In this document: one piece after another, positions 1 to 51,375 of the stretch
How positions within the stretch are numbered: the stretch's first letter is position 1
Layout: the number at the start of each line of letters is the position of its first letter
Source of the DNA: Parcubacteria group bacterium
GTDB lineage: Bacteria > Patescibacteriota > Microgenomatia > UBA1400 > PJMF01
Length of the DNA stretch: 51,375 bases
Reading direction: 5' to 3'
NCBI GenBank assembly: GCA_943350175.1
Contig: CALQZX010000006.1
Span: 1 to 51,375, forward strand
Translations under genes and position numbers: made by a program
Notes under the pieces: generated by a model
Database searches by the model: none
Told to the model about the DNA's origin: nothing
Seen by the model: the letters and a program-made list of their open reading frames with translations, nothing else

Positions 1-558
1 AGATCTAAAAGAAATAATGCCATATTTATCAACCACTTCATGATCAACTTCCTGAGACATAATCACGCCATCCACCTCTGGATTGGCTTCATAAGCATCG
101 ATCATTACTTTGGCATCACCAGGATTTCCAAAAACCACATCATCACTATAAATGACTAAGAAAGCTTTTTCTCCCTCGACGAAAGCCTTGGCAGAAGCGA
201 TTGGAGAACCATTGCCATATGGCAAACTTTGATCCTGAACAATCACCATAATCTTTGGATAATCTAAGACACGTTGGACTGGCTCGTAGCGATCTTCTTT
301 GCCTTGAGCTGCCAGCTGCTTGCGAATACGGTTAACATTATTATTGAAGTAATCCTCGTAAATTGGCTTTCCCTCTGGGGTGGTGACAATAATGATTTCC
401 TCAATACCAGCTTCCACGCACTCCTCAATAACAAGCTGCATGATAGGACGATTGCCCATTGGCAACATCGCTTTTGGCATGGTCTTGGTAATTGGTAGAT
501 AACGGCTGGCAAAACCAGCATCAGTGACGATTGCTTTACGAACTAGTTTTTCTGACAT
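1..558 (-). CDS. galU: UTP--glucose-1-phosphate uridylyltransferase-like sugar nucleotidyltransferase. The N-terminal 186 codons are present; the C-terminus lies beyond the window start.
   Basis: Hand translation of the minus strand from the ATG at 556-558 gives MSEKLVRKAIVTDAGFASRYLPITKTMPKAMLPMGNRPIMQLVIEECVEAGIEEIIIVT... and stays open to position 1. It fits the GalU N-terminal signature (K-A-[VI]-x3-AG-x3-R-x-LP-x-TK-x2-PK-x-MLP). It is absent from the ORF track because it has no stop inside the window. Confidence 0.75.
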   Translation of the reverse strand, partial: MSEKLVRKAIVTDAGFASRYLPITKTMPKAMLPMGNRPIMQLVIEECVEAGIEEIIIVTTPEGKPIYEDYFNNNVNRIRKQLAAQGKEDRYEPVQRVLDYPKIMVIVQDQSLPYGNGSPIASAKAFVEGEKAFLVIYSDDVVFGNPGDAKVMIDAYEANPEVDGVIMSQEVDHEVVDKYGIISFRS

Positions 559-631
559 AGTTCTAAAAGTATAACATAAGCAGCAAACTTCCAAGAAGAC
601 TCTCACTTGACCCCTGAGCAACAAATCAGCT

Positions 632-1012
632 ATGCTTGAGTTAATGGCTAGTAAAAAAATAAGCAAACTTGAGAAAGAAGAGATTGAATTAAATTTAATT
701 CTCTTCGGGCTTGTTCTTGTTTTATTGCTCTCCATCGTAACTATCTGGCATATTAACTACAAGAAAAGCCGAGTACAGACTCCAAAAATTTATCGCGAGA
801 TATCAAAAGAGTTACTAGCCAAAGCCGACCTCAATCAAGATGGCAAAATTGATGAAAAAGATGCTAAACTAATTAAAGAAGCCTTTTTGAAAGGTGATCC
901 AGAATCTCTCAAAGCTGATCTTAATCAAGATCAAAAAGTTGATGCCAAAGATTACTCATTATTTAACACGATAGTTAATTTAAAAGAGAAAGAAACAAAT
1001 GCCGCAAAATAA
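632..1012 (+). CDS. Small membrane-anchored protein with a two-segment dockerin-like (EF-hand type) Ca-binding module
   Basis: There is one TM helix (LILFGLVLVLLLSIVTIW). It is followed by two about 22-aa segments, each starting with a DxNxDxxxDxxD loop: ADLNQDGKIDEKDAKLIKEAFL and ADLNQDQKVDAKDYSLFNTIV. A second in-frame ATG lies at 644. The 3' end overlaps the next gene by 14 nt. Confidence 0.6.
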   Translation: MLELMASKKISKLEKEEIELNLILFGLVLVLLLSIVTIWHINYKKSRVQTPKIYREISKELLAKADLNQDGKIDEKDAKLIKEAFLKGDPESLKADLNQDQKVDAKDYSLFNTIVNLKEKETNAAK

Positions 1013-2954
1013 AAGAAGCAACCATTTAGCCGTAATCGGTCTGTTTATTATTGTTTTGGTCATGTCCATTTCTTTGTTAGCAGTGATGTTTTTGCGTAAA
1101 CCAATCTCCGAACTCAGTCTTGATAATAGAAAAGCAGCTATGGTTGACTCTGGCTTAGCAGAGATAGACACCTACCCTTTTGATCAAAGCACTCTAAAAG
1201 TAAATGAGGAGCAAAAGATTAATCTTCAATTAAATACCAAAAACAAATCAGTCGATGCTATTGAATTAATTTTTGAAGTGATCGCCGACAAAGGATTATT
1301 AGATAAAAGCAAAATCAAATTTACCGGCACCGTTCCAGCCGAATTAGAAATCAGCAAGCAAGAGGTCATTCAAAGCATCTGCGAAAAAGACTGCTACACA
1401 GTCACTTTACTCTTAAGCACCAAAGATCCAGCCGTCACCTTTAGTACTCATGATCAGATGAAAACTGTCTCTCAATTAAGCTTTACCCCAAAGAAAGAAG
1501 GCAGTCTGAAGCTAAAAATTAGTCAAGACAGCACCGTCATTGAACACGAAACTTCCGACGATATCTTACAAAAACCATCTGTCATCGATTTTCAATATTA
1601 TGTTACCGAAAATGGCATCGACCGTTCTCAATGCTATTTTGAATACACTGCTTGGGGAGAATGTAAAAATGGCTGGCAAACCAGACAATACTCAACTCAA
1701 CCAGATAAATGTCAGTGGTATGAGGATGAAACTCTAAAAGAACTAAGTCAAAAATGCGTTGACAACGATGTCATCAGTGCCAATAGCAGTTATTTCTACC
1801 TAGATTCTCACGATAGCTGTCTAAACCAGCCTTCTGAAGGTGGCTCTTTATACGTCATCTGGAATAGCAAGAAATACACCAATGTCACTTGGATCGATGT
1901 CAGCAGTAGCCCAACTTTTGGAGACTTCTATCATAAAAAAGTTGACGGCAACATTGATCAGACCAATGGAGACTGGCTAATTGTTAATGCCAAAGGCTTT
2001 ACTCACGCCACTGGAACCAAAGGTCCGCTCAGCTTTGAGCCAAATAAAGAATATTTCTTCCGTCTTTACACTACAAATGACGATGGCAAGTTTATATCCT
2101 CAGTTCGTTATTACATCACTTTTTGTAGCGGCAACCAAAGCAGCTATAAGAACTGCAATGATGCCTGTGGAACAAATAGTGACCAGAGCAAGAGTTGTGC
2201 TCCAGGTATGACTTGTACTGCAGAAAATATCTGTAGAAACACCAGTAATCCAAGCAATAGTCTTTGTCTTGCCACACCAGGCATTCAAACTAATGACCGA
2301 AGTTGCAATCAATATTGTGCCAATAACAATGATTGCGGAGCTGGTCTAACCTGTTTCTGGAATCGTTGTCGCGATCCAAAGAACTTAGACAGCGCCTCAT
2401 GTGCAGTAAAAACAGTTGCCATTAAATCTACCTATAGCGGCTCTGGAGCGACTAAAGGAGGCACTAATGTTAATTCCTACACAGATGCTTCAGGAAAAAC
2501 AGTGCTTCTACCTAGCGAAGCTTATGACTTAACCACTAGCAGCTGCAATCAAGGTTGCAACAATAACAGAGACTGTGAAGCAGATATGCGCTGTTACAAA
2601 GGCAAATGTCGTCTAGCAGATAACCCAGAAGAAATCGCTTGCGCAGTCAAATCAACAACTGACAAAGACAAGAGCGCTAGTGGCAGTGCAACTAAAGGTG
2701 AGCCAAGCACTACTCCAATTGCAGCTTCAAATAATGGAATTTTTCAAGGAGACAATAGCATCGGCAAAATACTATCCAACTTCTCATGGCAATGGCTAGC
2801 CTTCGCCGGAGCGATCTTGCTCATCGCAATTGCCTTAATTGTTGCTTCAATTGCCAAGGCCAAAAGAGATCCATGGCAATCTGACAGCATGACTCAATTT
2901 AAAAAACCTGAGGAGACTGTCAAAATTCCAGAGGACAAACCGACGCAATTCTAA
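999..2954 (+). CDS. Surface protein with an N-terminal TM/signal anchor, a cohesin-like beta-sandwich region, three Cys-rich modules and a C-terminal TM anchor
   Basis: 651-aa ORF. N-terminal helix: LAVIGLFIIVLVMSISLLAVMFL. Segment ...KVNEEQKINLQLNTKNKSVDAIELIFEV...VSQLSFTPKKEGSLKLKI resembles cohesin strand patterns (weak). There are three CNxxC-x4-DC-x5-C-x4-CR modules. C-terminal helix: WLAFAGAILLIAIALIVASIA, followed by KAKRD. Confidence 0.6.
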   Translation: MPQNKRSNHLAVIGLFIIVLVMSISLLAVMFLRKPISELSLDNRKAAMVDSGLAEIDTYPFDQSTLKVNEEQKINLQLNTKNKSVDAIELIFEVIADKGLLDKSKIKFTGTVPAELEISKQEVIQSICEKDCYTVTLLLSTKDPAVTFSTHDQMKTVSQLSFTPKKEGSLKLKISQDSTVIEHETSDDILQKPSVIDFQYYVTENGIDRSQCYFEYTAWGECKNGWQTRQYSTQPDKCQWYEDETLKELSQKCVDNDVISANSSYFYLDSHDSCLNQPSEGGSLYVIWNSKKYTNVTWIDVSSSPTFGDFYHKKVDGNIDQTNGDWLIVNAKGFTHATGTKGPLSFEPNKEYFFRLYTTNDDGKFISSVRYYITFCSGNQSSYKNCNDACGTNSDQSKSCAPGMTCTAENICRNTSNPSNSLCLATPGIQTNDRSCNQYCANNNDCGAGLTCFWNRCRDPKNLDSASCAVKTVAIKSTYSGSGATKGGTNVNSYTDASGKTVLLPSEAYDLTTSSCNQGCNNNRDCEADMRCYKGKCRLADNPEEIACAVKSTTDKDKSASGSATKGEPSTTPIAASNNGIFQGDNSIGKILSNFSWQWLAFAGAILLIAIALIVASIAKAKRDPWQSDSMTQFKKPEETVKIPEDKPTQF

Positions 2955-2982
2955 AATGTCACAAATCCAGTAAGATGCTGGC

Positions 2983-3213
2983 TTGAAAAAAAGTCAGCTT
3001 GCAGATAGAATCGCACAAGTTGGAAAACCTATGTTTACAAAAATCAAAGAATATTTCAGAGAAGTCATTTCGCAGCTTAAGCAAACCACTTGGCCAAGTA
3101 AAGAAACCACTAAGAACATGACTTTACTCGTAATTTTAGTTGCCACTCTACTCGCCATCTATCTTGGCGGCATCGATTTTCTCCTACAAGAAATTATGGG
3201 AGTTCTGATATAA
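2983..3213 (+). CDS. secE: Preprotein translocase subunit SecE
   Basis: ...EYFREVISQLKQTTWPSKETTKNMTLLVILVATLLAIYLGGIDFLL is the SecE signature: an amphipathic segment, K.V.WPs, then a single TM. It sits directly upstream of nusG. The ORF-track start at 2983 is TTG. The ATG at 3031 would give a typical 60-aa SecE and is at least as likely. Confidence 0.85.
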   Translation: MKKSQLADRIAQVGKPMFTKIKEYFREVISQLKQTTWPSKETTKNMTLLVILVATLLAIYLGGIDFLLQEIMGVLI

Positions 3214-3252
3214 TATTCTCCTTTGTAAGTAAAGTTTGAATAAAAAGGAATT

Positions 3253-3873
3253 ATGACTGATCAAATGCAAGTCCCAGAAGTACCAGAGATCCAAGAAGTG
3301 AGAGTTGAATCTCCAAACTTGGTCAACATCTCTGATGTCGACAACAAAAAAGCTCGTTGGTACGTCGTTCACGTTTACTCTGGTCATGAGAAGAAAATCG
3401 CCGAGGCTTTGCGCCAACGTGCTCAGACCCTTCATTTGACTGATAAAATCATCCAAGTTTTGATTCCTACTCAAGACAAAATTCAAATTCGTCGCGGACA
3501 ACGCAAAACCGTTAGTGAAAAAATCTTCCCAGGTTATATGTTGGTCAAATTAGAAATGACCGATGATGCTTGGTTAGCTATTCGCACCACCGATGGTGTG
3601 ACCGGTTTCGTCGGCATGAGCAGCAAACCAACTCCACTTCCAAAGAGTGAGGTCGAGGCTATCATGAAATACACCGAGCAATCAGGTGAAGCTTCTTACA
3701 AAGCTGATTTCGTCGATGGTGAAGCTGTCAAAGTTGTCGAAGGACCATTTAATGACTTCCTCGGTACCGTTGACAAAATTGATGAAGAAAAAGGTAAAGT
3801 CACCGTTCTTCTCAACATCTTCGGTAGAGAAACTCCAGTGGAATTGGACTTTTTGCAAGTTAAGAAGGTTTAA
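3253..3873 (+). CDS. nusG: Transcription termination/antitermination factor NusG
   Basis: The NGN domain reads WYVVHVYSGHEKKIAEAL...FPGYMLVKLEM...GVTGFVG. The C-terminal KOW reads FVDGEAVKVVEGPFNDFLGTVDKIDEEKGKVTVLLNIFGRETPVELDFLQV. An AAGGA RBS precedes the ATG. Confidence 0.95.
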   Translation: MTDQMQVPEVPEIQEVRVESPNLVNISDVDNKKARWYVVHVYSGHEKKIAEALRQRAQTLHLTDKIIQVLIPTQDKIQIRRGQRKTVSEKIFPGYMLVKLEMTDDAWLAIRTTDGVTGFVGMSSKPTPLPKSEVEAIMKYTEQSGEASYKADFVDGEAVKVVEGPFNDFLGTVDKIDEEKGKVTVLLNIFGRETPVELDFLQVKKV

Positions 3874-3876
3874 AAC

Positions 3877-4149
3877 CTACTTTTCACAAGCCAGCATTAA
3901 ACCTTTTTCAACGTACTGTTTCATGAGTGCTTGATACGGAACGCCCAAAGCATTGGCTTTTTCTTTGAGTCTGACAAGCAAATGTTCAGGCATGCGAATC
4001 GAAACTGGCTGACTAGTTGGCTTAAGATTTGGGAACGCAATGCGCTGAAAATCCTCTATTTCAAAATGCTCAGTTAAATCTAAGCTATGCCAATAATCTT
4101 GCTCTTCTTGCGCTGTCTTAAATTTTGGTATTTGTAATGGCTTTTTCAT
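3877..4149 (-). CDS. brnA: BrnA-like antitoxin (ribbon-helix-helix, CopG-type)
   Basis: 90 aa. ...FKTAQEEQDYWHSLDLTEHF... is followed by VSIRMPEHLLVRLKEKANALGVPYQALMKQYV, a typical C-terminal RHH. It lies immediately downstream of a DUF497 gene and overlaps it by 32 nt. Confidence 0.7.
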   Translation of the reverse strand: MKKPLQIPKFKTAQEEQDYWHSLDLTEHFEIEDFQRIAFPNLKPTSQPVSIRMPEHLLVRLKEKANALGVPYQALMKQYVEKGLMLACEK

Positions 4150-4426
4150 ATTTTTTTACCTCCCTCTGATGCATGTATCTGGCAGAAACTACTCTAATAT
4201 TTTCTTGTCTCATGGTAAAAACCACATAAAGCCAACGAGCGCGCTGACTGCGACCAATTAGAATATGTCTCGACTCGACTTGATTGTGTTTATGATCAAT
4301 CGCTAACAGTTTTTCTCTACCCAAAAACACTTCTTCTATCTCACTCGTCTCCAATCCATGATTGAGATTCTTCTCAATGTTCCATTGATCCCATTCGAAC
4401 TTCGCTGGTGACTGCCAAACCTTCAT
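4118..4426 (-). CDS. brnT: BrnT-like toxin (DUF497 ribonuclease family)
   Basis: MKVWQSPAKFEWDQWNIEKNLNHGLETSEIEEVF...ESRHILIGRSQRARWLYVVFTMRQENIRVVSARYMHQREVKKY matches the FEWD..N..KH.. DUF497 pattern. The ORF track extends to 4480, but the ATG at 4426 gives the family-typical N-terminus. Confidence 0.7.
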   Translation of the reverse strand: MKVWQSPAKFEWDQWNIEKNLNHGLETSEIEEVFLGREKLLAIDHKHNQVESRHILIGRSQRARWLYVVFTMRQENIRVVSARYMHQREVKKYEKAITNTKI

Positions 4427-4542
4427 GTATATACAATACACTACAAATGACAGTTCTGTCAAGAAAAGACACTTCCCCATTGAACTCTCTCTCTCTGTTT
4501 GAGATACTTAGTTGTATTTATAAATGACAGCTAAGGAAATTT

Positions 4543-4869
4543 ATGGACGAAAATGGAAGCTATAAAAGATTGGAAGGATGGGCCGCAGCTACTGGGACAG
4601 TTGAACACGGTGGTCCCGGACAAGGACCAGATAAAATTAAACCTATTCCAGCTGTTGAAAGTAAAGGTGAAAAAAAGAACTCTACAGAAGTATACAGAGA
4701 AGCTTTTAGCATGATGATCAGCCTACTTGCAAGAATGCCTTTAGATGAAGTGAGAAAAATTAAACAAGATCTGGTTAATATGGGTGGTACGGACAATATG
4801 GTGGTGCTGCAACACGACATTTTAGATCTAATTATAGAGAGAAAAGCTGCAGGCTCTGCTCTAGAGTAA
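4543..4869 (+). CDS. Hypothetical protein (108 aa)
   Basis: An AAGGAA RBS lies 4 nt upstream of the ATG, and the C-terminal half is plausibly helical. I recognise no family. An antisense ORF of equal length (4560-4883) makes the call less certain. Confidence 0.45.
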   Translation: MDENGSYKRLEGWAAATGTVEHGGPGQGPDKIKPIPAVESKGEKKNSTEVYREAFSMMISLLARMPLDEVRKIKQDLVNMGGTDNMVVLQHDILDLIIERKAAGSALE

Positions 4870-4907
4870 AGTTTTTCATTCAACCAGCCTCTCCCAAGCT
4901 TTTTTCA

Positions 4908-4916
4908 TGCTATAAT
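4908..4916 (+). promoter_or_regulatory. Candidate extended -10 promoter (TGcTATAAT) for rplK-rplA
   Basis: TGCTATAAT at 4908-4916 lies about 200 nt upstream of the rplK ATG. No convincing -35 is present. Confidence 0.4.
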
Positions 4917-5050
4917 ACTCTTCTTCAAAGTGTAGATTTGGTGGATTAGGGATCCGCGCTTCTCAGATTTCCAACTTGAAGAAAAACAAATAATTAAACT
5001 AAATTAAAAGAAAAATTAAAGAAAGGAGCAATTTAATTTTCCGATGCGTT

Positions 5051-5086
5051 TAGTCACCCGATCAAACGTCTTTGATCGAGAGACTA
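5051..5086 (+). promoter_or_regulatory. Stem-loop in the rplK 5' leader
   Basis: tagtc-acc-cgatcaaa-cgtc-tttgatcg-aga-gacta forms a 5-bp plus 8-bp helix with a symmetric 3x3 internal loop. It ends 30 nt before the rplK ATG. Confidence 0.45.
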
Positions 5087-5116
5087 CCGAGGAGAAAAAT
5101 TCAAATTGCGACTAGT

Positions 5117-5539
5117 ATGGCCAAAAAAATAAAATCAGTCTTAAAACTCAACCTCTCAGCAGGTACCGCTACCCCAGCACCTCCAGTAGGTCCAATTTTG
5201 GGTCAAGCTGGTATCAACATGATGGACTTTTTGAAGCAATACAATGCTGCAACCGCTGATCAAAAAGGTCAGATTATCCCAGCTGAAATCACCATTTACG
5301 AAAATAATTCTTTTACTTTCGTTTTGAAATTGCCTCCAGTCTCTGACTTGATCAAGCAAACCCTCAAGATGAAAGCTGGCAGCGCCACTCCAGGCAAAGA
5401 CAACAAAGCCAAACTTACTATGGACCAAGTCAAAGCCATTGCTGAAAAGAAAATGCCAGACATGAACACCAGAGACATTAACCAAGCCATGCAAAGTGTC
5501 ATCGGCTCGGCCAGATCTATGGGCATTGATATCGTTTAA
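5117..5539 (+). CDS. rplK: 50S ribosomal protein L11
   Basis: MAKKIKSVLKLNLSAGTATPAPPVGPILGQAGINMMDFLKQYNAAT... is the canonical L11 N-terminus. The ORF-track start at 5072 is an upstream non-ATG extension. Confidence 0.95.
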   Translation: MAKKIKSVLKLNLSAGTATPAPPVGPILGQAGINMMDFLKQYNAATADQKGQIIPAEITIYENNSFTFVLKLPPVSDLIKQTLKMKAGSATPGKDNKAKLTMDQVKAIAEKKMPDMNTRDINQAMQSVIGSARSMGIDIV

Positions 5540-5624
5540 TTAAAATAAATAGACTTGCTTGCAAGTCAAAATACGTGGGAGGCTCAACCTTTACCCTAGC
5601 CGCTTGAACCACAGAAAGTAAAAC

Positions 5625-6356
5625 ATGGGAAGCAAAAAAAATGTCGACAAGACCGTCGAAGAAACCAAAATCAAGGTCGTCGAAGTAGAAACAGAAGTTA
5701 AGGCAGAAGGCGAAGTTGCTGAAATTGCAGTCGCCAAAAAACCAGCCAAAGCCAAAAAAGTTCGTGGCAAAAAATACCGCGCTGTTCGCTCTAAACTAGA
5801 AAAAGCCAAGCTTTATCCAGTTGCAGAAGCTGTCGAATTAGTCAAAAAACTTTCCTACACCAAATTTGTTGGCAGTGTCGAAGCTCACGTCGTCATTAGA
5901 GAAATTGGCGATAACGTAGGCCTAGCTCTACCTCATTCAACTGGCAAGACCGTCAAAGTCACCATCGTTGATGCTAAAGTTCTAGAAGAAATTGAAGCCG
6001 GTAACGTTGATGGTTTTGGAATCTTGGTCGCTCACCCAGAATTTATGGGTAAGCTAGCCAAATTTGCTCGTGTTCTTGGACCAAAAGGCTTAATGCCAAA
6101 TCCAAAAAATGGCACTTTGACCCCAAATCCAGAACTCAAGAAAAAAGAGCTCGAAGCCGGTAAATTCATGCTCAAATCTGAGAAAAAAGCTCCTCTAATG
6201 CACTTAATTATCGGCAAAACCGATATGAAGAGTTCTGAATTAGTCGAAAACGTTGAGGCTTTAGTTAAAGCCCTCAAAGGCAGAATTCTCAAATTGAGTC
6301 TTGCCCCAAGTATGGGACCTGGAATCAAAGTCCTCATTGAAGAGAGCGAAGAATAA
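5625..6356 (+). CDS. rplA: 50S ribosomal protein L1, with an N-terminal extension of about 45 aa
   Basis: ...VRGKKYRAVRSKLEKAKLYPVAEAVELVKKLSYTKFVGSVEAHVVI...LGPKGLMPNPKNGT... is canonical L1. The extension is charged and lysine/glutamate-rich. Confidence 0.92.
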   Translation: MGSKKNVDKTVEETKIKVVEVETEVKAEGEVAEIAVAKKPAKAKKVRGKKYRAVRSKLEKAKLYPVAEAVELVKKLSYTKFVGSVEAHVVIREIGDNVGLALPHSTGKTVKVTIVDAKVLEEIEAGNVDGFGILVAHPEFMGKLAKFARVLGPKGLMPNPKNGTLTPNPELKKKELEAGKFMLKSEKKAPLMHLIIGKTDMKSSELVENVEALVKALKGRILKLSLAPSMGPGIKVLIEESEE

Positions 6357-6380
6357 TTTCTTCACTTAGTTTGTAATAGA

Positions 6381-6409
6381 AAAACCCGCCTTTTTAGGCG
6401 GGTTTTTTG
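6381..6409. terminator. Bidirectional intrinsic terminator between rplA and the Ldh_2 gene
   Basis: aaaa-acccgcc-ttttta-ggcgggt-tttttt: a 7-bp GC-rich stem flanked by an A-run and a T-run. Confidence 0.8.
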
Positions 6410-6413
6410 CATA

Positions 6414-7400
6414 TTAAAATAATTTCTTAAGCTCAAACAACAATTTCTCACTCACTTCAATTTGATCAGTAGCTAAATTCTTTTGTCTATTTAAAAAAGA
6501 TTGCTCACCAGGGAAAAAGATCTCTTTTACTCCATGAGCCTTTGGAGCATTTTTGAGTTCATCAATTGCTTTTTGCACATCATTTTTGAAATCTTCTATA
6601 TTTCTAAAAAGAGTTGGGTCAATTAATAAATAAAATGAGCCCCAACCGCCCTCAACTGCTTTGCCAACTCTAGAATTACTGAGTCCGCCAGCCAAAAGTT
6701 CAACGATAAAGGCTAAGCCAGAACCTTTGTGACCAGCTATTGGCAACAAGCCACCCAACATTGCTTCATTTGGATCAGTAGTTGGCTCCCCATTCTTAGC
6801 AACCGCTACACCTTCTGCCAAAATTTTACCCTCATTTTTGGCAACTAATAAATTTCCAAAAGTAGATTTGGAAGAGGCCATATCTAGAATCACTGGAGCT
6901 CCATAGGCTGGGACTCCTATCGTGATTGGATTTGTCCCCCAAAGATCCTTGCTTGAACCAAAAGGAATTAAATGACCTGGAGAATTATGAAAACCAACAA
7001 AAATTAAGTTTTGCTCTGTAGCTAGGCGCGCGTAATCACCGATGTAACCAGAGGCATAGGCTAAATCTTTGATTCCAACTGCCAAAATGCCTGTTTCTTT
7101 GACTTTGGAGAGAGCCTTTTCCAAAGATTTATAGATCGCGTAAAAACCTGGCTTATATTTACCATCAAAATGAAGAGCTGCCTTATGTTCACTAATTAAA
7201 GCGATATCTTGATCGTTAACAGTAATTTTTCCTGCAACAACTAATGAAGCGATACTTATTAAACGAACCAGGCCATGAGTTTTCTTCTCCACCAATTCAG
7301 CTTCGATTAGATTTTGAGTAATTAACTCTACCTCCTCCAATCGAAAGCCCAGTTTGGCAAGTATTTTCCCAGACAAATCACTAGCTTCGCTGATTTTCAT
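6414..7400 (-). CDS. Ldh_2 family (malate/L-lactate/ureidoglycolate-type) dehydrogenase
   Basis: 328 aa containing THGLVRL, WGTNPITIGVP, ILDMASSKSTFGNL and IAGHKGSGLAFIVELLAG, the characteristic Ldh_2 blocks. Confidence 0.8.
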   Translation of the reverse strand: MKISEASDLSGKILAKLGFRLEEVELITQNLIEAELVEKKTHGLVRLISIASLVVAGKITVNDQDIALISEHKAALHFDGKYKPGFYAIYKSLEKALSKVKETGILAVGIKDLAYASGYIGDYARLATEQNLIFVGFHNSPGHLIPFGSSKDLWGTNPITIGVPAYGAPVILDMASSKSTFGNLLVAKNEGKILAEGVAVAKNGEPTTDPNEAMLGGLLPIAGHKGSGLAFIVELLAGGLSNSRVGKAVEGGWGSFYLLIDPTLFRNIEDFKNDVQKAIDELKNAPKAHGVKEIFFPGEQSFLNRQKNLATDQIEVSEKLLFELKKLF

Positions 7401-7405
7401 AGTTT

Positions 7406-9445
7406 TTACTTCTTCAAAAACGTATCCAGCAAACTCAAGTCTTGTGCACCTAGATCGCCACTTTGACTTATTTCTGCCTTCAATTCGCCGTTCTTGATCA
7501 TTTCTTCTGCTCTCTCACGAGCTTTGCCACGAACACGTATGCCAACTTTATTAGCTTCGATTTCACTGTCGCCAATGATAAGCATGAGTGGCACTCTAGC
7601 TACCTCAGCGGCACGAATTTTGGCCTGCAAACGCTCTGAGCGATCATCAATTTCAACTCTGACGTCCAGATCCATGAGTTGCTCAAAAACCTTATGTGCG
7701 TACTCGTTATGACGATCAGCAATTGGCAAAATTTTGACTTGCACTGGTGCCAGCCAAACTGGGAAATCACCGCCATGATGCTCAATTAAGAATGAGAAAA
7801 AGCGCTCAAAAGAACCGATCAAAGCACGATGAATTACAAATGGACGTTCATTTTCACCTTTTTCGTTGACGTAAGTAATGTCAAAACGCTCTGGCAAGTT
7901 GAAGTCCACTTGAATGGTGGAAATACTATCTTCTTTACCAAAAACGTTAACTGCTTGCACATCAAGCTTTGGACCATAGAAAGCTGCTTCGCCCTTAGCC
8001 TCGACGTATTCGACGCCTGCTTCATCAAGAATTTCGCGTAAAATACCCTCGGCTTTATCCCAATCTGCTCGACTGCCACAGTTCTGAAACTTAGCTTTTT
8101 CTGGATCAGATAGCGACAAACGGAAGTGGTAGTTATTAAAACCCATGTCTTTATAGAACATGTCCAACATACGCATCACTTCACGGAACTGATCTTTCAG
8201 TTGAGCTGGGGTACAGAAAATATGAGCATCATTTTGCGTAAAACCACGCACGCGTTGCAAACCATGAAGTTCACCGGATTTCTCGCGACGATAAACCGTG
8301 CCAAATTCACCCATCTTAATTGGCAGATCACGATAGCTATGATTTTTAAGTTTGTAGACCATCATGCCGGCCGGACAGTTCATTGGTTTGGGATAATAAA
8401 CTTCATCAGAGCTTATAACTTTGCCCGAATCATCTTTTTCTTCGTAGGTCAAAGCAGGGTACATACTTTCATCATAAAAGCCTAAATGTCCTGATGTTTC
8501 AAATAATTCTTTTCTATTCAAATGTGGAGTCAAAATGTGAACATACCCAAAACGTCTTTCCATCTTCATCATGTAGTTCTCTAAAACACGACGCATGGCA
8601 TAACCATTTGGCAACCAAACTGGAAGACCTTGACCAATCTCAGGAATGATGGCAAAAAGCTCCATTTCCTTACCAATTTTACGATGATTGCGCTCTTCAG
8701 CTAGTTGTTTGTTGGCTAAGTATTCATCTAAATCAGCTTGGGTAGCAAAAGCCGTGCCATAGATACGAGTTAGCATTTTATTTTTCTCATTACCGCGCCA
8801 ATAAGCACCCGCAATACTGAGTAATTTAAAGGCTTTAATCTCAGAAATTTTGCTGACATGTGGCCCTTTACATAAATCGACAAATGAAGCCAATTTAATG
8901 CTGGCGCCATCGTTATTTGCCATCATTTCCAGGCCAGCTAACAATTTCTTATCCGCTTCAATTTGCTCTGCTCTGCCAGTTAGATAGAAGGTCAATTTGC
9001 TTGGTTTTTTCTCCAACATTTGATGTTTGACTGGAGATTTACCATCACTGACAGATTCACTCAATTCAAAATCCTGAGCATTCTCCAAGCCATCTAATAG
9101 TTCTTGTTTATAAATATTATTGGCGAAAACTTGTCTAGCCACTTTCATCGAAGCGTCGACTCTTTCCATCAATAAGCCTTGCTGAATAAGCTTTTTCATT
9201 TCCTTTTCAATTTTTGGAAAATCTTTTTCTGAGATTTTTAGACCTTTTTCACGAGCACCATCCTCAACATCGAAGTCGAAATAAAAACCATCAGCAATGG
9301 CCGGACCCATAGCCTTAATAATTACTGGATTACTCTTCTCATCACTGCCATAAAGTCGCTCCATAACCATAGTCAGCACGTGCTCGGCAGTGTGACGCAT
9401 TGGTAAAAGTTCTTCGGCTTGGTTTTGATTTTTTTGCTTTGGCAT
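7406..9445 (-). CDS. thrS: Threonyl-tRNA synthetase lacking the N-terminal TGS domain
   Basis: The editing-domain motifs HTAEH and CKGPH are present. Class II catalytic motifs are present (..HRKIG.., FRLSLS.., RVRGFTQNDAHIFC, GEAAFYGPKLD). The C-terminal anticodon-binding domain is also present. Confidence 0.95.
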   Translation of the reverse strand: MPKQKNQNQAEELLPMRHTAEHVLTMVMERLYGSDEKSNPVIIKAMGPAIADGFYFDFDVEDGAREKGLKISEKDFPKIEKEMKKLIQQGLLMERVDASMKVARQVFANNIYKQELLDGLENAQDFELSESVSDGKSPVKHQMLEKKPSKLTFYLTGRAEQIEADKKLLAGLEMMANNDGASIKLASFVDLCKGPHVSKISEIKAFKLLSIAGAYWRGNEKNKMLTRIYGTAFATQADLDEYLANKQLAEERNHRKIGKEMELFAIIPEIGQGLPVWLPNGYAMRRVLENYMMKMERRFGYVHILTPHLNRKELFETSGHLGFYDESMYPALTYEEKDDSGKVISSDEVYYPKPMNCPAGMMVYKLKNHSYRDLPIKMGEFGTVYRREKSGELHGLQRVRGFTQNDAHIFCTPAQLKDQFREVMRMLDMFYKDMGFNNYHFRLSLSDPEKAKFQNCGSRADWDKAEGILREILDEAGVEYVEAKGEAAFYGPKLDVQAVNVFGKEDSISTIQVDFNLPERFDITYVNEKGENERPFVIHRALIGSFERFFSFLIEHHGGDFPVWLAPVQVKILPIADRHNEYAHKVFEQLMDLDVRVEIDDRSERLQAKIRAAEVARVPLMLIIGDSEIEANKVGIRVRGKARERAEEMIKNGELKAEISQSGDLGAQDLSLLDTFLKK

Positions 9446-9522
9446 AATGCCTTTCTTTTTTGATTTCTAATTGTTATTTTACTTTGTTTCCTTTTAATTT
9501 GTTTGCGAAGTTAAAAAAATGA

Positions 9523-9558
9523 GTCCGTCTTCCGTCCATGTTCCAGACACTCCTTCGT
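9523..9558. repeat. Copy A of a conserved ~35-nt intergenic motif (second copy at 26780-26814, opposite orientation)
   Basis: The minus-strand reading ACGAAGGAGTGTCTGGAACATGGACGGAAGACGGAC aligns with the plus strand of 26780-26814. The first 17 nt are identical and about 29 of 35 positions match overall. Confidence 0.6.
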
Positions 9559-9570
9559 ATAACTCAGTCA

Positions 9571-9594
9571 CAAAAAATCCCGCTCTTGGCGGGG
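9571..9594 (-). terminator. Intrinsic terminator downstream of the 816-aa gene operon
   Basis: The minus strand reads ccccgc-caaga-gcgggA followed by TTTTTTG. On the plus strand the same hairpin is followed by TTCTTATTTTT. Confidence 0.6.
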
Positions 9595-9690
9595 TTCTTA
9601 TTTTTCTTAAACAACAAAAAATACCCCGCTTCTTAAGCAGTGGTAGTAGTTTTGTTGTTTGAAAAAGCTTTTAACACAAAGGTGATTATA

Positions 9691-9806
9691 TTTCAGACCC
9701 TGTCTTTTTGCAATGTAATGCAAAAAGCAGCTGGTATGAAAGATGCAAAGCGAATTTCGGACCCTGTCTTTTTGCAAAAGCAAAAAGCAGCTGGTACGAA
9801 AGATGC
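9691..9806. repeat. Two tandem copies of a 52-56-nt hairpin-containing unit
   Basis: 9691-9746 and 9755-9806 share tttc[a/g]gaccctgtctttttgca...gcaaaaagcagctggta[t/c]gaaagatgc. Each unit contains an ~11-12-bp stem (ctgtctttttgc / gcaaaaagcag) with one bulged nucleotide. Confidence 0.7.
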
Positions 9807-9855
9807 TTTGCCATGGAACCTAGAAAATTAAACTGGCAAGACTTTTTTAAGCTAG

Positions 9856-12306
9856 TTACAAGCTCATGCTACTAACAGCAGTCACCAATCTGATGAGTTC
9901 TTTGTCTTCTATTTTTACTGAAGAAACCATTGGCATAGGATTTCTAGGCTTGTCACTCGCAGACTCAAATTTTCCTTTTACAAGTGTAATTATCACTGCT
10001 AGCCAATCTGCATGAGAGAAAACTTCTTTTGTCATACTAATTCTTGTTTTACTTAAAAAATCTCCAGGATCTCGGACAATGGAGGTTACAACACCTTCTA
10101 CAAAATTGTTAACTTCTTCTATCAATTTCTTAACCAAGGGAGATTTATTTAGTGATTGATAAATTAAATCAATTATCTCATCCTGAGAATAAGACTGCTC
10201 TGCCTGAGCAATAATCTTTTTTTGGACTTCTTCTGATAAGTATTTACCAACATCAATTTTCAAATTAACGTATTGCAAGTCTCCACTTTTAAATAAAGAT
10301 GAATTAATAATTCTTTCGCGAAAACTTGTTTTATTATTTCCATCAATAAATCCATCAAAAGTAAATGTCAATTTCCCCTTTGAAAAGAGATTGATTACTT
10401 TTTCCTTTTTTTGAGCAGCAGTATATGTTTCACCAGCAGTTCTACCTGGCTTCATCCAACTATACGATTTTCCTAAGGCATCTACCTCATCTGGAATATT
10501 GATATAACCGACATGCCTTTCTTCTGCTATCTCATCAGATTGGAATTTTGGATCCAATAGCTCTATCTTTCCATTTTTATCAACTAAGGCTCCATCAATC
10601 AGTTTAACAACAGCAGTTAAATCAGCAGGCAATGAAAGGCTGTTAATTTCTTCATCTAATTCATTGCGATCATAACCAAGAATTAAAACCAAATAGTCAA
10701 CTGCCTCTTGTTTTGCCAAATCATAAATTTCTGGATCCAAATCTTTGCTTATATCAAGATAAGCATTTTTTTGAAATCCAATCCTAGAAACAACTTCGTT
10801 ACGCCTCTGTAAAAGCTTGTCATTGCTTGCTAGATTTCTTTCAATTAAAACTTGAATGATGCTATTTCTAATTTCCTGAACTTTTCTCTCATTAAATTTG
10901 TCAGATGTCTCCTTGGTTCTTTGACGGTTGTCAAAGTAATCAGAAAAAACAGGTGACAACACTCCCAAGCGACCGAATTCAGAAGATGAAACTTGAATAT
11001 GGTTTACAACCTTCTCCATAGCAGCTAGTTCACTAGATAAGGTATTTACAATTTCCTTTAGAAAATCGCGTGTTTGCTGGCTCATTTCTGCTGGAGTTGA
11101 CCTACTAATATACAAGTCAACATAATCATCCAAAAATGAGAGATCTTTTTTGACAGCAACTGCAGTCACGCCACTAAAGTCAAAAGATTCTAGCTTAGCT
11201 AAGAGAGATTCTATTATCTTTGAGGACATTCTTTGGATTGGATCTACGCTCGCCGCATCGAAAAGTTGCAGAAATATTTCATCATCTATAAAAGCTTCTT
11301 GCAGTTTTTTTGGAATCACCTTGGCTAGTTTTTCGCTCAGAGCATCTCTTAGTTCTTTTACCACTCCCTCCAATTCAAGCTTTCTTTTCTCTGTTTCTTC
11401 TTCTTTGTAAGATTCTAAAAGTTTTTCAGCAAGCCCTCTTAACTCAGCTTGTTGGTAGCCACTAAAGTTAGCTAAAACGACGAAAAGCTTTTGATTATCT
11501 ATGTCATCTTTTGCCTTTTGCAAAGCCTCTAACATTGATTTGACTGTTTGAGAATCCTGAGAATATGATTCTAACAAACTAATGAGCTCGCTGAGTTTAG
11601 ATATTGAAGATGATTTGTCCTGCAACTCAAATATTATCTTATCTTCTAGATTCTCTTTAGCTGATTGTGTCAACAAATCACAAATGTAATTTCTCAACTT
11701 TTCATTTTCTATTGAGCTTAGTTTCGTTAAGATGAATTCTCTACTAGAATTTTCTTTGAGTTCTTCATAGCTATTCAGGTTAAAATCTACAACTATCTGA
11801 CCGATGAGGGTGGAATATTGCCTAGCATCTTGACCAATTTTTTCATTTGCAGAACTTGCTTCACCACTCAAAATTGAAAGGAGGGAATCTAATGAACGAC
11901 TAGTTAGCAGCTGCCTAACAAAATAAAAATATTCTATTTGTTGTCGTTTTTTTTCCTTTTCAGTCTCATCTTTTTTTTCTGATAAATATTCTTCTATTCT
12001 AGTAGTAACCTCACGATGAAGTTCGTCTACCTGCGCAATCAGTAGCTCATCAGCTGATTCTTCATCAGTTAATTGATTGGCTAATTTATTTTTTTTATTA
12101 ATTAAAATATCAGATTCAGCTTTAACAGAATTTATCTCATTAAATAATCCAGTTAAACCTTTTACTGTCTTACCTAAATCACTTTCAAAAAAAGATTCTA
12201 AATTTTTATATTTATCAATTAATTCTTGGAGTTTTTTGCGAACAGATTCTTTTCTTTGCGATTCATTTGGTTCTGGTGATGATGGAGAGTCTGGTAGGTT
12301 CACCAA
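9856..12306 (-). CDS. Hypothetical 816-aa acidic, helical/coiled-coil-rich protein with no TM segment
   Basis: Long intact ORF with a GTG start at 12304-12306. Long E/K/L-rich stretches. I recognise no family motif. It is the last gene of the minus-strand operon. Confidence 0.6.
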   Translation of the reverse strand: MVNLPDSPSSPEPNESQRKESVRKKLQELIDKYKNLESFFESDLGKTVKGLTGLFNEINSVKAESDILINKKNKLANQLTDEESADELLIAQVDELHREVTTRIEEYLSEKKDETEKEKKRQQIEYFYFVRQLLTSRSLDSLLSILSGEASSANEKIGQDARQYSTLIGQIVVDFNLNSYEELKENSSREFILTKLSSIENEKLRNYICDLLTQSAKENLEDKIIFELQDKSSSISKLSELISLLESYSQDSQTVKSMLEALQKAKDDIDNQKLFVVLANFSGYQQAELRGLAEKLLESYKEEETEKRKLELEGVVKELRDALSEKLAKVIPKKLQEAFIDDEIFLQLFDAASVDPIQRMSSKIIESLLAKLESFDFSGVTAVAVKKDLSFLDDYVDLYISRSTPAEMSQQTRDFLKEIVNTLSSELAAMEKVVNHIQVSSSEFGRLGVLSPVFSDYFDNRQRTKETSDKFNERKVQEIRNSIIQVLIERNLASNDKLLQRRNEVVSRIGFQKNAYLDISKDLDPEIYDLAKQEAVDYLVLILGYDRNELDEEINSLSLPADLTAVVKLIDGALVDKNGKIELLDPKFQSDEIAEERHVGYINIPDEVDALGKSYSWMKPGRTAGETYTAAQKKEKVINLFSKGKLTFTFDGFIDGNNKTSFRERIINSSLFKSGDLQYVNLKIDVGKYLSEEVQKKIIAQAEQSYSQDEIIDLIYQSLNKSPLVKKLIEEVNNFVEGVVTSIVRDPGDFLSKTRISMTKEVFSHADWLAVIITLVKGKFESASDKPRNPMPMVSSVKIEDKELIRLVTAVSSMSL

Positions 12307-12368
12307 ATAATCGTAACATAGACAAACCTACTTATAAAGGCAAAGCATTAAACAAACTATCTGAGAAT

Positions 12369-14486
12369 TTATCCTGCTCCACCGCCTCCGCCACCACCTC
12401 CGCCACCTCCACCTCCAGAGAAACCACCACTTGAACCACTACCGGAAGCACCGTAGCTAGTGGAGACATTGCTGGAAAGAGTGTTAAAGGCTCCGCCAAG
12501 AGAGTTCAAAGAATCAGCGAATCCTCCCAGACTTATAGAGTTTAAATCCCCTACCGATGAGTCGCCTAGATTATTAAAGCTAGAAACTCCCCAGTAAGTT
12601 GTTAGAACCTTTTGATCACCATCTGAAAAATGCACTGGCAATTGCGATAAGGCTTTCATCGAAACGCCAAAAAGTGTTCCATAAATTAAATACTTTTCCC
12701 ATAAAATGACGCTGTCTATCGAATATTCCTCTGTCTTTTTGTAATCAAACATATGTTTCTTGAAAGCTTTCCAGGAACTGGCTTCTTCCCAACCCTTTTT
12801 GGTGCGTTTTTGAGCATGAGCTTGCAAGACAGTAAAAGCCATTCCTATCGAGAAGAAAACGATTAAATTGCCTATCGCAGCAAACAAACCCAGGCTTGCC
12901 CAAGCAGTCGTTTTTGCAGATGATTCATTATCGAGAAGACTACCGAGCAAAAACAACAAAATAAAGCTAAAAAACGGCACTAGAAGGACTCGCAGAGCAG
13001 AAAAACTCTTGGCATAGTCGTAAGAAGCTCTTTCAAAGTAGCCTTCTTTTAAGCCCTCGTCTAAAGCGATTTTCTCCAAACCTTTAAAGAAAGTGTAACT
13101 AGAAGATGGAAAAGTTTTCACATACTGGCCAATGTCTAGAAGTGCTAATCTTTTTTTGGTTTGGTCAGTTGGCGCAGAAGAAAGTTCTACTCTTTTTACC
13201 CACTCTTGGCTCTTTTCGTCAAAAAATTGCAAATAGGTTTTGCCAATTTTATCGGTCAAAAATTCATAGACTTCTCTTTCTACTGCTGCCAATTCTACAA
13301 CTCTTGAACCTTTAACAACTTCATCGATTCCAGAAACCACGCGATTGGTTTTTTCCAGAAAGTATTTATATTCTTTTTTGAAAAAACCCTCTTTCTTATT
13401 ACTGCGAGTGATTTTGAAAAGTTTTTTCTGGACGAGTGATAAAACAGTGGCAGTAAAAACTTTAGGATTAAGACTGGCGGTGGCAGTCAAAATTTGTGTG
13501 ACCAAAGCCGGCTCGCTATCAGCTGGCGGCTCCCAAACACCACTCAATTTTTTTAGTGGCTTGTCTTTGCCTAGTCGCCAGAATTTAGAAAATTCCACGA
13601 CTGTCAGAAAAAATCCAAGTAAAGAGAGCAAGACTGCTGAAACAAAATAAAAGAAACCAAGACGCTCTGCTTTTCTAAATTTCGCTATCGTATCATTAAT
13701 AAAAGATTCTTCTTCTTTCAAAATTCCTGCCTGAGTCAGCGAATCACTCACTCCATTTAAGAAGAGATTCTTTGGCATCAATATTCTGCCCTCAAAAAAC
13801 TTATTCATCGGCAACTGGCTAGCTTGCAGTAAAACGTAATGAAGACCATTTTCTTTTTCTGGCAAAGTAGAAATGCTCACCTGAGCATTAAGTGGACCAT
13901 GACCAAATGCTTTGACACTATCCATTTGGCTAGGCAAGATTTCTTTAGGCAAATAAATTCTGGCCTTAATATTTGCGCTTGGCACTTCCCAATCACTTCC
14001 AATGAATTGCCAATAGAGCTCAGCCACATCCTCATGTTTAGTTATAGCATTGTCGACTTTGTAACTTAGAACAAAATTCTTAACTTCATAATTTGCCTGA
14101 AAATGCCATTGTAAATAATACTGATCGCCACGATCCTCCACTGCAAAAGTATTGTCTGGATTATTTCTGGCCTCCTCAAAATTAACAACATTTTTATCCA
14201 ACTGCTTGTAGCAAACTTTAGTATCTTTTTCGCAAAGCGTGAAGTTACTTAAAATATACTGTTCTCCGCGAGCAGCATTTTTATCAAAGTATTGGTAAAC
14301 AAAACGATAATCACCTTGAAAGTTAAAGCGCCTTTCCTCAGTGACACTCATTGAACCATCTTTATTAAGAAAAGCTTGAATCTCAACGTTATCTAAAGTG
14401 TATTCTTTGGCGGAAATTGGCGAAGAAAAAAGAAAAACAAAACTTGTTCCAAAAAAAAATAACAATAAATTGATTAATTTACTCAT
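12369..14486 (-). CDS. DUF2207-family membrane protein
   Basis: N-terminal signal (LLLFFFGTSFVFLFSSPISA) followed by an ~240-aa ectodomain (YTLDNVEIQAFLNKDGSMSVTEERRFNFQGDYRFVYQYF), with several TM helices. The tail is Gly-rich (SGSGSSGGFSGGGGGGGGGGGGGAG), which is typical of DUF2207. The start overlaps the FtsX gene by 8 nt. Confidence 0.75.
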   Translation of the reverse strand: MSKLINLLLFFFGTSFVFLFSSPISAKEYTLDNVEIQAFLNKDGSMSVTEERRFNFQGDYRFVYQYFDKNAARGEQYILSNFTLCEKDTKVCYKQLDKNVVNFEEARNNPDNTFAVEDRGDQYYLQWHFQANYEVKNFVLSYKVDNAITKHEDVAELYWQFIGSDWEVPSANIKARIYLPKEILPSQMDSVKAFGHGPLNAQVSISTLPEKENGLHYVLLQASQLPMNKFFEGRILMPKNLFLNGVSDSLTQAGILKEEESFINDTIAKFRKAERLGFFYFVSAVLLSLLGFFLTVVEFSKFWRLGKDKPLKKLSGVWEPPADSEPALVTQILTATASLNPKVFTATVLSLVQKKLFKITRSNKKEGFFKKEYKYFLEKTNRVVSGIDEVVKGSRVVELAAVEREVYEFLTDKIGKTYLQFFDEKSQEWVKRVELSSAPTDQTKKRLALLDIGQYVKTFPSSSYTFFKGLEKIALDEGLKEGYFERASYDYAKSFSALRVLLVPFFSFILLFLLGSLLDNESSAKTTAWASLGLFAAIGNLIVFFSIGMAFTVLQAHAQKRTKKGWEEASSWKAFKKHMFDYKKTEEYSIDSVILWEKYLIYGTLFGVSMKALSQLPVHFSDGDQKVLTTYWGVSSFNNLGDSSVGDLNSISLGGFADSLNSLGGAFNTLSSNVSTSYGASGSGSSGGFSGGGGGGGGGGGGGAG

Positions 14487-17040
14487 ATCTCAAAGCATTC
14501 AGGGCAGATATTTTAGTTGCTCTATATGATGGATACATTCCAGTAACAACAGCAATCACAAATGATAAGGCTACCACTCCAAATCCCAAATAAAATGGAA
14601 TATAAACCAATTGAATATAACCAAGTCCTTTGGTTACAGAAATTACTGAGAGAGCAAAGCTAAGTAATTGACCAGCCATGGCGCTGAGTAAAAGCCCACA
14701 AATTCCTCCTGACAGGCCCATGACGATGGATTCTGCCAAAAATAATCTTTTAACTTCATTTGATTTCATACCAATGGCTTTCATCAAGCCCACTTCTCTA
14801 GTTTTTTCTAAAAGCGAGACTGTCAAAGTATTAAACATGCCCAAAGCAGCAACGCTTAAAGCTACCATTCCAAGAATTGAGAGCACAAATCTAACGGTGT
14901 TAAATAACTCATTAATTTTGCCGACCGTATCAACCACTGAGCTGGTGCGGAAGCCACTGGCTTCAATATCTTGACGAGCTTTTTTAATGTTATCCTGCTC
15001 TTTAACCACAACCTTGACTTGAGAATAATTCTCTACTCCCAAGCCTCTGATATCATTGAATTGTAAATAGTAAGCTGGGGTTTTTTCTTCAGGAATTACA
15101 CCAATAATTGTAAAGTCTGCAGGAGCTGACTCGGCTTGATAGCCATCTTTGGAAAAAAATTCTTGATCAAGCATGAAAGTGGTATTAAATTTTTGGCCAA
15201 CAGCTGTTGCTTCGTCCATTCCAAGAACTTTTAGCATCGCTCTATTAACCACGGCGACTTTTTTTGCTGAATCTCTAAGTGGGACAATCTCACGTTTGAC
15301 GGTGGAAGCAGAATCAGAAGCGCCGCCCATACTAGTCCAATCAAGAGTACCATCAGACATTTGTTTGGCTTCCAAAATCGATCCATCTGCTAAAGCAATT
15401 TGACCGCTGCCACTACTTTCTTCTTCGGTCAAAGCTGCTGAATTACTGCCTTCAAAGCTGTCGCTTGTTGCTAACTCTGCACTAGAGGTCGATTCTCCAA
15501 GCACTCGACCATACATTGGCGGCTCAACCATATCTTCAATTACGACCTCATCAGCTCTTAAATAAACCAGAGATTCAATTTGTTTTTCACTGCTATCAAC
15601 ATCTTTCAAGTAAACATTTTGGCAATCACTACAGTCAACTTTTCGCCAAAGAGGTAATTTGGCGCGAATCCAATAACCAACGTTCTGGCCATTAACATTA
15701 CTACCGACATTGCCCCAACCATTCTCGCTGTAATATGACTCACCATAAACCAACTCTCCAGAAACTAGTAAATTGCCAGATTTGGAAGTGTACATATCAA
15801 GCATTTGATCATCCTTAAAAACATCAGAATAAATCTCGATATATTTACTCGCTGGAATACTAAAACTAATTGATTGGACAGTATCTCCTTCAACAAAAGT
15901 TGGCGTGGCTGAGGCCATAACTCTATATCTATCAATTGAAGCATCTTCTTCCGTCATGTAACCCTGAGCTAATTCCTGAGTTCCACCTGTTTTAATCATT
16001 TGGTATTTACCGTCCACACAATCCAACACTTTTTCGTCACAAACTTCTTTTTTCCAAATTGGCACAGAATCAGCAATCCATGGATTGAAAACATTGCCAA
16101 ATAAATCCACACCTTCGATTAGGGTTTCTTTGCTTTGATAAGTTTCACCCCAAACTTCAGTGGCGTCAATTTCTCCAACACCTCGATTGGTGTAACCAAG
16201 AATCTTGGACTTACTACTTGGCTCGGCATAAACTGCTTTCCAAACTAAAGGATAAATTGAATAACGAATTTGCGATAATTCCTTACTCAATTTAGCCCCA
16301 GTCAGGCGTTTGTTGGCGGCACCAGCCACTTGACCTTGCATTTGACCATCAATGGAGCTGGTTTCATTACTAGGCTTGGAAAAATCCTCTTCATAATCTT
16401 CAAAAAGCGTTCCTTTGACTGGCTGAATAGCTGACTGTTCCAAAAATTGCTTGGTCACGCCATAAGCCACCACGTCTGAGACAGAATTATTGAAATTAAC
16501 CTTGGAAACAACTGAGATCATTGGGATCACTAAATCAACATTTTCAATCTTTTTCATATCTTCCAAAGTTTGCTCATTAATTACCAATGAAGATGATTGA
16601 CCGATTGAAACGTTAATCTGCTTCATTTCGTCTAATCTAGCCACTCTAGAAATAACTAATCTTTGCACGCCATATCCAAGCGACAGCAAAAAAACCACCG
16701 CTCCAAAACCGATTGACATGCCACCGATGGTGATGATTGTGCGAACTTTTTTTAATTTTAAATGACGAACTGCTAAATGAACTAAATCTAGCGAAGAAAT
16801 CTCTCCTTCTTCACTAGAATTGAGTGGATCCATGATTTTTCTATACGCGGCTGAGCCAATTTTACGAAAAGGATTGGCGATTAATCTAATAATTGGCCAC
16901 CTACCAACGAACTTTAAGACATCAAAAAATAAATAAACAATCACGATCAGAAAAAAACGCAAAAAGAAAACCAGCTCTTTGAGAAGAGCGAGATAATTTA
17001 TGCTCTTAAGCTTAATCAAAAACTGCTTAAGTTTCATCAT
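14479..17040 (-). CDS. MacB/FtsX-type ABC permease with a very large (~590-aa) extracytoplasmic domain
   Basis: TM1 is near residue 100 (IITIGGMSIGFGAVVFLLSLGYG). The C-terminal FtsX domain reads LGMVALSVAALGMFNTLTVSLLEKTREVGLMKAIGMKSNEVKRLFLAESIVMG...YPSYRATKISALNALRYE. About 590 aa separate TM1 from TM2. Confidence 0.85.
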   Translation of the reverse strand: MMKLKQFLIKLKSINYLALLKELVFFLRFFLIVIVYLFFDVLKFVGRWPIIRLIANPFRKIGSAAYRKIMDPLNSSEEGEISSLDLVHLAVRHLKLKKVRTIITIGGMSIGFGAVVFLLSLGYGVQRLVISRVARLDEMKQINVSIGQSSSLVINEQTLEDMKKIENVDLVIPMISVVSKVNFNNSVSDVVAYGVTKQFLEQSAIQPVKGTLFEDYEEDFSKPSNETSSIDGQMQGQVAGAANKRLTGAKLSKELSQIRYSIYPLVWKAVYAEPSSKSKILGYTNRGVGEIDATEVWGETYQSKETLIEGVDLFGNVFNPWIADSVPIWKKEVCDEKVLDCVDGKYQMIKTGGTQELAQGYMTEEDASIDRYRVMASATPTFVEGDTVQSISFSIPASKYIEIYSDVFKDDQMLDMYTSKSGNLLVSGELVYGESYYSENGWGNVGSNVNGQNVGYWIRAKLPLWRKVDCSDCQNVYLKDVDSSEKQIESLVYLRADEVVIEDMVEPPMYGRVLGESTSSAELATSDSFEGSNSAALTEEESSGSGQIALADGSILEAKQMSDGTLDWTSMGGASDSASTVKREIVPLRDSAKKVAVVNRAMLKVLGMDEATAVGQKFNTTFMLDQEFFSKDGYQAESAPADFTIIGVIPEEKTPAYYLQFNDIRGLGVENYSQVKVVVKEQDNIKKARQDIEASGFRTSSVVDTVGKINELFNTVRFVLSILGMVALSVAALGMFNTLTVSLLEKTREVGLMKAIGMKSNEVKRLFLAESIVMGLSGGICGLLLSAMAGQLLSFALSVISVTKGLGYIQLVYIPFYLGFGVVALSFVIAVVTGMYPSYRATKISALNALRYE

Positions 17041-17789
17041 ACTTGTTGTTCTTTCGTCAAGTTGCCTCGCTTGGACACACTCAGATTTCCAAGACGCTCG
17101 TCATTGGCACCATATTCTCCCACCACCACTCCGTCTACCATGTTAACTGATCTCGAAGCAAATTTGAGATACTCCAAGTCATGTGTAACCATGATAACTG
17201 TTTTTCCTTGTTCATTAAACCGCTTAAATAAAGCCATGATCTCCTCACTGGCTTTAGAATCTAAATTACCGGTTGGCTCATCAGCTACGATCAAAGCTGG
17301 ATCGGAAATCAAAGCTCTAGCCAAAGAAACGCGCTGTTGCTGACCACCTGAGAGCTCAGCTGGGTTCTGCGTCGCTCCCTGATCCATTCCCACCATTGCT
17401 AATACTTCCAAAGCTCTTTTCTTTCTCTCTTCTTCTGGTAAACCACGCAAAGTGAGTGGAAAATAAACATTTTCCAACACACTCAAAGACTTCACCCAAT
17501 TAGATTGCTGATAAATAATACCGACTTGCTGTTTACGCATTTGTGCCCGCTCATCTTCACTGAAAGAATATAAGTTCTTACCCAAAAAAGTCACTTCCCC
17601 CTTAGTTGGCGGTTCCAAACCAAGCAGAATATTTAGCATCGTACTCTTTCCGCAACCAGATGGCCCGAAGAGGATCATGAAATCACCTTTATTAACCGAA
17701 AAACCAGCCCCTTTAATGATTTGAGTTTCTTGCGTACCCAAGTTAAAAGATTTGTGAATTCCAGTTAGTGCTAAGATCTGTTCTGACAT
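17037..17789 (-). CDS. ABC transporter ATP-binding protein (MacB/LolD/FtsE-like)
   Basis: Walker A GPSGCGKST, Q-loop, signature LSGGQQQRVSLARAL, Walker B LIVADEPTGNLD and H-loop VTHD. An ATGA-type overlap links it to the permease gene. Confidence 0.92.
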   Translation of the reverse strand: MSEQILALTGIHKSFNLGTQETQIIKGAGFSVNKGDFMILFGPSGCGKSTMLNILLGLEPPTKGEVTFLGKNLYSFSEDERAQMRKQQVGIIYQQSNWVKSLSVLENVYFPLTLRGLPEEERKKRALEVLAMVGMDQGATQNPAELSGGQQQRVSLARALISDPALIVADEPTGNLDSKASEEIMALFKRFNEQGKTVIMVTHDLEYLKFASRSVNMVDGVVVGEYGANDERLGNLSVSKRGNLTKEQQV

Positions 17790-17798
17790 ATATTATAT

Positions 17799-18194
17799 TT
17801 ATTCTATTGTTGTTGGATCGAAATTAATTTTCTTAACTTCTGGCCATAAAAATTTACTATCATTTTCTGTATGTAACGATAAATAAAAGCCTTCCATTGG
17901 AACATCTGTCAGTAAAACTGCATGAATTGTTCCAGGAACGCTACTTGTTTGCTCAGCAGTCTGCGAGCGATTTTTTTCACTTGAACCATATTTGACGAAG
18001 CCAATGGTCTCATTAGGAGTCGTCCAAAAAACTATCGCCTGATGAGGATCGATGAAAGTTACTTCGAAGTGATTGTTAAATTCACGTTGCTGTTTATTGA
18101 ATATCACCAGAGAGAAAGCTAGGCCGATAGCGAAAGCCACCAAAATGATTACGATGATTAACTTTTGTTTGAATGATGATTTTTTTAATTTCAT
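17799..18194 (-). CDS. Small membrane-anchored protein with an FN3/purple-acid-phosphatase-N-like ectodomain
   Basis: 131 aa. TM helix LIIVIILVAFAIGLAFSLVIF, then ...IDPHQAIVFWTTPNETIGFVKYGSSEK...GTIHAVLLTDV. This resembles the C-terminal FN3 units of the upstream giant protein. Its start overlaps the giant gene's stop in an ATGA. Confidence 0.6.
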   Translation of the reverse strand: MKLKKSSFKQKLIIVIILVAFAIGLAFSLVIFNKQQREFNNHFEVTFIDPHQAIVFWTTPNETIGFVKYGSSEKNRSQTAEQTSSVPGTIHAVLLTDVPMEGFYLSLHTENDSKFLWPEVKKINFDPTTIE

Positions 18195-21100
18195 TTCGCT
18201 AAAAATCCAAATATTAAAGACATATTAGAAACCACCAAATCCAGAGCATTGTCAGCTGCTTTTGGCGTAATCACCACTTTATCAACTGACTCTCCGACAT
18301 TACTGTATTGATCCTTGGACAAGGCTCTTAAGTGATAAACTTTGGAAGGAGTTAGTCCAGAAATCACCACCAAGTGGTGACTGGTCAGCGAACCATCTTC
18401 CTGAGTTTTTTGTGAATAGGTGGCACCACTACCTTCACCAAATTCTATCTGTGCCGAAGCTAGCTCGTCAGTGTTATATGAAACGACCAATTGCGCTGTA
18501 GCCTCTTCTCCGGCCCCAAGAATTTCTCCTTCAACCTTAAGATCTGTGATCTGCGGAGGGCGACTGTCAGCTGAGGTGGCAATTTGTTGTAATTCACCAG
18601 CAGCTTCATTACCAGCAGCATCCTTACCTTTGACTAAGATCGCATAAGTCATCTGTGGTTCTAAATCGTAAATAATCATCTGGTGTTTACCAGATTTAAG
18701 GGCCAAATTGACTTCATCTTTGGCAGCTCCAGGAGCAGTCACTGGATAATAAGTCACAATTGAAGATGTGCTGGTATTTGATTCCCAAGTGATCAAAAGA
18801 GTTGATCTGGCTGTGCCTTTGACCTGACTGATTTTAATATTTTTGACTTTTGGTCTGGGTAAAGTTTCAAAGGAATGGATTTCACCCTCGTACTCTTCAC
18901 CTTCCGAGTCAAAAGAGTTAATTTTGTAATAATATTTGGTGCCATCTTTAAGGTCAGATAGTTGAACTGTATGAGCACCTTCACCTGATCCAGTTGAAAT
19001 TTCCTCCATCCCACCAAAAGCCGATGATTCTCCGTAATAAAGTCTAATCTTGGCAGCATTTTTAGAAATAAACTCAATCAATGCTGTGTCCAATCCCATA
19101 CTTTTGACCTTGGGTTCTTCTGTAGTTGGAGCTGGCTCAGTTGTGAAAGTAGCTTCCTTTGATTCGCCAGTATTGCCATCCTCGTCAGTCCATTTAGCCA
19201 CGTAATAATAAGTGGTGCCTGGAGAAAGATTAAGCAGATTTAAAGTGTGACTAGTTGTCTGAGTGGAGTTCGAAACTTCTTCATCGAAGTAATCGCCAGA
19301 GCCAGTACCGTAAGCGATTCTAGAATCTGCTGTTCTAGTGGTAGCCCAAGAAGCGGTCGCTTTTCTGGTGGTAATGGCAGAAATAACTGGCTCTGCAGTT
19401 AAGCCGGCTGCTTCTATAAATTTACCATCAGGAAACAACTCGACAATTTCAGAAAAAACACCACAATTATTAGTGCTATCGCAAGCTTTAACTTTGTAAT
19501 AATAAGTTTGCTGCGTCAGCTTAGTATCAACGTAGGAAATTCCTCCACTTGTAGCGATTTGAGAGAAAACCTCACCATCTGTTGATCTATGAATTGAATA
19601 ATGATCCGTGACACCTTCCGCTGGTTTTTCCCAAGATAAAGCAATCTTCCATGAACTAGTGGCCTTGACAGACACGTCTGCGATATCCATATTTAAGGGA
19701 ATTCCAGGCGCCGTGGTGTCTGCTGTAAAAACAACTGAAGCATAATTAGAATAGTTAATGTTGCCAGCTTCATCTTTGGTTACAACATAAAACACATTTT
19801 CTCCTGGTAAAGTAGCGTATGAGCCAGCAATTAAGTTTCTAACACTCGTGGCAGTTGTACTGCGCGCAGTTGGCAAAGCGTTGATACTATAATAGTACGA
19901 CAAATTAGAAACAGATCCGTAATAAGTGTTGATGGCTGGCGGATCCCAACTGAAGGCAAAAGAATTTTCAGTATTTGATGATGGGGTAACTGCTAAATTA
20001 GTTGGAGGGGCCGGAGCATTGCCGCTATCCACGAAATAGTAAGGTGCTGAAGCATACCCGCTGTAATTTCCAGCTTCATCCTTACTGCGAACATAAAAAG
20101 TATTCGCGCCCACTTTATGGGAAGGAATGCCCGTTACAAAAGTGTCAGAAGTACACTGATCAGCTGAATAAATTCCTGTTTCAGCGCCAGTCTTGTAACA
20201 ATATTCTGTAACTAAGGCTCCACTGCTGGTGGCAGCGCTCCAGGAAAAATCAAAGTCATCGGTAGAGGTGTAACCAGATGGATCTGAGACTAAGTCAGCT
20301 GGAGCAGAAGAAGCCCCTCCATCATGCTTATAAATAAATGGCGCCCAAACATCGGTTGAAACATTTAGAGCATCATCAACTGTTTTAATTCTTAAATAAT
20401 AAGTAGTATCGTCAATTAGATTATTGGCAGAATAAGAACTATTGGTTTGCAACGACCCCGCTGAAGTTGGCTCAGCAGTTGCATCTGTGCCAAAATAAAC
20501 GTAATACCCTACCACACCAGAACCAGTGTTTGTATCTGAAGCTCCTCCAGTGGATTCAGCATCTGGCCAATCAAAGTACGGATTTTCATGACTATGCCAG
20601 TTGCCAGAAACGATAATGCTCCCTGGAGTATTATTGCTATAAGCAGCAAGCCCAGCGTTTTGCGGATTGGTTGGAGCAGCAGTGTCCTTGTAATAATTGA
20701 CGGTATAGTTATTAACAACTCCAGAATAAACTCCGTCGGCAGAAGTAAAGAAAAATTTAACTTGAATATAGCGCGCAGGTGGAGATTTGATTTCGTAATT
20801 ATAGGCAGTTCCATTGAACTTCTCTGCTGAGACCGCTGTCCAAGATGACCAAGTACTATTGTCGGCTGAACTGCGTGTCTGAATAGTTAAATCTGCATTG
20901 TCGGCAACAACATAATCAAGCTGCAAATTAACCCACTTATAAACTGAGGTCAAATCATGAACTGGAGAAATATAAGTGCCAATTTCTTCAAAACCAGAAT
21001 CTTCCGTTTGCATCACGTAGGTGTAAATTCCATCATTGAAGGTGTTTGCACCTGTGGCAGCGCCAGTCAACATGATCAGCTTGTTAACTCCATCGCTCTC

Positions 21101-24100
21101 ACCAGAACCGCCAGCAGAAACATTGGCTGGAGCATTGGCCAGAGTCGTCCAAATATTGTTAGCAATCGAATATTTGAAAAAATCATTGTCATTCTCACCA
21201 CGAGCTACATAGATATTGCCATCACCGCCATAGCTGGCAAAACCATCATTATAAACATCAATATTCAGATCACTAACAGCAGGATCGCTCCATGTGTTAG
21301 CCGTGATGTCATAGCGATAAAATGGATTATTGGCGACATTTTGTCCTCTTAGTGAATATATATAATTGCCATTTAAAACCAGCTCTGCACCGTAACCCAA
21401 ACCAACTGGACTAACTGCCATAGCTGACCACTTAGAACCGCTAGCTCCTTGTGTGTCGAAACGATAAAAAGTTGTATTAGTACCACCTCTATTTAAATAG
21501 ATATAGCGAGATCCGTCATAAACCATCGAGCTACCATAGTCTATAACTGCTGGAGTAGGGTCGTCTTCACTCCAAGTATTACTAGCAATATCATAGACAT
21601 AGAATTTTTGGACAAAATAGCCACCAGTAAAATAAATCTTATTTGCAGTACTGTCGTAAACTAAAGAAGAGCCATTGTATGCACCGACTGGCGCAACCGC
21701 CATTCTCTTAATTTCTCCACTTCTTGAATTATAACGAATGAAGTCGTCTGAATAGTTGCCCCTAGTCAGATAAAAATAATCGCCATCGCCTTTGACCAAG
21801 TCTTCACCATATCCTGGAGGAATGTTATTTACACCCTGATAGGTTCTGCCAAAAAGATCTCTATTTGGAATAAGCCAACTATCTTTACTAACATCATATT
21901 TATAGAAACTGGTGGTATTGTTGCCCACAATTGAGTAAAGATTGTCACCTATATTTTTGATCGAAGCTCCATAGTAAAAGGTGGTTGGTGCAGATTTAAC
22001 TTCTGACCAAGCTTGAGAGCCAACATCAAATTTATAAACCTTGTCAGAATAATTGCCAGCCAAGTAATAGACCGCATTGACACTCGGCACATATTCTATC
22101 GAGGAACCAAGGTAAGGTAATTGTGGCACATCAGGCAAAACTGTCCATGAATTGCTGTTAATATTATAAACAGAGAAACCATCGCGTAAGTTACCCTGAG
22201 TAGCGTAAACATAACCTCCAGCACGATCAATTGCTAGATCAGCTCCAGCATAAGCACTATTATTAACTGCATTGGCAGTAGCTCCAAAATCTAAATTTGC
22301 CAAAGATTCCCAACTATCATCAGTGGTGTTATAACGCCAAAAAGCATCGTCATCATTACCACGCATGGCATAAATATAGCCAAGATTGTCATATTCCATG
22401 GCTGCTCCATAGTAAACAGCCAAAGGAGTATCTGAAGCAGCTTCATCGCTCCATTCGTTAGCATCAATATCGTAACGATAAAAGGAAGAAGTATTGTTGC
22501 CTCGCAAACCATATAAATATCCACTAGGTCCTTCCACCACACCACCACCAATATAAATATTGGCTGGAGCATTAGCTAAAGTTGTCCAAAGATCTGTTTC
22601 CAAATCATAACTATAGAAAGTCGCAACGTTAGCTCCTCTAAAAACGTAAAGTTTATTGGAAGTTGAAACATAAGCAGTATTCTTTGCCCCATATTGCATT
22701 GCTGCTGGAGTATTACTCAAAGCTTCTTGCAACCAAAAACCATTTTCGCGACTAGCTAATTTCAATTGATTATTGGTTGTATTCACCTCTTCAGTGGTGC
22801 CAAGGAATTCTGTGACACTTAAACTCTGTGCTGGAGAAATACCTCCATAAACATAGGTAAATAAAGTGCTCGCTTCACTAATATTGCCGGCAATATCTTT
22901 GGTTTTAATCCTCAAATAATAACTACCGGTGGCTAAAGAGCTGGTGGAAACATAATTGGCATTGGTTTGATAATTGCCAACAATCTCTGGGTCAGCTACT
23001 TCATTATTGCCAAAATAAACATAATACCCAGCTACGCTAGTTTCTGCATCGCTAGCTCCAGTCCAAGAAAAATAAGGTCTGATATGAGAATAGCTTTCCC
23101 CATTACTAAGGGCTACTCCACCTACTTCCTGTGAACTAGCCACAACTGTACTAGGGTTAGTTGGCACACCAGCATCACCAGCGTAATCAATATTAATTTC
23201 ACTAAGTGTTGGTGTGTGAGTCAATCCACCTCCAGAAGCTAATAAAGTAACTCTAATTTGAATATATTTCTGTGCTGGAGAAGCAATATTGCTCCCACTA
23301 ACACTAGCCCAACTGCTCCAAGAAATAGAGTCATTGCTCGTCCTCGTCTCATAAAGAATGTCGCTGCTAGCTGGAGTTGATTCCACAACAGTGAAATCAC
23401 CAAAGCTAGACACATATTGCAAGTCTCTAGGCTCAGAAATCCAAGTGCCACTACTGACATATTTAGTTGCTCCTGGCGTGTAAGTCAAAACATAGGTTCT
23501 GCTATTACCATAAGCAATGTAAAAAGAACCACTCCCATCGTATTCAATGGAGGCTCCAGCATACAAACCCAAGTCTTGAGCTAGATAGCCATGAATATTT
23601 TGTAATTCCCTCCAAGAATTTTCACTAATTTCATACTCATACATGTCATTTTTATACCAACCAGCCAAAGCAACAATTTTTCCATCATAGTAACTTAGGT
23701 CAGTACCATAATAAGGAGCAAAGGGCGGCTTAGCCATTTCTGTCCAAGTGTTAGCTCCCCCACCAGAAATGGTATATTTGAAAAAGCGACTAATACCAAC
23801 ACCTGGAGCATAAAACAAATCTGTTCCGTTAGAAATTAGACGCGCACCTGCTCCTGCTTCAGAATCTACAGGTAAATCAGTCACCGAAACGTCATCCCAA
23901 GTGTTGCCTGAAATACTGTATCGCCAGAATGAAAGCGTTGTGTTCCCACGAGCAGCATAGATGTAATCTCCAGATCCTGGATAAGTTAAGGTGCCGCCTG
24001 CTCCAACCGTCGCTGGCGCATTGGCCATTGTTGACCAAGAATTACCTGCCACATCATAACGATAAAAAGTATTGGTATTGGAACCACGGAAAAAGTACAG

Positions 24101-25318
24101 ATAAGTTCCAGCTGCTACTCCTTTAGTGTCATCTGCCAACGTTGCTGGAGCAACTGTTAACGCAGTCCAAGTATTTGCAGAAACATTGTATCTATAGAAA
24201 GTAGTGCTGCTAGCTCCACGTAGAACATACATGTTTCCACCGTAATAGACGAAATCACTACCTGTAGAAAGAGCTGTGGGAGCATCCTCTACACCAAGGA
24301 AAGTATTAGCTGCAGGATCATATTTCCAGAAACTATATAAATTATTGCCTTGAAAAACATAGATGTAACCATCACTACTGTTGCTTATGGAACCAGCATA
24401 TCTGGATACGGCTGGTAAATTCGCTAGAGTTGACCAAGTATTAGTAGCGACAGTATAAGCATAAAAAGTTGCCGTACCTCCTTGTCTGGTTACATAAATT
24501 TTTGTTCCATCTGTCGATATGTCGACCTCTTCATTGATAGCAGCCGGCAAAGCAGCCACAGTTGACCAAATATTATTGACCAAATCATATCTATAAAAGG
24601 TAGTGGTATTAAGGCCACGTGGCGTATAAAGATAATTTCCAACTATTGTGAGATCAGCTCCTGCTCCGATTGTGGCAGGAGCACCGGTTAACGGAGTCCA
24701 AGAGTTGCTTCCAACATCATACTTATAAAAATCCTGAGTGCTATTACCACGCAAAGCATAAATGTTTTCGCCATCATTTTCCAAACTTCCACCAGCATAA
24801 ACCAGGTCAGGAAGGTCACTTAACATTTCCCATGAATTGCTGGCAATTGAATAACGGGCAAAAGCAGTCTGATAGCCACCAAACATGACGTAAATATAGC
24901 CGTCAAAATATTCTAATTCAGAACCAGAGTAAGTGCCGCGTGGCATATCTGCCAAAGTGGTCCATGTATTATCAGCCGGAGAATATTTCCAAAATAAAAC
25001 ATCTCCTAAACCTCTTGTAACATAAAGATCGTTGCCATCAGAAGCCAGAGCCGTACCAATTCCCATATTCAGGTCTGGAGTTCTCCAGCTTCTTGCCCCA
25101 ATTGTTCCAGCCGCTTCAATTGAGAAATCGCCTTCTTTGACAGAGCTGTCCAAACCAGTCATAGTGCCAGCACTCCAGTCAGAACTGGTGGTAAAAACGG
25201 CTTGATTGGCAGAAACAGAACTGGAGAAAAAGATGAAATTGAATACTACAAAAAATACGACTGATAAAATCGCAGCATGCAAACCAAAAAAATCGCGAAT
25301 TTTATATCTCGAATTCAT
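18191..25318 (-). CDS. Giant secreted protein (~2,375 aa) with two multi-blade Kelch-like beta-propeller regions, beta-sandwich modules and an FN3 array
   Basis: Signal peptide: MNSRYKIRDFFGLHAAILSVVFFVVFNFIFFSSSVSA/NQ. There are more than 20 repeats of about 47-50 aa with the pattern F[YW][RK]Y[DN]...N[ST]W[ST]...A.P...G...Y[IL]Y..RG. The C-terminal third has FN3-like units. The ORF track starts at a TTG at 25384; the ATG at 25318 immediately precedes the signal peptide and is preferred. Confidence 0.85.
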   Translation of the reverse strand: MNSRYKIRDFFGLHAAILSVVFFVVFNFIFFSSSVSANQAVFTTSSDWSAGTMTGLDSSVKEGDFSIEAAGTIGARSWRTPDLNMGIGTALASDGNDLYVTRGLGDVLFWKYSPADNTWTTLADMPRGTYSGSELEYFDGYIYVMFGGYQTAFARYSIASNSWEMLSDLPDLVYAGGSLENDGENIYALRGNSTQDFYKYDVGSNSWTPLTGAPATIGAGADLTIVGNYLYTPRGLNTTTFYRYDLVNNIWSTVAALPAAINEEVDISTDGTKIYVTRQGGTATFYAYTVATNTWSTLANLPAVSRYAGSISNSSDGYIYVFQGNNLYSFWKYDPAANTFLGVEDAPTALSTGSDFVYYGGNMYVLRGASSTTFYRYNVSANTWTALTVAPATLADDTKGVAAGTYLYFFRGSNTNTFYRYDVAGNSWSTMANAPATVGAGGTLTYPGSGDYIYAARGNTTLSFWRYSISGNTWDDVSVTDLPVDSEAGAGARLISNGTDLFYAPGVGISRFFKYTISGGGANTWTEMAKPPFAPYYGTDLSYYDGKIVALAGWYKNDMYEYEISENSWRELQNIHGYLAQDLGLYAGASIEYDGSGSFYIAYGNSRTYVLTYTPGATKYVSSGTWISEPRDLQYVSSFGDFTVVESTPASSDILYETRTSNDSISWSSWASVSGSNIASPAQKYIQIRVTLLASGGGLTHTPTLSEINIDYAGDAGVPTNPSTVVASSQEVGGVALSNGESYSHIRPYFSWTGASDAETSVAGYYVYFGNNEVADPEIVGNYQTNANYVSTSSLATGSYYLRIKTKDIAGNISEASTLFTYVYGGISPAQSLSVTEFLGTTEEVNTTNNQLKLASRENGFWLQEALSNTPAAMQYGAKNTAYVSTSNKLYVFRGANVATFYSYDLETDLWTTLANAPANIYIGGGVVEGPSGYLYGLRGNNTSSFYRYDIDANEWSDEAASDTPLAVYYGAAMEYDNLGYIYAMRGNDDDAFWRYNTTDDSWESLANLDFGATANAVNNSAYAGADLAIDRAGGYVYATQGNLRDGFSVYNINSNSWTVLPDVPQLPYLGSSIEYVPSVNAVYYLAGNYSDKVYKFDVGSQAWSEVKSAPTTFYYGASIKNIGDNLYSIVGNNTTSFYKYDVSKDSWLIPNRDLFGRTYQGVNNIPPGYGEDLVKGDGDYFYLTRGNYSDDFIRYNSRSGEIKRMAVAPVGAYNGSSLVYDSTANKIYFTGGYFVQKFYVYDIASNTWSEDDPTPAVIDYGSSMVYDGSRYIYLNRGGTNTTFYRFDTQGASGSKWSAMAVSPVGLGYGAELVLNGNYIYSLRGQNVANNPFYRYDITANTWSDPAVSDLNIDVYNDGFASYGGDGNIYVARGENDNDFFKYSIANNIWTTLANAPANVSAGGSGESDGVNKLIMLTGAATGANTFNDGIYTYVMQTEDSGFEEIGTYISPVHDLTSVYKWVNLQLDYVVADNADLTIQTRSSADNSTWSSWTAVSAEKFNGTAYNYEIKSPPARYIQVKFFFTSADGVYSGVVNNYTVNYYKDTAAPTNPQNAGLAAYSNNTPGSIIVSGNWHSHENPYFDWPDAESTGGASDTNTGSGVVGYYVYFGTDATAEPTSAGSLQTNSSYSANNLIDDTTYYLRIKTVDDALNVSTDVWAPFIYKHDGGASSAPADLVSDPSGYTSTDDFDFSWSAATSSGALVTEYCYKTGAETGIYSADQCTSDTFVTGIPSHKVGANTFYVRSKDEAGNYSGYASAPYYFVDSGNAPAPPTNLAVTPSSNTENSFAFSWDPPAINTYYGSVSNLSYYYSINALPTARSTTATSVRNLIAGSYATLPGENVFYVVTKDEAGNINYSNYASVVFTADTTAPGIPLNMDIADVSVKATSSWKIALSWEKPAEGVTDHYSIHRSTDGEVFSQIATSGGISYVDTKLTQQTYYYKVKACDSTNNCGVFSEIVELFPDGKFIEAAGLTAEPVISAITTRKATASWATTRTADSRIAYGTGSGDYFDEEVSNSTQTTSHTLNLLNLSPGTTYYYVAKWTDEDGNTGESKEATFTTEPAPTTEEPKVKSMGLDTALIEFISKNAAKIRLYYGESSAFGGMEEISTGSGEGAHTVQLSDLKDGTKYYYKINSFDSEGEEYEGEIHSFETLPRPKVKNIKISQVKGTARSTLLITWESNTSTSSIVTYYPVTAPGAAKDEVNLALKSGKHQMIIYDLEPQMTYAILVKGKDAAGNEAAGELQQIATSADSRPPQITDLKVEGEILGAGEEATAQLVVSYNTDELASAQIEFGEGSGATYSQKTQEDGSLTSHHLVVISGLTPSKVYHLRALSKDQYSNVGESVDKVVITPKAADNALDLVVSNMSLIFGFLAK

Positions 25319-25506
25319 GTCTATAAATATGATAGATAGTCGTTTAAAAGAAGTCGAGTCTATGTTTTTTCTAAACAAGATCAAAAATGATCTAAATATA
25401 TAAAATTTTTAAAAATTACCAACAAAAAACAACATTATCTAAAATTAATCTTAAATTCAACAAAATAAACCGCTTTGAGTTAAAACTTTCAAGTGGCTAG
25501 AAACCC

Positions 25507-25535
25507 TTTTCAAAATCACAGAATTGATGTATAAT
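25507..25535 (+). promoter_or_regulatory. Candidate sigma70-type promoter for rplJ-rplL
   Basis: TTTTCA (25507-25512), a 17-nt spacer, then TATAAT (25530-25535). It lies about 190 nt upstream of the rplJ ATG. Confidence 0.35.
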
Positions 25536-25539
25536 CTCC

Positions 25540-25722
25540 TCTTGTTCCAAAGACAGTGTGGCTTCAAACCTAGTAAAACTAAGCGAGAAGTTAATAATCG
25601 CACCGAGGAAAATAGCTTTTTTGTTATTTTATCTCCCCTGCTTTTACCCCACATTCTCTCTGGCACAAAATTTTTAAATAGAAAATTACGCAAATCTTAT
25701 TTAGTAAAAGTGAAAGAAATTT
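25540..25722 (+). promoter_or_regulatory. Long rplJ 5' leader (possible L10/L12 autoregulatory leader)
   Basis: About 180 nt of untranslated sequence lies between the candidate promoter and rplJ. L10 leaders occupy this position in many bacteria. I could not verify the structure by eye. Confidence 0.3.
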
Positions 25723-26226
25723 ATGCCAAATCAACATAATCAAGAACAAATTAAGATTATTCAAGAAAAATTGGATAAGGCAGCTTCCATGGTCGTTATC
25801 GACTACGCTGGCGCCAAAGTCAAAGATTTGACCGATCTCCGTGCTGCTCTTAGAGAAGCCGGTGGTGAAATGTTTGTCACCAAGAACACCCTGATCGACA
25901 TCGCCGTTGGTAAAGGCAAGGTCAGCGACTCCCTACAAGGCATGAGTGCGGTGGTTTTTTCTTATAAAGATCCAGTCGCCGCTATCAAAGCTTTAGTGAA
26001 ATTTCACGATGACACAGAGCTTTTAGATATCAAGCAAGGTTTCATGGATGGCAAAGTTTTATCAGTTGAAGAAGTTCAAGCTCTAAGCAAATTGCCAGGT
26101 AAGAACGAACTAATTGTCATGTTAATTCAGACACTTAAGTCTCCAGGTCAAGGTTTGGTCAATGTTCTTCAGGCAAGTGCTCGTAATTTAGTTTACGTCA
26201 TGAAGGCTATCGCCGACAAAAAATAA
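25723..26226 (+). CDS. rplJ: 50S ribosomal protein L10
   Basis: 167 aa. ...VVIDYAGAKVKDLTDLRAALREAGGEMFVTKNTL... is the typical L10 block. The gene lies directly upstream of rplL. Confidence 0.92.
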   Translation: MPNQHNQEQIKIIQEKLDKAASMVVIDYAGAKVKDLTDLRAALREAGGEMFVTKNTLIDIAVGKGKVSDSLQGMSAVVFSYKDPVAAIKALVKFHDDTELLDIKQGFMDGKVLSVEEVQALSKLPGKNELIVMLIQTLKSPGQGLVNVLQASARNLVYVMKAIADKK

Positions 26227-26277
26227 TATCAATTAGATTAGATTTAATTAATAAAGTAGTAAGAAAGGAACAAATAT

Positions 26278-26664
26278 ATGGCAGAACTCTCAGAAAAAGT
26301 TCAAAAGCTCGTTGACGCAGTCAAGGAACTCTCCTTAATGGAAGTTTCAGAACTCGTAACCGCTTTAGAAGACACCTTTGGTGTCACCGCAGCCGCCCCT
26401 ATGATGATGGGTGCCGCCGCTGGTGCTCCAGCCGCAGCTGCTGTGGAACAAGACGAATTTGACGTCATCCTCAAAGAAGCTGGCAGCAACAAAATTGCCG
26501 CCATCAAAGCAGTGCGTACTCTTAAACCAGAATTAGGTTTAGGTGAAGCCAAAGCTTTCGTCGAATCAGCTCCTAAGCCAGTCTTAGAAGGTGCCAAGAA
26601 GGAAGATGCTCAAGCAGCCAAAAAGACCTTGGAAGAGGCCGGTTGCGTCGTTGAATTGAAGTAA
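26278..26664 (+). CDS. rplL: 50S ribosomal protein L7/L12
   Basis: N-terminal dimerisation helix, an Ala/Pro-rich hinge ([21 protein letters not shown]), then [66 protein letters not shown]. Confidence 0.97.
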
Positions 26665-26691
26665 TTTCAATTCTTTAAAGCAAGAAATAAT

Positions 26692-26722
26692 AAAAAACCC
26701 GCTGTAAAAGGCGGGTTTTTTT
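26692..26722. terminator. Bidirectional intrinsic terminator after rplL
   Basis: aaaaaa-cccgc-tgtaaaag-gcggg-ttttttt. Confidence 0.8.
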
Positions 26723-26779
26723 GTACCCGAGATTCATCGAGGGTATGTCCGAAGTGGAAGCGGAGGACCAAGAGCCCAC

Positions 26780-26814
26780 ACGAAGGAGTGTCTGGAGCAT
26801 AGGCGAAAGACGAC
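26780..26814. repeat. Copy B of the conserved ~35-nt intergenic motif (see 9523-9558)
   Basis: The plus strand ACGAAGGAGTGTCTGGAGCATAGGCGAAAGACGAC lies 58 nt after the rplL terminator and 10 nt from the stop of the minus-strand gene ending at 26825. Confidence 0.6.
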
Positions 26815-26824
26815 CAAGCTTCAG

Positions 26825-27220
26825 CTACAAATACTTCTTACCAATGAAGATTCCAGCGCCTAAAAATAGGTAAAATAGAGAGATGCTGATGTCATTAACT
26901 TTGGCAGTTTCTCTGGATTTTGCCACTGAACTAAGACAAATTTGCTTCTGTTCTTCAGCCATTTTTTTCTCTTCCTCAGCAGCTGGTCTTGTTTGACCCT
27001 TATCGTCAAAATAAGTCATCGGATAAGACTGACAATCCTCTTCTCTTTGCATAAAATTATTATTGAAGGACAAGACTCCTCCATTTGGATATTTTTCAAA
27101 TAAATAAACATTAGTCAGCGTTCTGACGCTGCCAAAAACACCGAGTAGTGAGAAGACTAGAGCTAAAACTCCAACAAAATAAGAAAATTTGTTTTCCAAA
27201 GAGGTGGCTTTTTGCTTCAT
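26825..27220 (-). CDS. Hypothetical small membrane protein (two TM helices)
   Basis: MKQKATSLENKFSYFVGVLALVFSLLGVFGSV... and C-terminal ISISLFYLFLGAGIFIG. The ORF track extends to 27289; the ATG at 27220 is preferred because the TM helix follows soon after it. Confidence 0.5.
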   Translation of the reverse strand: MKQKATSLENKFSYFVGVLALVFSLLGVFGSVRTLTNVYLFEKYPNGGVLSFNNNFMQREEDCQSYPMTYFDDKGQTRPAAEEEKKMAEEQKQICLSSVAKSRETAKVNDISISLFYLFLGAGIFIGKKYL

Positions 27221-27292
27221 ATGGTTTCCATTATTCCATTTTATTAAGTTTTGTTCAACAAAAAGGCATTCTTTCCCACTTTTCATCATTTA

Positions 27293-27347
27293 AAAAAGTT
27301 ATAGGCTTAATGTTTCGCCTTTTTCTCAGTTTATAAAAAGTTATAGG
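27293..27347. promoter_or_regulatory. Two identical 13-mers (AAAAAGTTATAGG) 42 nt apart in a divergent intergenic region; a degenerate third copy lies at 27511-27522
   Basis: Exact copies at 27293-27305 and 27335-27347, plus AAAAGTTATGGG at 27511-27522. All three lie between the membrane-protein gene and the HTH gene. Confidence 0.35.
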
Positions 27348-27570
27348 ATAATTATGTGGAAAGCTATGGATAACCCAAAAACTACTCTTCGCAACTTTGA
27401 AGAAAAGGCGATTTTCCCTCTTGACCTACAGAGTCTCAATCTGTTACTGTTGGATATAGATCAGAACAATACTTTGATCTAAAAAGACTCATTCCTCACC
27501 ACGATAGCCTAAAAGTTATGGGCTAACAACTTAAGTATATTAGGGCAAAATGCCCCAAACGAAAGGAAAA

Positions 27571-27843
27571 ATGAACGACAACGTCAACATGATTACCGAA
27601 GACGACAAAAAAACAGGCCGCGCAGATGATGCCAACAAATTGGACATCAAAAACCTTCCTGATCTTTTGACCGTGCGTGAAGTTGCCGATTTATTGCGCG
27701 TTTCTCCGCTCACTATCAAGCGTTGGGGTAAAAGAGGCAAATTACCAGCCATTCGCATCAATTCCAGAGGCGATAGACGCTACAAGAAAGAAGCAGTTCT
27801 TTGGCTTCTCGGTGTAAATCCAAACGGAGCAGAAGAAGAATAG
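27571..27843 (+). CDS. Excisionase/MerR-superfamily helix-turn-helix DNA-binding protein
   Basis: LLTVREVADLLRVSPLTIKRWGKRGKLPAIRINSRGDRRYKKEAV is the HTH_17/excisionase-type pattern. An AAAGGAAAA RBS precedes the ATG at 27571. The ORF track starts at 27550. Confidence 0.7.
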   Translation: MNDNVNMITEDDKKTGRADDANKLDIKNLPDLLTVREVADLLRVSPLTIKRWGKRGKLPAIRINSRGDRRYKKEAVLWLLGVNPNGAEEE

Positions 27844-27871
27844 TCTTTATTCAACTGCAAGTTTTGAGATT

Positions 27872-28690
27872 TTAGAAAATTTCTTTGAAGGTCAGACAGA
27901 TGAATTCGATCAACCGGAGCTGTCTATTTCTGCGCCAGGGTTGTTTTATTAAACGCCACAGCCATTCCAAGCCCATTTTTTGCATAAGAAATGGCGCTCT
28001 TTTCACTTTGGCAAAAAGGAAATCAAAAGATCCACCCACTGCCATAGCAATTTTTGCCTGGTTTTCCTCTAATAATTGCAAGTGATTAATGATCCACTCT
28101 TCCTGATCTGGCGCACCAAGAGCCACAAAGACCAAATCCGGCTTTAGCTGCTTGATGATTTCTGCCAAAGCTTCTTCTTCAATCGGTAAAATTTCTGCTT
28201 TTTCCTGATAACCCTCAGTCCAATAGAGGTTCTCACCCATTTTTTTCAAACTCTTCTTATCTTCAAAGGCTTCGCCTTCAAAAGAGCCCATGTAATCACG
28301 TCCACCAATAATCAAAGTTTTTAGGTTCTTTTGTTTGGCTAAAAAAAGCAAATGCTCAACTAGTTCTACACCAGGGAGACGTTCTTTGATTTTCTGCTTG
28401 GTTTTGCCAAAAAATTTTAGGATTCTTGACGCCATCACTAGGCCAATGCCATCAGGCAATAAATAATCGGCCTTAGCTAGAGTGTCGGCAAAAACCAGGT
28501 CATGCTTGGCTACAACTATTTGCTCTGGATTTGGCGTAAAAATAGATAAAGTTTTGGTTTTTGAAGCAGAACCATCACCGGAAAAAACTCCAGCAGCAGA
28601 TAAAAAATGGTCAAAAAAAGAAAAAAGCTCTTTTTTAGAAACATTTAAAATAGATAAGCCAAAAAGATTGCTCGTCTGCATTGTGGACAT
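27872..28690 (-). CDS. WecG/TagA/CpsF-family glycosyltransferase
   Basis: ...LPDGIGLVMASRIL..., IIGGRD..., FVALGAPDQEEWI, AVGGSFDFLFAKVKRAP..MQKMGLEWLWRLIKQPWRR are the family blocks. Confidence 0.8.
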   Translation of the reverse strand: MSTMQTSNLFGLSILNVSKKELFSFFDHFLSAAGVFSGDGSASKTKTLSIFTPNPEQIVVAKHDLVFADTLAKADYLLPDGIGLVMASRILKFFGKTKQKIKERLPGVELVEHLLFLAKQKNLKTLIIGGRDYMGSFEGEAFEDKKSLKKMGENLYWTEGYQEKAEILPIEEEALAEIIKQLKPDLVFVALGAPDQEEWIINHLQLLEENQAKIAMAVGGSFDFLFAKVKRAPFLMQKMGLEWLWRLIKQPWRRNRQLRLIEFICLTFKEIF

Positions 28691-28741
28691 GATTTGATTT
28701 TATCAGGTTTTTTAAGCTAGCGTCTAAGCTATAATGACTAC

Positions 28742-31432
28742 ATGGATATCCAAAGTTTGCGTCAAAAGCACCCTCGTTTGATTTATCAGGGTTTCAACTT
28801 GGCCAAAGAAAACAACGATCTTGTACTAACTTTTGATTTGGTTCTGGAACCAAATATTAACTTCTCGCCAACTCTTAGAATAAAGAATCTGCGTCAAGAA
28901 ATCCTCAGTCAAATCGACCAAAAAGAAAATTTAGACCCTCAACTAGATAGTCTATTTTTTCATCTTGGCCTAGCTGAAATTCCTAGTTATTTCAAAGCCG
29001 CTTGTCCTGCTGAAATAGTCATCAAGCATCAAGGCCAAATCACAGAAAAAGCGCTTAGCTTTTGGCATGATTTACTCATCAATGGACTGGGAGAGTTTTA
29101 TTACCAAAACCAAATCGACTTCACCGATGAGAATTTCGTTAAAATTAAACTCGAAAAAACTGAGTCTGTCGGCTCAGCAAAAAAACAAAAATTTATCCCC
29201 ACCAAAAACAGTCAGGTTTTAATTCCTGTTGGCGGCGGGAAAGATTCGGCAACGGTCCTAGCAATGATGGAGGAAAGAAAATTGCCTTATGATGTGCTCT
29301 TACTTGCTCCTCACGCCCCCGCCGCCAAAAAAATCGCTTCACTCCTACAAAAAAATGGTTTGTGCCAGAAAATCATCGAACTCGAGCGAACAATTGATCC
29401 GCAGCTAATCGAGCTTAATAAAAATGGCTATCTCAATGGCCACACTCCATTTAGTGCCTACTTGGCCTTCGCCAGTTCAACTATCGCCTATCTTTATGGT
29501 CAGGAAAATATCTTACTCGGCAATGAAGCCAGCAGCGAAGAAGAAAATTTGCTTTACCTAGGTCATAAAATTAATCACCAGTACTCTAAAAGTCTGGATT
29601 TTGAGAAAAAATTCTCTGAATACTCCGACAACCACCTTTTTGCTGAAATTTCTACTCCACCAAAATATTTATCTCTACTGCGCTCACTTTCTGAACTAGA
29701 AATTACACAAAAACTTTGTGAGTTCGCAGCCAAAGATCCTAGATTCGCCGAAGTGCTGACTACCTTTAAGAGTTGCAATGTCGGCCAAAAAAATGATATC
29801 TGGTGTCACAATTGTCCAAAATGCGCTTTTGTTTTCACCATGTTCTCAGCATTTTTGGATGAAAAATTTGTTAGTGAGAAAATTTTCAAAGAAAATCTTT
29901 TTGCCAAAAACTCTTTAGAACAAACTTTCCTCGATTTGGCTGGTTTAGGCGACAAGAAACCCTTCGAATGCGTCGGCACTTTTGCCGAAGTGTGTCAGGC
30001 TTTATCGCTCGCCTACCAAAAAAGCAAAGCCCCAAGTCCATTTCTCAAGGAAATTGCACAAAAAATTGCTCAAAAAGAACTCATGGATAAATTGAGAGAT
30101 AAGTCGATTCTCATTCTTGGTATGGGTCGTGAAGGTTTTTCTAGCTTAGAGTTTTTGCGCAAAAACTTTCCAAACAAAAAAATCGCCGTGGCTGACGAGC
30201 AAGAGAAAAAATTACCAGTAGATGAAGAGCTCACTGCTTTTTTTGGCAAAAATTATCTGGAAAAAATCGACCAGTACGACTTAATCATCAAAACCGCCGG
30301 CATTCCTCTAACGACTCCAGAAGTCCAAAAAGCCATCGCTAAAGGCAGTGAAATTCTCTCAAACACTCAGATTTTCTTTACTCTTTGTGTGGGTAAAATC
30401 ATCGGCATCACCGGCACCAAAGGCAAAAGCACCACTTCCAAACTAACTTATGAAATTCTGCGCGATGCTTCTAAAGATACGGTTTTACTCGGCAACATTG
30501 GCGAAGCTCCACTCAATCAATTAGACAAAATTACTAAAGAAACTCTAGTCGTTGATGAGCTTTCTTGTCACCAATTAGCAGAGCTAAAAGAAAGTCCTCA
30601 CGTCGCCGTCATCTTGGACATTAAATCCGAACATTTGGACTATTACAAAGATTTCGCCAGTTACTTTGAAGCCAAAAGTGCCATTGCTCGTTTTCAAAAA
30701 GAAAGCGACTACTTAATCTACAATCCAGAGCTTGAAGGCGCTGCGAAAATGGCTTCACTAAGCCCTGCCAAAAAAATAACTCACAGCTTAACCAAAACCG
30801 CAGAGGTCTATAAGAAAAACAACCAAATTTTCTACCAAGAAGAATCGATCATCGATATCAATGAAATTTCCTTAATTGGCGAGCACAATCTTTACAACAT
30901 TATGCCAGCCATTTTGGTCGGGAAACTATTGGGCGTCAAAAACGAATCAATTAGAAAGACCATCAAAAATTTCCACAACTTATCTCATCGCCTAGAACTA
31001 ATCGCGGAAATAAATGAGGTCAAATACTTCGATGATTCCATTGCCGTCAATCCTCATGCTGCAATTATGGCTATCAAAAGTTTTCCAAAAAACTCCGTCA
31101 TTCTCATTGCTGGTGGCTATGAAAGAGATCAAGATTTTACCGAATTAGCCAAGACGATCCTTGAATATCAAGTCAAAGCCCTCATCGCTTTGCCAACTAC
31201 TGGCCAGCGCTTGATTGATTTTGTCTTGAAAGAAAAAAACATATCTGAGATTGACATCGCAACAGAAACAGCAGAAACCATCCAAGAAGCCGCGAAAATC
31301 GCCTATGAAAAAGCTCAAGTAAATGATATTGTTTTGCTCAGCCCAGCTAGTGCTAGCTACAATAGCTTCAGCAACTATGAAGAAAGAGGCGATGCTTTCA
31401 AAAAAGCAGTTTTGGAAAACCAAGCGAAATAA
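28742..31432 (+). CDS. murD: Fusion protein: an N-terminal ~430-aa PP-loop-like domain (possible MurL-type epimerase) joined to C-terminal UDP-MurNAc-L-Ala--glutamate ligase (MurD)
   Basis: The C-terminal half has ILILGMGREGFS (Rossmann), GITGTKGKSTTS (Mur ligase P-loop) and downstream Mur ligase middle and C-terminal blocks. The N-terminal half has IPVGGGKDSATV (an SGGxDS-like PP-loop) and CHNCPKCAFVF. Confidence 0.8.
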   Translation: MDIQSLRQKHPRLIYQGFNLAKENNDLVLTFDLVLEPNINFSPTLRIKNLRQEILSQIDQKENLDPQLDSLFFHLGLAEIPSYFKAACPAEIVIKHQGQITEKALSFWHDLLINGLGEFYYQNQIDFTDENFVKIKLEKTESVGSAKKQKFIPTKNSQVLIPVGGGKDSATVLAMMEERKLPYDVLLLAPHAPAAKKIASLLQKNGLCQKIIELERTIDPQLIELNKNGYLNGHTPFSAYLAFASSTIAYLYGQENILLGNEASSEEENLLYLGHKINHQYSKSLDFEKKFSEYSDNHLFAEISTPPKYLSLLRSLSELEITQKLCEFAAKDPRFAEVLTTFKSCNVGQKNDIWCHNCPKCAFVFTMFSAFLDEKFVSEKIFKENLFAKNSLEQTFLDLAGLGDKKPFECVGTFAEVCQALSLAYQKSKAPSPFLKEIAQKIAQKELMDKLRDKSILILGMGREGFSSLEFLRKNFPNKKIAVADEQEKKLPVDEELTAFFGKNYLEKIDQYDLIIKTAGIPLTTPEVQKAIAKGSEILSNTQIFFTLCVGKIIGITGTKGKSTTSKLTYEILRDASKDTVLLGNIGEAPLNQLDKITKETLVVDELSCHQLAELKESPHVAVILDIKSEHLDYYKDFASYFEAKSAIARFQKESDYLIYNPELEGAAKMASLSPAKKITHSLTKTAEVYKKNNQIFYQEESIIDINEISLIGEHNLYNIMPAILVGKLLGVKNESIRKTIKNFHNLSHRLELIAEINEVKYFDDSIAVNPHAAIMAIKSFPKNSVILIAGGYERDQDFTELAKTILEYQVKALIALPTTGQRLIDFVLKEKNISEIDIATETAETIQEAAKIAYEKAQVNDIVLLSPASASYNSFSNYEERGDAFKKAVLENQAK

Positions 31433-31450
31433 TAAAAGCAAAAACAAAAA

Positions 31451-32830
31451 ATGAAACAAAAATTAGCCATGTTCGTCCTCTACTACCTGCGTTTTTTTGC
31501 TAAGCTTCAGCTGCAAAAGAACAAAACCTGCAAAGTGGTGGGTATCACTGGCAGCGCCGGCAAAAGTAGCACTAGAAACGCCATTTACAGTGTTCTCAAA
31601 AATAAATACAAAGTTAAAGCCAGCTTCAAAGCCAATTCTGAGTCAGGCATTTCTTTAGACATCCTTGGCTTGGAGATGAAAAACTATTCCAATTTAGATT
31701 GGCTGCGAGTTTTGATTCTCGCTCCAATTCGCTTCCTAAGCTACTTCGAAAAATTTGATTACTATCTGGTAGAAATGGGCATCGATAGCCCAAATCCACC
31801 AAAAAATATGGATTTTTTACTCAGCATTATCAGACCAAAAATGGCTGTTTTTCTCAATGCTGGACTAAATCACAGTTTTGCCTTTGACCATTTGGTTACT
31901 GAAAAAGATCCAATAGAAAGAAAAAAACAAGTTATTCGTGAGATAGCCAAAGAAAAAGCCAAGTTGGTTCTGTCACTTCCAAAAACTGGCTTCGCTTTTT
32001 TAAATTTTGATGACCGCAACATCAGAGAAATTTGTCAAAATATTGAGGCTGAAACCTATTCTTTTGGCAGCGATAATATTTGCGATTTGCAAATCATTGG
32101 TCATGAAACACAAATCAATGAACAAGAAATTAGCAGTAATTTCACTTTCCAAATTCAAAGACACTACGGCAAATTGAAGGCAAAAAATCAAAAATTAGAT
32201 ATTAAAATCAAAAACTTTCTTTTGCCAAAACATTTTGCTTACGGCCTGGCCTCTGCCATCTTAATTGGCCTTAAGGCCGGCCTCGACACTAAAGAGATAA
32301 GAGATTCTCTAGAGAATCATCTCAATCTTCCACTTGGTCGCGCCACCGCCATTCATGGCAAAAACAATTCCATCATTATAGATAGCTCCTACAATGCCTC
32401 TTCCATGAAAGACATGATCGAGCTGGTCACAAAAATTAAAAACAAAGGTAGAAAGTTGGCTCTACTTGGAGATATGAGAGAACTTGGTGAAGAGACCAAG
32501 CAAGTTCACGAAGAAATTGCTCTGCTCGCTTCCGAAAGCTTTGATCAAATTTTCCTAGTTGGTCAGGAAATGCGAAATTACGCTCTACCAATTATTCAAA
32601 ATAATAATACAGTTCAAGCCACTCACTTTGAAAATTCCAAAGAAGCCGGCAAGAAAATTGCCAGCTTGTTAAAAGACGGCGACATCATTTTGGTTAAAGG
32701 CTCACAGAACACAATTTTCTTAGAAGAAGCGATCAAAGAAATGATGAAAGAAGAAAAAGAAGCTAAAAAATTACTTTGCAGACAAAACTCTTGGTGGCTA
32801 AGCATCAAAAGCCAAGCTCTCACTAAATAA
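31451..32830 (+). CDS. murF: Mur ligase, MurF-like (UDP-MurNAc-tripeptide--D-Ala-D-Ala ligase)
   Basis: VVGITGSAGKSSTRN (P-loop), IIDSSYNASSMKDMIELV and LGDMRELGEETKQVHEEI are MurF-typical. Confidence 0.75.
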   Translation: MKQKLAMFVLYYLRFFAKLQLQKNKTCKVVGITGSAGKSSTRNAIYSVLKNKYKVKASFKANSESGISLDILGLEMKNYSNLDWLRVLILAPIRFLSYFEKFDYYLVEMGIDSPNPPKNMDFLLSIIRPKMAVFLNAGLNHSFAFDHLVTEKDPIERKKQVIREIAKEKAKLVLSLPKTGFAFLNFDDRNIREICQNIEAETYSFGSDNICDLQIIGHETQINEQEISSNFTFQIQRHYGKLKAKNQKLDIKIKNFLLPKHFAYGLASAILIGLKAGLDTKEIRDSLENHLNLPLGRATAIHGKNNSIIIDSSYNASSMKDMIELVTKIKNKGRKLALLGDMRELGEETKQVHEEIALLASESFDQIFLVGQEMRNYALPIIQNNNTVQATHFENSKEAGKKIASLLKDGDIILVKGSQNTIFLEEAIKEMMKEEKEAKKLLCRQNSWWLSIKSQALTK

Positions 32831-33847
32831 ATCGATATTTTTAAGCATCGCCACGGTTCCCATACTAGCCAATAAATCTGGAGCGTCGAGCAAAGCCACT
32901 GGCAAGGAAAACCTGGTGATTAGAAAATCTTCCAAACCATGAATTTTAGCCAATCCACCAGATAGTAGCAAGCCTTTTTGCAAAACATCAGCAACTAAAT
33001 CTGGAGGAATTTTTGTCAATAAAGCATTGATTAAAGACTCATATTCCAACTTGAAGTAATCGGCAATTGAATCCAAATCACTAGACTTAATTTTTAACTC
33101 CATTGGACTAGCTCCATTAATCGTTTTGCCAGTGATTACCTGGCTCCTTTGCGAAGGAATTAAAGAGAGAACATTTTTTTTCAAAATTTCAGCACTTTCC
33201 AAAGAAATGGCAAAATTCTCTGCCAAAGCCAAGTGTCCAATTATTTCTTCATTCAAACGATCTCCACCAAAATCGCTGTCTTCATTAAATAATAATGAAC
33301 CAAGAGCGATGGCGCTAAATTGAGCTCCACTGGATCCCATCTGCAAGAACAGAGTCCCAGAAGTATCGGCTACAGGGACTCCAGCTCCAATCGCAGCCGC
33401 CAGAGGAGCTGCAATTAAATTAACTCTGGAAAAACCTAGTTCATAAAAAAATTGACTGAGAATTTTGCGGTCTAGAATTGTTGCCGATGCCGCCGTGGTC
33501 ACCATGACAATTGGATTAAAAACCAAACCCTTGAAAACCTTCTTCAACAGTTCTTTCATCAAAATAGCACCTGCCTCTTGATCTAAGATCCTGCTTTTGG
33601 CAAAAGGAAAAATTATCTCAGCAAAACTATCTAGTCTACCTTTCATCGCTAAGGCTTCTTTGCCAATCGCCAACAATTTATGATTATCTTTTCTTCTGGC
33701 TATACAAGCGTCCTCTTCCAAAACTTTGGCTCTAAAATCGACTGGAGACAACTCCCACACATCATTCTTGAGATCTGAAATCATGACGATTCTGATCTTT
33801 GATGAGCCCAGATCGATGGCGATTTTTTTTGAAAGACTTTTAAACAT
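32798..33847 (-). CDS. Divergent MreB/actin-family protein with degenerate nucleotide-binding motifs
   Basis: It is collinear with MreB: IAIDLGSSKIRIV (phosphate-1), IAAPLAAAIGAGVPV, LFLQMGSSGAQFSAIALG (phosphate-2 position), FGGDRLNEEII and LLSGGLAKIHGLEDFL. The 3' end overlaps murF convergently by 33 nt. Confidence 0.7.
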   Translation of the reverse strand: MFKSLSKKIAIDLGSSKIRIVMISDLKNDVWELSPVDFRAKVLEEDACIARRKDNHKLLAIGKEALAMKGRLDSFAEIIFPFAKSRILDQEAGAILMKELLKKVFKGLVFNPIVMVTTAASATILDRKILSQFFYELGFSRVNLIAAPLAAAIGAGVPVADTSGTLFLQMGSSGAQFSAIALGSLLFNEDSDFGGDRLNEEIIGHLALAENFAISLESAEILKKNVLSLIPSQRSQVITGKTINGASPMELKIKSSDLDSIADYFKLEYESLINALLTKIPPDLVADVLQKGLLLSGGLAKIHGLEDFLITRFSLPVALLDAPDLLASMGTVAMLKNIDLFSESLAFDA

Positions 33848-33954
33848 CTGCTTGTTATAATAACACTCAGATCTTTGTTCTTTAAATGAGAGACATAATA
33901 CTCGCTCAATGGTCTCTCATCTAAACAAACAAAGATCTAGAATAAATACTTAAT

Positions 33955-35418
33955 ATGCCAAATAAGTCCAAAAAGTTTTTCAATCGTTTTCTCCACATCT
34001 TGGGCTCAAGAATTGTCTATACTTTGCTGTCTGTCGTCATCGTTGCGGTTGGTAGTTACTTCGCCATTCAATATGCCAGAGGTAGCTGGCGCGTCACCAA
34101 TAAAGGCGTCGTCGCTAACACTGGATTGCTCAATGTTAATTCCTTTCCGGCTGGAGCTCAAGTTTTCATTGATGACAAGTTGATCACAGCCACTGATGAC
34201 ACTGCTTACTTAGAACCAGATACTTACGATGTTAAAATAATCAAAGAAGGTTATTCGCCTTGGAACAAAAGATTAACGGTCCAAAAAGAGCTGGTTACTC
34301 AAAGCAACGCCCTGCTTTTTCCAATTGCCCCAAGTCTTACTCCTCTAACTTTTACGGGCATCGGTAATCTCCATCCATCCGCTGATGGTCAAAAAATTCT
34401 CTTTTTTACCAATCAAGCTAGCTCCAAATTAAAAAATGGCTTTTACGTTCTTGATCTAAACAGCAATTTCCTCTCAATGCAGAGCGGCCCCAAACAAATT
34501 ACTGACGACATGGAAGACTTGGACCTAATCAATGCCCAAATTATCTGGTCTCCAGACAGTACAGAATTTATGATTCTTTCAGATAAAAAAGAGTTCCTAG
34601 TCAGCATTGATAAAAAAATTATTCTTTCTGAACAGAAAGACATCACTTTTCAGAAAAAAGACATCTTAGCTCAATGGGAAGAAAATATTTATTTACGTGA
34701 AAGACAATTTCTGGCCAAATTTCCAAAAGAAATTCTAGAAATTACCAAAAATTCTGCCAAAAACGTCTACATTTCTCCAGATAAGAAGAGAATGTTCTAC
34801 ACTGCCACTGCCGCAGCTACTCTAGCAGAAAACATTGTGCCTCCTGTCCCAGCAACCAACACTCAAGTTGAATCTAGAATTATTGAACCTGGCGCTATTT
34901 ATGTCTACGACCGCGAAGAAGATAAAAACTTCAAAGTGGCTACCATTACTGCCTTACCAAACTTATTGGAAAACCAAAAAGAAGTAGAAGCTAGTGTTGC
35001 AGCTACTATAAAATCCAAACTAACTATAAAAGATGAACCAGTCGTCATTAACACTGAAAAAATCACTTTGGCTGACGATTTGGACCAAACTATAGCCAAG
35101 TCTCTAGAAGCCTCTCCTACCGCCTTTGCGCGTCTACAAAAGGGAAATAATTTCTCTACTGCACTTAGCTTTGCTAATTACTACACAGCAGTGCGTTTAA
35201 ACACCATGCAATGGTTCCCTGATTCTAAACATTTACTCCTAGTTGAAGATGGAAAAATTAAAATCATGGAATACGATGGTCAAAACATTACCACCGTCTA
35301 TTCAGGACCATTTGCCAATAACTTCGTTTACCCGTGGCCAGATGGAAGCAAGCTGATTATCAAGACCAGCTTCAGTCCAGACTCCCCAGATAATCTATAC
35401 GTAATAGATTTAAAATAA
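33955..35418 (+). CDS. PEGA-domain membrane protein with a C-terminal TolB-like beta-propeller region
   Basis: N-terminal TM (IVYTLLSVVIVAVGSYFAI). PEGA motif: FPAGAQVFIDDKLI...YDVKIIKEGYSPWNKRLTV. The WSPDS, ISPDKKRMFY and WFPDSKHLLL repeats resemble TolB/DPP-IV-type blades. Confidence 0.7.
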   Translation: MPNKSKKFFNRFLHILGSRIVYTLLSVVIVAVGSYFAIQYARGSWRVTNKGVVANTGLLNVNSFPAGAQVFIDDKLITATDDTAYLEPDTYDVKIIKEGYSPWNKRLTVQKELVTQSNALLFPIAPSLTPLTFTGIGNLHPSADGQKILFFTNQASSKLKNGFYVLDLNSNFLSMQSGPKQITDDMEDLDLINAQIIWSPDSTEFMILSDKKEFLVSIDKKIILSEQKDITFQKKDILAQWEENIYLRERQFLAKFPKEILEITKNSAKNVYISPDKKRMFYTATAAATLAENIVPPVPATNTQVESRIIEPGAIYVYDREEDKNFKVATITALPNLLENQKEVEASVAATIKSKLTIKDEPVVINTEKITLADDLDQTIAKSLEASPTAFARLQKGNNFSTALSFANYYTAVRLNTMQWFPDSKHLLLVEDGKIKIMEYDGQNITTVYSGPFANNFVYPWPDGSKLIIKTSFSPDSPDNLYVIDLK

Positions 35419-35440
35419 ACTTGCAGTAAAATCAGATCAA

Positions 35441-35514
35441 CGGAGTGTAGCTCAGATGGCTAGAGTGCGGCGTTCGGAACGCCGAGGTCGCAGGTTCGAG
35501 TCCTGTCACTCCGA
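35441..35514 (+). tRNA. tRNA-Pro (anticodon CGG)
   Basis: Hand-folded cloverleaf: acceptor cggagtg/cactccg (C1-G72, A73), D-arm gctc/gagt, anticodon arm cggcg-ttCGGaa-cgccg, T-arm gcagg-ttcgagt-cctgt. 74 nt, with no encoded CCA. Confidence 0.9.
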
Positions 35515-35516
35515 CT

Positions 35517-35780
35517 TTATAAAGTCCTCAATCTGTCCACCATCCACATTCTAACTAAAGAGCTGGCAGAAATATCGTAAGTTTTGGCAATTTGATCAAT
35601 TTTTTGTTTCAGTCCAGCATCCAACCTAATTGTCATAGTGGTTTTTACTTCTCCTGAAGGTGAATAAACTCCTTCAACAATTTTCAGTTCATCCATGAAA
35701 TTTCCAACGTCATTTTTGTCCCAAAATTCAGCTTCTTCTTTAATGTTTTTGAAGGTAGGAATTTTTTTGTTATTTTTCAT
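35517..35780 (-). CDS. brnA: BrnA-like antitoxin (second copy in the window)
   Basis: 87 aa. ..FKNIKEEAEFWDKNDV.. is followed by MTIRLDAGLKQKIDQIAKTYDISASSLVRMWM (RHH). It overlaps the upstream DUF497-like gene by 11 nt. Confidence 0.65.
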   Translation of the reverse strand: MKNNKKIPTFKNIKEEAEFWDKNDVGNFMDELKIVEGVYSPSGEVKTTMTIRLDAGLKQKIDQIAKTYDISASSLVRMWMVDRLRTL

Positions 35781-36108
35781 AGTTTTGCTCCTTTTTTGCT
35801 TTTTCTAATCTGTAGATTGCTCTTTCCTTCTTCGCCATATCTCTAGCGGTAACCACATAATAAAGGGTATCGATTGTCTGCCTTTGCACTACAGTTGTAA
35901 TTAGTCTTTCTCCAGATCTCCCAAGCAAAATAATTCTATCGTTGTAGCCAGATATAAAAACCGCATATTCGTCTGCAAAAGACTTCTCAATTTCACTTTG
36001 CATAACTTGATGCTTTTTAATATGTTTTCTATTTCTTTCATCAAAAATTAGTTGATTAACTAAAATCATCATTAAAGATGATTGTAACACTTCGTGAGAC
36101 AATGTCAA
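35770..36108 (-). CDS. brnT: BrnT-like (DUF497) toxin (second copy)
   Basis: ..LIFDERNRKHIKKHQVMQSEIEKSF...RIILLGRSGERLITTVVQRQ..YYVVTARDMAKKERAIY matches the DUF497 layout. The true start may be the ATG at 36072. Confidence 0.55.
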   Translation of the reverse strand: MTLSHEVLQSSLMMILVNQLIFDERNRKHIKKHQVMQSEIEKSFADEYAVFISGYNDRIILLGRSGERLITTVVQRQTIDTLYYVVTARDMAKKERAIYRLEKAKKEQNYEK

Positions 36109-36192
36109 TAAAAAATGAGACTTTTATGATATTGCGATGTAATATTAGTTGAAACTTTAATTATCAGATCCACAATAGTTGGTTGAATTTTT

Positions 36193-37200
36193 ATGTCCCA
36201 CTTCCAACCCTGGCAATCATGGAGTCCAGCCAAACGCAATATTTTTGGTCTGCCAACTTGGGATTACTGCCCGCTCCCCCTAGCTAATAAAAAAACAAAT
36301 TTCCTCAAGCAAAAATCAACGAAAGAACCCATTAGCTACTGGTGCTCCTGGTATGCTTTTGGCGAGAAAATCAGCGAAAAAATCATCCTCGAGCAAGCTT
36401 CCTTGCTCAATAAAAGCAAACTCAAAATAGACTACATTTTGATTGATGATGGCTGGACCAAATGGGGTGATTGGCACAAAGTTGACGAGGAGAAATTTCC
36501 TAGTGGAATTGGTGCACTTAGTAAAAAACTGGCTCAAAAAAACTTTAAAACTGGCTTGTGGCTAGCACCTTTTCTAGCAGATAAAAAATCTCGTTTATTC
36601 AAAGAGCATCCAGAATATTTTTTAAGAAGCAAATCTGGCAAATTAGTTAATGGTTTCAAAAGTTTTCCCTTTTTTGACAGCCTTCTTCACCCAAGATTTT
36701 TACTCGATTTTAACAAAAAGGAAGTCAAGCAATTCGTTTTTGAAAGCCTTGACCAGATGATGAGAAAATGGAACATTTCTTTACTCAAATTGGATTTTTT
36801 GTACGCACCCTATTTCAACCCTCATTTAAAAAATGCCGACGAGGCTACAAAACAAGTTCAAGAGCTCCTAATTTACCTCAAAACCCAGCATCCGCAGGTT
36901 TTTACCATCGCTTGTGGCTGTTCATTCTCTGACGCCGCTAATTTGGCAGATGCCATTCGTATCAGCAAAGACATTAGTGCTCCTCCACCCATGCCAAAAA
37001 TATTTCGAAAAATATTCTACGAACACAGAGCACAGGTGCTTTTTGCGAAACTTAAACACAAATCCATGTGGAAAGGTTGTCTGGCAGATCCAGACGTGAG
37101 AATTTTTGATTTAGAAAACAAAAAAAGCGAAGCTATATTTGAAAAATTGTCGGAAAGCAAAGATTTTCTCCAAGGTTTTGGAGATCAGTTAAAAAAATAA
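36193..37200 (+). CDS. Compact GH36/GH27-clan alpha-galactosidase-like glycoside hydrolase
   Basis: YILIDDGWTKWGDWHKVDEEKFPSGIGALSKKLAQKNFKTGLWLAPF, LLKLDFLY (KxD nucleophile block) and AIRISKDI are present. At 335 aa it corresponds to the catalytic barrel only. Confidence 0.65.
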   Translation: MSHFQPWQSWSPAKRNIFGLPTWDYCPLPLANKKTNFLKQKSTKEPISYWCSWYAFGEKISEKIILEQASLLNKSKLKIDYILIDDGWTKWGDWHKVDEEKFPSGIGALSKKLAQKNFKTGLWLAPFLADKKSRLFKEHPEYFLRSKSGKLVNGFKSFPFFDSLLHPRFLLDFNKKEVKQFVFESLDQMMRKWNISLLKLDFLYAPYFNPHLKNADEATKQVQELLIYLKTQHPQVFTIACGCSFSDAANLADAIRISKDISAPPPMPKIFRKIFYEHRAQVLFAKLKHKSMWKGCLADPDVRIFDLENKKSEAIFEKLSESKDFLQGFGDQLKK

Positions 37201-37202
37201 AC

Positions 37203-37382
37203 CTATTGTTCTTGATCTTTTTCTTCAGGCTTCTCTTTATTTTCGCCCCATCCAAACCAAGCCTTACCTGCAAGAGTAGCTTGTGAGTAAGAAGAATCAT
37301 CCTTAACAGACAATTCTTCAAGATTTTCTTCCAATTTTTTTCTCTCTTCCTCACCGATTGATCCAACGCCTTTTTCTATCAT
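37203..37382 (-). CDS. Possible small acidic protein (59 aa); weak call
   Basis: MIEKGVGSIGEEERKKLEENLEELSVKDDSSYSQATLAGKAWFGWGENKEKPEEKDQEQ. This is the part of ORF 37203-37496 that does not overlap tRNA-Arg. I recognise no family. Confidence 0.25.
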   Translation of the reverse strand: MIEKGVGSIGEEERKKLEENLEELSVKDDSSYSQATLAGKAWFGWGENKEKPEEKDQEQ

Positions 37383-37421
37383 AAGTAACTTATTATATAA
37401 TAAAGCCTGCAAACATAAAAA

Positions 37422-37493
37422 GCCCTCATAGTTTAACGGATAGAACGGAGGTTTCCTAAACCTTAAATCCAAGTTCGATTCTTGGTGGGGGCA
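37422..37493 (+). tRNA. tRNA-Arg (anticodon CCU)
   Basis: Hand-folded: acceptor gccctca/tgggggc (one G-U), D-arm gttt/gaac, anticodon arm gaggt-ttCCTaa-acctt, variable loop aaat, T-arm ccaag-ttcgatt-cttgg, discriminator A. 72 nt. Confidence 0.88.
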
Positions 37494-37514
37494 CATTTTT
37501 ATTTAATTTTCAAT

Positions 37515-38114
37515 TCATTCTTTATTTGTTTTCTTGTTTCTTTGGAATTCAAATCCACCAGGCAGCTTAAGAATTGATGAATACGGAACTATAGAAATAC
37601 CAACGATGACTACTATTATCCCCAGTCGCTCAACAGTTAACAAATAACTACCATTGAAATCAGCAATTAAAATAAAAATTAGACATAATATAAATGCATA
37701 GCATTGATATTTTAAGAAATCTGTCTTTTGTTTTAATTCAACTTTCTTATTATATTTTGAAATTGCCTGCAAAGTTTCGATAGCAGGAATTGAGCCAACT
37801 TTTTCTAGAGAGTCATCTTTAACTCTATATAAAACTATTTTTCCCGCTTCTTTAGAGATTGCGTATTTAGAAACTGACCTTCCAATCAATTTGTCATAAT
37901 CATTGAGCTGCCTTACAACGTTTTTACTATCTTTAATTCCATGACTCTTTACTTCAAAAATAGCTAATATGTCACCACTATCCTTACTTACAATTGCCAA
38001 GTCAGCATTTTTATTTGGAGAGATACTGAGTCCAATAACAAATTCATCCTCAGGGAAACCATTTTTAATTAAGTGATTTTTAAATGTTTCTATTAAGGTT
38101 GAGTCTTCGTTCAT
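37515..38114 (-). CDS. PD-(D/E)xK (HsdR-N-like) nuclease-fold domain fused to two C-terminal TM helices
   Basis: ...NADLAIVSKDSGDILAIFEVKSHG... is a D-x(n)-E-x-K core like type I restriction R-subunit N-terminal domains. The C-terminus has YQCYAFILCLIFILIADF and LGIIVVIVGISIVPY. Confidence 0.55.
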   Translation of the reverse strand: MNEDSTLIETFKNHLIKNGFPEDEFVIGLSISPNKNADLAIVSKDSGDILAIFEVKSHGIKDSKNVVRQLNDYDKLIGRSVSKYAISKEAGKIVLYRVKDDSLEKVGSIPAIETLQAISKYNKKVELKQKTDFLKYQCYAFILCLIFILIADFNGSYLLTVERLGIIVVIVGISIVPYSSILKLPGGFEFQRNKKTNKE

Positions 38115-38132
38115 ATTTATAAATCTACTCTT

Positions 38133-38468
38133 TTAGTACAATCTTCCACCAATCACCGCCTTTTCGTCATCAGGCTTTATCAAGATCACTTCCCCGTTTT
38201 CATCTGGCACTCCAAGAGTCAAGACTTCAGACATGAAGTGACCGATTTGACAGGGAGGAAAATTTACCACACCAAGCACTAAACGACCAACTAATTCCTC
38301 CTTGGTGTAATGAGTGACGATTTGAGCCGAAGACTCCTTAAGTCCAATCTCCGGCCCAAAATCTATCCTTAATTTATAGGCAGGCTTGCGTGCCTCTGGG
38401 AAATCCATAGCCTCAACTATCTTTCCCACTCTAATGTCCAATTTCAAAAAATCGTCCAAGCTTGCCAT
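38133..38468 (-). CDS. csaA: tRNA-binding domain protein (CsaA/YgjH, EMAP-II-like OB fold)
   Basis: FLKLDIRVGKIVEAMDFPEARKPAYKLRIDFGPEIGLKESSAQIV..Y..EELVGRLVLGVVNFPP.QIG.FMSEVL is typical CsaA. Confidence 0.85.
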   Translation of the reverse strand: MASLDDFLKLDIRVGKIVEAMDFPEARKPAYKLRIDFGPEIGLKESSAQIVTHYTKEELVGRLVLGVVNFPPCQIGHFMSEVLTLGVPDENGEVILIKPDDEKAVIGGRLY

Positions 38469-38493
38469 TTAAATTTTCCCTAACTTTTAATTT

Positions 38494-38976
38494 CTAAAGT
38501 GCCTCGTCTTCTACTTCACCCTCGGCATAAACTACTGCCTCAATTACGCTGCTGTAAGAAAACAATTCGTCAGCGTTAAAAACAATACCAATCTCGCGCT
38601 CGGCATCGGTGTTATTTGAAGAAGCGTGAATCAAATTCATTTGTTGACTCATACCAAAATCGCCGCGGATCGAACCACCCTCAGCCTCACGACCTAGAGT
38701 TGTACCGACTAATTTACGCACCACTGGAACGACGTCAATGCCTTCCCAAGCCATAGCTACAATTGGCATCGAAGACATAAAACTCTTCAAATCCTTGAAG
38801 AAACTCTTCTCGCGATGTTCCATATACCATTGGTCGAGCATACCTTCGCTCATATTCACCATCTTGAGACCCACCAATTTCAAGCCTTTGCGCTCAAAAC
38901 GGGCGATAATCTCACCAATCAAGCCTCTTTGCAAACCATCCGGTTTGACTAAGACAGCTGTTCTAGTCAATTTCAT
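38494..38976 (-). CDS. ndk: Nucleoside diphosphate kinase
   Basis: RTAVLVKPDGLQRGLIGEIIARFERKGLKLVGLKM..., GTTLGREAEGGSIRGDFG and NLIHASS (active-site His). Confidence 0.9.
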   Translation of the reverse strand: MKLTRTAVLVKPDGLQRGLIGEIIARFERKGLKLVGLKMVNMSEGMLDQWYMEHREKSFFKDLKSFMSSMPIVAMAWEGIDVVPVVRKLVGTTLGREAEGGSIRGDFGMSQQMNLIHASSNNTDAEREIGIVFNADELFSYSSVIEAVVYAEGEVEDEAL

Positions 38977-39132
38977 TTTCTTGCCTTTCTTTTAATTTTT
39001 AATAATTTTTACTACCATCTAAATATAAAGCAATCTATAAAAGTATATCAAATGATTCTCTTTTCTCTTTCGGATCACTAACTGGCTCAAATTTTCTGTA
39101 CTTTAATATAAACTAATATATCAAAACATAAA

Positions 39133-40473
39133 TTAAGACATCGCTAAACGGATCTTTTCTTCGTTTTTAAAGTTGCCAATGATTGCCAAACGCAACTCAC
39201 CATCTCTCACAATTTCTGCAGCTACCCGCTCCAAATCGTCAATTGTGACAGCGTCCATATTTTTCAAAGCATCTTCCACAGAAATCATTTCATTACGCAA
39301 CAATTTCCTGATGCCAAAAAACTGCGCCACACTATTACTACCCTCTAAACTCAGCAATGTCTTACCTCTTAGGTATTCTTTGGCTCTTGCAAGCTCTTTA
39401 GAGCCAATTTTCGCCTTCTCACGCAGCAAGTCAGTAAAAACTGCCTTGCTAACTTTAATCGCCTCTTCTGCACGGTTACGATCAACTCCAGCACTACAGC
39501 CAAAAACACCGGTGTCATGGAAAAAATCTAAGTCTGAATTGACATAATAAGCCAGACCAAGCTCTTCTCTAACTTTGCTAAATAAGCGAGAACTCATGTT
39601 GCCGCCGACAATCGTCGAAAGCACTTGCAACGTATATCTATCAGCGTGATTGGTGTGCAAAGCCGGCCAAGCCATCAGAAAATGAGCCTGCTCGGTATCT
39701 TTGTTGACTAGTCTAAATTTATCATTTGAAAAACTTTCCAAGCCTATGCTGGCTGGACCGGTTGCTGAGGTAGTTGGATATGGATTCTTAAAATCAGCTC
39801 GCTCGTCTTCCAATTTGGCCGATGCGGTTTCTATTTGAATCAATAGTTCAGCTTCGCTTTTGGCCAAATCCTTCAACCCTCCTGCTATCACCAAGATTAA
39901 ATTCTCTGGACCATAGAATCTCTTGAGAAATGATTTGAAATCTGCAGTGTTAAAAGAATTAATGGTTTCTTTGCGACCAATGATCGGATGAGCCAGGTCT
40001 CTACCCTTAAAAATCATTTGTTCAAAAACATCGGCAATGTGTGAAGAAGGATTGTCTGCATACATGTTTAGCTCTTCAACAATCACTCCCTTCTCACGAT
40101 CAATATCTGTTTGTCTAAGCTTAGGTCTAAAAAGCATGTCTGACAAAACGTCTAAAGCTAAGGGGAAATTCGCCGACGCTGACCTAACGTAATAGCCGGT
40201 ATATTCTTTGCTGGTGAAAGCATTGAAGTCTGCGCCAACGCTGTCCAAAGTTTCTGAAATTTCCTTAGCTGTAGAAAATTTATCCGTGCCTTTGAAAACC
40301 ATATGTTCAAAAAAATGAGCCAAACCCTCTTCTTCTTTTTTTTCATAACGGGAGCCAGTGTTTGCCAAAAACATGGTGGTCACTGACTTGCTAGTTTTGA
40401 TGTCTATGAAAATTACGGGAAGCTTGCGCGAGGTCTTTTTGAGTTGAATTTCTTTGTAAGAGACTTGGAACAT
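39133..40473 (-). CDS. M16-family (pitrilysin-like) zinc peptidase
   Basis: GLAHFFEHMVFKGT (HxxEH inverted zinc motif) with the downstream E, and an M16 C-terminal half. The ORF track extends to 40578; the ATG at 40473 gives a family-typical N-terminus. Confidence 0.85.
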   Translation of the reverse strand: MFQVSYKEIQLKKTSRKLPVIFIDIKTSKSVTTMFLANTGSRYEKKEEEGLAHFFEHMVFKGTDKFSTAKEISETLDSVGADFNAFTSKEYTGYYVRSASANFPLALDVLSDMLFRPKLRQTDIDREKGVIVEELNMYADNPSSHIADVFEQMIFKGRDLAHPIIGRKETINSFNTADFKSFLKRFYGPENLILVIAGGLKDLAKSEAELLIQIETASAKLEDERADFKNPYPTTSATGPASIGLESFSNDKFRLVNKDTEQAHFLMAWPALHTNHADRYTLQVLSTIVGGNMSSRLFSKVREELGLAYYVNSDLDFFHDTGVFGCSAGVDRNRAEEAIKVSKAVFTDLLREKAKIGSKELARAKEYLRGKTLLSLEGSNSVAQFFGIRKLLRNEMISVEDALKNMDAVTIDDLERVAAEIVRDGELRLAIIGNFKNEEKIRLAMS

Positions 40474-40987
40474 ATCTTTAATTCTAAGCACTTTTAAGTA
40501 AAAAACTAGTCCCAGAAAAAGGCGAACAAAGAGCGAATAAAATTGAATATATTTTTTACTCTTTGACATGCGGGGCATGTTGTAAAATTAGCATGTTTTA
40601 TGGCAAAAAATTTGTACTCATTTATTTAAAAATGATGGAAAATGACTTAATATGTTAAAAAATATAATTACTGTGAGGCAAAAGAAGATTTGATAACCTC
40701 CACCCTCCACAACTCGCCAAATAATTGGCAAAAAATGATCAACAAAAAATATATTTATTCTCATTCTTTTGACTGAGTGACAATCAAAACGAACAAGATT
40801 TTTAAATAAATGCTCAGCCAAAATTCATATTCTGAACAGTTTTCTACTTGGCTTTTTACAAGAAAAATAGTCAAAGATCTAAATATATTTGCAAAATTTG
40901 TGAAAGTTTGTCATAGTTAAAGCTGTAAATTGGAAGCAAAATCTGCCCGCTTTCTTTTACCAGCCGAAGCTTTTTTAAGCCAAACAT

Positions 40988-41977
40988 TTAAAAAAGATTT
41001 TGTTTTTTGTTCTTTAACCAAAATTTCTGGCCATCGCTCATCATTTCAATTGTGCCCAATTGATCGGTACGCAATACTTGAGCACCAATAGACCGGAAAT
41101 TGTCCAAAATCTCCTCGTTTGGGTGGCCAAATTTATTATTTAAGCCACAGCTAATCAGGGCAATTTCGGGTCTAGATTTAGTCAACAATTCGAGGCTAGA
41201 TGATGTTTTAGACCCATGATGCCCTACTTTTTGCATGCCTACTCTCGCTATCAGTCCGGCACTCACGAGTGCCACTTCCCTGGTGGACTCGAGGTCGCCA
41301 AGCAGAAGCAGTTTCACTTCACCAAAACTAGCAAATATCACTATAGATCCGTTATTATCACTCATTTTAATAGCTAGTTTTTGCCAATCCTCGTCCGATA
41401 ACTCATGTTCGGGTGACTGCCAAGAAAAAGCTTGTGCCGCCTCTAGACTTTTATACTCTTCCAGATCAAAGTCAGTTGGCGTTAAAAATGTCAAAGATAA
41501 GAGAGAATTACTACTATTGTACTTAGCCTGGTGGAGCGAGCTAAATTCAGAAAAAGCAATCTGTTGGCCTAAAAACGGCTCTTTTACAATAGTTCCGAGC
41601 TTCTGCAAGGCAGATACCTGCTCTTTTAACTCGAGAAACGTCTGAGAATCCTTATAATTAGACAGTGGTAAGATTAGATAGGCAATTGAATAAACTTGCG
41701 TTAATTGCTGGAAACCTCCAATGTGATCTTCATCGAAATGCGTCAAAACAAGCACGTCGATTTTTTTATCCCAGAACGGCAGTTGCTTATCCAAACACGA
41801 CAAAACGCTTTCATCGGGACCAGTGTCAATTAGTATTTGCGTAAAACCAAAACTAAGTAGAATCGCGTCGCCTTGTCCCACATCGCACGTCACAACATGC
41901 AAAAAATGGTCGGGCCATTTAAAGAAAATCTCACACACAAAAATCGCCAAAGCACAGAATATAAAAACCGGTTTCAT
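40988..41977 (-). CDS. comEC: ComEC C-terminal metallo-beta-lactamase domain, encoded as a separate ORF
   Basis: VTCDVGQGDAILL...ILIDTGP and VLVLTHFDEDHIGG (HxDxDH), plus ..VGHHGSKTSS.. An N-terminal TM helix is present. Its ATG overlaps the stop of the upstream ComEC membrane ORF (ATGA). Confidence 0.8.
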   Translation of the reverse strand: MKPVFIFCALAIFVCEIFFKWPDHFLHVVTCDVGQGDAILLSFGFTQILIDTGPDESVLSCLDKQLPFWDKKIDVLVLTHFDEDHIGGFQQLTQVYSIAYLILPLSNYKDSQTFLELKEQVSALQKLGTIVKEPFLGQQIAFSEFSSLHQAKYNSSNSLLSLTFLTPTDFDLEEYKSLEAAQAFSWQSPEHELSDEDWQKLAIKMSDNNGSIVIFASFGEVKLLLLGDLESTREVALVSAGLIARVGMQKVGHHGSKTSSSLELLTKSRPEIALISCGLNNKFGHPNEEILDNFRSIGAQVLRTDQLGTIEMMSDGQKFWLKNKKQNLF

Positions 41978-43344
41978 GCAAAAATCCTATATTTATTTTT
42001 TGAGTATCTTTTAGTTTTTAAACGAGCGGTCCAGCAGATAGCTAGCAAGTTAATTAGGATAAATACTGCTGTATATAGTTCTTTATTTTCAATGAAGACG
42101 AAGTTCTTGAAAGGTAATTTTTCCAGTAAATTTATTATTAGAAATAATATATCCAATGTTTTTGATATCATATAAGATAAAATGTGATCAAAAAAAGTGA
42201 CCATAAAAGTGCTAGACAAAAATAACATGATAAATGAAGCTAAAAACAATATAGTCAACAACTCCACCAGAGGTAATACCACAAAATTAGCCAAAATAGA
42301 CAAATAGTTCAATTCAGAAAAATTGAAAATCAAAATAGGGATTAAGAAAAACTGAGCGCAAAAAGTGAGCAAGATATTTTTTAAAAAGTAATTTTTACCT
42401 ATAAATGGCTCTTTTTCCAGGTAATTATATAAAAATATAATGCCAAAACTTGCTAAAAAAGAAAATTGAAAACTCAAGGTTTCAAGATAAAAAGGATTGA
42501 TAGTTAGCATAAAAACAGCGGCCAAATACAAGTTAAAAAGCGATAAAAAAGACCTTTGAATAACAAAAGAGGCATAAAAGGCCAAAGAAAGAGTTAGAAA
42601 GGCTCTTATGGTGGATGCCACTGCTCCCACCAGAGAAAAATAGGCAAATACAATCAAGAAGTACAGCCAAAAAACCTGATTCTTAGTCAAGAGCTTCATC
42701 AAAGGCCTGATAAAAAAGAGGCAAAACTGCAAAAAAATGATGAAGTTAGCCGAGGATGCTGATAAAACATGAAGAATCCCAATAACTTTAAATGAGTGAT
42801 ATGTCTCTCGATCTATCCCAGATACATCTCCGAAGAGTATTCCTTTCACTAGAGGGATACCTCTGGCTCCGACAGTCTCCTCAAGTTTCTCGAGGGAGTC
42901 ATTTCTTTTATGCTCCAAAGCTTTCTGGCCGAGTAAATAGCGATACTCGACCGAATTGTAAGTCTTATGTAATAGATAAATAGATCGATTAATGAGTCTT
43001 TTTAATAAAAAAATGATCTTATCAGTCGAAGCAGTTGCTCTGCTAAGTGATTTACTCTGTTTATCTTTGATATATTCATCGTTTTTGGTCAAAAATGCCT
43101 CACTAGTAGGCTTTGTATCAGCAGTCAAACCACCTTTGTTTGCATTTGCTTCGGTTTTGGGCTTTTTTACTAAAAAAATCACTCCAGGCAGCTTTGGTCG
43201 ATATGTTTCTGATATATTTCGGGTCGTAAATATTACTTGAAAATTTTTAGTAAATATTAAGCTACCTAAAGATATCAATATATAAACTTGTATTTTCCTT
43301 AAATTCTTATAAGTCATCCACCCTTTTGACGCGAAAGCGTCCAC
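41974..43344 (-). CDS. comEC: ComEC/Rec2 integral-membrane competence channel domain
   Basis: GILFGDVSGIDRETYHSFKVIGILHVLSASSANFIIF is the Competence-domain signature and is followed by multiple TM helices. GTG start at 43344, with an alternative ATG at 43317. Confidence 0.8.
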   Translation of the reverse strand: MDAFASKGWMTYKNLRKIQVYILISLGSLIFTKNFQVIFTTRNISETYRPKLPGVIFLVKKPKTEANANKGGLTADTKPTSEAFLTKNDEYIKDKQSKSLSRATASTDKIIFLLKRLINRSIYLLHKTYNSVEYRYLLGQKALEHKRNDSLEKLEETVGARGIPLVKGILFGDVSGIDRETYHSFKVIGILHVLSASSANFIIFLQFCLFFIRPLMKLLTKNQVFWLYFLIVFAYFSLVGAVASTIRAFLTLSLAFYASFVIQRSFLSLFNLYLAAVFMLTINPFYLETLSFQFSFLASFGIIFLYNYLEKEPFIGKNYFLKNILLTFCAQFFLIPILIFNFSELNYLSILANFVVLPLVELLTILFLASFIMLFLSSTFMVTFFDHILSYMISKTLDILFLIINLLEKLPFKNFVFIENKELYTAVFILINLLAICWTARLKTKRYSKNKYRIFA

Positions 43345-43461
43345 CCAGTGATTTATAACAACTAACTCGTGAGAAATTAGACGAGACAGACTTCTTTCTG
43401 CATCTCATCCGCAAGCAATTAATATTTTTTGATATGTTTTTCTTAGCGCAAAGTCCTATAA

Positions 43462-44091
43462 TCATAAGGATATCTGGGCTTTTAAATCGGCTAATAATTT
43501 CTCTGATAGAACCCCCTTACTGACTAACTCTTCCAGATTGGAATACGGCCTATTATCTATAATCGATTGAGCCTTCACTTCACCGACGCCAGATAGGCCC
43601 TGCAGTTGCGTGCTACTTGCTTGATTAATTGAGATTAAATTTGAATTGGAAACTGATGAAGAACTCGGCACCAAGCTAGCAGATTTACTAGCATTTTCAC
43701 CCTCGCTTTGAAATGGAATATAAATTTTATCCTGATTTTTTAGCTCAGTTGCTAGGTTAAGGGTTTTAGCTACATAAGCCTGGTCAGCATCTTTGGTAAA
43801 ACCACTGGCAGAGGCCACCAAATCCGCCACTCTCTGGCCTATTTCCAATTGATAAATTCCTGGCTTCTTCACAGCTCCAGCAACATCTACTCTGATCAAG
43901 CCAAGACTTTCAGCGCCCTTATTTGGAAAAGCCATCTCCGAACAAGAAGGACAGAAACACTCCAAAGTCTGCGAGCTAGCAACCAAAGAGCGAACTGCCA
44001 CTCCTGCCATGTAGCAGCCAATGACAATAAACGATGAGGGAACAAAAATACTTAAAAAGATGATGATTTTTGGCACAGAACCAATTATCAA
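43462..44091 (-). CDS. comEA: ComEA DNA receptor (TM helix, SLBB domain and helix-hairpin-helix)
   Basis: IRVDVAGAVKKPGIYQLEIGQRVADLV...DKIYIP (SLBB), then INQASSTQLQGLSGVGEVKAQSIIDNRPYSNLEEL (HhH). Confidence 0.85.
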   Translation of the reverse strand: MIIGSVPKIIIFLSIFVPSSFIVIGCYMAGVAVRSLVASSQTLECFCPSCSEMAFPNKGAESLGLIRVDVAGAVKKPGIYQLEIGQRVADLVASASGFTKDADQAYVAKTLNLATELKNQDKIYIPFQSEGENASKSASLVPSSSSVSNSNLISINQASSTQLQGLSGVGEVKAQSIIDNRPYSNLEELVSKGVLSEKLLADLKAQISL

Positions 44092-44137
44092 TCAGCAAGA
44101 TTACAAGAAACGTCATCGCCAGCAATTTGCTATTCGC

Positions 44138-46594
44138 TTAAACCACAACCAAGTTGATGATTTTGCCAGGAACGTAGATTTCTTTTTTAATCTCTTTATC
44201 AATCAGCCACTTATTCATTGCCTCAAGGCTTTTGGCTTGGCTTAAAATGGCTTCTTTGTCCTGCAAACGATTAGTTGGCCACTCCATCTGTCCACGTAGC
44301 TTGCCGTTGACCTGAATAGCGATATTTGTAAAGTTCTTTTGGATCAAAGATTCGTCATATTTTGGCCAAGATTCCAGGTGAATGGAATTCTTTGCTGACA
44401 AACCTAGAACTCTAGCCTGATCATAAAGTTCTTCAGATATAAATGGAGCCAAAGGAGCTAAAAGCTTGATGAAAGACAAGATTTCTTCTTTCTCTAAAAG
44501 CAGCTCTGTATCAGAATCCATTTTTTCCCAGACATTACCAAATTCCATCAAGGCGGCGATTGCTGTATTATATTTGAGCTCTGGCAGATCGAGACTTAGC
44601 TTCTGGATGGCCCAGTGGAGTTTTTGCACCAGGTCGGCTCTATCTTCAACCAACTTGAGTTTAAGAGAAGAATCGCCATATTTGGCAATTTCTCGGTTTA
44701 CTAAGCGATAAATCTTGCGTAAAAATCTAGCTACACCAGCGACTGCTCGAGGATTCCACGGCTTGTCTGCTTCCAGAGGTCCCATGAACATCTCGTAAAC
44801 TCTCAAAGTGTCGGCACCATATTCCTTGATAATCTCATCTGGATTGATGACGTTGCCCTTGCTCTTACTCATTTTCTTACCATCTGGGCCGAGAATCATA
44901 CCTTGATGACGCATCTTGGCAAAAGGTTCGCCTGATGGCAGGTCCAAATAACCCTCGTCGCGCAAAAATTTGGTGAAAAACCTTGAGTAAAGCAGATGCA
45001 AAACAATGTGCTCCGGGCCAATTAGATAAAGATTAACCGGCATCCAAGTTTTTAAGTGTTCTTTGTCAGCAAATTGAGATTTGTCTCTGGCACTACAATA
45101 TCGGAGGTAATACCAGCTACTATCCACAAAAGTATCCATAGTGTCGTACTCTGGAGTCCAGCCTTTGCCGTAAAGTTTCTCTACTCTGGCTTTAAATTCT
45201 TTGGAAGAACGAAGTGGCGACTCACCAGTTGGCTTGAAGTCCACATCATCTGGTAAAACCCATGGCAAATGCTCTTCTTTGACCAGATGAGCCTTACCTT
45301 CTGGATCATAAACTACTGGAATAGGTGCGCCCCAATAACGCTGGCGAGAAATCAGCCAGTCGCGGAGTCGATAATTGATGCTCAGGCGAGCAAATTCTGG
45401 ATAAGCAACCAACATTTTTTTCACTGCTGCACTGCTACTTAGACCGTCAAATTCTCCTGAATTAATCAATTTTCCATCAGCCACCACTTCCTTGACCTTA
45501 AGGTTAAATTTCTTGGCAAAAGCAAGGTCGCGCTCATCATGAGCAGGCACAGCCATAATCGCGCCAGTGCCATAACCACCAAGCACGTAATCAGCCACGA
45601 ACAAAGGAATTTCTTCTTGGTTGAATGGGTTAATCACTAGAAGACCTGTGTCTACGCCAGTCTTATCCTTCTCACCAATTTTACGAGTTTCCTCGGTTTT
45701 TTTATAAGCAAGACCAATGTAGTCTTGCACCTTTTGCTGATTTTCTGTTGATAAAAGTTTAATCAGTTTCTTTTGGTCAAATTTCTCTGGAGAGATAACC
45801 ATGAAAGTCGCCCCCAGCACTGTGTCTAAACGCGTGGTGAAAATTGTTAGCTTCTCTGAGGAACCCTTGATGGCAAAATCAGCCTCCGCTCCCTCGCTTC
45901 TGCCAATCCAATTATTTTGCTGGCTCTTGGTAGGAGATGGCCAGTCCACACTCTTGAGACCTTCAATTAGCTCGTCTCTATACTGTGTAATCTTGAAATA
46001 CCATTGTTTGAGATCCTTTTGAATAACTTCACTGTCACAACGCTCACAAAGTCCAGAGACCACTTGTTCATTGGCCAGAACGGTCTGACAAGATGGACAC
46101 CAGTTAACTTTGCCTTCACTCTGGTAAGCCAGACCTTTTTTATAAAGTTGTTGGAAGATCCACTGCGTCCACTTGTAATACTCTGGGTGATTTGTGGCGA
46201 TTTCACTATCCCAATCATAAGAAATAGCTAGTCTTTTGACTTGACTGCGGAAAGTATTGATGGCAGTCTTGGTGGTTTCTCTGGGGTGAATGCCAGTCTT
46301 GATGGCGTAATTCTCTGCCGGCAGACCAAAAGCGTCCCAGCCAACTGGAAAAAATACCTTTTTGCCATTCATGCGTTTGAATCTAGCCTGGATGTCTAGA
46401 GCTGTTTTTGGCTCGACGTGGCCAACGTGAAGACCAGAACCTGAAGGATAAGCGAAAGCGTAAAGCAAGTATTCCTTATCTTTTTTCTCTTCTTCTGCCA
46501 AATTCAAATCACCACCACAAAACAAACGACTGGCTTCCCAAAATTGTAGCCACTTATCTTCCACTGCTTGGTGATCATACTTGTGATCTGGCAT
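44138..46594 (-). CDS. leuS: Leucyl-tRNA synthetase
   Basis: YPSGSGLHVGHV (HIGH), KMSKSKGN (KMSKS), a CP1 editing insertion and a zinc-type CxxC...CxxC motif. Confidence 0.97.
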   Translation of the reverse strand: MPDHKYDHQAVEDKWLQFWEASRLFCGGDLNLAEEEKKDKEYLLYAFAYPSGSGLHVGHVEPKTALDIQARFKRMNGKKVFFPVGWDAFGLPAENYAIKTGIHPRETTKTAINTFRSQVKRLAISYDWDSEIATNHPEYYKWTQWIFQQLYKKGLAYQSEGKVNWCPSCQTVLANEQVVSGLCERCDSEVIQKDLKQWYFKITQYRDELIEGLKSVDWPSPTKSQQNNWIGRSEGAEADFAIKGSSEKLTIFTTRLDTVLGATFMVISPEKFDQKKLIKLLSTENQQKVQDYIGLAYKKTEETRKIGEKDKTGVDTGLLVINPFNQEEIPLFVADYVLGGYGTGAIMAVPAHDERDLAFAKKFNLKVKEVVADGKLINSGEFDGLSSSAAVKKMLVAYPEFARLSINYRLRDWLISRQRYWGAPIPVVYDPEGKAHLVKEEHLPWVLPDDVDFKPTGESPLRSSKEFKARVEKLYGKGWTPEYDTMDTFVDSSWYYLRYCSARDKSQFADKEHLKTWMPVNLYLIGPEHIVLHLLYSRFFTKFLRDEGYLDLPSGEPFAKMRHQGMILGPDGKKMSKSKGNVINPDEIIKEYGADTLRVYEMFMGPLEADKPWNPRAVAGVARFLRKIYRLVNREIAKYGDSSLKLKLVEDRADLVQKLHWAIQKLSLDLPELKYNTAIAALMEFGNVWEKMDSDTELLLEKEEILSFIKLLAPLAPFISEELYDQARVLGLSAKNSIHLESWPKYDESLIQKNFTNIAIQVNGKLRGQMEWPTNRLQDKEAILSQAKSLEAMNKWLIDKEIKKEIYVPGKIINLVVV

Positions 46595-47127
46595 AAAAAT
46601 CCCTTTCTTCTCTCCTGAATTGTATCTCTTTTTATCGAGTAAGGCAATTTGCTAAAAAGAATCCTATAACTTTCATTCTCTCCTTTTACAAAATGGTTAA
46701 ATATTATTGAAAAATGCTCCGAAGCAAATACCAAGCAGTGAACTAATTTTTAACTTAAAAATTAAACACATTCGGTTTGATAAAAAAATTGAACCTGGTT
46801 TTTACCCAAATCTTTTCCAAAGTACTATAATTCAAGACCATAAGTTTTTTATTGCATATTTGACGCTTTATTGACGCAACATCTGGTATAAGTATTAACG
46901 AAAGTATGAATTATTGATTATAAGTGCATCCTATTGTTACTTATTGCTTTGGGTTTTGTATAAAAATAACAGACCCAAAACTGATATGTTTACGGTTATC
47001 TGAAACGAATATAAGGCGAATAAATGTGAATAAGTAGAAATATCAAGCTTTTTTAGACAGTCTCTTTTAAATTTTAAGATCACACTAGATGAAGAATGCT
47101 AGCTTATACAAACAAAAGACGAAAGTC

Positions 47128-47871
47128 CTATATTTTTAGGCACTTTTGGAACTTGGCGAGGATTTTTTTGACGCCTTCTACCTCAGGAAAATAGTAGCTT
47201 AAAATAGCCTCATCAGCCACCAAAACGCTTAAAAATCGATCTAAAGCCGAAAAAAAATTGGAATTTTCTTGCTGAGTGAACGTTTTATTCTCTGCTTTTA
47301 TCCTTATCAGTCGATCAACTTCTTTGCTAATACTTGAGTAGAGCTCAAAATGATCGTTGAGCTGAGCCTTTTGTCCTATAATCTTAAAGTCGTCGCCAAA
47401 GAGCCACTCTGAAACTTTTAAAACTAAAGCAGCATTCTTGTATGTTTTTTGTAGTTCCAGTTGGATTTTTTCAGTAAGTAGTCCAGGTAATAGGTAAACG
47501 GCCCTCGTTAAGCTAATAGCCTTATTTTGAGTCAGGTAAGAGCGCAGATAGCGAAAGTTTTTGTCTGTGATTGGTGCCTCCAAAAAGACGATAATCGACC
47601 AGTCACCCTGCCATTTGTCATGATCTGCCAGAAGAGCCGGAAAAAGGTCTCCTAGGTAGCTTTTGCCGTAGGAACTAAGGCCATATCTCCACTCTGCTTG
47701 AGTTTTATCGATGCGTAAGAAATCTTTTTTATCCAAAAGAAACAAAGAAGATTGGAGTCCCGTTTGGCTAAGCACTGGCACTAGTTGATGAAGTTGCTGA
47801 AAATTAAGCCAAACCAGCTCATTTTCGCTTGGATAAAGGAAAAGCAAAATTCTCTTACTATTTTCTTTCAT
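47128..47871 (-). CDS. PaaX-like / Cas2-fold-containing putative regulator (weak family assignment)
   Basis: WQGDWSIIVFLEAPITDKNFRYLRSYLTQNKAISLTRAVYLLP resembles the PaaX central ferredoxin-like domain (W.g.W.lv.f.ip...R..lr..L...Gf..l..svw..P). Confidence 0.4.
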   Translation of the reverse strand: MKENSKRILLFLYPSENELVWLNFQQLHQLVPVLSQTGLQSSLFLLDKKDFLRIDKTQAEWRYGLSSYGKSYLGDLFPALLADHDKWQGDWSIIVFLEAPITDKNFRYLRSYLTQNKAISLTRAVYLLPGLLTEKIQLELQKTYKNAALVLKVSEWLFGDDFKIIGQKAQLNDHFELYSSISKEVDRLIRIKAENKTFTQQENSNFFSALDRFLSVLVADEAILSYYFPEVEGVKKILAKFQKCLKI

Positions 47872-48415
47872 AGATCAATCTTTTTTATATTAATAACGCA
47901 TAATATACTAAAATATTAATATTCAAAGCAGGCTGCAGCCAAAGGTTTTTCACAAAATTAAATACCCAAAACCTAAAAATCGCTGTCTAAGATCGCGAAT
48001 CAATTTACTTAAAAAGTAATTTTCCAGATCTGATAGTCAATTCAACACATTCAAAAACCCTTCTCAAACCCGTATTTTTAGTTTTCACTTCACATAATAC
48101 ACAAAAACTAAGTCAATTCACAAGTGCTAAAGTTGTGGAAAAGGTGAAGAGCTAAAAACACCATTTCTGACTAAGAAAGCCAAGTTGATCTATTTTGCTT
48201 GGTTTTGACTATTATGAAAACCCGTGAAAACCAAGCGGGAATGAATTTCTAGTTCTCTCGAGTGAAGATAATTTTGACTGAAGAGAAAAACCCGAAATAA
48301 TCTTCTCTCTTGCTAGCAAATCTACTAACATCTAGACTGATAGCAGTTAACAAAAAGGGCCCAAAAAAAACGTCTAATGATCTGGATTAGACAAGAAAAA
48401 AAAGACTAGTCAAGC

Positions 48416-51375
48416 ATGCTTGCCAAAATACCCAAACCTACCAGCCCAATCGACAATCAAGCCACTAAAAACGGCTTTTTGAGTTTTTTTAAAGAAGTTG
48501 TGGAGCAAAATAATGAGCAAAACAATGAAAAAGAACTAAACTCAAGCAACTCGATTGAAGAAAAAACCCAAAAAACAGAATCCTCCGACTCAAAGCAATC
48601 AAAAGACGTCCAAAAATATCTAAAAGACTATCTTTTGGCAGTCGCAAAGACCGGCTGCTCATCAGCCACCATTCGCAATTACAAAAGTGATATCAATCAA
48701 TTCTTGGATTTTCTAGGCAACTACGAACTAAATGATTTGAGAAACAAACCCAAATTGCTCGCTTTTGCCCATTTCCAGAGGGACAAGGGTCTTAAAGAAA
48801 ACAGCATTAAACGTAAATTGGTCAGTATTACTCAGTTCAAGATCTGGCTTAAAGACCAAGGTTTAATCAATTCAGAAATTCCTCTCAGTACCTTTGGCCA
48901 AACTCAATCAAAAAACGATCAAAATGACGATTTGGAAAGAAACATCATTGATCAACGCAGTGAGAAACACACCAATCAAAGCAATGATAAAAAGACAAAT
49001 GAAACACAAACTCCAGGCAAGAAAGACCAAAGAAAAGACAAAAAATCTCGCAGTCGCCTTTTGATCCTTCTAAACATATTGGCCTTGTTACTTTTCATGG
49101 GTGGCCTAGCATATTTCGCCTACCAACAATTCGGCCAGGCTATTATTTCCATGGCTTATCCAAGTGCACCAGTCGCTCCAAGCAGAATTCTTTCATATCA
49201 AGGTCGCCTAACCAACACCGCCCAAAGCCCTATCTCATCGCCAACCGCTATGAGCTACTCGCTTTATGATGCCGATACCGGCGGTTCGATACTCTGGTCA
49301 TCCAACACCTGTACTATTGATCCTGATCAAGATGGTATTTTTAATGCCAATTTGGGAGCTGGAGCTGGCACCGGAGCAGACAGCGAAAACTGCGGTGGAA
49401 CTATAGGCGACGAAGTTTTTACTGAATACGCCAATGTTTGGCTGCAAGTAACTATTGGCGCAGAAACTCTTACACCTCGTCAACCGATCCGCACCGTGGC
49501 TTACGCTCTTAACTCATCTACTCTACAAGGCTTACCTCCAGCAGAAGTCGCTACCAACAGCACCATCCTGATGATGAACAGCTTGGGAGAAGTCGTCCTT
49601 GGAACCAACAACCCCATCATTAAAGCTGCTACCACTAGCTCTGGAATGACTATTGAAGCGAATAAAATCACTATCAAAACTTATTCTGGTTCAAATGGCG
49701 ACATTGTTTTAGACCCCGATGGAACCGGAATTGTTGATATCCAAGGCAACGCTAGTATTTCTGGCACCAGCACGCTTTCTGGCAATGTCTATATAACTAG
49801 TCCGAACAATCTCATCTTTGGCGGAATCACTGCTCTCGGAGAAATTAGCGCCGCTAATGATTCTGGAGCCTACCTAGTGGGAGCTTACGACGAATTTATC
49901 AATTCTAGTTCTGGAAATGTCCAGGGGGTTCTAAAAGACTTGGACACTGCAATCAATGCGGTCACTGGCTCAGGCACTGGCTCTTTCTGGAACGTTACTA
50001 GCGGAACACTTCAACCAAACAACAATACTTTGGATTTATTATTTGGTGGAACTTCTACTGCTTCCGCAAAATTTGCTTTTAAAAACATTAGCAATGGAAC
50101 TCCAACACTGTCTTTTGCCAATCAGGCCTCAGCTTTTGATCTAGCCAATTCTACGGTCAATTCTCTAGACATAGAGTCTGGACTGATGTCATTTGACACA
50201 AATAATTCTAGAGTTGGTATTGGAACAACCACTCCTACCGTTGAGTTGGATGTTAATGGCTCAATCAACTACACAGGAAATTTAAAAGCAGCTGGCTTAA
50301 ATACACAAATTCAGTTCAATGACGGTGGAATTTTTAATGGCGACTCTGGCATGACCTGGGACAACGTCAACAAAAAGCTAGTTCTCAGCGGCAATGGAGT
50401 TGATCAGTGGATGGGAGCTATTAGTGGAGTAATGGATGATGTCAGCTCATTTGGACTGATGTTTTTGGGTGGCAATGCCTCTGGCACTGACATGAATGGC
50501 GGATCGATGAATATGAATGGAGGAATGGGAAACGGAACAGGCTCAGGTGGTCCTGTCTACGTGGGTGGTGGAGAAGGTGGAGAGACAGGCGATGGCGGAG
50601 CAATGGAATTCAACGGAGGATCTGGCGGACTAACATCAGGCAATGGAGGCTACCTTTCATTTTCAGCTGGGAGTGCCCCTACATCAGGAGATGGCGGATC
50701 ATTGTATTTTAACGTTGGGCAAGGACAAGGTGGTGGCAGTGAAGGGAAAATAGTTTTCGGTGTTTCTGGAAATTATCGTCCAAGTGCAATTCTCGACACC
50801 TTGTCCATTGCCACAACCGATAAAAATTTTTCCTTCCCTAATCAGTCAGGAACATTTGTTGTTGCTGATTCAATAACAGGCAACGTTGGAGTTGGCACGA
50901 CCACCCCAGGATCACGATTAGAAGTTGTAGGAAACATAGCCGCAACCGGGATCAATGGGTTTATATCATCACCCTATCAAATAGTTGCTCCAAAAGGAAT
51001 TGTGGGTATGGGGACAGGAGCATTAACCTCAATTGGCGCAGCTGTTGCTACAGGAGCATATCCTTGGGATGTAGCCGCTGACCCCACTGGTCGTTTTGTG
51101 TATGTGACAAATCAAGGTTCAAATACCGTTTCCATGTACTCTGTCAATCAGTCAACAGGAGCATTAACCTCAATTGGCGCAGCTGTTGCTACAGGATCTG
51201 GTCCTTACAATATAACTACTGACCCCACTGGTCGTTTTGTGTATGTGACAGATTTCAGTTCAAGTACCATTTCCATGTACTCTGTCAATCAGTCAACAGG
51301 AGCATTAACCTCAATTGGCGCAGCTGTTGCTACAGGATCTGGTCCTCGTGGTGTAACTACTGACCCCACTGGTCG
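48416..51375 (+). CDS. Large membrane protein (at least 986 aa; 3' end beyond the window) with a cytoplasmic tyrosine-recombinase SAM-like (core-binding) domain, one TM helix, and a huge ectodomain with tail-fibre-like motifs, a Gly-rich region and YVTN/lactonase-type propeller repeats
   Basis: Hand translation from the ATG at 48416, with an in-frame TAG at 48407. The frame stays open to the window end, so the ORF is absent from the track. N-terminal domain: VQKYLKDYLLAVAKTGCSSATIRNYKSDINQFLDFL...LKENSIKRKLVSITQFKIWL. TM helix: LLILLNILALLLFMGGLAYFAY. Repeats: DPTGRFVYVTNQGSNTVSMYSVNQSTGAL. Confidence 0.8.
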   Translation, partial: MLAKIPKPTSPIDNQATKNGFLSFFKEVVEQNNEQNNEKELNSSNSIEEKTQKTESSDSKQSKDVQKYLKDYLLAVAKTGCSSATIRNYKSDINQFLDFLGNYELNDLRNKPKLLAFAHFQRDKGLKENSIKRKLVSITQFKIWLKDQGLINSEIPLSTFGQTQSKNDQNDDLERNIIDQRSEKHTNQSNDKKTNETQTPGKKDQRKDKKSRSRLLILLNILALLLFMGGLAYFAYQQFGQAIISMAYPSAPVAPSRILSYQGRLTNTAQSPISSPTAMSYSLYDADTGGSILWSSNTCTIDPDQDGIFNANLGAGAGTGADSENCGGTIGDEVFTEYANVWLQVTIGAETLTPRQPIRTVAYALNSSTLQGLPPAEVATNSTILMMNSLGEVVLGTNNPIIKAATTSSGMTIEANKITIKTYSGSNGDIVLDPDGTGIVDIQGNASISGTSTLSGNVYITSPNNLIFGGITALGEISAANDSGAYLVGAYDEFINSSSGNVQGVLKDLDTAINAVTGSGTGSFWNVTSGTLQPNNNTLDLLFGGTSTASAKFAFKNISNGTPTLSFANQASAFDLANSTVNSLDIESGLMSFDTNNSRVGIGTTTPTVELDVNGSINYTGNLKAAGLNTQIQFNDGGIFNGDSGMTWDNVNKKLVLSGNGVDQWMGAISGVMDDVSSFGLMFLGGNASGTDMNGGSMNMNGGMGNGTGSGGPVYVGGGEGGETGDGGAMEFNGGSGGLTSGNGGYLSFSAGSAPTSGDGGSLYFNVGQGQGGGSEGKIVFGVSGNYRPSAILDTLSIATTDKNFSFPNQSGTFVVADSITGNVGVGTTTPGSRLEVVGNIAATGINGFISSPYQIVAPKGIVGMGTGALTSIGAAVATGAYPWDVAADPTGRFVYVTNQGSNTVSMYSVNQSTGALTSIGAAVATGSGPYNITTDPTGRFVYVTDFSSSTISMYSVNQSTGALTSIGAAVATGSGPRGVTTDPTG
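51014..51375 (+). repeat. 141-bp (47-aa) in-frame tandem repeats; at least 2.5 units, continuing past the window end
   Basis: Units start at 51014, 51155 and 51296. The first 42 nt of each unit and the gaccccactggtcgttttgtgtatgtgaca / tccatgtactctgtcaatcagtca blocks are identical between units. They are separated by short, highly divergent patches. Confidence 0.9.

Follow-up and report, generated by a model that had tools for sequence, protein, structure and literature searches.

A giant FN3-stalk surface protein, an ABC ATPase and a MacB-type permease form a conserved three-gene unit across Patescibacteria

The window, a stretch of 51,375 nucleotides from a Parcubacteria group bacterium (contig CALQZX010000006.1), holds six consecutive genes on the minus strand. 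In the order of transcription, they encode a giant surface protein, a 131-aa membrane protein, an ABC ATPase, a MacB/FtsX-type permease, a DUF2207 membrane protein and an 816-aa protein. The genes for the giant and for the 131-aa protein share an ATGA overlap at 18191-18194, read directly (GCG AAA TGA over ATG AAA); the ORF coordinates give a 9-nt gap between the 131-aa and ATPase genes (17790-17798), a 4-nt overlap between the ATPase and permease genes (17037-17040), an 8-nt overlap between the permease and DUF2207 genes (14479-14486) and a 62-nt gap between the DUF2207 and 816-aa genes (12307-12368), so that the six ORFs and five junctions reported in the initial annotation stand as they were. 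Relatives of the locus, which are Microgenomates/Pacebacteria-like Patescibacteria as had been supposed, repeat the tight giant/ATPase/permease junctions with 4-nt overlaps or gaps of a few nucleotides, and because of this recurrence the tightness is not due to chance. The transcription unit ends at an intrinsic terminator (9570-9593, minus strand), the hairpin CCCGCCAAGAGCGGG followed by a T-run at 9593-9579; this element, too, had been recognized before, and the closest genome (locus L001) carries an 88%-identical segment, hairpin included, directly after its DUF2207 gene.

The gene for the giant protein (18191-25384, minus strand) has an ambiguous start codon, either TTG at 25384, giving 2397 aa, or ATG at 25318, giving 2375 aa; orthologues in the equivalent position measure 2357-2408 aa. 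From the N- to the C-terminus, the protein consists of a signal or anchor, two Kelch beta-propeller regions, Ig/FN3-like units and a conserved C-terminal module, with Pfam matches to Kelch_6 (138 bits), Kelch_1 (109 bits), fn3 (47 bits), Pur_ac_phosph_N (33 bits) and also Big_13. Multiple Kelch motifs exceed the cut-off in two regions, and the protein belongs with the Kelch-repeat proteins. As for its N-terminus, a Sec-type signal peptide or signal anchor is predicted from the sequence at 25208-25318 (minus strand, residues 23-59): residues 35-53 are hydrophobic and are followed by VSA|NQ, and N-terminal hydrophobic segments occur in most homologous giants. The predicted signal peptide is probably cleaved; an N-terminus that stayed anchored would change the geometry of the machine proposed below. 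The initial suggestion that the ABC pair exports the giant is unlikely because of this Sec-type N-terminus and because type VII ABC systems are, to our knowledge, not protein translocators.

The first propeller region (23465-25087, minus strand, approximately residues 100-640, domain segments 1-2) is part of a variable head, and the second lies at 21035-22717 (minus strand, approximately residues 890-1450, domain segments 5-6). Heads differ by lineage, with LamG in 20/43 giants, DUF2341 in 5/43, Kelch in 3/43 and FGE-sulfatase in 2/43; RCC1 and FG-GAP/VCBS are further head domains among the homologues. While the heads are swapped, conservation climbs to 65-80% consensus in the last ∼400 residues, which belong to a phylum-wide module made of an FN3-like array (18194-20887, minus strand, approximately residues 1500-2397); tblastn with residues ∼1500-2395 hit, in nearly all loci, the gene that precedes the ABC pair. 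The module closes with a helix (18194-18259, minus strand; …ITPKAxxNALxLVxxNLxxxFGFL) that is near-invariant over more than 60 divergent loci and is a candidate docking element. Its hydrophobic moment is 0.28-0.40, and its mean hydrophobicity is 0.4-0.54, whereas a true TM helix reaches 0.99; judged by these values, it is amphipathic and not TM-like.

Regarding the 131-aa bitopic protein (17799-18194, minus strand), it is predicted to have an N-terminal TM helix and one FN3-like extracytoplasmic domain, and its homologues conserve the TM segment and a QTSS..PG..H motif. The FN3 score is 21.6 bits, below the Pfam threshold of 30, and its sole backing is that the last FN3 unit of distant giants gives a weak profile match; the labels first assigned to the giant (Kelch and FN3), the ABC ATPase, the MacB/FtsX permease and the DUF2207 protein are confirmed.

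The ABC ATPase (17037-17789, minus strand; 250 aa) matches ABC_tran with 118 bits, and its catalytic motifs are intact: Walker A at position 42, LSGGQ at 146, LIVADE at 166 (Walker B with the catalytic Glu) and VTH at 201 (H-loop). Its partner, the permease (14479-17040, minus strand; 853 aa), has four core TM helices, a further hydrophobic helix at its N-terminus (residues 16-46) and an ectodomain of ∼590 aa. The FtsX domain PF02687 scores 59.4 bits (cut-off 25.5) over residues 722-845, and MacB_PCD, PF12704, scores 57.8 bits (cut-off 27); positions 1-118 of the latter profile match residues 101-220, and the remainder resumes past an insert. In the AF2 model (pLDDT 83.9), Porter strands are found at 141-195 and 595-700. 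Foldseek searches returned LolE/LolC, YtrF and MacB, matching over the TM and Porter core with E values from 1e-13 to 1e-10 and probability 1.00; HrtB, BceB, YbbP and FtsX were matched as well, FtsX being the weakest of those listed (∼1e-4). With its FtsX domain, MacB-like core, four-helix TM fold with long stalk helices and cognate ATPase, the protein has every feature of the superfamily, and Pfam and the modelled fold together identify it as a genuine member of the type VII ABC permeases. However, none of the NCBIfam equivalogs is reached: the FtsX models give 28-30 bits (225-255 needed), FtsE 205 (264.85), TIGR02212 of the LolCDE system 64 (362), LolD 206 (307.75) and the MacB model NF007826 63 (966). 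With these scores, far under the cut-offs, the ABC pair is not orthologous to housekeeping FtsEX, LolCDE or MacB, and in this point the initial proposal is supported. In the loci examined, each module has one permease gene, ATPase-permease fusions also occur among the homologues of the pair, and the database name of permease homologues is "ABC-type antimicrobial peptide transport system permease".

The MacB periplasmic core domain of the permease is split into two halves by an all-beta insert (15526-16311, minus strand; residues 244-505), which is conserved and mostly predicted with high confidence (most 10-residue blocks of the AF2 models exceed pLDDT 90). Its position is approximately that at which, in published structures of the family, FtsX bears its EnvC-binding lobe and LolC its LolA-binding hook. 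The insert is a tandem duplication of a beta-domain of ∼130 aa (internal repeat E 1e-4), with a Cys pair in each copy (C334/C341 and C470/C473), and each of the two aligns to the one copy present in a short-clade permease. A MAFFT alignment had pointed to residues 370-560 as an extra domain absent from short permeases; pairwise comparison led to the tandem duplication of one domain instead. Foldseek found no significant match for the insert in PDB and BFVD, so the module includes a conserved ectodomain domain without a solved structural relative, possibly a new fold. Weak SH3b-type matches recur (endolysin, NlpC/P60, lysostaphin and a phage SH3 protein), a hint of small beta-barrel subdomains.

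The last two genes have a different distribution. The DUF2207 gene (12369-14486, minus strand; 705 aa) overlaps the permease gene by 8 nt, and the two overlap in the closest genome too; the N (PF09972) and C (PF20990) domains of the protein score 100.2 and 99.2 bits, both above cut-off, and no match was found among PDB sequences. It is adjacent to the ABC pair only in the closest relatives (L001, L002 and L008, which are copies of one genome, and L088 and L089), it lies ∼9 kb away in L014 and L018, and it is absent from the neighborhood in the remaining loci, a pattern that marks it as a lineage-specific addition and not part of the conserved module. The 816-aa gene (9856-12306, minus strand) encodes a near-orphan with no predicted TM helix or signal peptide, for which coiled-coil is a tentative label: a crude heptad scan found two short heptad-like windows only. 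No match was found in Pfam, NCBIfam, PADLOC and PHROG, and nothing meaningful by a profile search of PDB sequences; an exhaustive HMMER search of 1.84 billion representatives returned 10 matches, the query itself and nine distant homologues, which have no Pfam domain, and a word-based search returned the query alone. The gene is absent from 167/167 related loci, including relatives 88-89% identical over the last 300 residues of the giant, and its GC content is 0.337 versus 0.392 for the window. Since the terminator directly follows DUF2207 in the closest genome, the 816-aa gene is an insertion between the two and, on these grounds, a recent one outside the module. Both genes thus appear as later additions to the same transcript in the lineage of the window and not as core components, and the initial proposal that their products are parts of a machine fails by its own criterion of co-conservation, DUF2207 being adjacent in the nearest relatives only and the 816-aa protein having nine distant homologues and no counterpart in the related loci. 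For all six products, PADLOC, PHROGs and NCBIfam gave no defence or phage assignment, only generic ATPase or permease similarity.

The linkage between the giant and the ABC pair is of another order. When loci were anchored on the permease, the giant C-terminal module lay directly upstream on the same strand in 60 of 66 non-redundant genome loci, and within 10 kb in five more. When they were anchored on the giant C-terminus, ATPase and permease followed directly downstream in 44/44 metagenome loci, namely those with at least 3.5 kb downstream of the giant; in the shorter loci, the ATPase was adjacent to the giant in 17/17. The genes flanking the module differ among loci, and second copies of the module in one genome keep their own ATPase and permease (contig Ga0210044_10000002, L092/L118; contig JBAYIT010000002, L032/L078). 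The conserved unit is therefore one of three genes across Patescibacteria, giant, ABC ATPase and MacB-type permease in that order, and in the clade of the window it is one of four, with the 131-aa protein gene added. The proposed tie between the ABC pair and the giant FN3-stalk protein is borne out as obligate linkage in both search directions; the six-gene co-conservation that had been expected holds for giant, ATPase and permease, and within the clade for the 131-aa protein, but not for DUF2207 and the 816-aa protein. Full-text literature searches found no published description of the giant/ABC module. The Patescibacteria Tn-seq dataset examined, that of Southlakia (PMC10633639), contained small MacB-type permeases only, with no obvious copy of the module; SEML1_0890/0891 of Southlakia, which are essential and have FN3 and VCBS domains, were considered as the module and turned out to be small unrelated proteins.

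The 131-aa-type gene is confined to the clade of the window, where it always lies between the giant and ATPase genes; the earlier claim of its co-conservation is valid within these limits. It co-occurs with the duplicated beta-domain in the permease ectodomain: the permease has 802-872 aa in 26/28 loci with such a protein and 601-786 aa in 71/80 loci without it, and four exceptions combine a long permease with absence of the protein. The co-occurrence may reflect a single ancestral event, and the 131-aa protein is a candidate clade-specific accessory subunit.

Members of the type VII ABC class exert mechanical work on partners outside the cytoplasm, as described for FtsEX-EnvC (PMC7668044), for YbbAP-TesA (PMC12646458) and in a review of MacB (PMC5985334). 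By analogy, we see about an even chance that a surface protein exported by Sec is docked and worked on mechanically by the ABC pair, as EnvC is by FtsEX. The giant would be exported by Sec, and its conserved C-terminal FN3 units and helix would dock on the permease ectodomain; cytoplasmic ATP binding and hydrolysis would be transmitted via the stalk helices, and the surface protein would thereby be held, activated or conformationally changed, like EnvC or PcsB by FtsEX. In this way, a surface fibre with lectin heads would stand on a base controlled by ATP, and the fibre would probably serve to bind glycans of a host or substrate; a role in host attachment is plausible. Gene linkage would fit a shared pathway without a stable complex equally well. 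A bolder reading, possible but doubtful in our estimate, is that of a phylum-wide surface organelle in which the type VII ABC motor is the membrane base and actuates a lectin-headed FN3 fibre with ATP, by extension, retraction, tension or release. If this were true, episymbionts that are pilus-dependent and metabolically minimal would possess an energised device for capturing hosts or substrates, whose swappable heads set specificity and to which lineages have added accessories of their own, the 131-aa FN3 protein and the duplicated domain of the ectodomain being examples.

Docking as a lasting arrangement must be weighed against a hand-off resembling that of LolCDE, in which the giant is transiently membrane-held by its hydrophobic C-terminal helix or by an uncleaved signal anchor, and the ABC pair pulls it out with ATP for release or for mounting on the cell wall or surface layer, acting as an assembly factor and not as a permanent base. 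Lipoprotein complexes of LolE and LolC are among the best structural matches of the permease; the helix, moderately hydrophobic, could lie at the membrane interface; YbbAP-TesA too extracts hydrophobic cargo from the membrane (PMC12646458); and obligate linkage suits a dedicated assembly factor equally well. However, the helix is too polar and too short for a stable TM anchor, no gene for an acceptor or carrier analogous to LolA is conserved in the module, and what is conserved is ∼400 aa of FN3 units and not the helix alone, so strongly that a larger and lasting protein-protein interface is suggested. We consider such a hand-off unlikely.

Two further explanations are far less probable than those above. 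The names given to the permease homologues, and the presence of efflux pumps among MacB-family members (PMC5985334), would suit an ordinary efflux, antimicrobial-peptide-resistance or FtsEX-type division system, adjacent to the giant through co-regulation only. Yet the linkage was recovered in opposite search directions, across classes and amid unrelated flanks, far more than co-regulation of unrelated genes would account for; duplicated giant genes adjoin their own ABC pairs, the equivalog scores for FtsX, FtsE, LolC/E, LolD and MacB are far too low, and no membrane-fusion-protein gene was found among the six products, the 131-aa protein having no HlyD-type match. This explanation is therefore very improbable. 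Hardly any weight is left for the six-gene machine of the initial annotation, with DUF2207 as ectodomain partner and the 816-aa protein as cytoplasmic scaffold, both functional subunits alongside the ABC pair, the 131-aa protein and the giant. The co-orientation of the six genes, their tight junctions, the one common terminator and the DUF2207/permease overlap, shared with the closest genome, speak for it; against it are the adjacency of DUF2207 in the nearest relatives only and the character of the 816-aa gene, a near-orphan of low GC found in 0/167 loci and inserted upstream of a conserved terminator.

Much of the diversity of bacteria lies in the Patescibacteria, which lack an outer membrane and are believed to live in attachment to other cells. 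The module is a candidate for how these organisms hold or operate their surface proteins, and the obligate pairing of a mechanotransducing ABC system with giant stalked proteins bearing exchangeable heads offers a directly testable target. The partners known for type VII ABC systems, which are EnvC-type activators, LolA, MacA/TolC and TesA, would be joined by a new class, and hundreds of annotations as "hypothetical" or "antimicrobial peptide permease" could be corrected. Giant surface proteins have so far been noted only descriptively, for example in Vampirococcus (PMC8080830).

Among known systems, FtsEX is the model for the docking mechanism. In this type VII ABC, the ectodomain of the permease binds a protein exported by Sec, and ATP hydrolysis in the cytoplasm is passed to that partner and not used for transport, both of which are proposed here. 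It operates in cells without an outer membrane, and its partners are EnvC in E. coli and PcsB, CwlO or RipC in monoderms, with SweC/SweD as cofactors in B. subtilis (PMC7668044, PMC6705773); the 131-aa protein might be a small membrane cofactor like the latter. Unlike FtsX, of which it is not an orthologue (30 bits against cut-offs of 225-255), the present permease has an ectodomain of ∼590 aa, whose beta insert is without a PDB match, where FtsX has a small X-lobe. The partner differs as well, being an FN3-stalk protein of 1000-2400 aa with lectin-like heads and a C-terminal helix, encoded by an obligately adjacent gene, and not a coiled-coil activator of peptidoglycan hydrolases; Pfam and NCBIfam searches of the six products found no LytM, CHAP or NlpC/P60 domain.

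LolCDE, among the top structural matches of the permease core (9rlc, 7arh and others), is likewise a type VII ABC; it works on a protein associated with the membrane, and an element of its ectodomain binds the partner. In contrast to the LolC/LolE pair, there is a single permease gene here, for which a homodimer is expected; a LolA-like gene is missing, the partner lacks a lipobox, and the organism is presumably monoderm. MacAB-TolC and the Gram-positive MacB-like pumps (Spr0693-0695, YknXYZ, YtrEF) share the fold and the separate or fused ATPase, and YtrF has the highest sequence identity to the permease among the listed structural matches (23%). Unlike in MacAB-TolC, neither a membrane-fusion adaptor gene nor TolC was detected here; the position of the Sabre subdomain holds one or two copies of the beta-domain without PDB match, and the ABC pair is dedicated to its giant neighbor.

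LapA with LapBCE offers a last parallel, a giant repetitive adhesin encoded beside ABC genes and with a terminal element proposed as its hold on the surface. However, LapB is an ABC of a different class, which moves the unfolded adhesin through MFP and TolC by means of a C-terminal secretion signal, while the giant described here has a predicted N-terminal Sec-type signal, its ABC is of type VII and the cell lacks an outer membrane; Pfam and NCBIfam searches of the six products gave no RTX, ABC_membrane, HlyD or OEP domain, and the locus does not qualify as a LapA-like T1SS.

The six minus-strand ORFs of the initial annotation were recovered at exactly the positions it gave. They encode the giant surface protein (18191-25384, 2397 aa from TTG; Kelch_6 138 bits, fn3 47 bits), a 131-aa protein (17799-18194) with a TM helix and an FN3-like domain under the Pfam threshold, an ABC ATPase (17037-17789; ABC_tran 118 bits), an 853-aa permease (14479-17040; FtsX 59 bits, MacB_PCD 58 bits), a DUF2207 protein (12369-14486; N and C domains, 100 and 99 bits), and an 816-aa protein (9856-12306) without a match in Pfam, NCBIfam, PADLOC or PHROGs. 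Direct reading of the sequence confirmed the ATGA overlap of the giant and 131-aa genes, and the remaining junctions follow from the ORF coordinates; the terminator was located as a hairpin and T-run at 9593-9579 on the minus strand.

Regarding the genes that travel together, permease homologues were gathered and five independent relatives inspected by hand. The order giant/small protein/ATPase/permease was intact at 74%, 54%, 48% and 44% permease identity, with giants of 2372-2408 aa and small proteins of 129-141 aa, and a 39%-identity relative had a 713-aa permease with a 1969-aa LamG/FN3 protein directly upstream. The flanking genes were unrelated from locus to locus; DUF2207 was downstream in the 74% genome only, and the 816-aa gene in none of the five. 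A scan of species-representative genomes with the permease alignment gave at least 548 confirmed relatives; the best 80 loci were used, examined by tblastn with the six window proteins and ORF reconstruction, and 66 non-redundant ones had enough upstream DNA. Among these 66 (from the best 80 of at least 548), the giant's C-terminal ~850 aa was encoded directly upstream, on the same strand and adjoining ATPase and permease, in 60, of which 15 also had the small protein; this module was elsewhere, within 10 kb, in five, and absent in one. Because anchoring on the permease introduces bias, metagenome contigs were reciprocally scanned with the giant's last 300 residues. From the best 80 loci, ATPase and permease were immediately downstream in 44/44 non-redundant loci whose downstream DNA spans 3.5 kb or more, 18 also having the small protein, and the ATPase adjoined the giant in 17/17 loci with 1.2-3.5 kb. 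Module junctions in relatives were as tight as in the window, and ATPase-permease fusions occurred. Co-conservation, expected for all six genes, held for giant, ATPase and permease and in part for the small protein, but not for the last two genes: in both scans (best 80 loci each) DUF2207 was adjacent in the closest relatives only (L001, L002 and L008, copies of one genome, and loci L088 and L089) and in L014 and L018 it lay at a distance of ~9 kb, and tblastn found the 816-aa protein at no locus. These counts show that genetic linkage ties the type VII ABC pair inseparably to one family of giant FN3-stalk proteins, which are Sec-targeted and whose conserved end is the one encoded beside the ABC genes.

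As for the 816-aa protein, HMMER, run exhaustively against 1.84 billion representatives, returned 10 matches, the query included; its gene has a GC of 0.337, versus 0.392 for the window. About 100 nt with the terminator hairpin (9555-9656) are 88% identical to sequence found directly after DUF2207 in L001, the closest genome; the 816-aa gene therefore separates DUF2207 from the operon's ancestral terminator and, judging from this alignment, is an insertion there. Nothing except an E/K/L-rich composition favours the coiled-coil scaffold role first proposed for its product.

The window's content is typical of Patescibacteria (ribosomal proteins, ThrRS, LeuRS, Mur ligases, MreB, ComEC, ComEA), and its nearest relatives bear the names Pacebacteria, Woesebacteria and Microgenomates. 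The usual nusG-rplK-rplA-rplJ-rplL cluster is split (3253-6356 and 25723-26664, both plus strand): a ~19-kb inverted block (6414-25384, minus strand) holding Ldh_2, ThrRS and the module separates NusG, L11 and L1 from L10 and L7/L12; L001 shares this split, more distant relatives do not. An 896-aa MurD-like ligase (28742-31432, plus strand) has a ~450-aa N-terminal extension without a Pfam match, and the gene directly after it (31451-32830, plus strand) encodes another Mur ligase. At 41974-44091 (minus strand), ComEC (Competence domain) and ComEA-like (SLBB plus HHH) genes adjoin a metallo-beta-lactamase-fold gene, a DNA-uptake set typical of Patescibacteria. A small dockerin-domain gene (632-1012, plus strand) overlaps that of a 651-aa protein with only a weak N-terminal TM match (999-2954, plus strand), a pair kept in L001 (19863-22155); in Southlakia, dockerin proteins are reported as essential and of the envelope (PMC10633639).

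The module occurs twice on a single contig in L032/L078 (JBAYIT010000002.1; ranges <1 kb apart) and in L092/L118 (Ga0210044_10000002), both giants having an ATPase and permease of their own. By contrast, of the two contigs of MAG HK-STAS-PATE-46 (prefix JACKGU; L031/L082), one bears a full module and the other a permease with no giant beside it. Regarding taxonomy, L008 (CP011212.1) is titled TM6 while its NCBI protein name is Pacebacteria, and many module-bearing MAGs ("binchicken" loci) are labelled Pseudomonadales, Gammaproteobacteria or Bdellovibrionales, although their module is of Patescibacteria type; the labels of many such records are implausible and not to be trusted.

A segment-wise domain scan of the giant placed one Kelch region at ~residues 100-640 and another at ~890-1450, with consecutive FN3-type units at the C-terminal end. 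Its gene may start at TTG (25384) or ATG (25318, 2375 aa); several orthologue alignments begin at residue 23, and one orthologue is called with the longer start. With either start, VSA|NQ comes after a hydrophobic segment near the N-terminus, an arrangement that resembles a Sec signal, with predicted cleavage. Heads on homologues of the C-terminal module differ (Kelch, LamG, DUF2341, RCC1, FG-GAP/VCBS, FGE-sulfatase), and glycan binding is their putative role. Consensus along this module climbs from ~0.3 to 0.65-0.8 in the last ~400 residues, and the extreme C-terminus, …SKVYHLRAISKD…ITPKAT.NAL.LVI.NL…FGFL, is nearly invariant across classes; the tail is an amphipathic helix (hydrophobic moment ~0.3-0.4, mean hydrophobicity ~0.4-0.5), unlike a TM helix, which scores ~0.99. 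Conservation of that degree is unusual in adhesin stalks and suggests a fixed protein-protein interface.

The ATPase has the full set of catalytic motifs. The permease, modelled from an 85-sequence alignment (pLDDT 83.9), begins with an additional hydrophobic helix at its N-terminus, ahead of the canonical TM1 and stalk; a Porter-like domain split into two parts comes next, and TM2-4 last. Foldseek matches (LolE/LolC, YtrF at 23% identity, MacB, Spr0694/5, HrtB, BceB, YbbP, FtsX) cover the TM and Porter core only. Residues 244-505 form a confidently modelled all-beta insert without significant match in PDB or BFVD, although weak SH3b-type matches recur; it is one ~130-aa domain, tandemly duplicated, with a Cys pair in each copy, and short-clade permeases have a single copy. 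Residues 1-96 (16753-17040) are a conserved extension before the canonical elbow helix and TM1; its long hydrophobic helix (residues 16-46, F29 near-invariant) may be a fifth membrane helix. Fused polypeptides with the ATPase N-terminal occur in several lineages (L011, L028, proteins P0073, P0096, P0100, P0106 and others); E. coli MacB is also a fusion with an N-terminal ATPase.

The 131-aa protein has a conserved TM helix, and its FN3-like domain is weakly similar to the last FN3 of distant giants. It associates with long permeases: the permease has 802-872 aa in 26 of 28 loci with it (exceptions: one split ORF, one ATPase-permease fusion) and 601-786 aa in 71 of 80 without (exceptions: four long permeases, five fusions). 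This association may reflect a single ancestral event.

Type VII ABC systems pass ATP-driven movements to ectodomains, which bind extracytoplasmic partners (PMC5985334, PMC7668044, PMC12646458, PMC6705773). By analogy, the beta insert would be the docking site for the FN3 units and helix at the giant's C-terminus, and the permease would then anchor the fibre and regulate it mechanically; we give this reading roughly even odds. A LolCDE-like role, the ABC pair extracting or mounting the giant, is rather unlikely, although LolE/LolC are among the structural matches. Every score against the NCBIfam equivalogs FtsX, FtsE, LolC/E, LolD and MacB is far under cut-off. These scores, and the constancy of the gene pairing, speak against an efflux or division system incidentally linked to the giant gene, which we consider very improbable; homologues are named "hypothetical", "FN3 domain-containing" or "antimicrobial peptide permease" in databases. 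The single machine of all six gene products proposed initially is the least probable, given how DUF2207 and the 816-aa gene are distributed.

The full-text literature, of incomplete coverage, yielded no description of the giant/ABC pairing, so that an earlier mention is possible. Compared with known systems, mechanotransmission by type VII ABC proteins is established, and what is new here is the class of partner, together with an ectodomain domain without a solved structural relative.

Follow-up and report, generated by a model that had tools for sequence, protein, structure and literature searches.

A predicted MurL-MurD2 fusion protein for the L-Glu-then-epimerise route to D-Glu in a Patescibacteria-like host

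A single 896-aa protein, encoded in the 51,375-nt stretch of DNA analysed here (the window), is predicted to carry both enzymes of the L-Glu-then-epimerise route to D-Glu. We put the probability of this reading at about 80%, the same activity being assumed for what is a distant homologue of the known enzymes. The route was described as a two-gene system, MurL (XOO_1319) and MurD2 (XOO_1320), in Xanthomonas oryzae (Feng et al. 2017, as given in PMC8788868 and PMC5808125). An earlier note on this DNA had suggested a MurL-MurD2 fusion from the letters alone; the suggestion is now supported by specific MurL homology, MurD2-type residues, placement in a MurD2 clade and a PP-loop fold. The MurL/MurD2 system itself is already known and newer Pfam releases already have MurL families. 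The fused form is new, and no paper describing a MurL-MurD2 fusion was found in the literature searched.

The fused gene, its neighbours and its recurrence

The coordinates of the features are collected in Table 1. The 896-aa ORF with a MurD-type C-terminal half described in the earlier note was confirmed, with a match to TIGR01087 murD. Its ligase part begins ILILGMGREG at aa 456, and Pfam placed MurD-like_N at aa 454-539, Mur_ligase_M at 556-726 and Mur_ligase_C at 749-869. The AF2 model of the full-length protein had a pLDDT of 94.5 and a pTM of 0.89. In this model the MurL and MurD2 halves are joined by a rigid helix, without a disordered linker.

Table 1. Features of the fused gene and its neighbours (positions in the window; aa numbering of the 896-aa protein; Ec, E. 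coli MurD)
Feature	Position	Strand	Basis
Whole ORF, predicted bifunctional (MurL-like epimerase + MurD2-type ligase)	28742..31432	+	896 aa, ATG start, stop codon counted in
MurL N-terminal subdomain (aa 1-~150, beta-sheet + helices)	28742..29191, boundary approximate	+	AF2 secondary structure; Pfam MurL_N on homologue P0002
MurL catalytic domain (aa ~155-430), predicted QueC-like PP-loop ATP pyrophosphatase fold	29204..30031	+	Foldseek; NF041275 aa 60-426
PP-loop VGGGKDS (aa 163-169), predicted ATP alpha/beta-phosphate binding loop	29228..29248	+	Sequence and fold
Cys cluster C345-x9-C355-x2-C358-x2-C361 (SCN...WCHNCPKC), predicted QueC-type metal (Zn) site	29774..29824	+	Conservation, fold
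Cys410 in invariant KPFECVG, fifth invariant Cys, candidate acid/base residue	29969..29971	+	Conservation
Linker helix (aa 433-453), continuous, between both enzymes	30038..30100	+	DSSP of full-length AF2 model, pLDDT >90
Predicted MurD2-type UDP-MurNAc-L-Ala:glutamate ligase, three Mur ligase domains (aa 454-890)	30101..31411	+	Pfam, TIGR01087, catalytic residues, clade
Glu630 = Ec Asp182 = X. oryzae MurD2 Glu197, predicted stereospecificity determinant	30629..30631	+	Alignment; PMC8788868
Ile767 = Ec Lys319	31040..31042	+	Alignment
Arg795 = Ec Lys348 = X. oryzae MurD2 Arg358, predicted stereospecificity determinant	31124..31126	+	Alignment; PMC8788868
MurF-like Mur ligase, 459 aa, downstream	31451..32830	+	TIGR01143 best match, 177 bits, under the 289-bit cutoff
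WecG/TagA-family glycosyltransferase, divergent, upstream; cell-envelope context	27872..28690	-	Profile match

The MurF-like ORF starts 18 nt past the stop codon of the fusion and is probably co-transcribed with it. It corresponds to the murF gene that the earlier note saw following immediately, with TIGR01143 as the best profile but at a sub-cutoff score. The exact protein sequence of the 896-aa ORF is not on record, and synteny was read from the 75% identical relative P0002. The adjacency of the fusion and the MurF-like gene was kept in the relative L098, and the WecG/TagA-family neighbour in L098 and L099. An Rfam scan of the window found only two tRNAs and no rRNA.

More than 100 full-length homologues with identical architecture, 35-92% identical and from independent assemblies, show that the ORF arose neither by chance nor as an artefact of read-through. 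The homologues have a common N-terminus, M..LR.KHP.F.Y. Fusions were counted with a MurD HMM built from a clean alignment free of MurL tails. Among 358 proteins retrieved there were 130 MurL-MurD fusions and two fusions in the reverse order, MurD-MurL. Over 100 protein clusters from Patescibacteria have the MurL-MurD fusion, which arose separately in one Bacteroidales MAG; the MurL-like family as a whole comprises 2229 clusters at 50% identity. Most databases name the fusion homologues 'D-glutamate ligase'.

Further murL loci came from a scan of genome contigs with a GC-rich back-translation of NGHTPFSA, aimed at Xanthomonas/Micromonospora MurL. The scan gave 78 loci, nearly all of them true MurL-like genes and none from Xanthomonadales; Xanthomonas MurL reads NGHIPVTA at this site. 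One locus (L011) was a genuine single-ORF fusion. Two apparent fusions (L020 and L073) were rejected as adjacent genes in different frames, lying inside long GC-rich open frames.

Unfused murL + murD2 pairs were found in Bacteroidales, Clostridia, Acidobacteriota, Rokubacteria and Planctomycetes, and the Bacteroidales and Clostridia pairs examined lie outside the dcw cluster. In X. sacchari, whose pair was taken from a chromosome piece mislabelled as plasmid in PLSDB, murL and the murD2 downstream of it share a 20-nt overlap, and the gene order is that of the fusion. An actinomycete/plasmid subgroup of MurL-like proteins lacks an adjoining murD and may serve another function.

The MurL-like half

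An NCBIfam scan of aa 1-450 gave NF041275 MurL as the sole significant match (E 4e-59, 200 bits), aligning aa 60-426 with profile positions 53-395 of 447. The score lies far under the 700-bit equivalog cutoff. All non-Xanthomonadales MurL homologues tested also stayed below 700 bits (Enterocloster 271, Terriglobia 268, a cyanobacterium 253), so the cutoff marks the Xanthomonadales clade and not the family. By BLASTP, the N-terminal half was 31% identical to the annotated X. sacchari MurL over 341 aa (E 3e-41). Among 114 homologues 31 columns are invariant, and 29 of them are identical in X. sacchari MurL. The 120 closest full-length homologues all carry precomputed matches to the Pfam families MurL_N (PF26299) and MurL_epimerase_C (PF26298), and both are named on P0002.

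Our Pfam scan of the N-terminal half, with a release without MurL families, gave nothing significant (best YoaP, E 0.08). This is not evidence against MurL homology, since the MurL families are newer than the release scanned. A sequence search of the PDB with the same half returned a chance match only (BaiE, E 0.5), no MurL structure and no detectable similarity to QueC-like enzymes. The profile comparison of residues 1-430 with MurL that the earlier note proposed thus returned a specific match, and no other characterised PP-loop enzyme matched the N-terminal domain at the sequence level.

The AF2 model of the N-terminal half had a pLDDT of 96.4. Its top Foldseek matches were QueC (3bl5; E 1.7e-4, TM-score 0.64 on the target), QatC, Cap9 and TtuA, at probabilities of 0.97-1.00, with a TM-score of just 0.3-0.4 on the query. 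These matches support a QueC-like PP-loop ATP pyrophosphatase fold in the modelled half and bear out the PP-loop that had been guessed from VGGGKDS. The GGGKDS motif sits between a strand (aa 159-162) and a helix (aa 167-178) of the model; G165, G166, K167 and D168 are invariant in the 114 homologues and identical in X. sacchari MurL. The N-terminal subdomain has a conserved SYWKA motif with invariant Y83 and K85.

The second motif of the earlier note, CHNCPKC, was found at aa 355-361 (nt 29804-29824). C345, C355, C358 and C361 are all invariant among the homologues and conserved in X. sacchari MurL; from the fold match, we take the cluster to resemble the Zn site of QueC. K406, P407 and C410 are likewise invariant and conserved in Xanthomonas MurL, and Cys410 might act as the acid/base residue.

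In QueC, QatC and Cap9 the first chemical step is to adenylate a carboxylate. The formation of AMP by MurL would be explained by a fold of this QueC-like PP-loop type that carries a Cys cluster, and an AMP-forming mechanism is compatible with the fold modelled for the N-terminal half. In the 2018 and 2021 reviews MurL is a protein without known domains (PMC8788868, PMC5808125).

The ligase half

TIGR01087 murD matched aa 456-890 with 337.5 bits, above its cutoff of 212. This profile cannot separate MurD from MurD2, so naming by profile alone leads to the label of a D-Glu ligase. All ligase catalytic residues are kept in the alignment, for example K562 (Ec K115) and K645 (Ec K198), and we read the half as catalytically intact. 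Among solved structures S. agalactiae MurD (3lk7, 225 bits) is the best match, and the identity to X. sacchari MurD2 is 24%.

In X. oryzae MurD2 the pair E197 and R358 switches L-/D-Glu specificity, and K319T makes E. coli MurD accept L-Glu (PMC8788868). The ligase half has E/I/R at Ec182/319/348, as does X. sacchari MurD2. The combination is absent from all 17 canonical MurDs, in which Ec182 is D, A or N, Ec319 is K (15/17) and Ec348 is K or R. Where murD lies directly downstream of murL, in several phyla, 39 sequences were complete enough to score: Ec182 is E in 36, and Ec319 is I or L and Ec348 R in all 39. Ec319 is also I or L in 120/120 fusions; non-Lys at Ec319 is proposed here as a MurD2 signature and is not taken from the literature. 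In about 17% of the fusions Ec182 is Asp instead of Glu.

Two of the four MurD2-versus-MurD positions named in PMC8788868 are not MurD2-like in the ligase half. At Ec414/416 it has A871/Y873, where X. oryzae MurD2 has P433/F435 and E. coli A414/L416. The X. oryzae MurD2 mutants P433A and F435L retain L-Glu specificity (PMC8788868), so these positions are not decisive for the assignment. The residue corresponding to E. coli Thr321 is Val769, unusual even inside the MurD2 clade.

A neighbour-joining tree was built from 423 columns of 66 sequences, including the 17 canonical MurDs, with Kimura distance and 100 bootstraps. X. sacchari MurD2, the fused MurDs and the murL-adjacent MurDs formed one clade in 98 of 100 bootstraps, with all 17 canonical MurDs outside. 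The comparison of the C-terminal half with MurD and MurD2, also proposed in the earlier note, came out on the MurD2 side through E630, R795 and this clade. These data support a ligase half of the MurD2 type, with a predicted preference for L-Glu.

Proposed pathway, alternatives and known systems

In the proposed pathway, the MurD2-type half would join L-Glu onto UDP-MurNAc-L-Ala. The MurL half would then spend a second ATP, giving AMP and PPi, to adenylate the alpha-carboxylate of the added L-Glu. Adenylation would acidify the alpha-proton, which would be taken off and put back from the other face, and hydrolysis of the adenylate would make the D-Glu product irreversibly. This product would pass to MurE and then to the MurF-like ligase of the adjoining gene. 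The use of L-Glu, the ATP-to-AMP stoichiometry and the unidirectionality are those of X. oryzae MurL/MurD2 (PMC8788868, PMC5808125). The metal site, the catalytic base and any channelling of substrate between the halves are inferred features of the present protein.

The protein could also be bifunctional in a cell that has MurI or a D-amino-acid aminotransferase as well, with a ligase of relaxed L/D specificity and MurL either correcting mis-incorporated L-Glu or redundant; we consider this unlikely. Cultured Clostridia and Bacteroidales normally have murI, murL-murD2 occurs in both groups, and their pairs outside the dcw cluster would fit a second source of D-Glu. So would S. mutans MurD, which likewise carries Arg at Ec348 and takes some L-Glu (PMC8788868), and the glutamate racemase of a member of Patescibacteria, Ca. 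Saccharimonas aalborgensis, which is active according to a title cited in PMC11974145. However, E, I/L and R are essentially fixed across the MurL-associated clade, as in Xanthomonas MurD2, and X. oryzae MurD2 has extremely low activity with D-Glu. That the genes fused repeatedly, and in both orders, speaks for a two-step pathway that is obligatory, and small Patescibacteria genomes seldom keep redundant pathways. Among the ORFs of at least 100 aa wholly inside the 51-kb window (two more ORFs cross its ends), no domain of murI or of a D-amino-acid aminotransferase was found.

Less probable still is a MurL-like domain that adenylates the alpha-carboxylate of Glu and hands it over to a nucleophile, for instance ammonia, giving iso-glutamine, so that the fusion would join a ligase to an amidating enzyme. 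QueC, the closest solved fold, adenylates a carboxylate which then reacts with ammonia to give an amide. The NF041275 score well under the equivalog cutoff and the MurL-like subgroup without an adjacent murD, which may act differently, would leave room for such chemistry. Against it, the 29 of 31 invariants common to Xanthomonas MurL include the five Cys, KPFECVG, NHQ.SK and NGH.P, and the nearby genes encode neither a glutaminase nor an ammonia-delivering partner. The partner ligase has L-Glu-type residues, and the only arrangement that makes sense of these is an epimerase acting after it.

A chance fusion of an ordinary D-Glu-specific MurD with some unrelated PP-loop enzyme, or an assembly or frameshift error that ran two neighbouring genes together, would fit the TIGR01087 score, the database names and the empty Pfam scan, but is highly improbable and already contradicted by the specific MurL match, the MurD2-type residues and clade, the recurrence in over 100 independent proteins with identities as low as 35%, and the structured linker helix of the model.

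We therefore return to the MurL-MurD2 reading and its reach. The reviews confine the MurL/MurD2 pathway to few genera (PMC8788868, PMC5808125; the 2021 review has relatively few genera). Judged by the homologues collected here, the L-Glu-then-epimerise route occurs widely, and its usual annotation is that of an ordinary D-glutamate ligase. A wider reading, which we offer tentatively and with slightly more doubt than belief, is that this ATP route is no peculiarity of Xanthomonadales and a few actinomycetes, and that it may be a major source, perhaps even the only one, of D-Glu for peptidoglycan in large uncultured lineages (Microgenomates-type Patescibacteria, many rumen Bacteroidales, Clostridia, Acidobacteriota, Rokubacteria and Planctomycetes). 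On this reading, selection for handing the L-Glu intermediate straight on to the epimerase would lie behind the repeated independent fusions in both orders, MurL would act as a QueC-like PP-loop enzyme that adenylates its substrate, with a Cys4 site for the metal and the invariant fifth Cys as base, and thousands of 'D-glutamate ligase' annotations would be wrong on the substrate.

If the activity is as predicted, a large part of bacterial diversity would make cell-wall D-Glu without a racemase, and the whole two-step, two-ATP conversion would be carried out by one polypeptide, a natural system for studies of channelling. As a practical rule, Glu, Ile or Leu, and Arg at Ec182/319/348 in a ligase adjoining or fused with murL would tell MurD2 from MurD; in present annotation nearly all such ligases bear the name 'D-glutamate ligase'. 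The prediction bears on whether inhibitors of MurI or of MurD2/MurL would be narrow-spectrum, and it matters for metabolic reconstructions of Patescibacteria in which peptidoglycan synthesis is scored from whether murI is present. The QueC-like PP-loop fold with its Cys cluster would also give a structural frame for MurL.

Like canonical MurD (EC 6.3.2.9, using D-Glu from MurI), the ligase half has the three-domain fold and all ATP, Mg and carbamyl-lysine residues, and passes TIGR01087. Unlike canonical MurD, it has Glu/Ile/Arg in place of Asp/Lys/Lys at Ec182/319/348, belongs to the separate clade, lies outside the mraY-murD-ftsW cluster and is fused to a predicted epimerase. The MurL half shares with QueC, QatC and Cap9 the PP-loop ATP pyrophosphatase fold, an SGGxDS-type loop and a C-terminal C..C..C Cys cluster. 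It differs from them in an extra N-terminal domain of about 150 aa and in its other invariant motifs; their products are amides or nitriles, whereas MurL would epimerise and hydrolyse.

The NCBIfam matches of the 896-aa protein included weak ones to the fusions MurC-Ddl (NF011171), MurE-MurF (NF008896) and MurF-Alr (NF008897), and no MurL-MurD2 bifunctional model was among them. Like the present protein, these fusions place cytoplasmic enzymes of the same pathway in one polypeptide, with other partner enzymes.

The nearest known system is that of Xanthomonas. Both families, the order murL to murD2, E/I/R at Ec182/319/348 and the MurL motifs GGGKDS, NGH.P, NHQ.SK, SCN, WC..CPKC and KPFECVG are common to the two. 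The present system is predicted from sequence and lies in a Patescibacteria-like host outside the taxa named in PMC8788868 and PMC5808125, at the low identities to the Xanthomonas proteins given above for each half and with Ala/Tyr for Pro/Phe at Ec414/416. In Xanthomonas MurL and MurD2 are two proteins, whereas here they form one polypeptide joined through a helix.

Organization of the locus

As the earlier note had claimed, the 896-aa window protein is a single ORF with a MurD-type C-terminal half, which carries three Mur ligase Pfam domains and passed the NCBIfam murD equivalog TIGR01087 (337 bits, cutoff 212, aa 456-890). The VGGGKDS and CHNCPKC motifs described for the N-terminal half were located, and the ORF directly downstream is MurF-like as proposed, with TIGR01143 as best match though below cutoff. 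No N-terminal Mur ligase domain was detectable in this MurF-like ligase. The upstream neighbour is a divergent WecG/TagA glycosyltransferase gene. Homologues that bear organism names were all from Patescibacteria, so the window appears to come from a member of this group with a small genome.

Features of the window and motifs and domains of the fused protein
Feature	Position	Strand	Remarks
Dockerin type I protein	632-1012	+	126 aa; domain E 8e-13
ABC/FtsX-MacB transporter pair	14479-17789		precedes the Kelch giant
Giant ORF	18191-25384	-	2397 aa; many Kelch repeats, fibronectin type III / Ig-like domains
Putative MurL-MurD2 fusion ORF	28742..31432	+	ATG start, 896 aa
VGGGKDS	aa 163-169		fused protein
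CHNCPKC	aa 355-361		fused protein
MurD-like_N	aa 454-539		fused protein; Pfam
Mur_ligase_M	aa 556-726		fused protein; Pfam
Mur_ligase_C	aa 749-869		fused protein; Pfam
MurF-like ligase ORF	31451..32830	+	begins 18 nt after fusion gene; TIGR01143, 177 bits vs cutoff 289
mreB-like gene (MreB homologue)	32798-33847	-	downstream, convergent; overlaps MurF-like 3' end by 33 nt
Open frame	48410-51373	+	at least 988 aa, crosses window end; start low-complexity, N/E/S-rich

The remaining window contains ribosomal protein genes, tRNA synthetases, the Kelch/fn3 giant, which is probably a surface protein, ComEC and similar genes. The nusG-rplK-rplA (3253-6356) and rplJ-rplL (25723-26664) genes lie about 19 kb apart, compared with only about 5.6 kb in a relative (L098:1-8103) with a fusion protein of 75% identity. 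The extra DNA, a variable insertion region within the ribosomal-protein cluster, carries an Ldh_2 dehydrogenase, an 816-aa ORF without a Pfam match, the ABC transporter and the Kelch giant. The dockerin type I protein is unusual for a small-genome bacterium.

The MurL-like N-terminal half

The likeness to MurL that had been suspected for the N-terminal half was found by profile and by pairwise comparison. The NCBIfam MurL model NF041275 matched with an E value of 4e-59 over profile positions 53-395 of 447, at 200 bits, far under its equivalog cutoff of 700 bits. Since every non-Xanthomonadales homologue tested fell below 700 (131-271 bits), this cutoff marks one clade and not the family. An annotated murL is present on a Xanthomonas sacchari chromosome fragment filed as a plasmid in PLSDB, and the window domain shares 31% identity with its product (341 aa, E 3e-41). 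Across 114 aligned homologues 31 columns were invariant, and 29 of these are identical in X. sacchari MurL, including GGGKDS, N232-G-H-x-P, E262, N278-H-Q-x-x-K283, S344-C-N, C355/C358/K360/C361 and K406-P-x-x-C410. The local Pfam copy has no model covering this half; PF26299 (MurL_N) and PF26298 (MurL_epimerase_C) are precomputed on the closest full-length homologues.

The AlphaFold2 model of the N-terminal half, built from a 114-sequence alignment, was very confident (pLDDT 96.4, pTM 0.94). Foldseek matched it in the PDB to Bacillus subtilis QueC (3bl5), to the QueC-like QatC and Cap9, and then to TtuA and other PP-loop ATP pyrophosphatases. The GGGKDS loop lies between strand 159-162 and helix 167-178, the place of the SGGxDS PP-loop in this superfamily, so that the PP-loop reading of VGGGKDS holds. 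The spacing C345-x9-C355-x2-C358-x2-C361 resembles the QueC zinc site and is a putative metal site. Adenylation of a carboxylate is the opening step of QueC-type enzymes.

The PP-loop/QueC-like assignment fills a gap left by two reviews, which describe MurL as without known conserved domains (PMC8788868, PMC5808125). According to both, the X. oryzae enzyme uses one ATP, forms AMP and works strictly from L to D, and its authors proposed that the alpha-carboxylate of Glu is adenylated. The fold supports this proposal. In the MurL domain, the PP-loop would bind ATP, the Glu alpha-carboxylate would be adenylated and AMP released, with conversion from L to D; the invariant Cys410 in KPFECVG is a candidate for the catalytic base.

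Specificity residues and phylogeny of the ligase half

Near the D-Glu site, E. coli MurD has Asp182, Lys348, Ala414 and Leu416 where X. oryzae MurD2 has Glu197, Arg358, Pro433 and Phe435 (PMC8788868). The E197D/R358K double mutation turns MurD2 into a D-Glu ligase, mutants of Pro433 and Phe435 keep their stereospecificity, and E. coli MurD with the K319T change accepts L-Glu (PMC8788868). In an alignment to E. coli MurD (verified Met-less numbering), the window protein has E630, R795, A871 and Y873 at the MurD2 positions and I767 at that of Lys319. The canonical MurDs compared were from Proteobacteria, Bacillota, Bacteroidota, Fusobacteriota and Chlamydiota, mostly from mraY-murD-ftsW contexts in those records that carry annotation.

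Residues at three E. coli MurD (Ec) positions
Proteins	Ec182	Ec319	Ec348
120 fused homologues	E in 98, D in 20	I/L in 120	R in 118
39 MurDs directly downstream of a separate murL	E in 36	I/L in 39	R in 39
X. sacchari MurD2, partner of annotated MurL	E	I	R
17 canonical MurDs	D, A or N, never E	K in 15	K in 14, R in 3 Bacilli

The ATP, Mg and carbamyl-lysine catalytic residues are all intact. At the position of E. coli Thr321 the window protein has Val769 (31046-31048); Thr is found there in all 39 murL-adjacent MurDs, X. sacchari MurD2, 8 other fusions sampled and 16 of the 17 canonical MurDs, the remaining one having Ser.

In a tree built by neighbour joining from 66 sequences and 423 columns, one clade united the fused ligases with the murL-adjacent ones and with X. 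sacchari MurD2, leaving the 17 canonical MurDs outside (98/100 bootstrap). By its residues and its place in the tree, the ligase half is of the MurD2 type. The murL-adjacent MurDs of Bacteroidales lay apart from the canonical MurDs of Prevotella and Parabacteroides, so the clade tracks MurL association and not taxonomy. The MurDs of Pusillibacter faecalis (L083) and Subdoligranulum variabile (L089), both Oscillospiraceae, have N/I/K at Ec182/319/348 and branch beside the clade (84/100 with both included). No murL was found in the same record as either, and they may be an intermediate or relaxed-specificity form.

Gene coupling, distribution and the route to D-Glu

The murL gene of X. sacchari shares 20 nt with murD2, which lies downstream of it, and the window fusion retains this order. 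Scanning the GTDB species genomes with a sequence pattern gave 78 loci, of which nearly all hold a true MurL-like gene; they represent, among others, rumen Bacteroidales, Oscillospiraceae, Lachnospiraceae, Enterocloster aldenensis, Terriglobia and other Acidobacteriota, Rokubacteria, a Planctomycetales MAG, a deltaproteobacterial MAG, Nealsonbacteria and Woesebacteria. In every locus with room for it, murD lies downstream of murL on the same strand, except in an actinomycete subgroup. The 358 retrieved proteins included 130 MurL-MurD fusions and 2 in reverse order (P0114, 883 aa; P0263, 932 aa). Fused and unfused forms are interleaved in the tree among Patescibacteria, and a Bacteroidales MAG has its own MurL-MurD fusion (L011:1496-4222) nested among unfused Bacteroidales pairs. 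From the latter and the reverse-order proteins, fusion arose several times and in both orientations. Recurrent fusion in both orders is classically seen where two enzymes work on a shared intermediate. Modelled at full length, the window protein is compact, with high confidence (pLDDT 94.5, pTM 0.89), and its halves are joined by a continuous helix (aa 433-453); they may share an active-site cleft or channel the intermediate.

The apparent fusions L020 and L073 were rejected as long GC-rich open frames that merely mimic one. In Rokubacteria (L003:1493-3751, minus strand), the murL stop-to-stop frame is 753 aa with MurL at aa 294-748 only; the 290 aa upstream are Arg/Pro/Gly-rich and most likely not a further domain but a spurious GC-rich extension.

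The MurL-MurD2 fusion proposed in the earlier note is thus supported by the MurL homology, the MurD2-type residues, the clade and the gene coupling. Judged on homology, specificity residues and coupling, the gene most likely encodes a bifunctional MurL-MurD2 enzyme, with a probability of about 0.8. No murI or D-amino-acid aminotransferase domain was found in ORFs of at least 100 aa wholly inside the 51-kb window; two further ORFs cross its ends. Patescibacteria are not uniformly murI-less, and glutamate racemase activity is reported for Ca. Saccharimonas aalborgensis in a paper cited in PMC11974145. Because of this reported activity and the window-limited scan, we say only that the fused protein may be the host's sole route to D-Glu.

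An exhaustive search gave 2229 MurL-like clusters (50% identity) with a threshold of E <= 1e-3 and 899 with one of E <= 1e-30. In the 2021 review the pathway is confined to some Gammaproteobacteria, Alphaproteobacteria and rare actinobacteria (PMC8788868), while orthologues of low similarity from cyanobacteria, a fungus and an amoeba are also named in the 2018 review (PMC5808125). In the searched library, no paper describes a fusion of MurL with MurD, a PP-loop assignment or the occurrence of MurL among Patescibacteria. The architecture is already visible in databases, since recent Pfam holds the two MurL families and JGI names a few such proteins as the epimerase. Most sources label the fused proteins 'UDP-N-acetylmuramoyl-L-alanine--D-glutamate ligase', a name probably wrong on substrate stereochemistry.

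The actinomycete subgroup (L029, L030, L033, L034, L054, L060, L067, L071 and L081) has SGGKDS and NHQWTK motifs, scores only 131 bits to NF041275, has no murD inside the retrieved loci and may act on another substrate or serve another function. Its member on Pseudonocardia alni plasmid pPaSha1 (L081:5842-7242) adjoins a WD40 protein on a true mobilizable plasmid. Many 'plasmids' in PLSDB are whole chromosomes or parts of one, and records as large as about 5.5 Mb carry dcw-cluster genes; the X. sacchari fragment (L080, NZ_CP010410.1) is a 508-kb 'plasmid unnamed'. Such misfiling was a source of reference genes here and is a caveat for other users of that collection.

These results show how widespread and under-annotated the alternative D-Glu route is, give MurL a fold and a plausible chemistry, and offer a single gene as a handle for experiments. 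The two-enzyme system itself is known; what is new is its fused architecture and its lineage, not the kind of system.

Follow-up and report, generated by a model that had tools for sequence, protein, structure and literature searches.

The gene at the end of the window, as we call the whole stretch of 51,375 nucleotides that was analysed, codes for 986 residues, the beginning of a giant single-pass membrane protein that is predicted to be N-in and belongs to a conserved family. This giant gene and a gene for a PaaX-fold regulator constitute an obligate divergent pair, with the regulator gene in this divergent position, upstream of the giant gene, in 75 of 78 further loci. The structural reading given by the first-pass annotation holds: a cytoplasmic Xer-type core-binding (CB) domain and a linker precede one transmembrane (TM) helix, beyond which lies a tail-fibre-like ectodomain of very large size, no catalytic domain is present, and all the features it described were found where it had placed them. 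The accompanying PaaX-fold regulator gene is new here. A literature search found no paper describing the fusion of a CB domain, a TM helix and a giant ectodomain.

The reading frame that the annotation had seen to stay open until the window end is present in frame 1 of the plus strand and counts 986 codons without a stop, from the ATG at 48416 to base 51375; this 5′ part of the giant fibre gene (48416..51375) is cut off by the contig end. The conserved N-terminus M[PL]AKIPKPT of the homologues backs the start codon at 48416. The cytoplasmic N-terminal tail (residues 1-64, 48416..48607, plus strand) is of low complexity and rich in N, Q, E, K and S, with a conserved extreme N-terminus (family consensus MPAxxxxxTSxxxxFSTF). 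It leads to the CB domain (residues 65-158, 48608..48889, plus strand) and then to a charged linker (residues 159-212, 48890..49051, plus strand) rich in K, Q, N and D, at the end of which lies the K/R cluster KKDQRKDKKSRSR.

The CB domain was recognised by Pfam and by AF2/Foldseek. Phage_int_SAM_1 (PF02899) matched residues 77-149 (E = 8.4e-7, 29.6 bits), above its gathering score of 22.3, and homologues scored 33-37 bits, or 70-72 bits with two copies summed. The Pfam families SAM_3, SAM_4 and SAM_5 also matched the region, more weakly, and the first ~90 positions alone of the NCBIfam models XerD, XerC and XerA matched. The AF2 model of residues 56-165 was a helical bundle (pLDDT 84), and its best 24 Foldseek matches in the PDB comprised 23 tyrosine-recombinase N-terminal domains and the structural-genomics fragment 2kob. 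Among the top matches were archaeal Xer (4a8e, prob 1.0), the CB domain of lambda Int (2oxo, TM-score 0.66/0.76, rmsd 2.2) and CB domains of IntI. Because the best E-value was 0.067 and none was below 0.001, the fold is assigned from the make-up of this hit list and from the Pfam score. Profile and fold thus agree with the annotation, which had expected the N-terminal region to match SAM-like integrase profiles. By BLASTP, the domain is also 30% identical over 99 aa to a genuine Xer recombinase (L022), which has the catalytic domain PF00589.

The domain is strongly basic, with a pI of 9.68 in the window and a median of 9.4 in the family. Helix B carries the near-invariant motif TIRNY[KR]SDIxQF and helix D the near-invariant SIKRKLxSIxQFxxW, the invariant residues being T, N, Y, S, D and Q in the former and R, K, S, Q and W in the latter. 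In Cre, in lambda Int and in Xer, these two helices make the major-groove contacts. Clusters that share 35-45% identity elsewhere keep T[IVL][RK]NY[RK]SDI essentially unchanged. Also, some family members carry two CB domains in tandem, a duplication which argues for a selected binding module.

No match to PF00589 was obtained by Pfam scan in the window ORF, nor in 5 homologue ORFs from the loci (3 of them complete), 4 N-terminal regions of 520 aa and 11 representatives of 3,900-4,900 aa, whereas the control Xer proteins L022 and L023 scored 142-155 bits. The annotation had remarked that no catalytic domain follows, which is what the search returned for the window ORF and for every homologue scanned. 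The segment that leads from the CB domain into the TM helix (family median 77 aa) is too short for a catalytic domain to fit there, and, with no PF00589 match, the R-K-H-R-H/W-Y active site of tyrosine recombinases was not found. The giant protein cannot recombine DNA. In recombinases, the CB domain clamps DNA jointly with the catalytic domain, and isolated CB domains usually bind weakly. Relatives are named "site-specific integrase" by NCBI, a naming that misleads since the catalytic domain is absent.

An exhaustive HMMER search retrieved 247 clusters with the same order of CB domain, TM helix and giant ectodomain, mostly of 2,000-7,697 aa, the upper figure being the longest representative. 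A relative is encoded in at least 145 species genomes, and the informative names among these are of Microgenomates-group Patescibacteria. Complete homologues in the species-genome loci ranged between 1,447 and 3,294 aa (two shorter ORFs are cut by masked N runs), and one homologue of 4,558 aa lies on an 865-kb contig. The fusion is not due to chance, because over 100 sequence clusters, independent of one another, show this architecture.

The single TM helix was taken as residues 213-236 (49052..49123, plus strand) within a hydropathy window of residues 211-236. Six K/R residues are found in the 15 positions before it and none in the 15 after, and the same bias was seen in 70 of 83 family representatives (reversed in 5 of the 83). 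No N-terminal signal peptide or hydrophobic segment was found in the giant protein. The helix is predicted to be an uncleaved signal-anchor, and the positive-inside rule places the N-terminus inside the cell, as the topology proposed in the annotation demands.

The part of the ectodomain contained in the window is of 750 aa and acidic (pI 4.05). Its membrane-proximal portion and stalk (residues 237-620, 49124..50275, plus strand) are conserved, and the mosaic adhesive trimer (MAT) fibres of Bdellovibrio have an N-terminal domain to which residues 250-322 match. The NCBIfam model Bdello_MAT_N (NF053851) matched 18 of 18 homologues (best E = 3.3e-9); the window copy scored 28-34 bits over model positions ~8-81 of 162, for a curated cutoff of 60 bits, which indicates remote homology rather than family membership. 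Similarity to homologues ends at about residues 440-640, with one masked ORF aligning to 840. Then comes a variable fibre region (50213..50932, plus strand) containing two VG[IV]GTTTP...L[ED]V.G motifs, VGIGTTTPTVELDVNG (50213-50260, residues 600-615) and VGVGTTTPGSRLEVVG (50885-50932, residues 824-839), and the Gly-rich stretch GGGEGGETGDGG (50564-50599, residues 717-728). YVTN/lactonase-type beta-propeller blades (51014..51375, plus strand) occupy the end of the window; Pfam Lactonase matched from residue 867 (65.8 bits), and the best PDB match was the YVTN propeller of the archaeal S-layer protein 1l0q. Motifs, Gly-rich stretch and blades had all been read by the annotation and were all located in the ectodomain. 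At the DNA level the blades are a tandem repeat of a 141-bp unit (2.6 copies with 89% identity), which likely caused the assembly to break at the contig end. Along the giant relatives GNVGIGTTxPxxxLxVxG recurs many times, and homologue ectodomains match the phage tail-fibre PHROGs 9942 and 18345 (E down to 2.8e-17). Lectin, propeller or S74 domains are inserted in family ectodomains, with Peptidase_S74 in 1 of 5 locus homologues and in 1 of 11 giant relatives. Complete members share a C-terminal domain ending in FNWWIVN, a region missing from the window. The ectodomain is built like a phage tail fibre or a Bdellovibrio MAT fibre, with a MAT-N-like base and repeated VGIGTTxP modules.

The partner gene (47128..47871, minus strand) encodes a PaaX-family regulator of 247 aa with a winged helix, a Cas2-like PaaX_M domain and a helical C-domain. 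PaaX_M was found in 24 of 33 homologues (best E = 4.1e-10) and scored 19.7 bits in the window copy, under the cutoff of 24. The top Foldseek match of its AF2 model (pLDDT 87) was E. coli PaaX (8a39, E = 1e-7), aligned from end to end (263 columns), followed by Rv0674 (3kfw) and 3l09, and JGI names homologues 'DNA-binding transcriptional regulator PaaX'. In another set of loci the divergent arrangement was seen in 16 of 19. Paralogous giant genes within one genome each have their own PaaX-like gene, as in SRP286056_co2_100 (L053, L077) and SRP286056_co1_440 (L095, L101). No paa genes were detected within the window. The neighbourhood of the giant gene consists of syntenic housekeeping genes, without phage genes.

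The two genes are separated by a shared control region of 544 bp (47872..48415), conserved in the family at the DNA level in an alignment of 18 loci. Over its last 360 nt it shares 60-82% identity with homologous loci, a value equal to or above that of flanking coding DNA in 5 of 6 comparisons, and the spacer is typically of ~450-620 bp in loci with a credible ATG call. The most conserved block (48087..48139), unique in the window and made of near-invariant columns, comprises ACTTCACATAATACA and the inverted repeat TTCACAA-N9-TTGTGGA (48117-48139). It is overlapped by a putative minus-strand sigma-70-like site (-35 TTGTGA, 18-nt spacer, -10 TATTAT) from which the PaaX-like gene would be transcribed, such sites being not enriched over shuffles. 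Of 48 loci surveyed (47 distant ones and the window), 17-24 had CTTCACAT/TTCACATA ~317 nt ahead of the ATG, and 26 had GTCTAATG, at a median of 53 nt ahead of it. The palindrome GTCTAAT-GATCTGG-ATTAGAC (48372..48392), present as one exact copy in the window, ends 24 nt before the start codon. Its stem is invariant, without compensatory changes; distant relatives keep GTCTAATGAATCTGG as a unit, often with a second GTCTAA ~10 bp upstream, and in many loci the 3′ half is lost, uncompensated. Rfam gave no match in the control region, which shows no consensus RNA structure or convincing covariation (0 and 1 compensatory pairs). The palindromes and tandem hexamer repeats are DNA-type (non-covarying) elements, unique within the window. 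The region was also considered as an origin of replication and rejected, as it has one DnaA-box-like site and no GC-skew switch.

The reading that we tentatively prefer, with belief and doubt almost in balance, is that of a membrane-anchored host-contact fibre whose cytoplasmic CB domain would bind DNA. A surface-fibre and host-contact role is suggested by homology to fibre domains and, by analogy, by the lifestyle known from cultivated Patescibacteria. The ectodomain would be a cell-surface fibre of episymbiotic cells in contact with a host or a surface. The CB domain, being basic and keeping invariant polar residues on the DNA-contacting helices, may still bind DNA, most plausibly at some motif within the conserved control region of its own gene. 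The fibre would then be coupled, physically and by regulation, to its own locus, jointly with the PaaX-like repressor and in a manner analogous to membrane-tethered regulators of the ToxR/CadC type. The annotation had thought of ToxR-like signalling or of DNA tethering, both of which stand as hypotheses. The obligate PaaX-like neighbour and the conserved control region lend the regulatory idea a definite partner, and equally a competitor, since the CB domain may bind that regulator instead of DNA. More ambitious, and in our view doubtful, is the proposal that a recombinase CB domain was exapted as the DNA-binding end of a host-contact fibre and that, with the PaaX-like repressor and a conserved operator region, it makes a previously unrecognised trans-envelope signalling or DNA-tethering device, through which ultrasmall episymbionts would couple physical host contact directly to their DNA. 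The DNA-binding reading is weakened by the usually weak binding of isolated CB domains and by the fact that the conserved motifs could all be sites of the PaaX-like winged helix and promoter elements; these motifs are unlike Xer/dif arms beyond a short CATAA, and there is no evident mechanism by which a signal would pass along a fibre of several thousand residues and through one TM helix.

The same motifs would suit a different role, in which the CB domain is a protein-docking module that, according to the state of the fibre, brings to the membrane the PaaX-like repressor encoded next to it or some other cytoplasmic factor. Expression would be controlled by sequestration, by analogy with Mlc/PtsG or with anti-sigma factors such as RsgI. 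The strict co-occurrence of both genes, even as paralogous copies in one genome, fits such docking, a winged-helix dimer accounts for palindromic operators with no contact between the CB domain and DNA, and the conserved short motif at the extreme N-terminus could be a docking peptide. Nevertheless, the invariant residues occupy canonical polar and basic positions of DNA-contacting helices in a strongly basic domain, and we consider docking rather unlikely. We know of no precedent for a CB domain as a pure protein-binding module. DNA could also be bound for a spatial and not a regulatory purpose, the CB domain tethering the chromosome or its own locus at the site of the fibre and of host contact, with a transertion-like help for co-translational export, or acting with Xer/dif or with DNA incoming from the neighbouring ComEA/ComEC uptake. 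A basic domain that a short flexible linker keeps close to the inner face of the membrane would suit this role, a trimeric fibre would carry three CB domains (six in the two-CB members), and comEA and comEC lie within 5 kb of the giant gene in the window and in related genomes. However, the synteny with comEA, comEC and LeuRS is limited to some lineages (LeuRS is adjacent in just 19 of the 78 further loci, against 75 for the PaaX-like gene), the control region failed as a replication origin, and no dif-like site was identified. Tethering therefore seems unlikely.

That the CB domain is the relic of an old gene fusion, a ligand-free soluble plug or a folding unit fixing the orientation of the signal-anchor, is improbable. 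Giant type II membrane proteins do need some cytoplasmic head, but the conservation of T[IVL][RK]NY[RK]SDI is far above what a passive plug requires, and the domain is duplicated in tandem in some lineages. As to an artefact, in which a truncated integrase pseudogene or prophage remnant was joined to an unrelated adhesin by misassembly or miscalling, one could invoke that the gene is broken off in the window as well as in L001 and L002, that one Logan contig is frameshifted at the TM helix and that relatives bear an integrase name. This explanation is already contradicted, and we regard it as extremely improbable, because over 100 clusters, drawn from independent assemblies, have the ORF uninterrupted, the 4,558-aa gene on its 865-kb contig among them, because the syntenic housekeeping neighbourhood is devoid of phage genes, and because internal tandem repeats explain the contig breaks.

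To our knowledge, how CPR/Patescibacteria recognise and hold their hosts is largely unexplained outside Saccharibacteria. In Saccharibacteria, type IV pili have been implicated (10.1101/2024.11.25.624915). The giant family is among the largest genes of many Microgenomates-group genomes and lies almost wholly outside Pfam; its sole recognisable domain leads to automatic annotation as integrase, which inflates the counts of mobile-element genes and conceals what is probably a surface organelle. Should DNA or the regulator beside it prove to be bound by the CB domain, the family would offer the first tyrosine-recombinase DNA-binding module reused as a membrane-tethered device outside recombination. 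It would also provide a testable route from host contact to gene control in bacteria not yet grown alone. The tightly conserved module consists of three parts, the regulator, a ~500-bp control region and the CB domain, and is small.

Compared with XerC/XerD/XerA-type recombinases, the CB domain is a homologue, by sequence as well as by fold, of their four/five-helix counterpart, is likewise basic, and keeps the signatures T..Y[RK].D[IL]..F of helix B and S..R.L.S...F..W of helix D. Unlike them, the giant family has no catalytic domain and no RHR-Y active site, and its CB domain, sometimes in tandem, is followed by the linker, the TM helix and the giant ectodomain. The partner protein shares the three-domain fold of PaaX, the aryl-CoA-responsive repressor of the E. 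coli phenylacetate catabolon (8a39), of Rv0674 and of 3l09, and its gene is similarly divergent from its presumed target beside palindromes; it differs from PaaX by its length (247 aa vs a chain of 316 aa), its marginal sequence similarity and the lack of a paa catabolic context. As in ToxR, CadC and TcpP, a cytoplasmic N-terminal domain of DNA-binding type (N-in being predicted here), a single TM helix and an extracytoplasmic domain succeed one another. There is no homology, however: those regulators have OmpR-type winged helices where the giant protein has a SAM-like CB domain, neither Trans_reg_C nor another wHTH was matched in the giant ORF by the Pfam and NCBIfam scans, and their outer domains are small sensors compared with a fibre of several thousand residues.

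The MAT fibres of Bdellovibrio bacteriovorus are homotrimers with a cleaved signal peptide, a conserved beta-rich N-terminal domain of ~130 aa, no cytoplasmic domain, a length of ~1,000 aa and variable C-terminal tips, S74 or non-S74 (Caulton et al. 2024, PMC10769870). The giant family resembles them by a conserved beta-rich domain straight after the export or anchor signal, by the long tail-fibre-like repeats that follow, by Peptidase_S74 in some members and, likely, by a surface role in contacting other bacteria. In contrast, it covers half of the MAT_N model at 34 bits against the 60-bit cutoff, is anchored by a TM helix, exceeds them 2-7 times in length, and keeps its C-terminal domain conserved. 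Among CPR bacteria, giant surface proteins of Vampirococcus (PMC8080830) and of Absconditicoccaceae (PMC13059738) have been proposed to serve in host recognition. With these and with phage tail fibres and tailspikes (Peptidase_S74 chaperone), the family shares repetitive fibre modules, an occasional S74 domain, lectin or propeller inserts, and giant size combined with a membrane anchor. Unlike these proteins, for which neither a cytoplasmic nucleic-acid-binding domain nor a dedicated PaaX-like partner has been reported, the giant family carries a CB domain on the cytoplasmic side and is paired with its own regulator gene.

The giant gene starts with an ATG at position 48416 (+) and stays open in frame 1 over 986 codons, reaching the window end without a stop; it is truncated by the assembly. 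A 141-bp tandem repeat encoding propeller blades (51014-51375, +) probably broke the assembly here, and the contigs of the homologous loci L001 and L002 likewise break within the giant gene. No Shine-Dalgarno sequence was visible upstream of the ATG. The first-pass annotation had described this open frame, together with an integrase-type SAM-like domain at a cytoplasmic N-terminus and no catalytic domain behind it, and our analyses agree with it on all of these points. The two tests that it had proposed, on the profile match and on the predicted topology, both gave results that support it.

For the core-binding (CB) domain, Pfam Phage_int_SAM_1 matched residues 77-149 (E 8.4e-7; 29.6 bits, above the gathering score of 22.3), SAM_3/4/5 matched more weakly, and the NCBIfam models XerD, XerC and XerA aligned by their first ~90 positions only. 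The AlphaFold2 model of residues 56-165, based on an alignment of 18 sequences (pLDDT 84), showed helices at residues 62-78, 83-100, 105-123 and 128-147. N-terminal domains of tyrosine recombinases took 23 of the 24 top Foldseek places in the PDB, the remaining one being a structural-genomics fragment. Examples are the archaeal Xer 4a8e (probability 1.0), XerA, IntI and Tn1549 Int, and lambda Int (1z1g and 2oxo) gave rmsd values of 2.1-2.2 with a TM score up to 0.76; no E-value against the PDB was below 0.001, the best being 0.067. By BLASTP, the CB domain aligned at 30% identity to L022, a genuine Xer recombinase which possesses the catalytic domain PF00589. This domain was absent from the window protein, from 5 locus ORFs (3 complete), from 4 N-terminal regions and from 11 members of 3,900-4,900 aa. 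The CB profile of the family also matched residues 4-101 of PDB 9i5v chain 14, a 401-aa Porphyromonas gingivalis protein deposited as 'RaiA' in a ribosome structure, of which only 34 residues are modelled, in the tRNA-binding site; we regard this match as uninformative.

The hydropathy scan revealed a single transmembrane (TM) segment covering residues 211-236, of which we take 213-236 as the helix. Six K/R residues are present in the preceding 15 residues and none in the following 15, a positive-inside bias which predicts that the N-terminus is cytoplasmic. The pI is 9.7 for the CB domain versus 4.05 for the 750-aa C-terminal part.

When word-indexed protein databases were queried by the N-terminus or by the CB profile, short fragments alone came back, just two of them in one search. 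When 1.84 billion representatives were searched exhaustively by HMMER with residues 1-275, 247 clusters passed E<=1e-3 and 102 passed E<=1e-10; almost all measure 2,000-7,697 aa. The architecture was tallied on 83 representatives longer than 700 aa in which a clear CB match is followed by a TM segment. In these, the CB domain is close to the N-terminus, the median distance to the first hydrophobic segment is 77 residues, and the N-terminal side of the TM segment is richer in K/R in 70 proteins, the opposite side in 5. Also, the extreme N-terminus MPAxxxxxTSxxxxFSTF is kept in distant members, and tandem CB pairs were found in 3 of 4 scanned N-terminal regions, while 2 further members show a duplicated motif by eye (P0015, P0019, P0022, P0024 and P0026 carry two CB domains before the TM helix). 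The NCBI label for such proteins is 'site-specific integrase' or 'phage integrase N-terminal SAM-like domain-containing protein', and it is also given to members as long as 5,205-5,466 aa.

With each GTDB species represented by one genome, scanning gave 19 family loci at first and later at least 145, of which 80 were retained. Informative record titles named Pacebacteria, Woesebacteria, Gottesmanbacteria, Microgenomatus, Microgenomates and Patescibacteria group; implausible ones ('uncultured Pseudomonadales', 'Vitreimonas', 'Methylococcaceae', and 'TM6' at 40.7% GC) were left out of the taxonomy. Complete ORFs in these loci ranged between 1,447 and 3,294 aa, and a copy of 4,558 aa sits on an 865-kb contig. 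In L009 and L011, masked N runs cut ORFs that seem short but complete, and the stops of these ORFs are not real. A truncated copy of 317 aa was observed in L007 (3377-4330), and in one Logan contig (L002, 8187-10084) the gene is divided by a frameshift located precisely at the TM helix.

The ectodomain has the features listed by the first-pass annotation, namely two VG[IV]GTTTP motifs, a Gly-rich stretch and YVTN/lactonase blades, each at the place described. Directly after the TM helix, ~90 residues (RILSYQGRLT...) matched the NCBIfam model Bdello_MAT_N in 18 of 18 homologues, over only half of the model and with a score well under its cutoff. This model describes the N-terminal domain of the mosaic adhesive trimer (MAT) fibres of Bdellovibrio. 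These fibres similarly carry a conserved beta-rich domain directly after the signal peptide, for which a location at the surface of the predator has been proposed (PMC10769870). Homologue ectodomains also matched phage tail-fibre PHROGs (E down to 2.8e-17), Peptidase_S74 and Laminin_G_3, and are otherwise dark to Pfam. In nearly all relatives, similarity to the window protein reaches residue ~440-640 and then ends. Complete members have in common a C-terminal domain that ends in FNWW[IL][VI][NQ] and occurs in 67 of the 93 representatives above 1,500 aa. It lies in the last ~450 aa (...SLIYVTPxxSTxNQVLYVK...FNWWIVN) in L004, L005, L010, L014, L015 and L021, is preceded by a coiled-coil-like segment, and had no relative in Pfam or, by sequence, in the PDB; the window copy ends before it. 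This is thus a family with conserved ends and a variable, repetitive middle, which in the window protein includes the propeller blades.

Divergent from the giant gene lies a gene encoding a 247-aa PaaX-like protein (47128-47871, -), which we assign to the PaaX family of regulators. PaaX_M is present in 24 of its 33 homologues, some of which JGI annotates as PaaX, and its AlphaFold2 model (pLDDT 87) aligned along the full length with E. coli PaaX (8a39; Foldseek E 1e-7), followed by Rv0674 and 3l09. Among the first 19 family loci, 16 have this gene upstream and divergent, as do 75 of the 78 further loci, the other 3 of which have no upstream sequence; where two genomes carry two giant-gene copies it stands next to each copy. 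The LeuRS gene, which adjoins in the window, is present in just 19 of the 78. The giant gene, the PaaX-like gene and the control region between them constitute a conserved pairing, reported here as new.

The spacer between the two genes typically measures ~450-620 bp. In 5 of 6 comparisons, conservation of its last 360 nt equals or exceeds that of the coding DNA on either side (in one, 82.5% identity versus 78.0% and 73.4%). In the window (544 bp, 47872-48415), it contains ACTTCACATAATACA with the inverted repeat TTCACAA-N9-TTGTGGA (48087-48139), overlapping a minus-strand promoter-like site, and the palindrome GTCTAAT-N7-ATTAGAC (48372-48392), located 24 nt upstream of the start codon; each is unique in the 51-kb window. 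Distant relatives have GTCTAATGAATCTGG at the palindrome site, in many cases preceded by another GTCTAA at a distance of about one helical turn; by eye, the tandem or inverted layout of GTCTAA showed no clear correlation with the number of CB domains. The motif AAACCCG[AT], present four times, and TCTAGACT were also observed in this region and in its equivalents in L002-L101.

Other readings of this DNA were considered. Boxes resembling TTATCCACA in some loci, and the start of record CP011212.1 at the control region, had suggested an origin of replication, which we reject: the window control region holds only one 1-mismatch DnaA box, DnaA boxes are not enriched overall (14 found, 13 expected), and GC skew keeps its sign downstream of the giant gene in 8 loci. 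CP011212.1 (L005/L024, positions 1-540) is linearised exactly at the control-region start with the giant gene first; it is recorded as the complete 853-kb genome of 'TM6 bacterium GW2011_GWF2_28_16', yet the locus has a GC content of 40.7%. A structured RNA, riboswitch or ncRNA was also rejected, the 544 bp giving no Rfam match even at E<=1. RNAalifold detected no consensus fold or convincing covariation in the spacer, only an invariant GTCTAA/TTAGAC stem that lacks compensatory pairs and a helix of 6 pairs, one of them compensatory (-5 and -2.4 kcal/mol), and distant loci lose the 3' half-site of the palindrome without compensation. What the spacer conserves is primary sequence, and we take the motifs to be DNA-level elements. 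The likeness of ACTTCACATAA to a dif/Xer site is limited to a CATAA core without a matching second arm, and the minus-strand promoter-like site, with ACTTCACATAA in its -10 region, accounts for this sequence better; the likeness is retained as no more than a lead.

Synteny of ComEA/ComEC is limited to closer relatives, and their membership in the module is not supported. ComEC itself is encoded by two ORFs with a 4-bp overlap (40988-43344, -; Competence 41974-43344, metallo-beta-lactamase 40988-41977), a split also present in L001, L002 and L102, which suggests a feature of the lineage and not an error. Elsewhere in the window, the NusG-L11-L1-L10-L7/L12 cluster, usually contiguous, is interrupted between L1 and L10 (3253-6356 and 25723-26664, ~19 kb between). 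The insert (6414-25384, -) encodes Ldh_2, ThrRS, DUF2207, MacB/FtsX, an ABC ATPase, a 131-aa ORF, an 816-aa protein without Pfam match and, at 18191-25384 (-), another giant protein (2,397 aa) that contains Kelch and fn3 repeats. An 896-aa Mur-ligase protein (28742-31432, +) has MurD-like N, M and C domains in residues 454-869 only, its first ~450 residues being without Pfam match, and a second Mur ligase of 459 aa comes after it. The sole Rfam matches in the window, tRNA-Pro(CGG) (35441-35515, +) and tRNA-Arg(CCT) (37422-37494, +), flank a GH31/melibiase-like gene (36193-37200).

In the structures of Cre, lambda Int and Xer, helices B and D enter the major groove. In the family, T85, N88, Y89, S91, D92 and Q95 of helix B and R133 and W144 of helix D are invariant, and K134, S137, Q140 and F141 of helix D nearly so. 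Since these residues are combined with basic charge and with tandem CB duplication, the most economical reading is that the CB domain would still bind nucleic acid, and the neighbouring conserved control region would be its most obvious target. We tentatively favor, at a little short of an even chance, a membrane-tethered DNA-binding module that acts jointly with the PaaX-like repressor and resembles ToxR only in its topology. Alternatively, the CB domain would dock the PaaX-like protein, with control by sequestration; we regard this as unlikely. Tethering of DNA for spatial reasons appears distinctly improbable. To the idea that the CB domain is a conserved plug without ligand we give little credence. 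An artefactual fusion is contradicted by the data and can practically be dismissed.

The window protein would be a membrane-anchored surface fibre, probably trimeric as its phage and MAT relatives are. Cultivated Patescibacteria are episymbionts. Giant surface proteins are the usual host-contact candidates (PMC8080830, PMC13059738). From this lifestyle and these candidates, we infer that the giant fibre may serve host or surface contact. In a more novel reading, which we consider doubtful, the protein would be part of a new trans-envelope device joining host contact to DNA.

We found no description of a CB-TM-giant-ectodomain fusion in the literature. The window protein takes a part or a logic from three known systems: lacking the catalytic domain, it is no tyrosine recombinase, by the NCBIfam criterion it falls outside the MAT family, and it has no homology with ToxR-type regulators. 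We class it as a putative giant surface fibre of bacteria, set apart by a cytoplasmic module without precedent and by its dedicated regulator.
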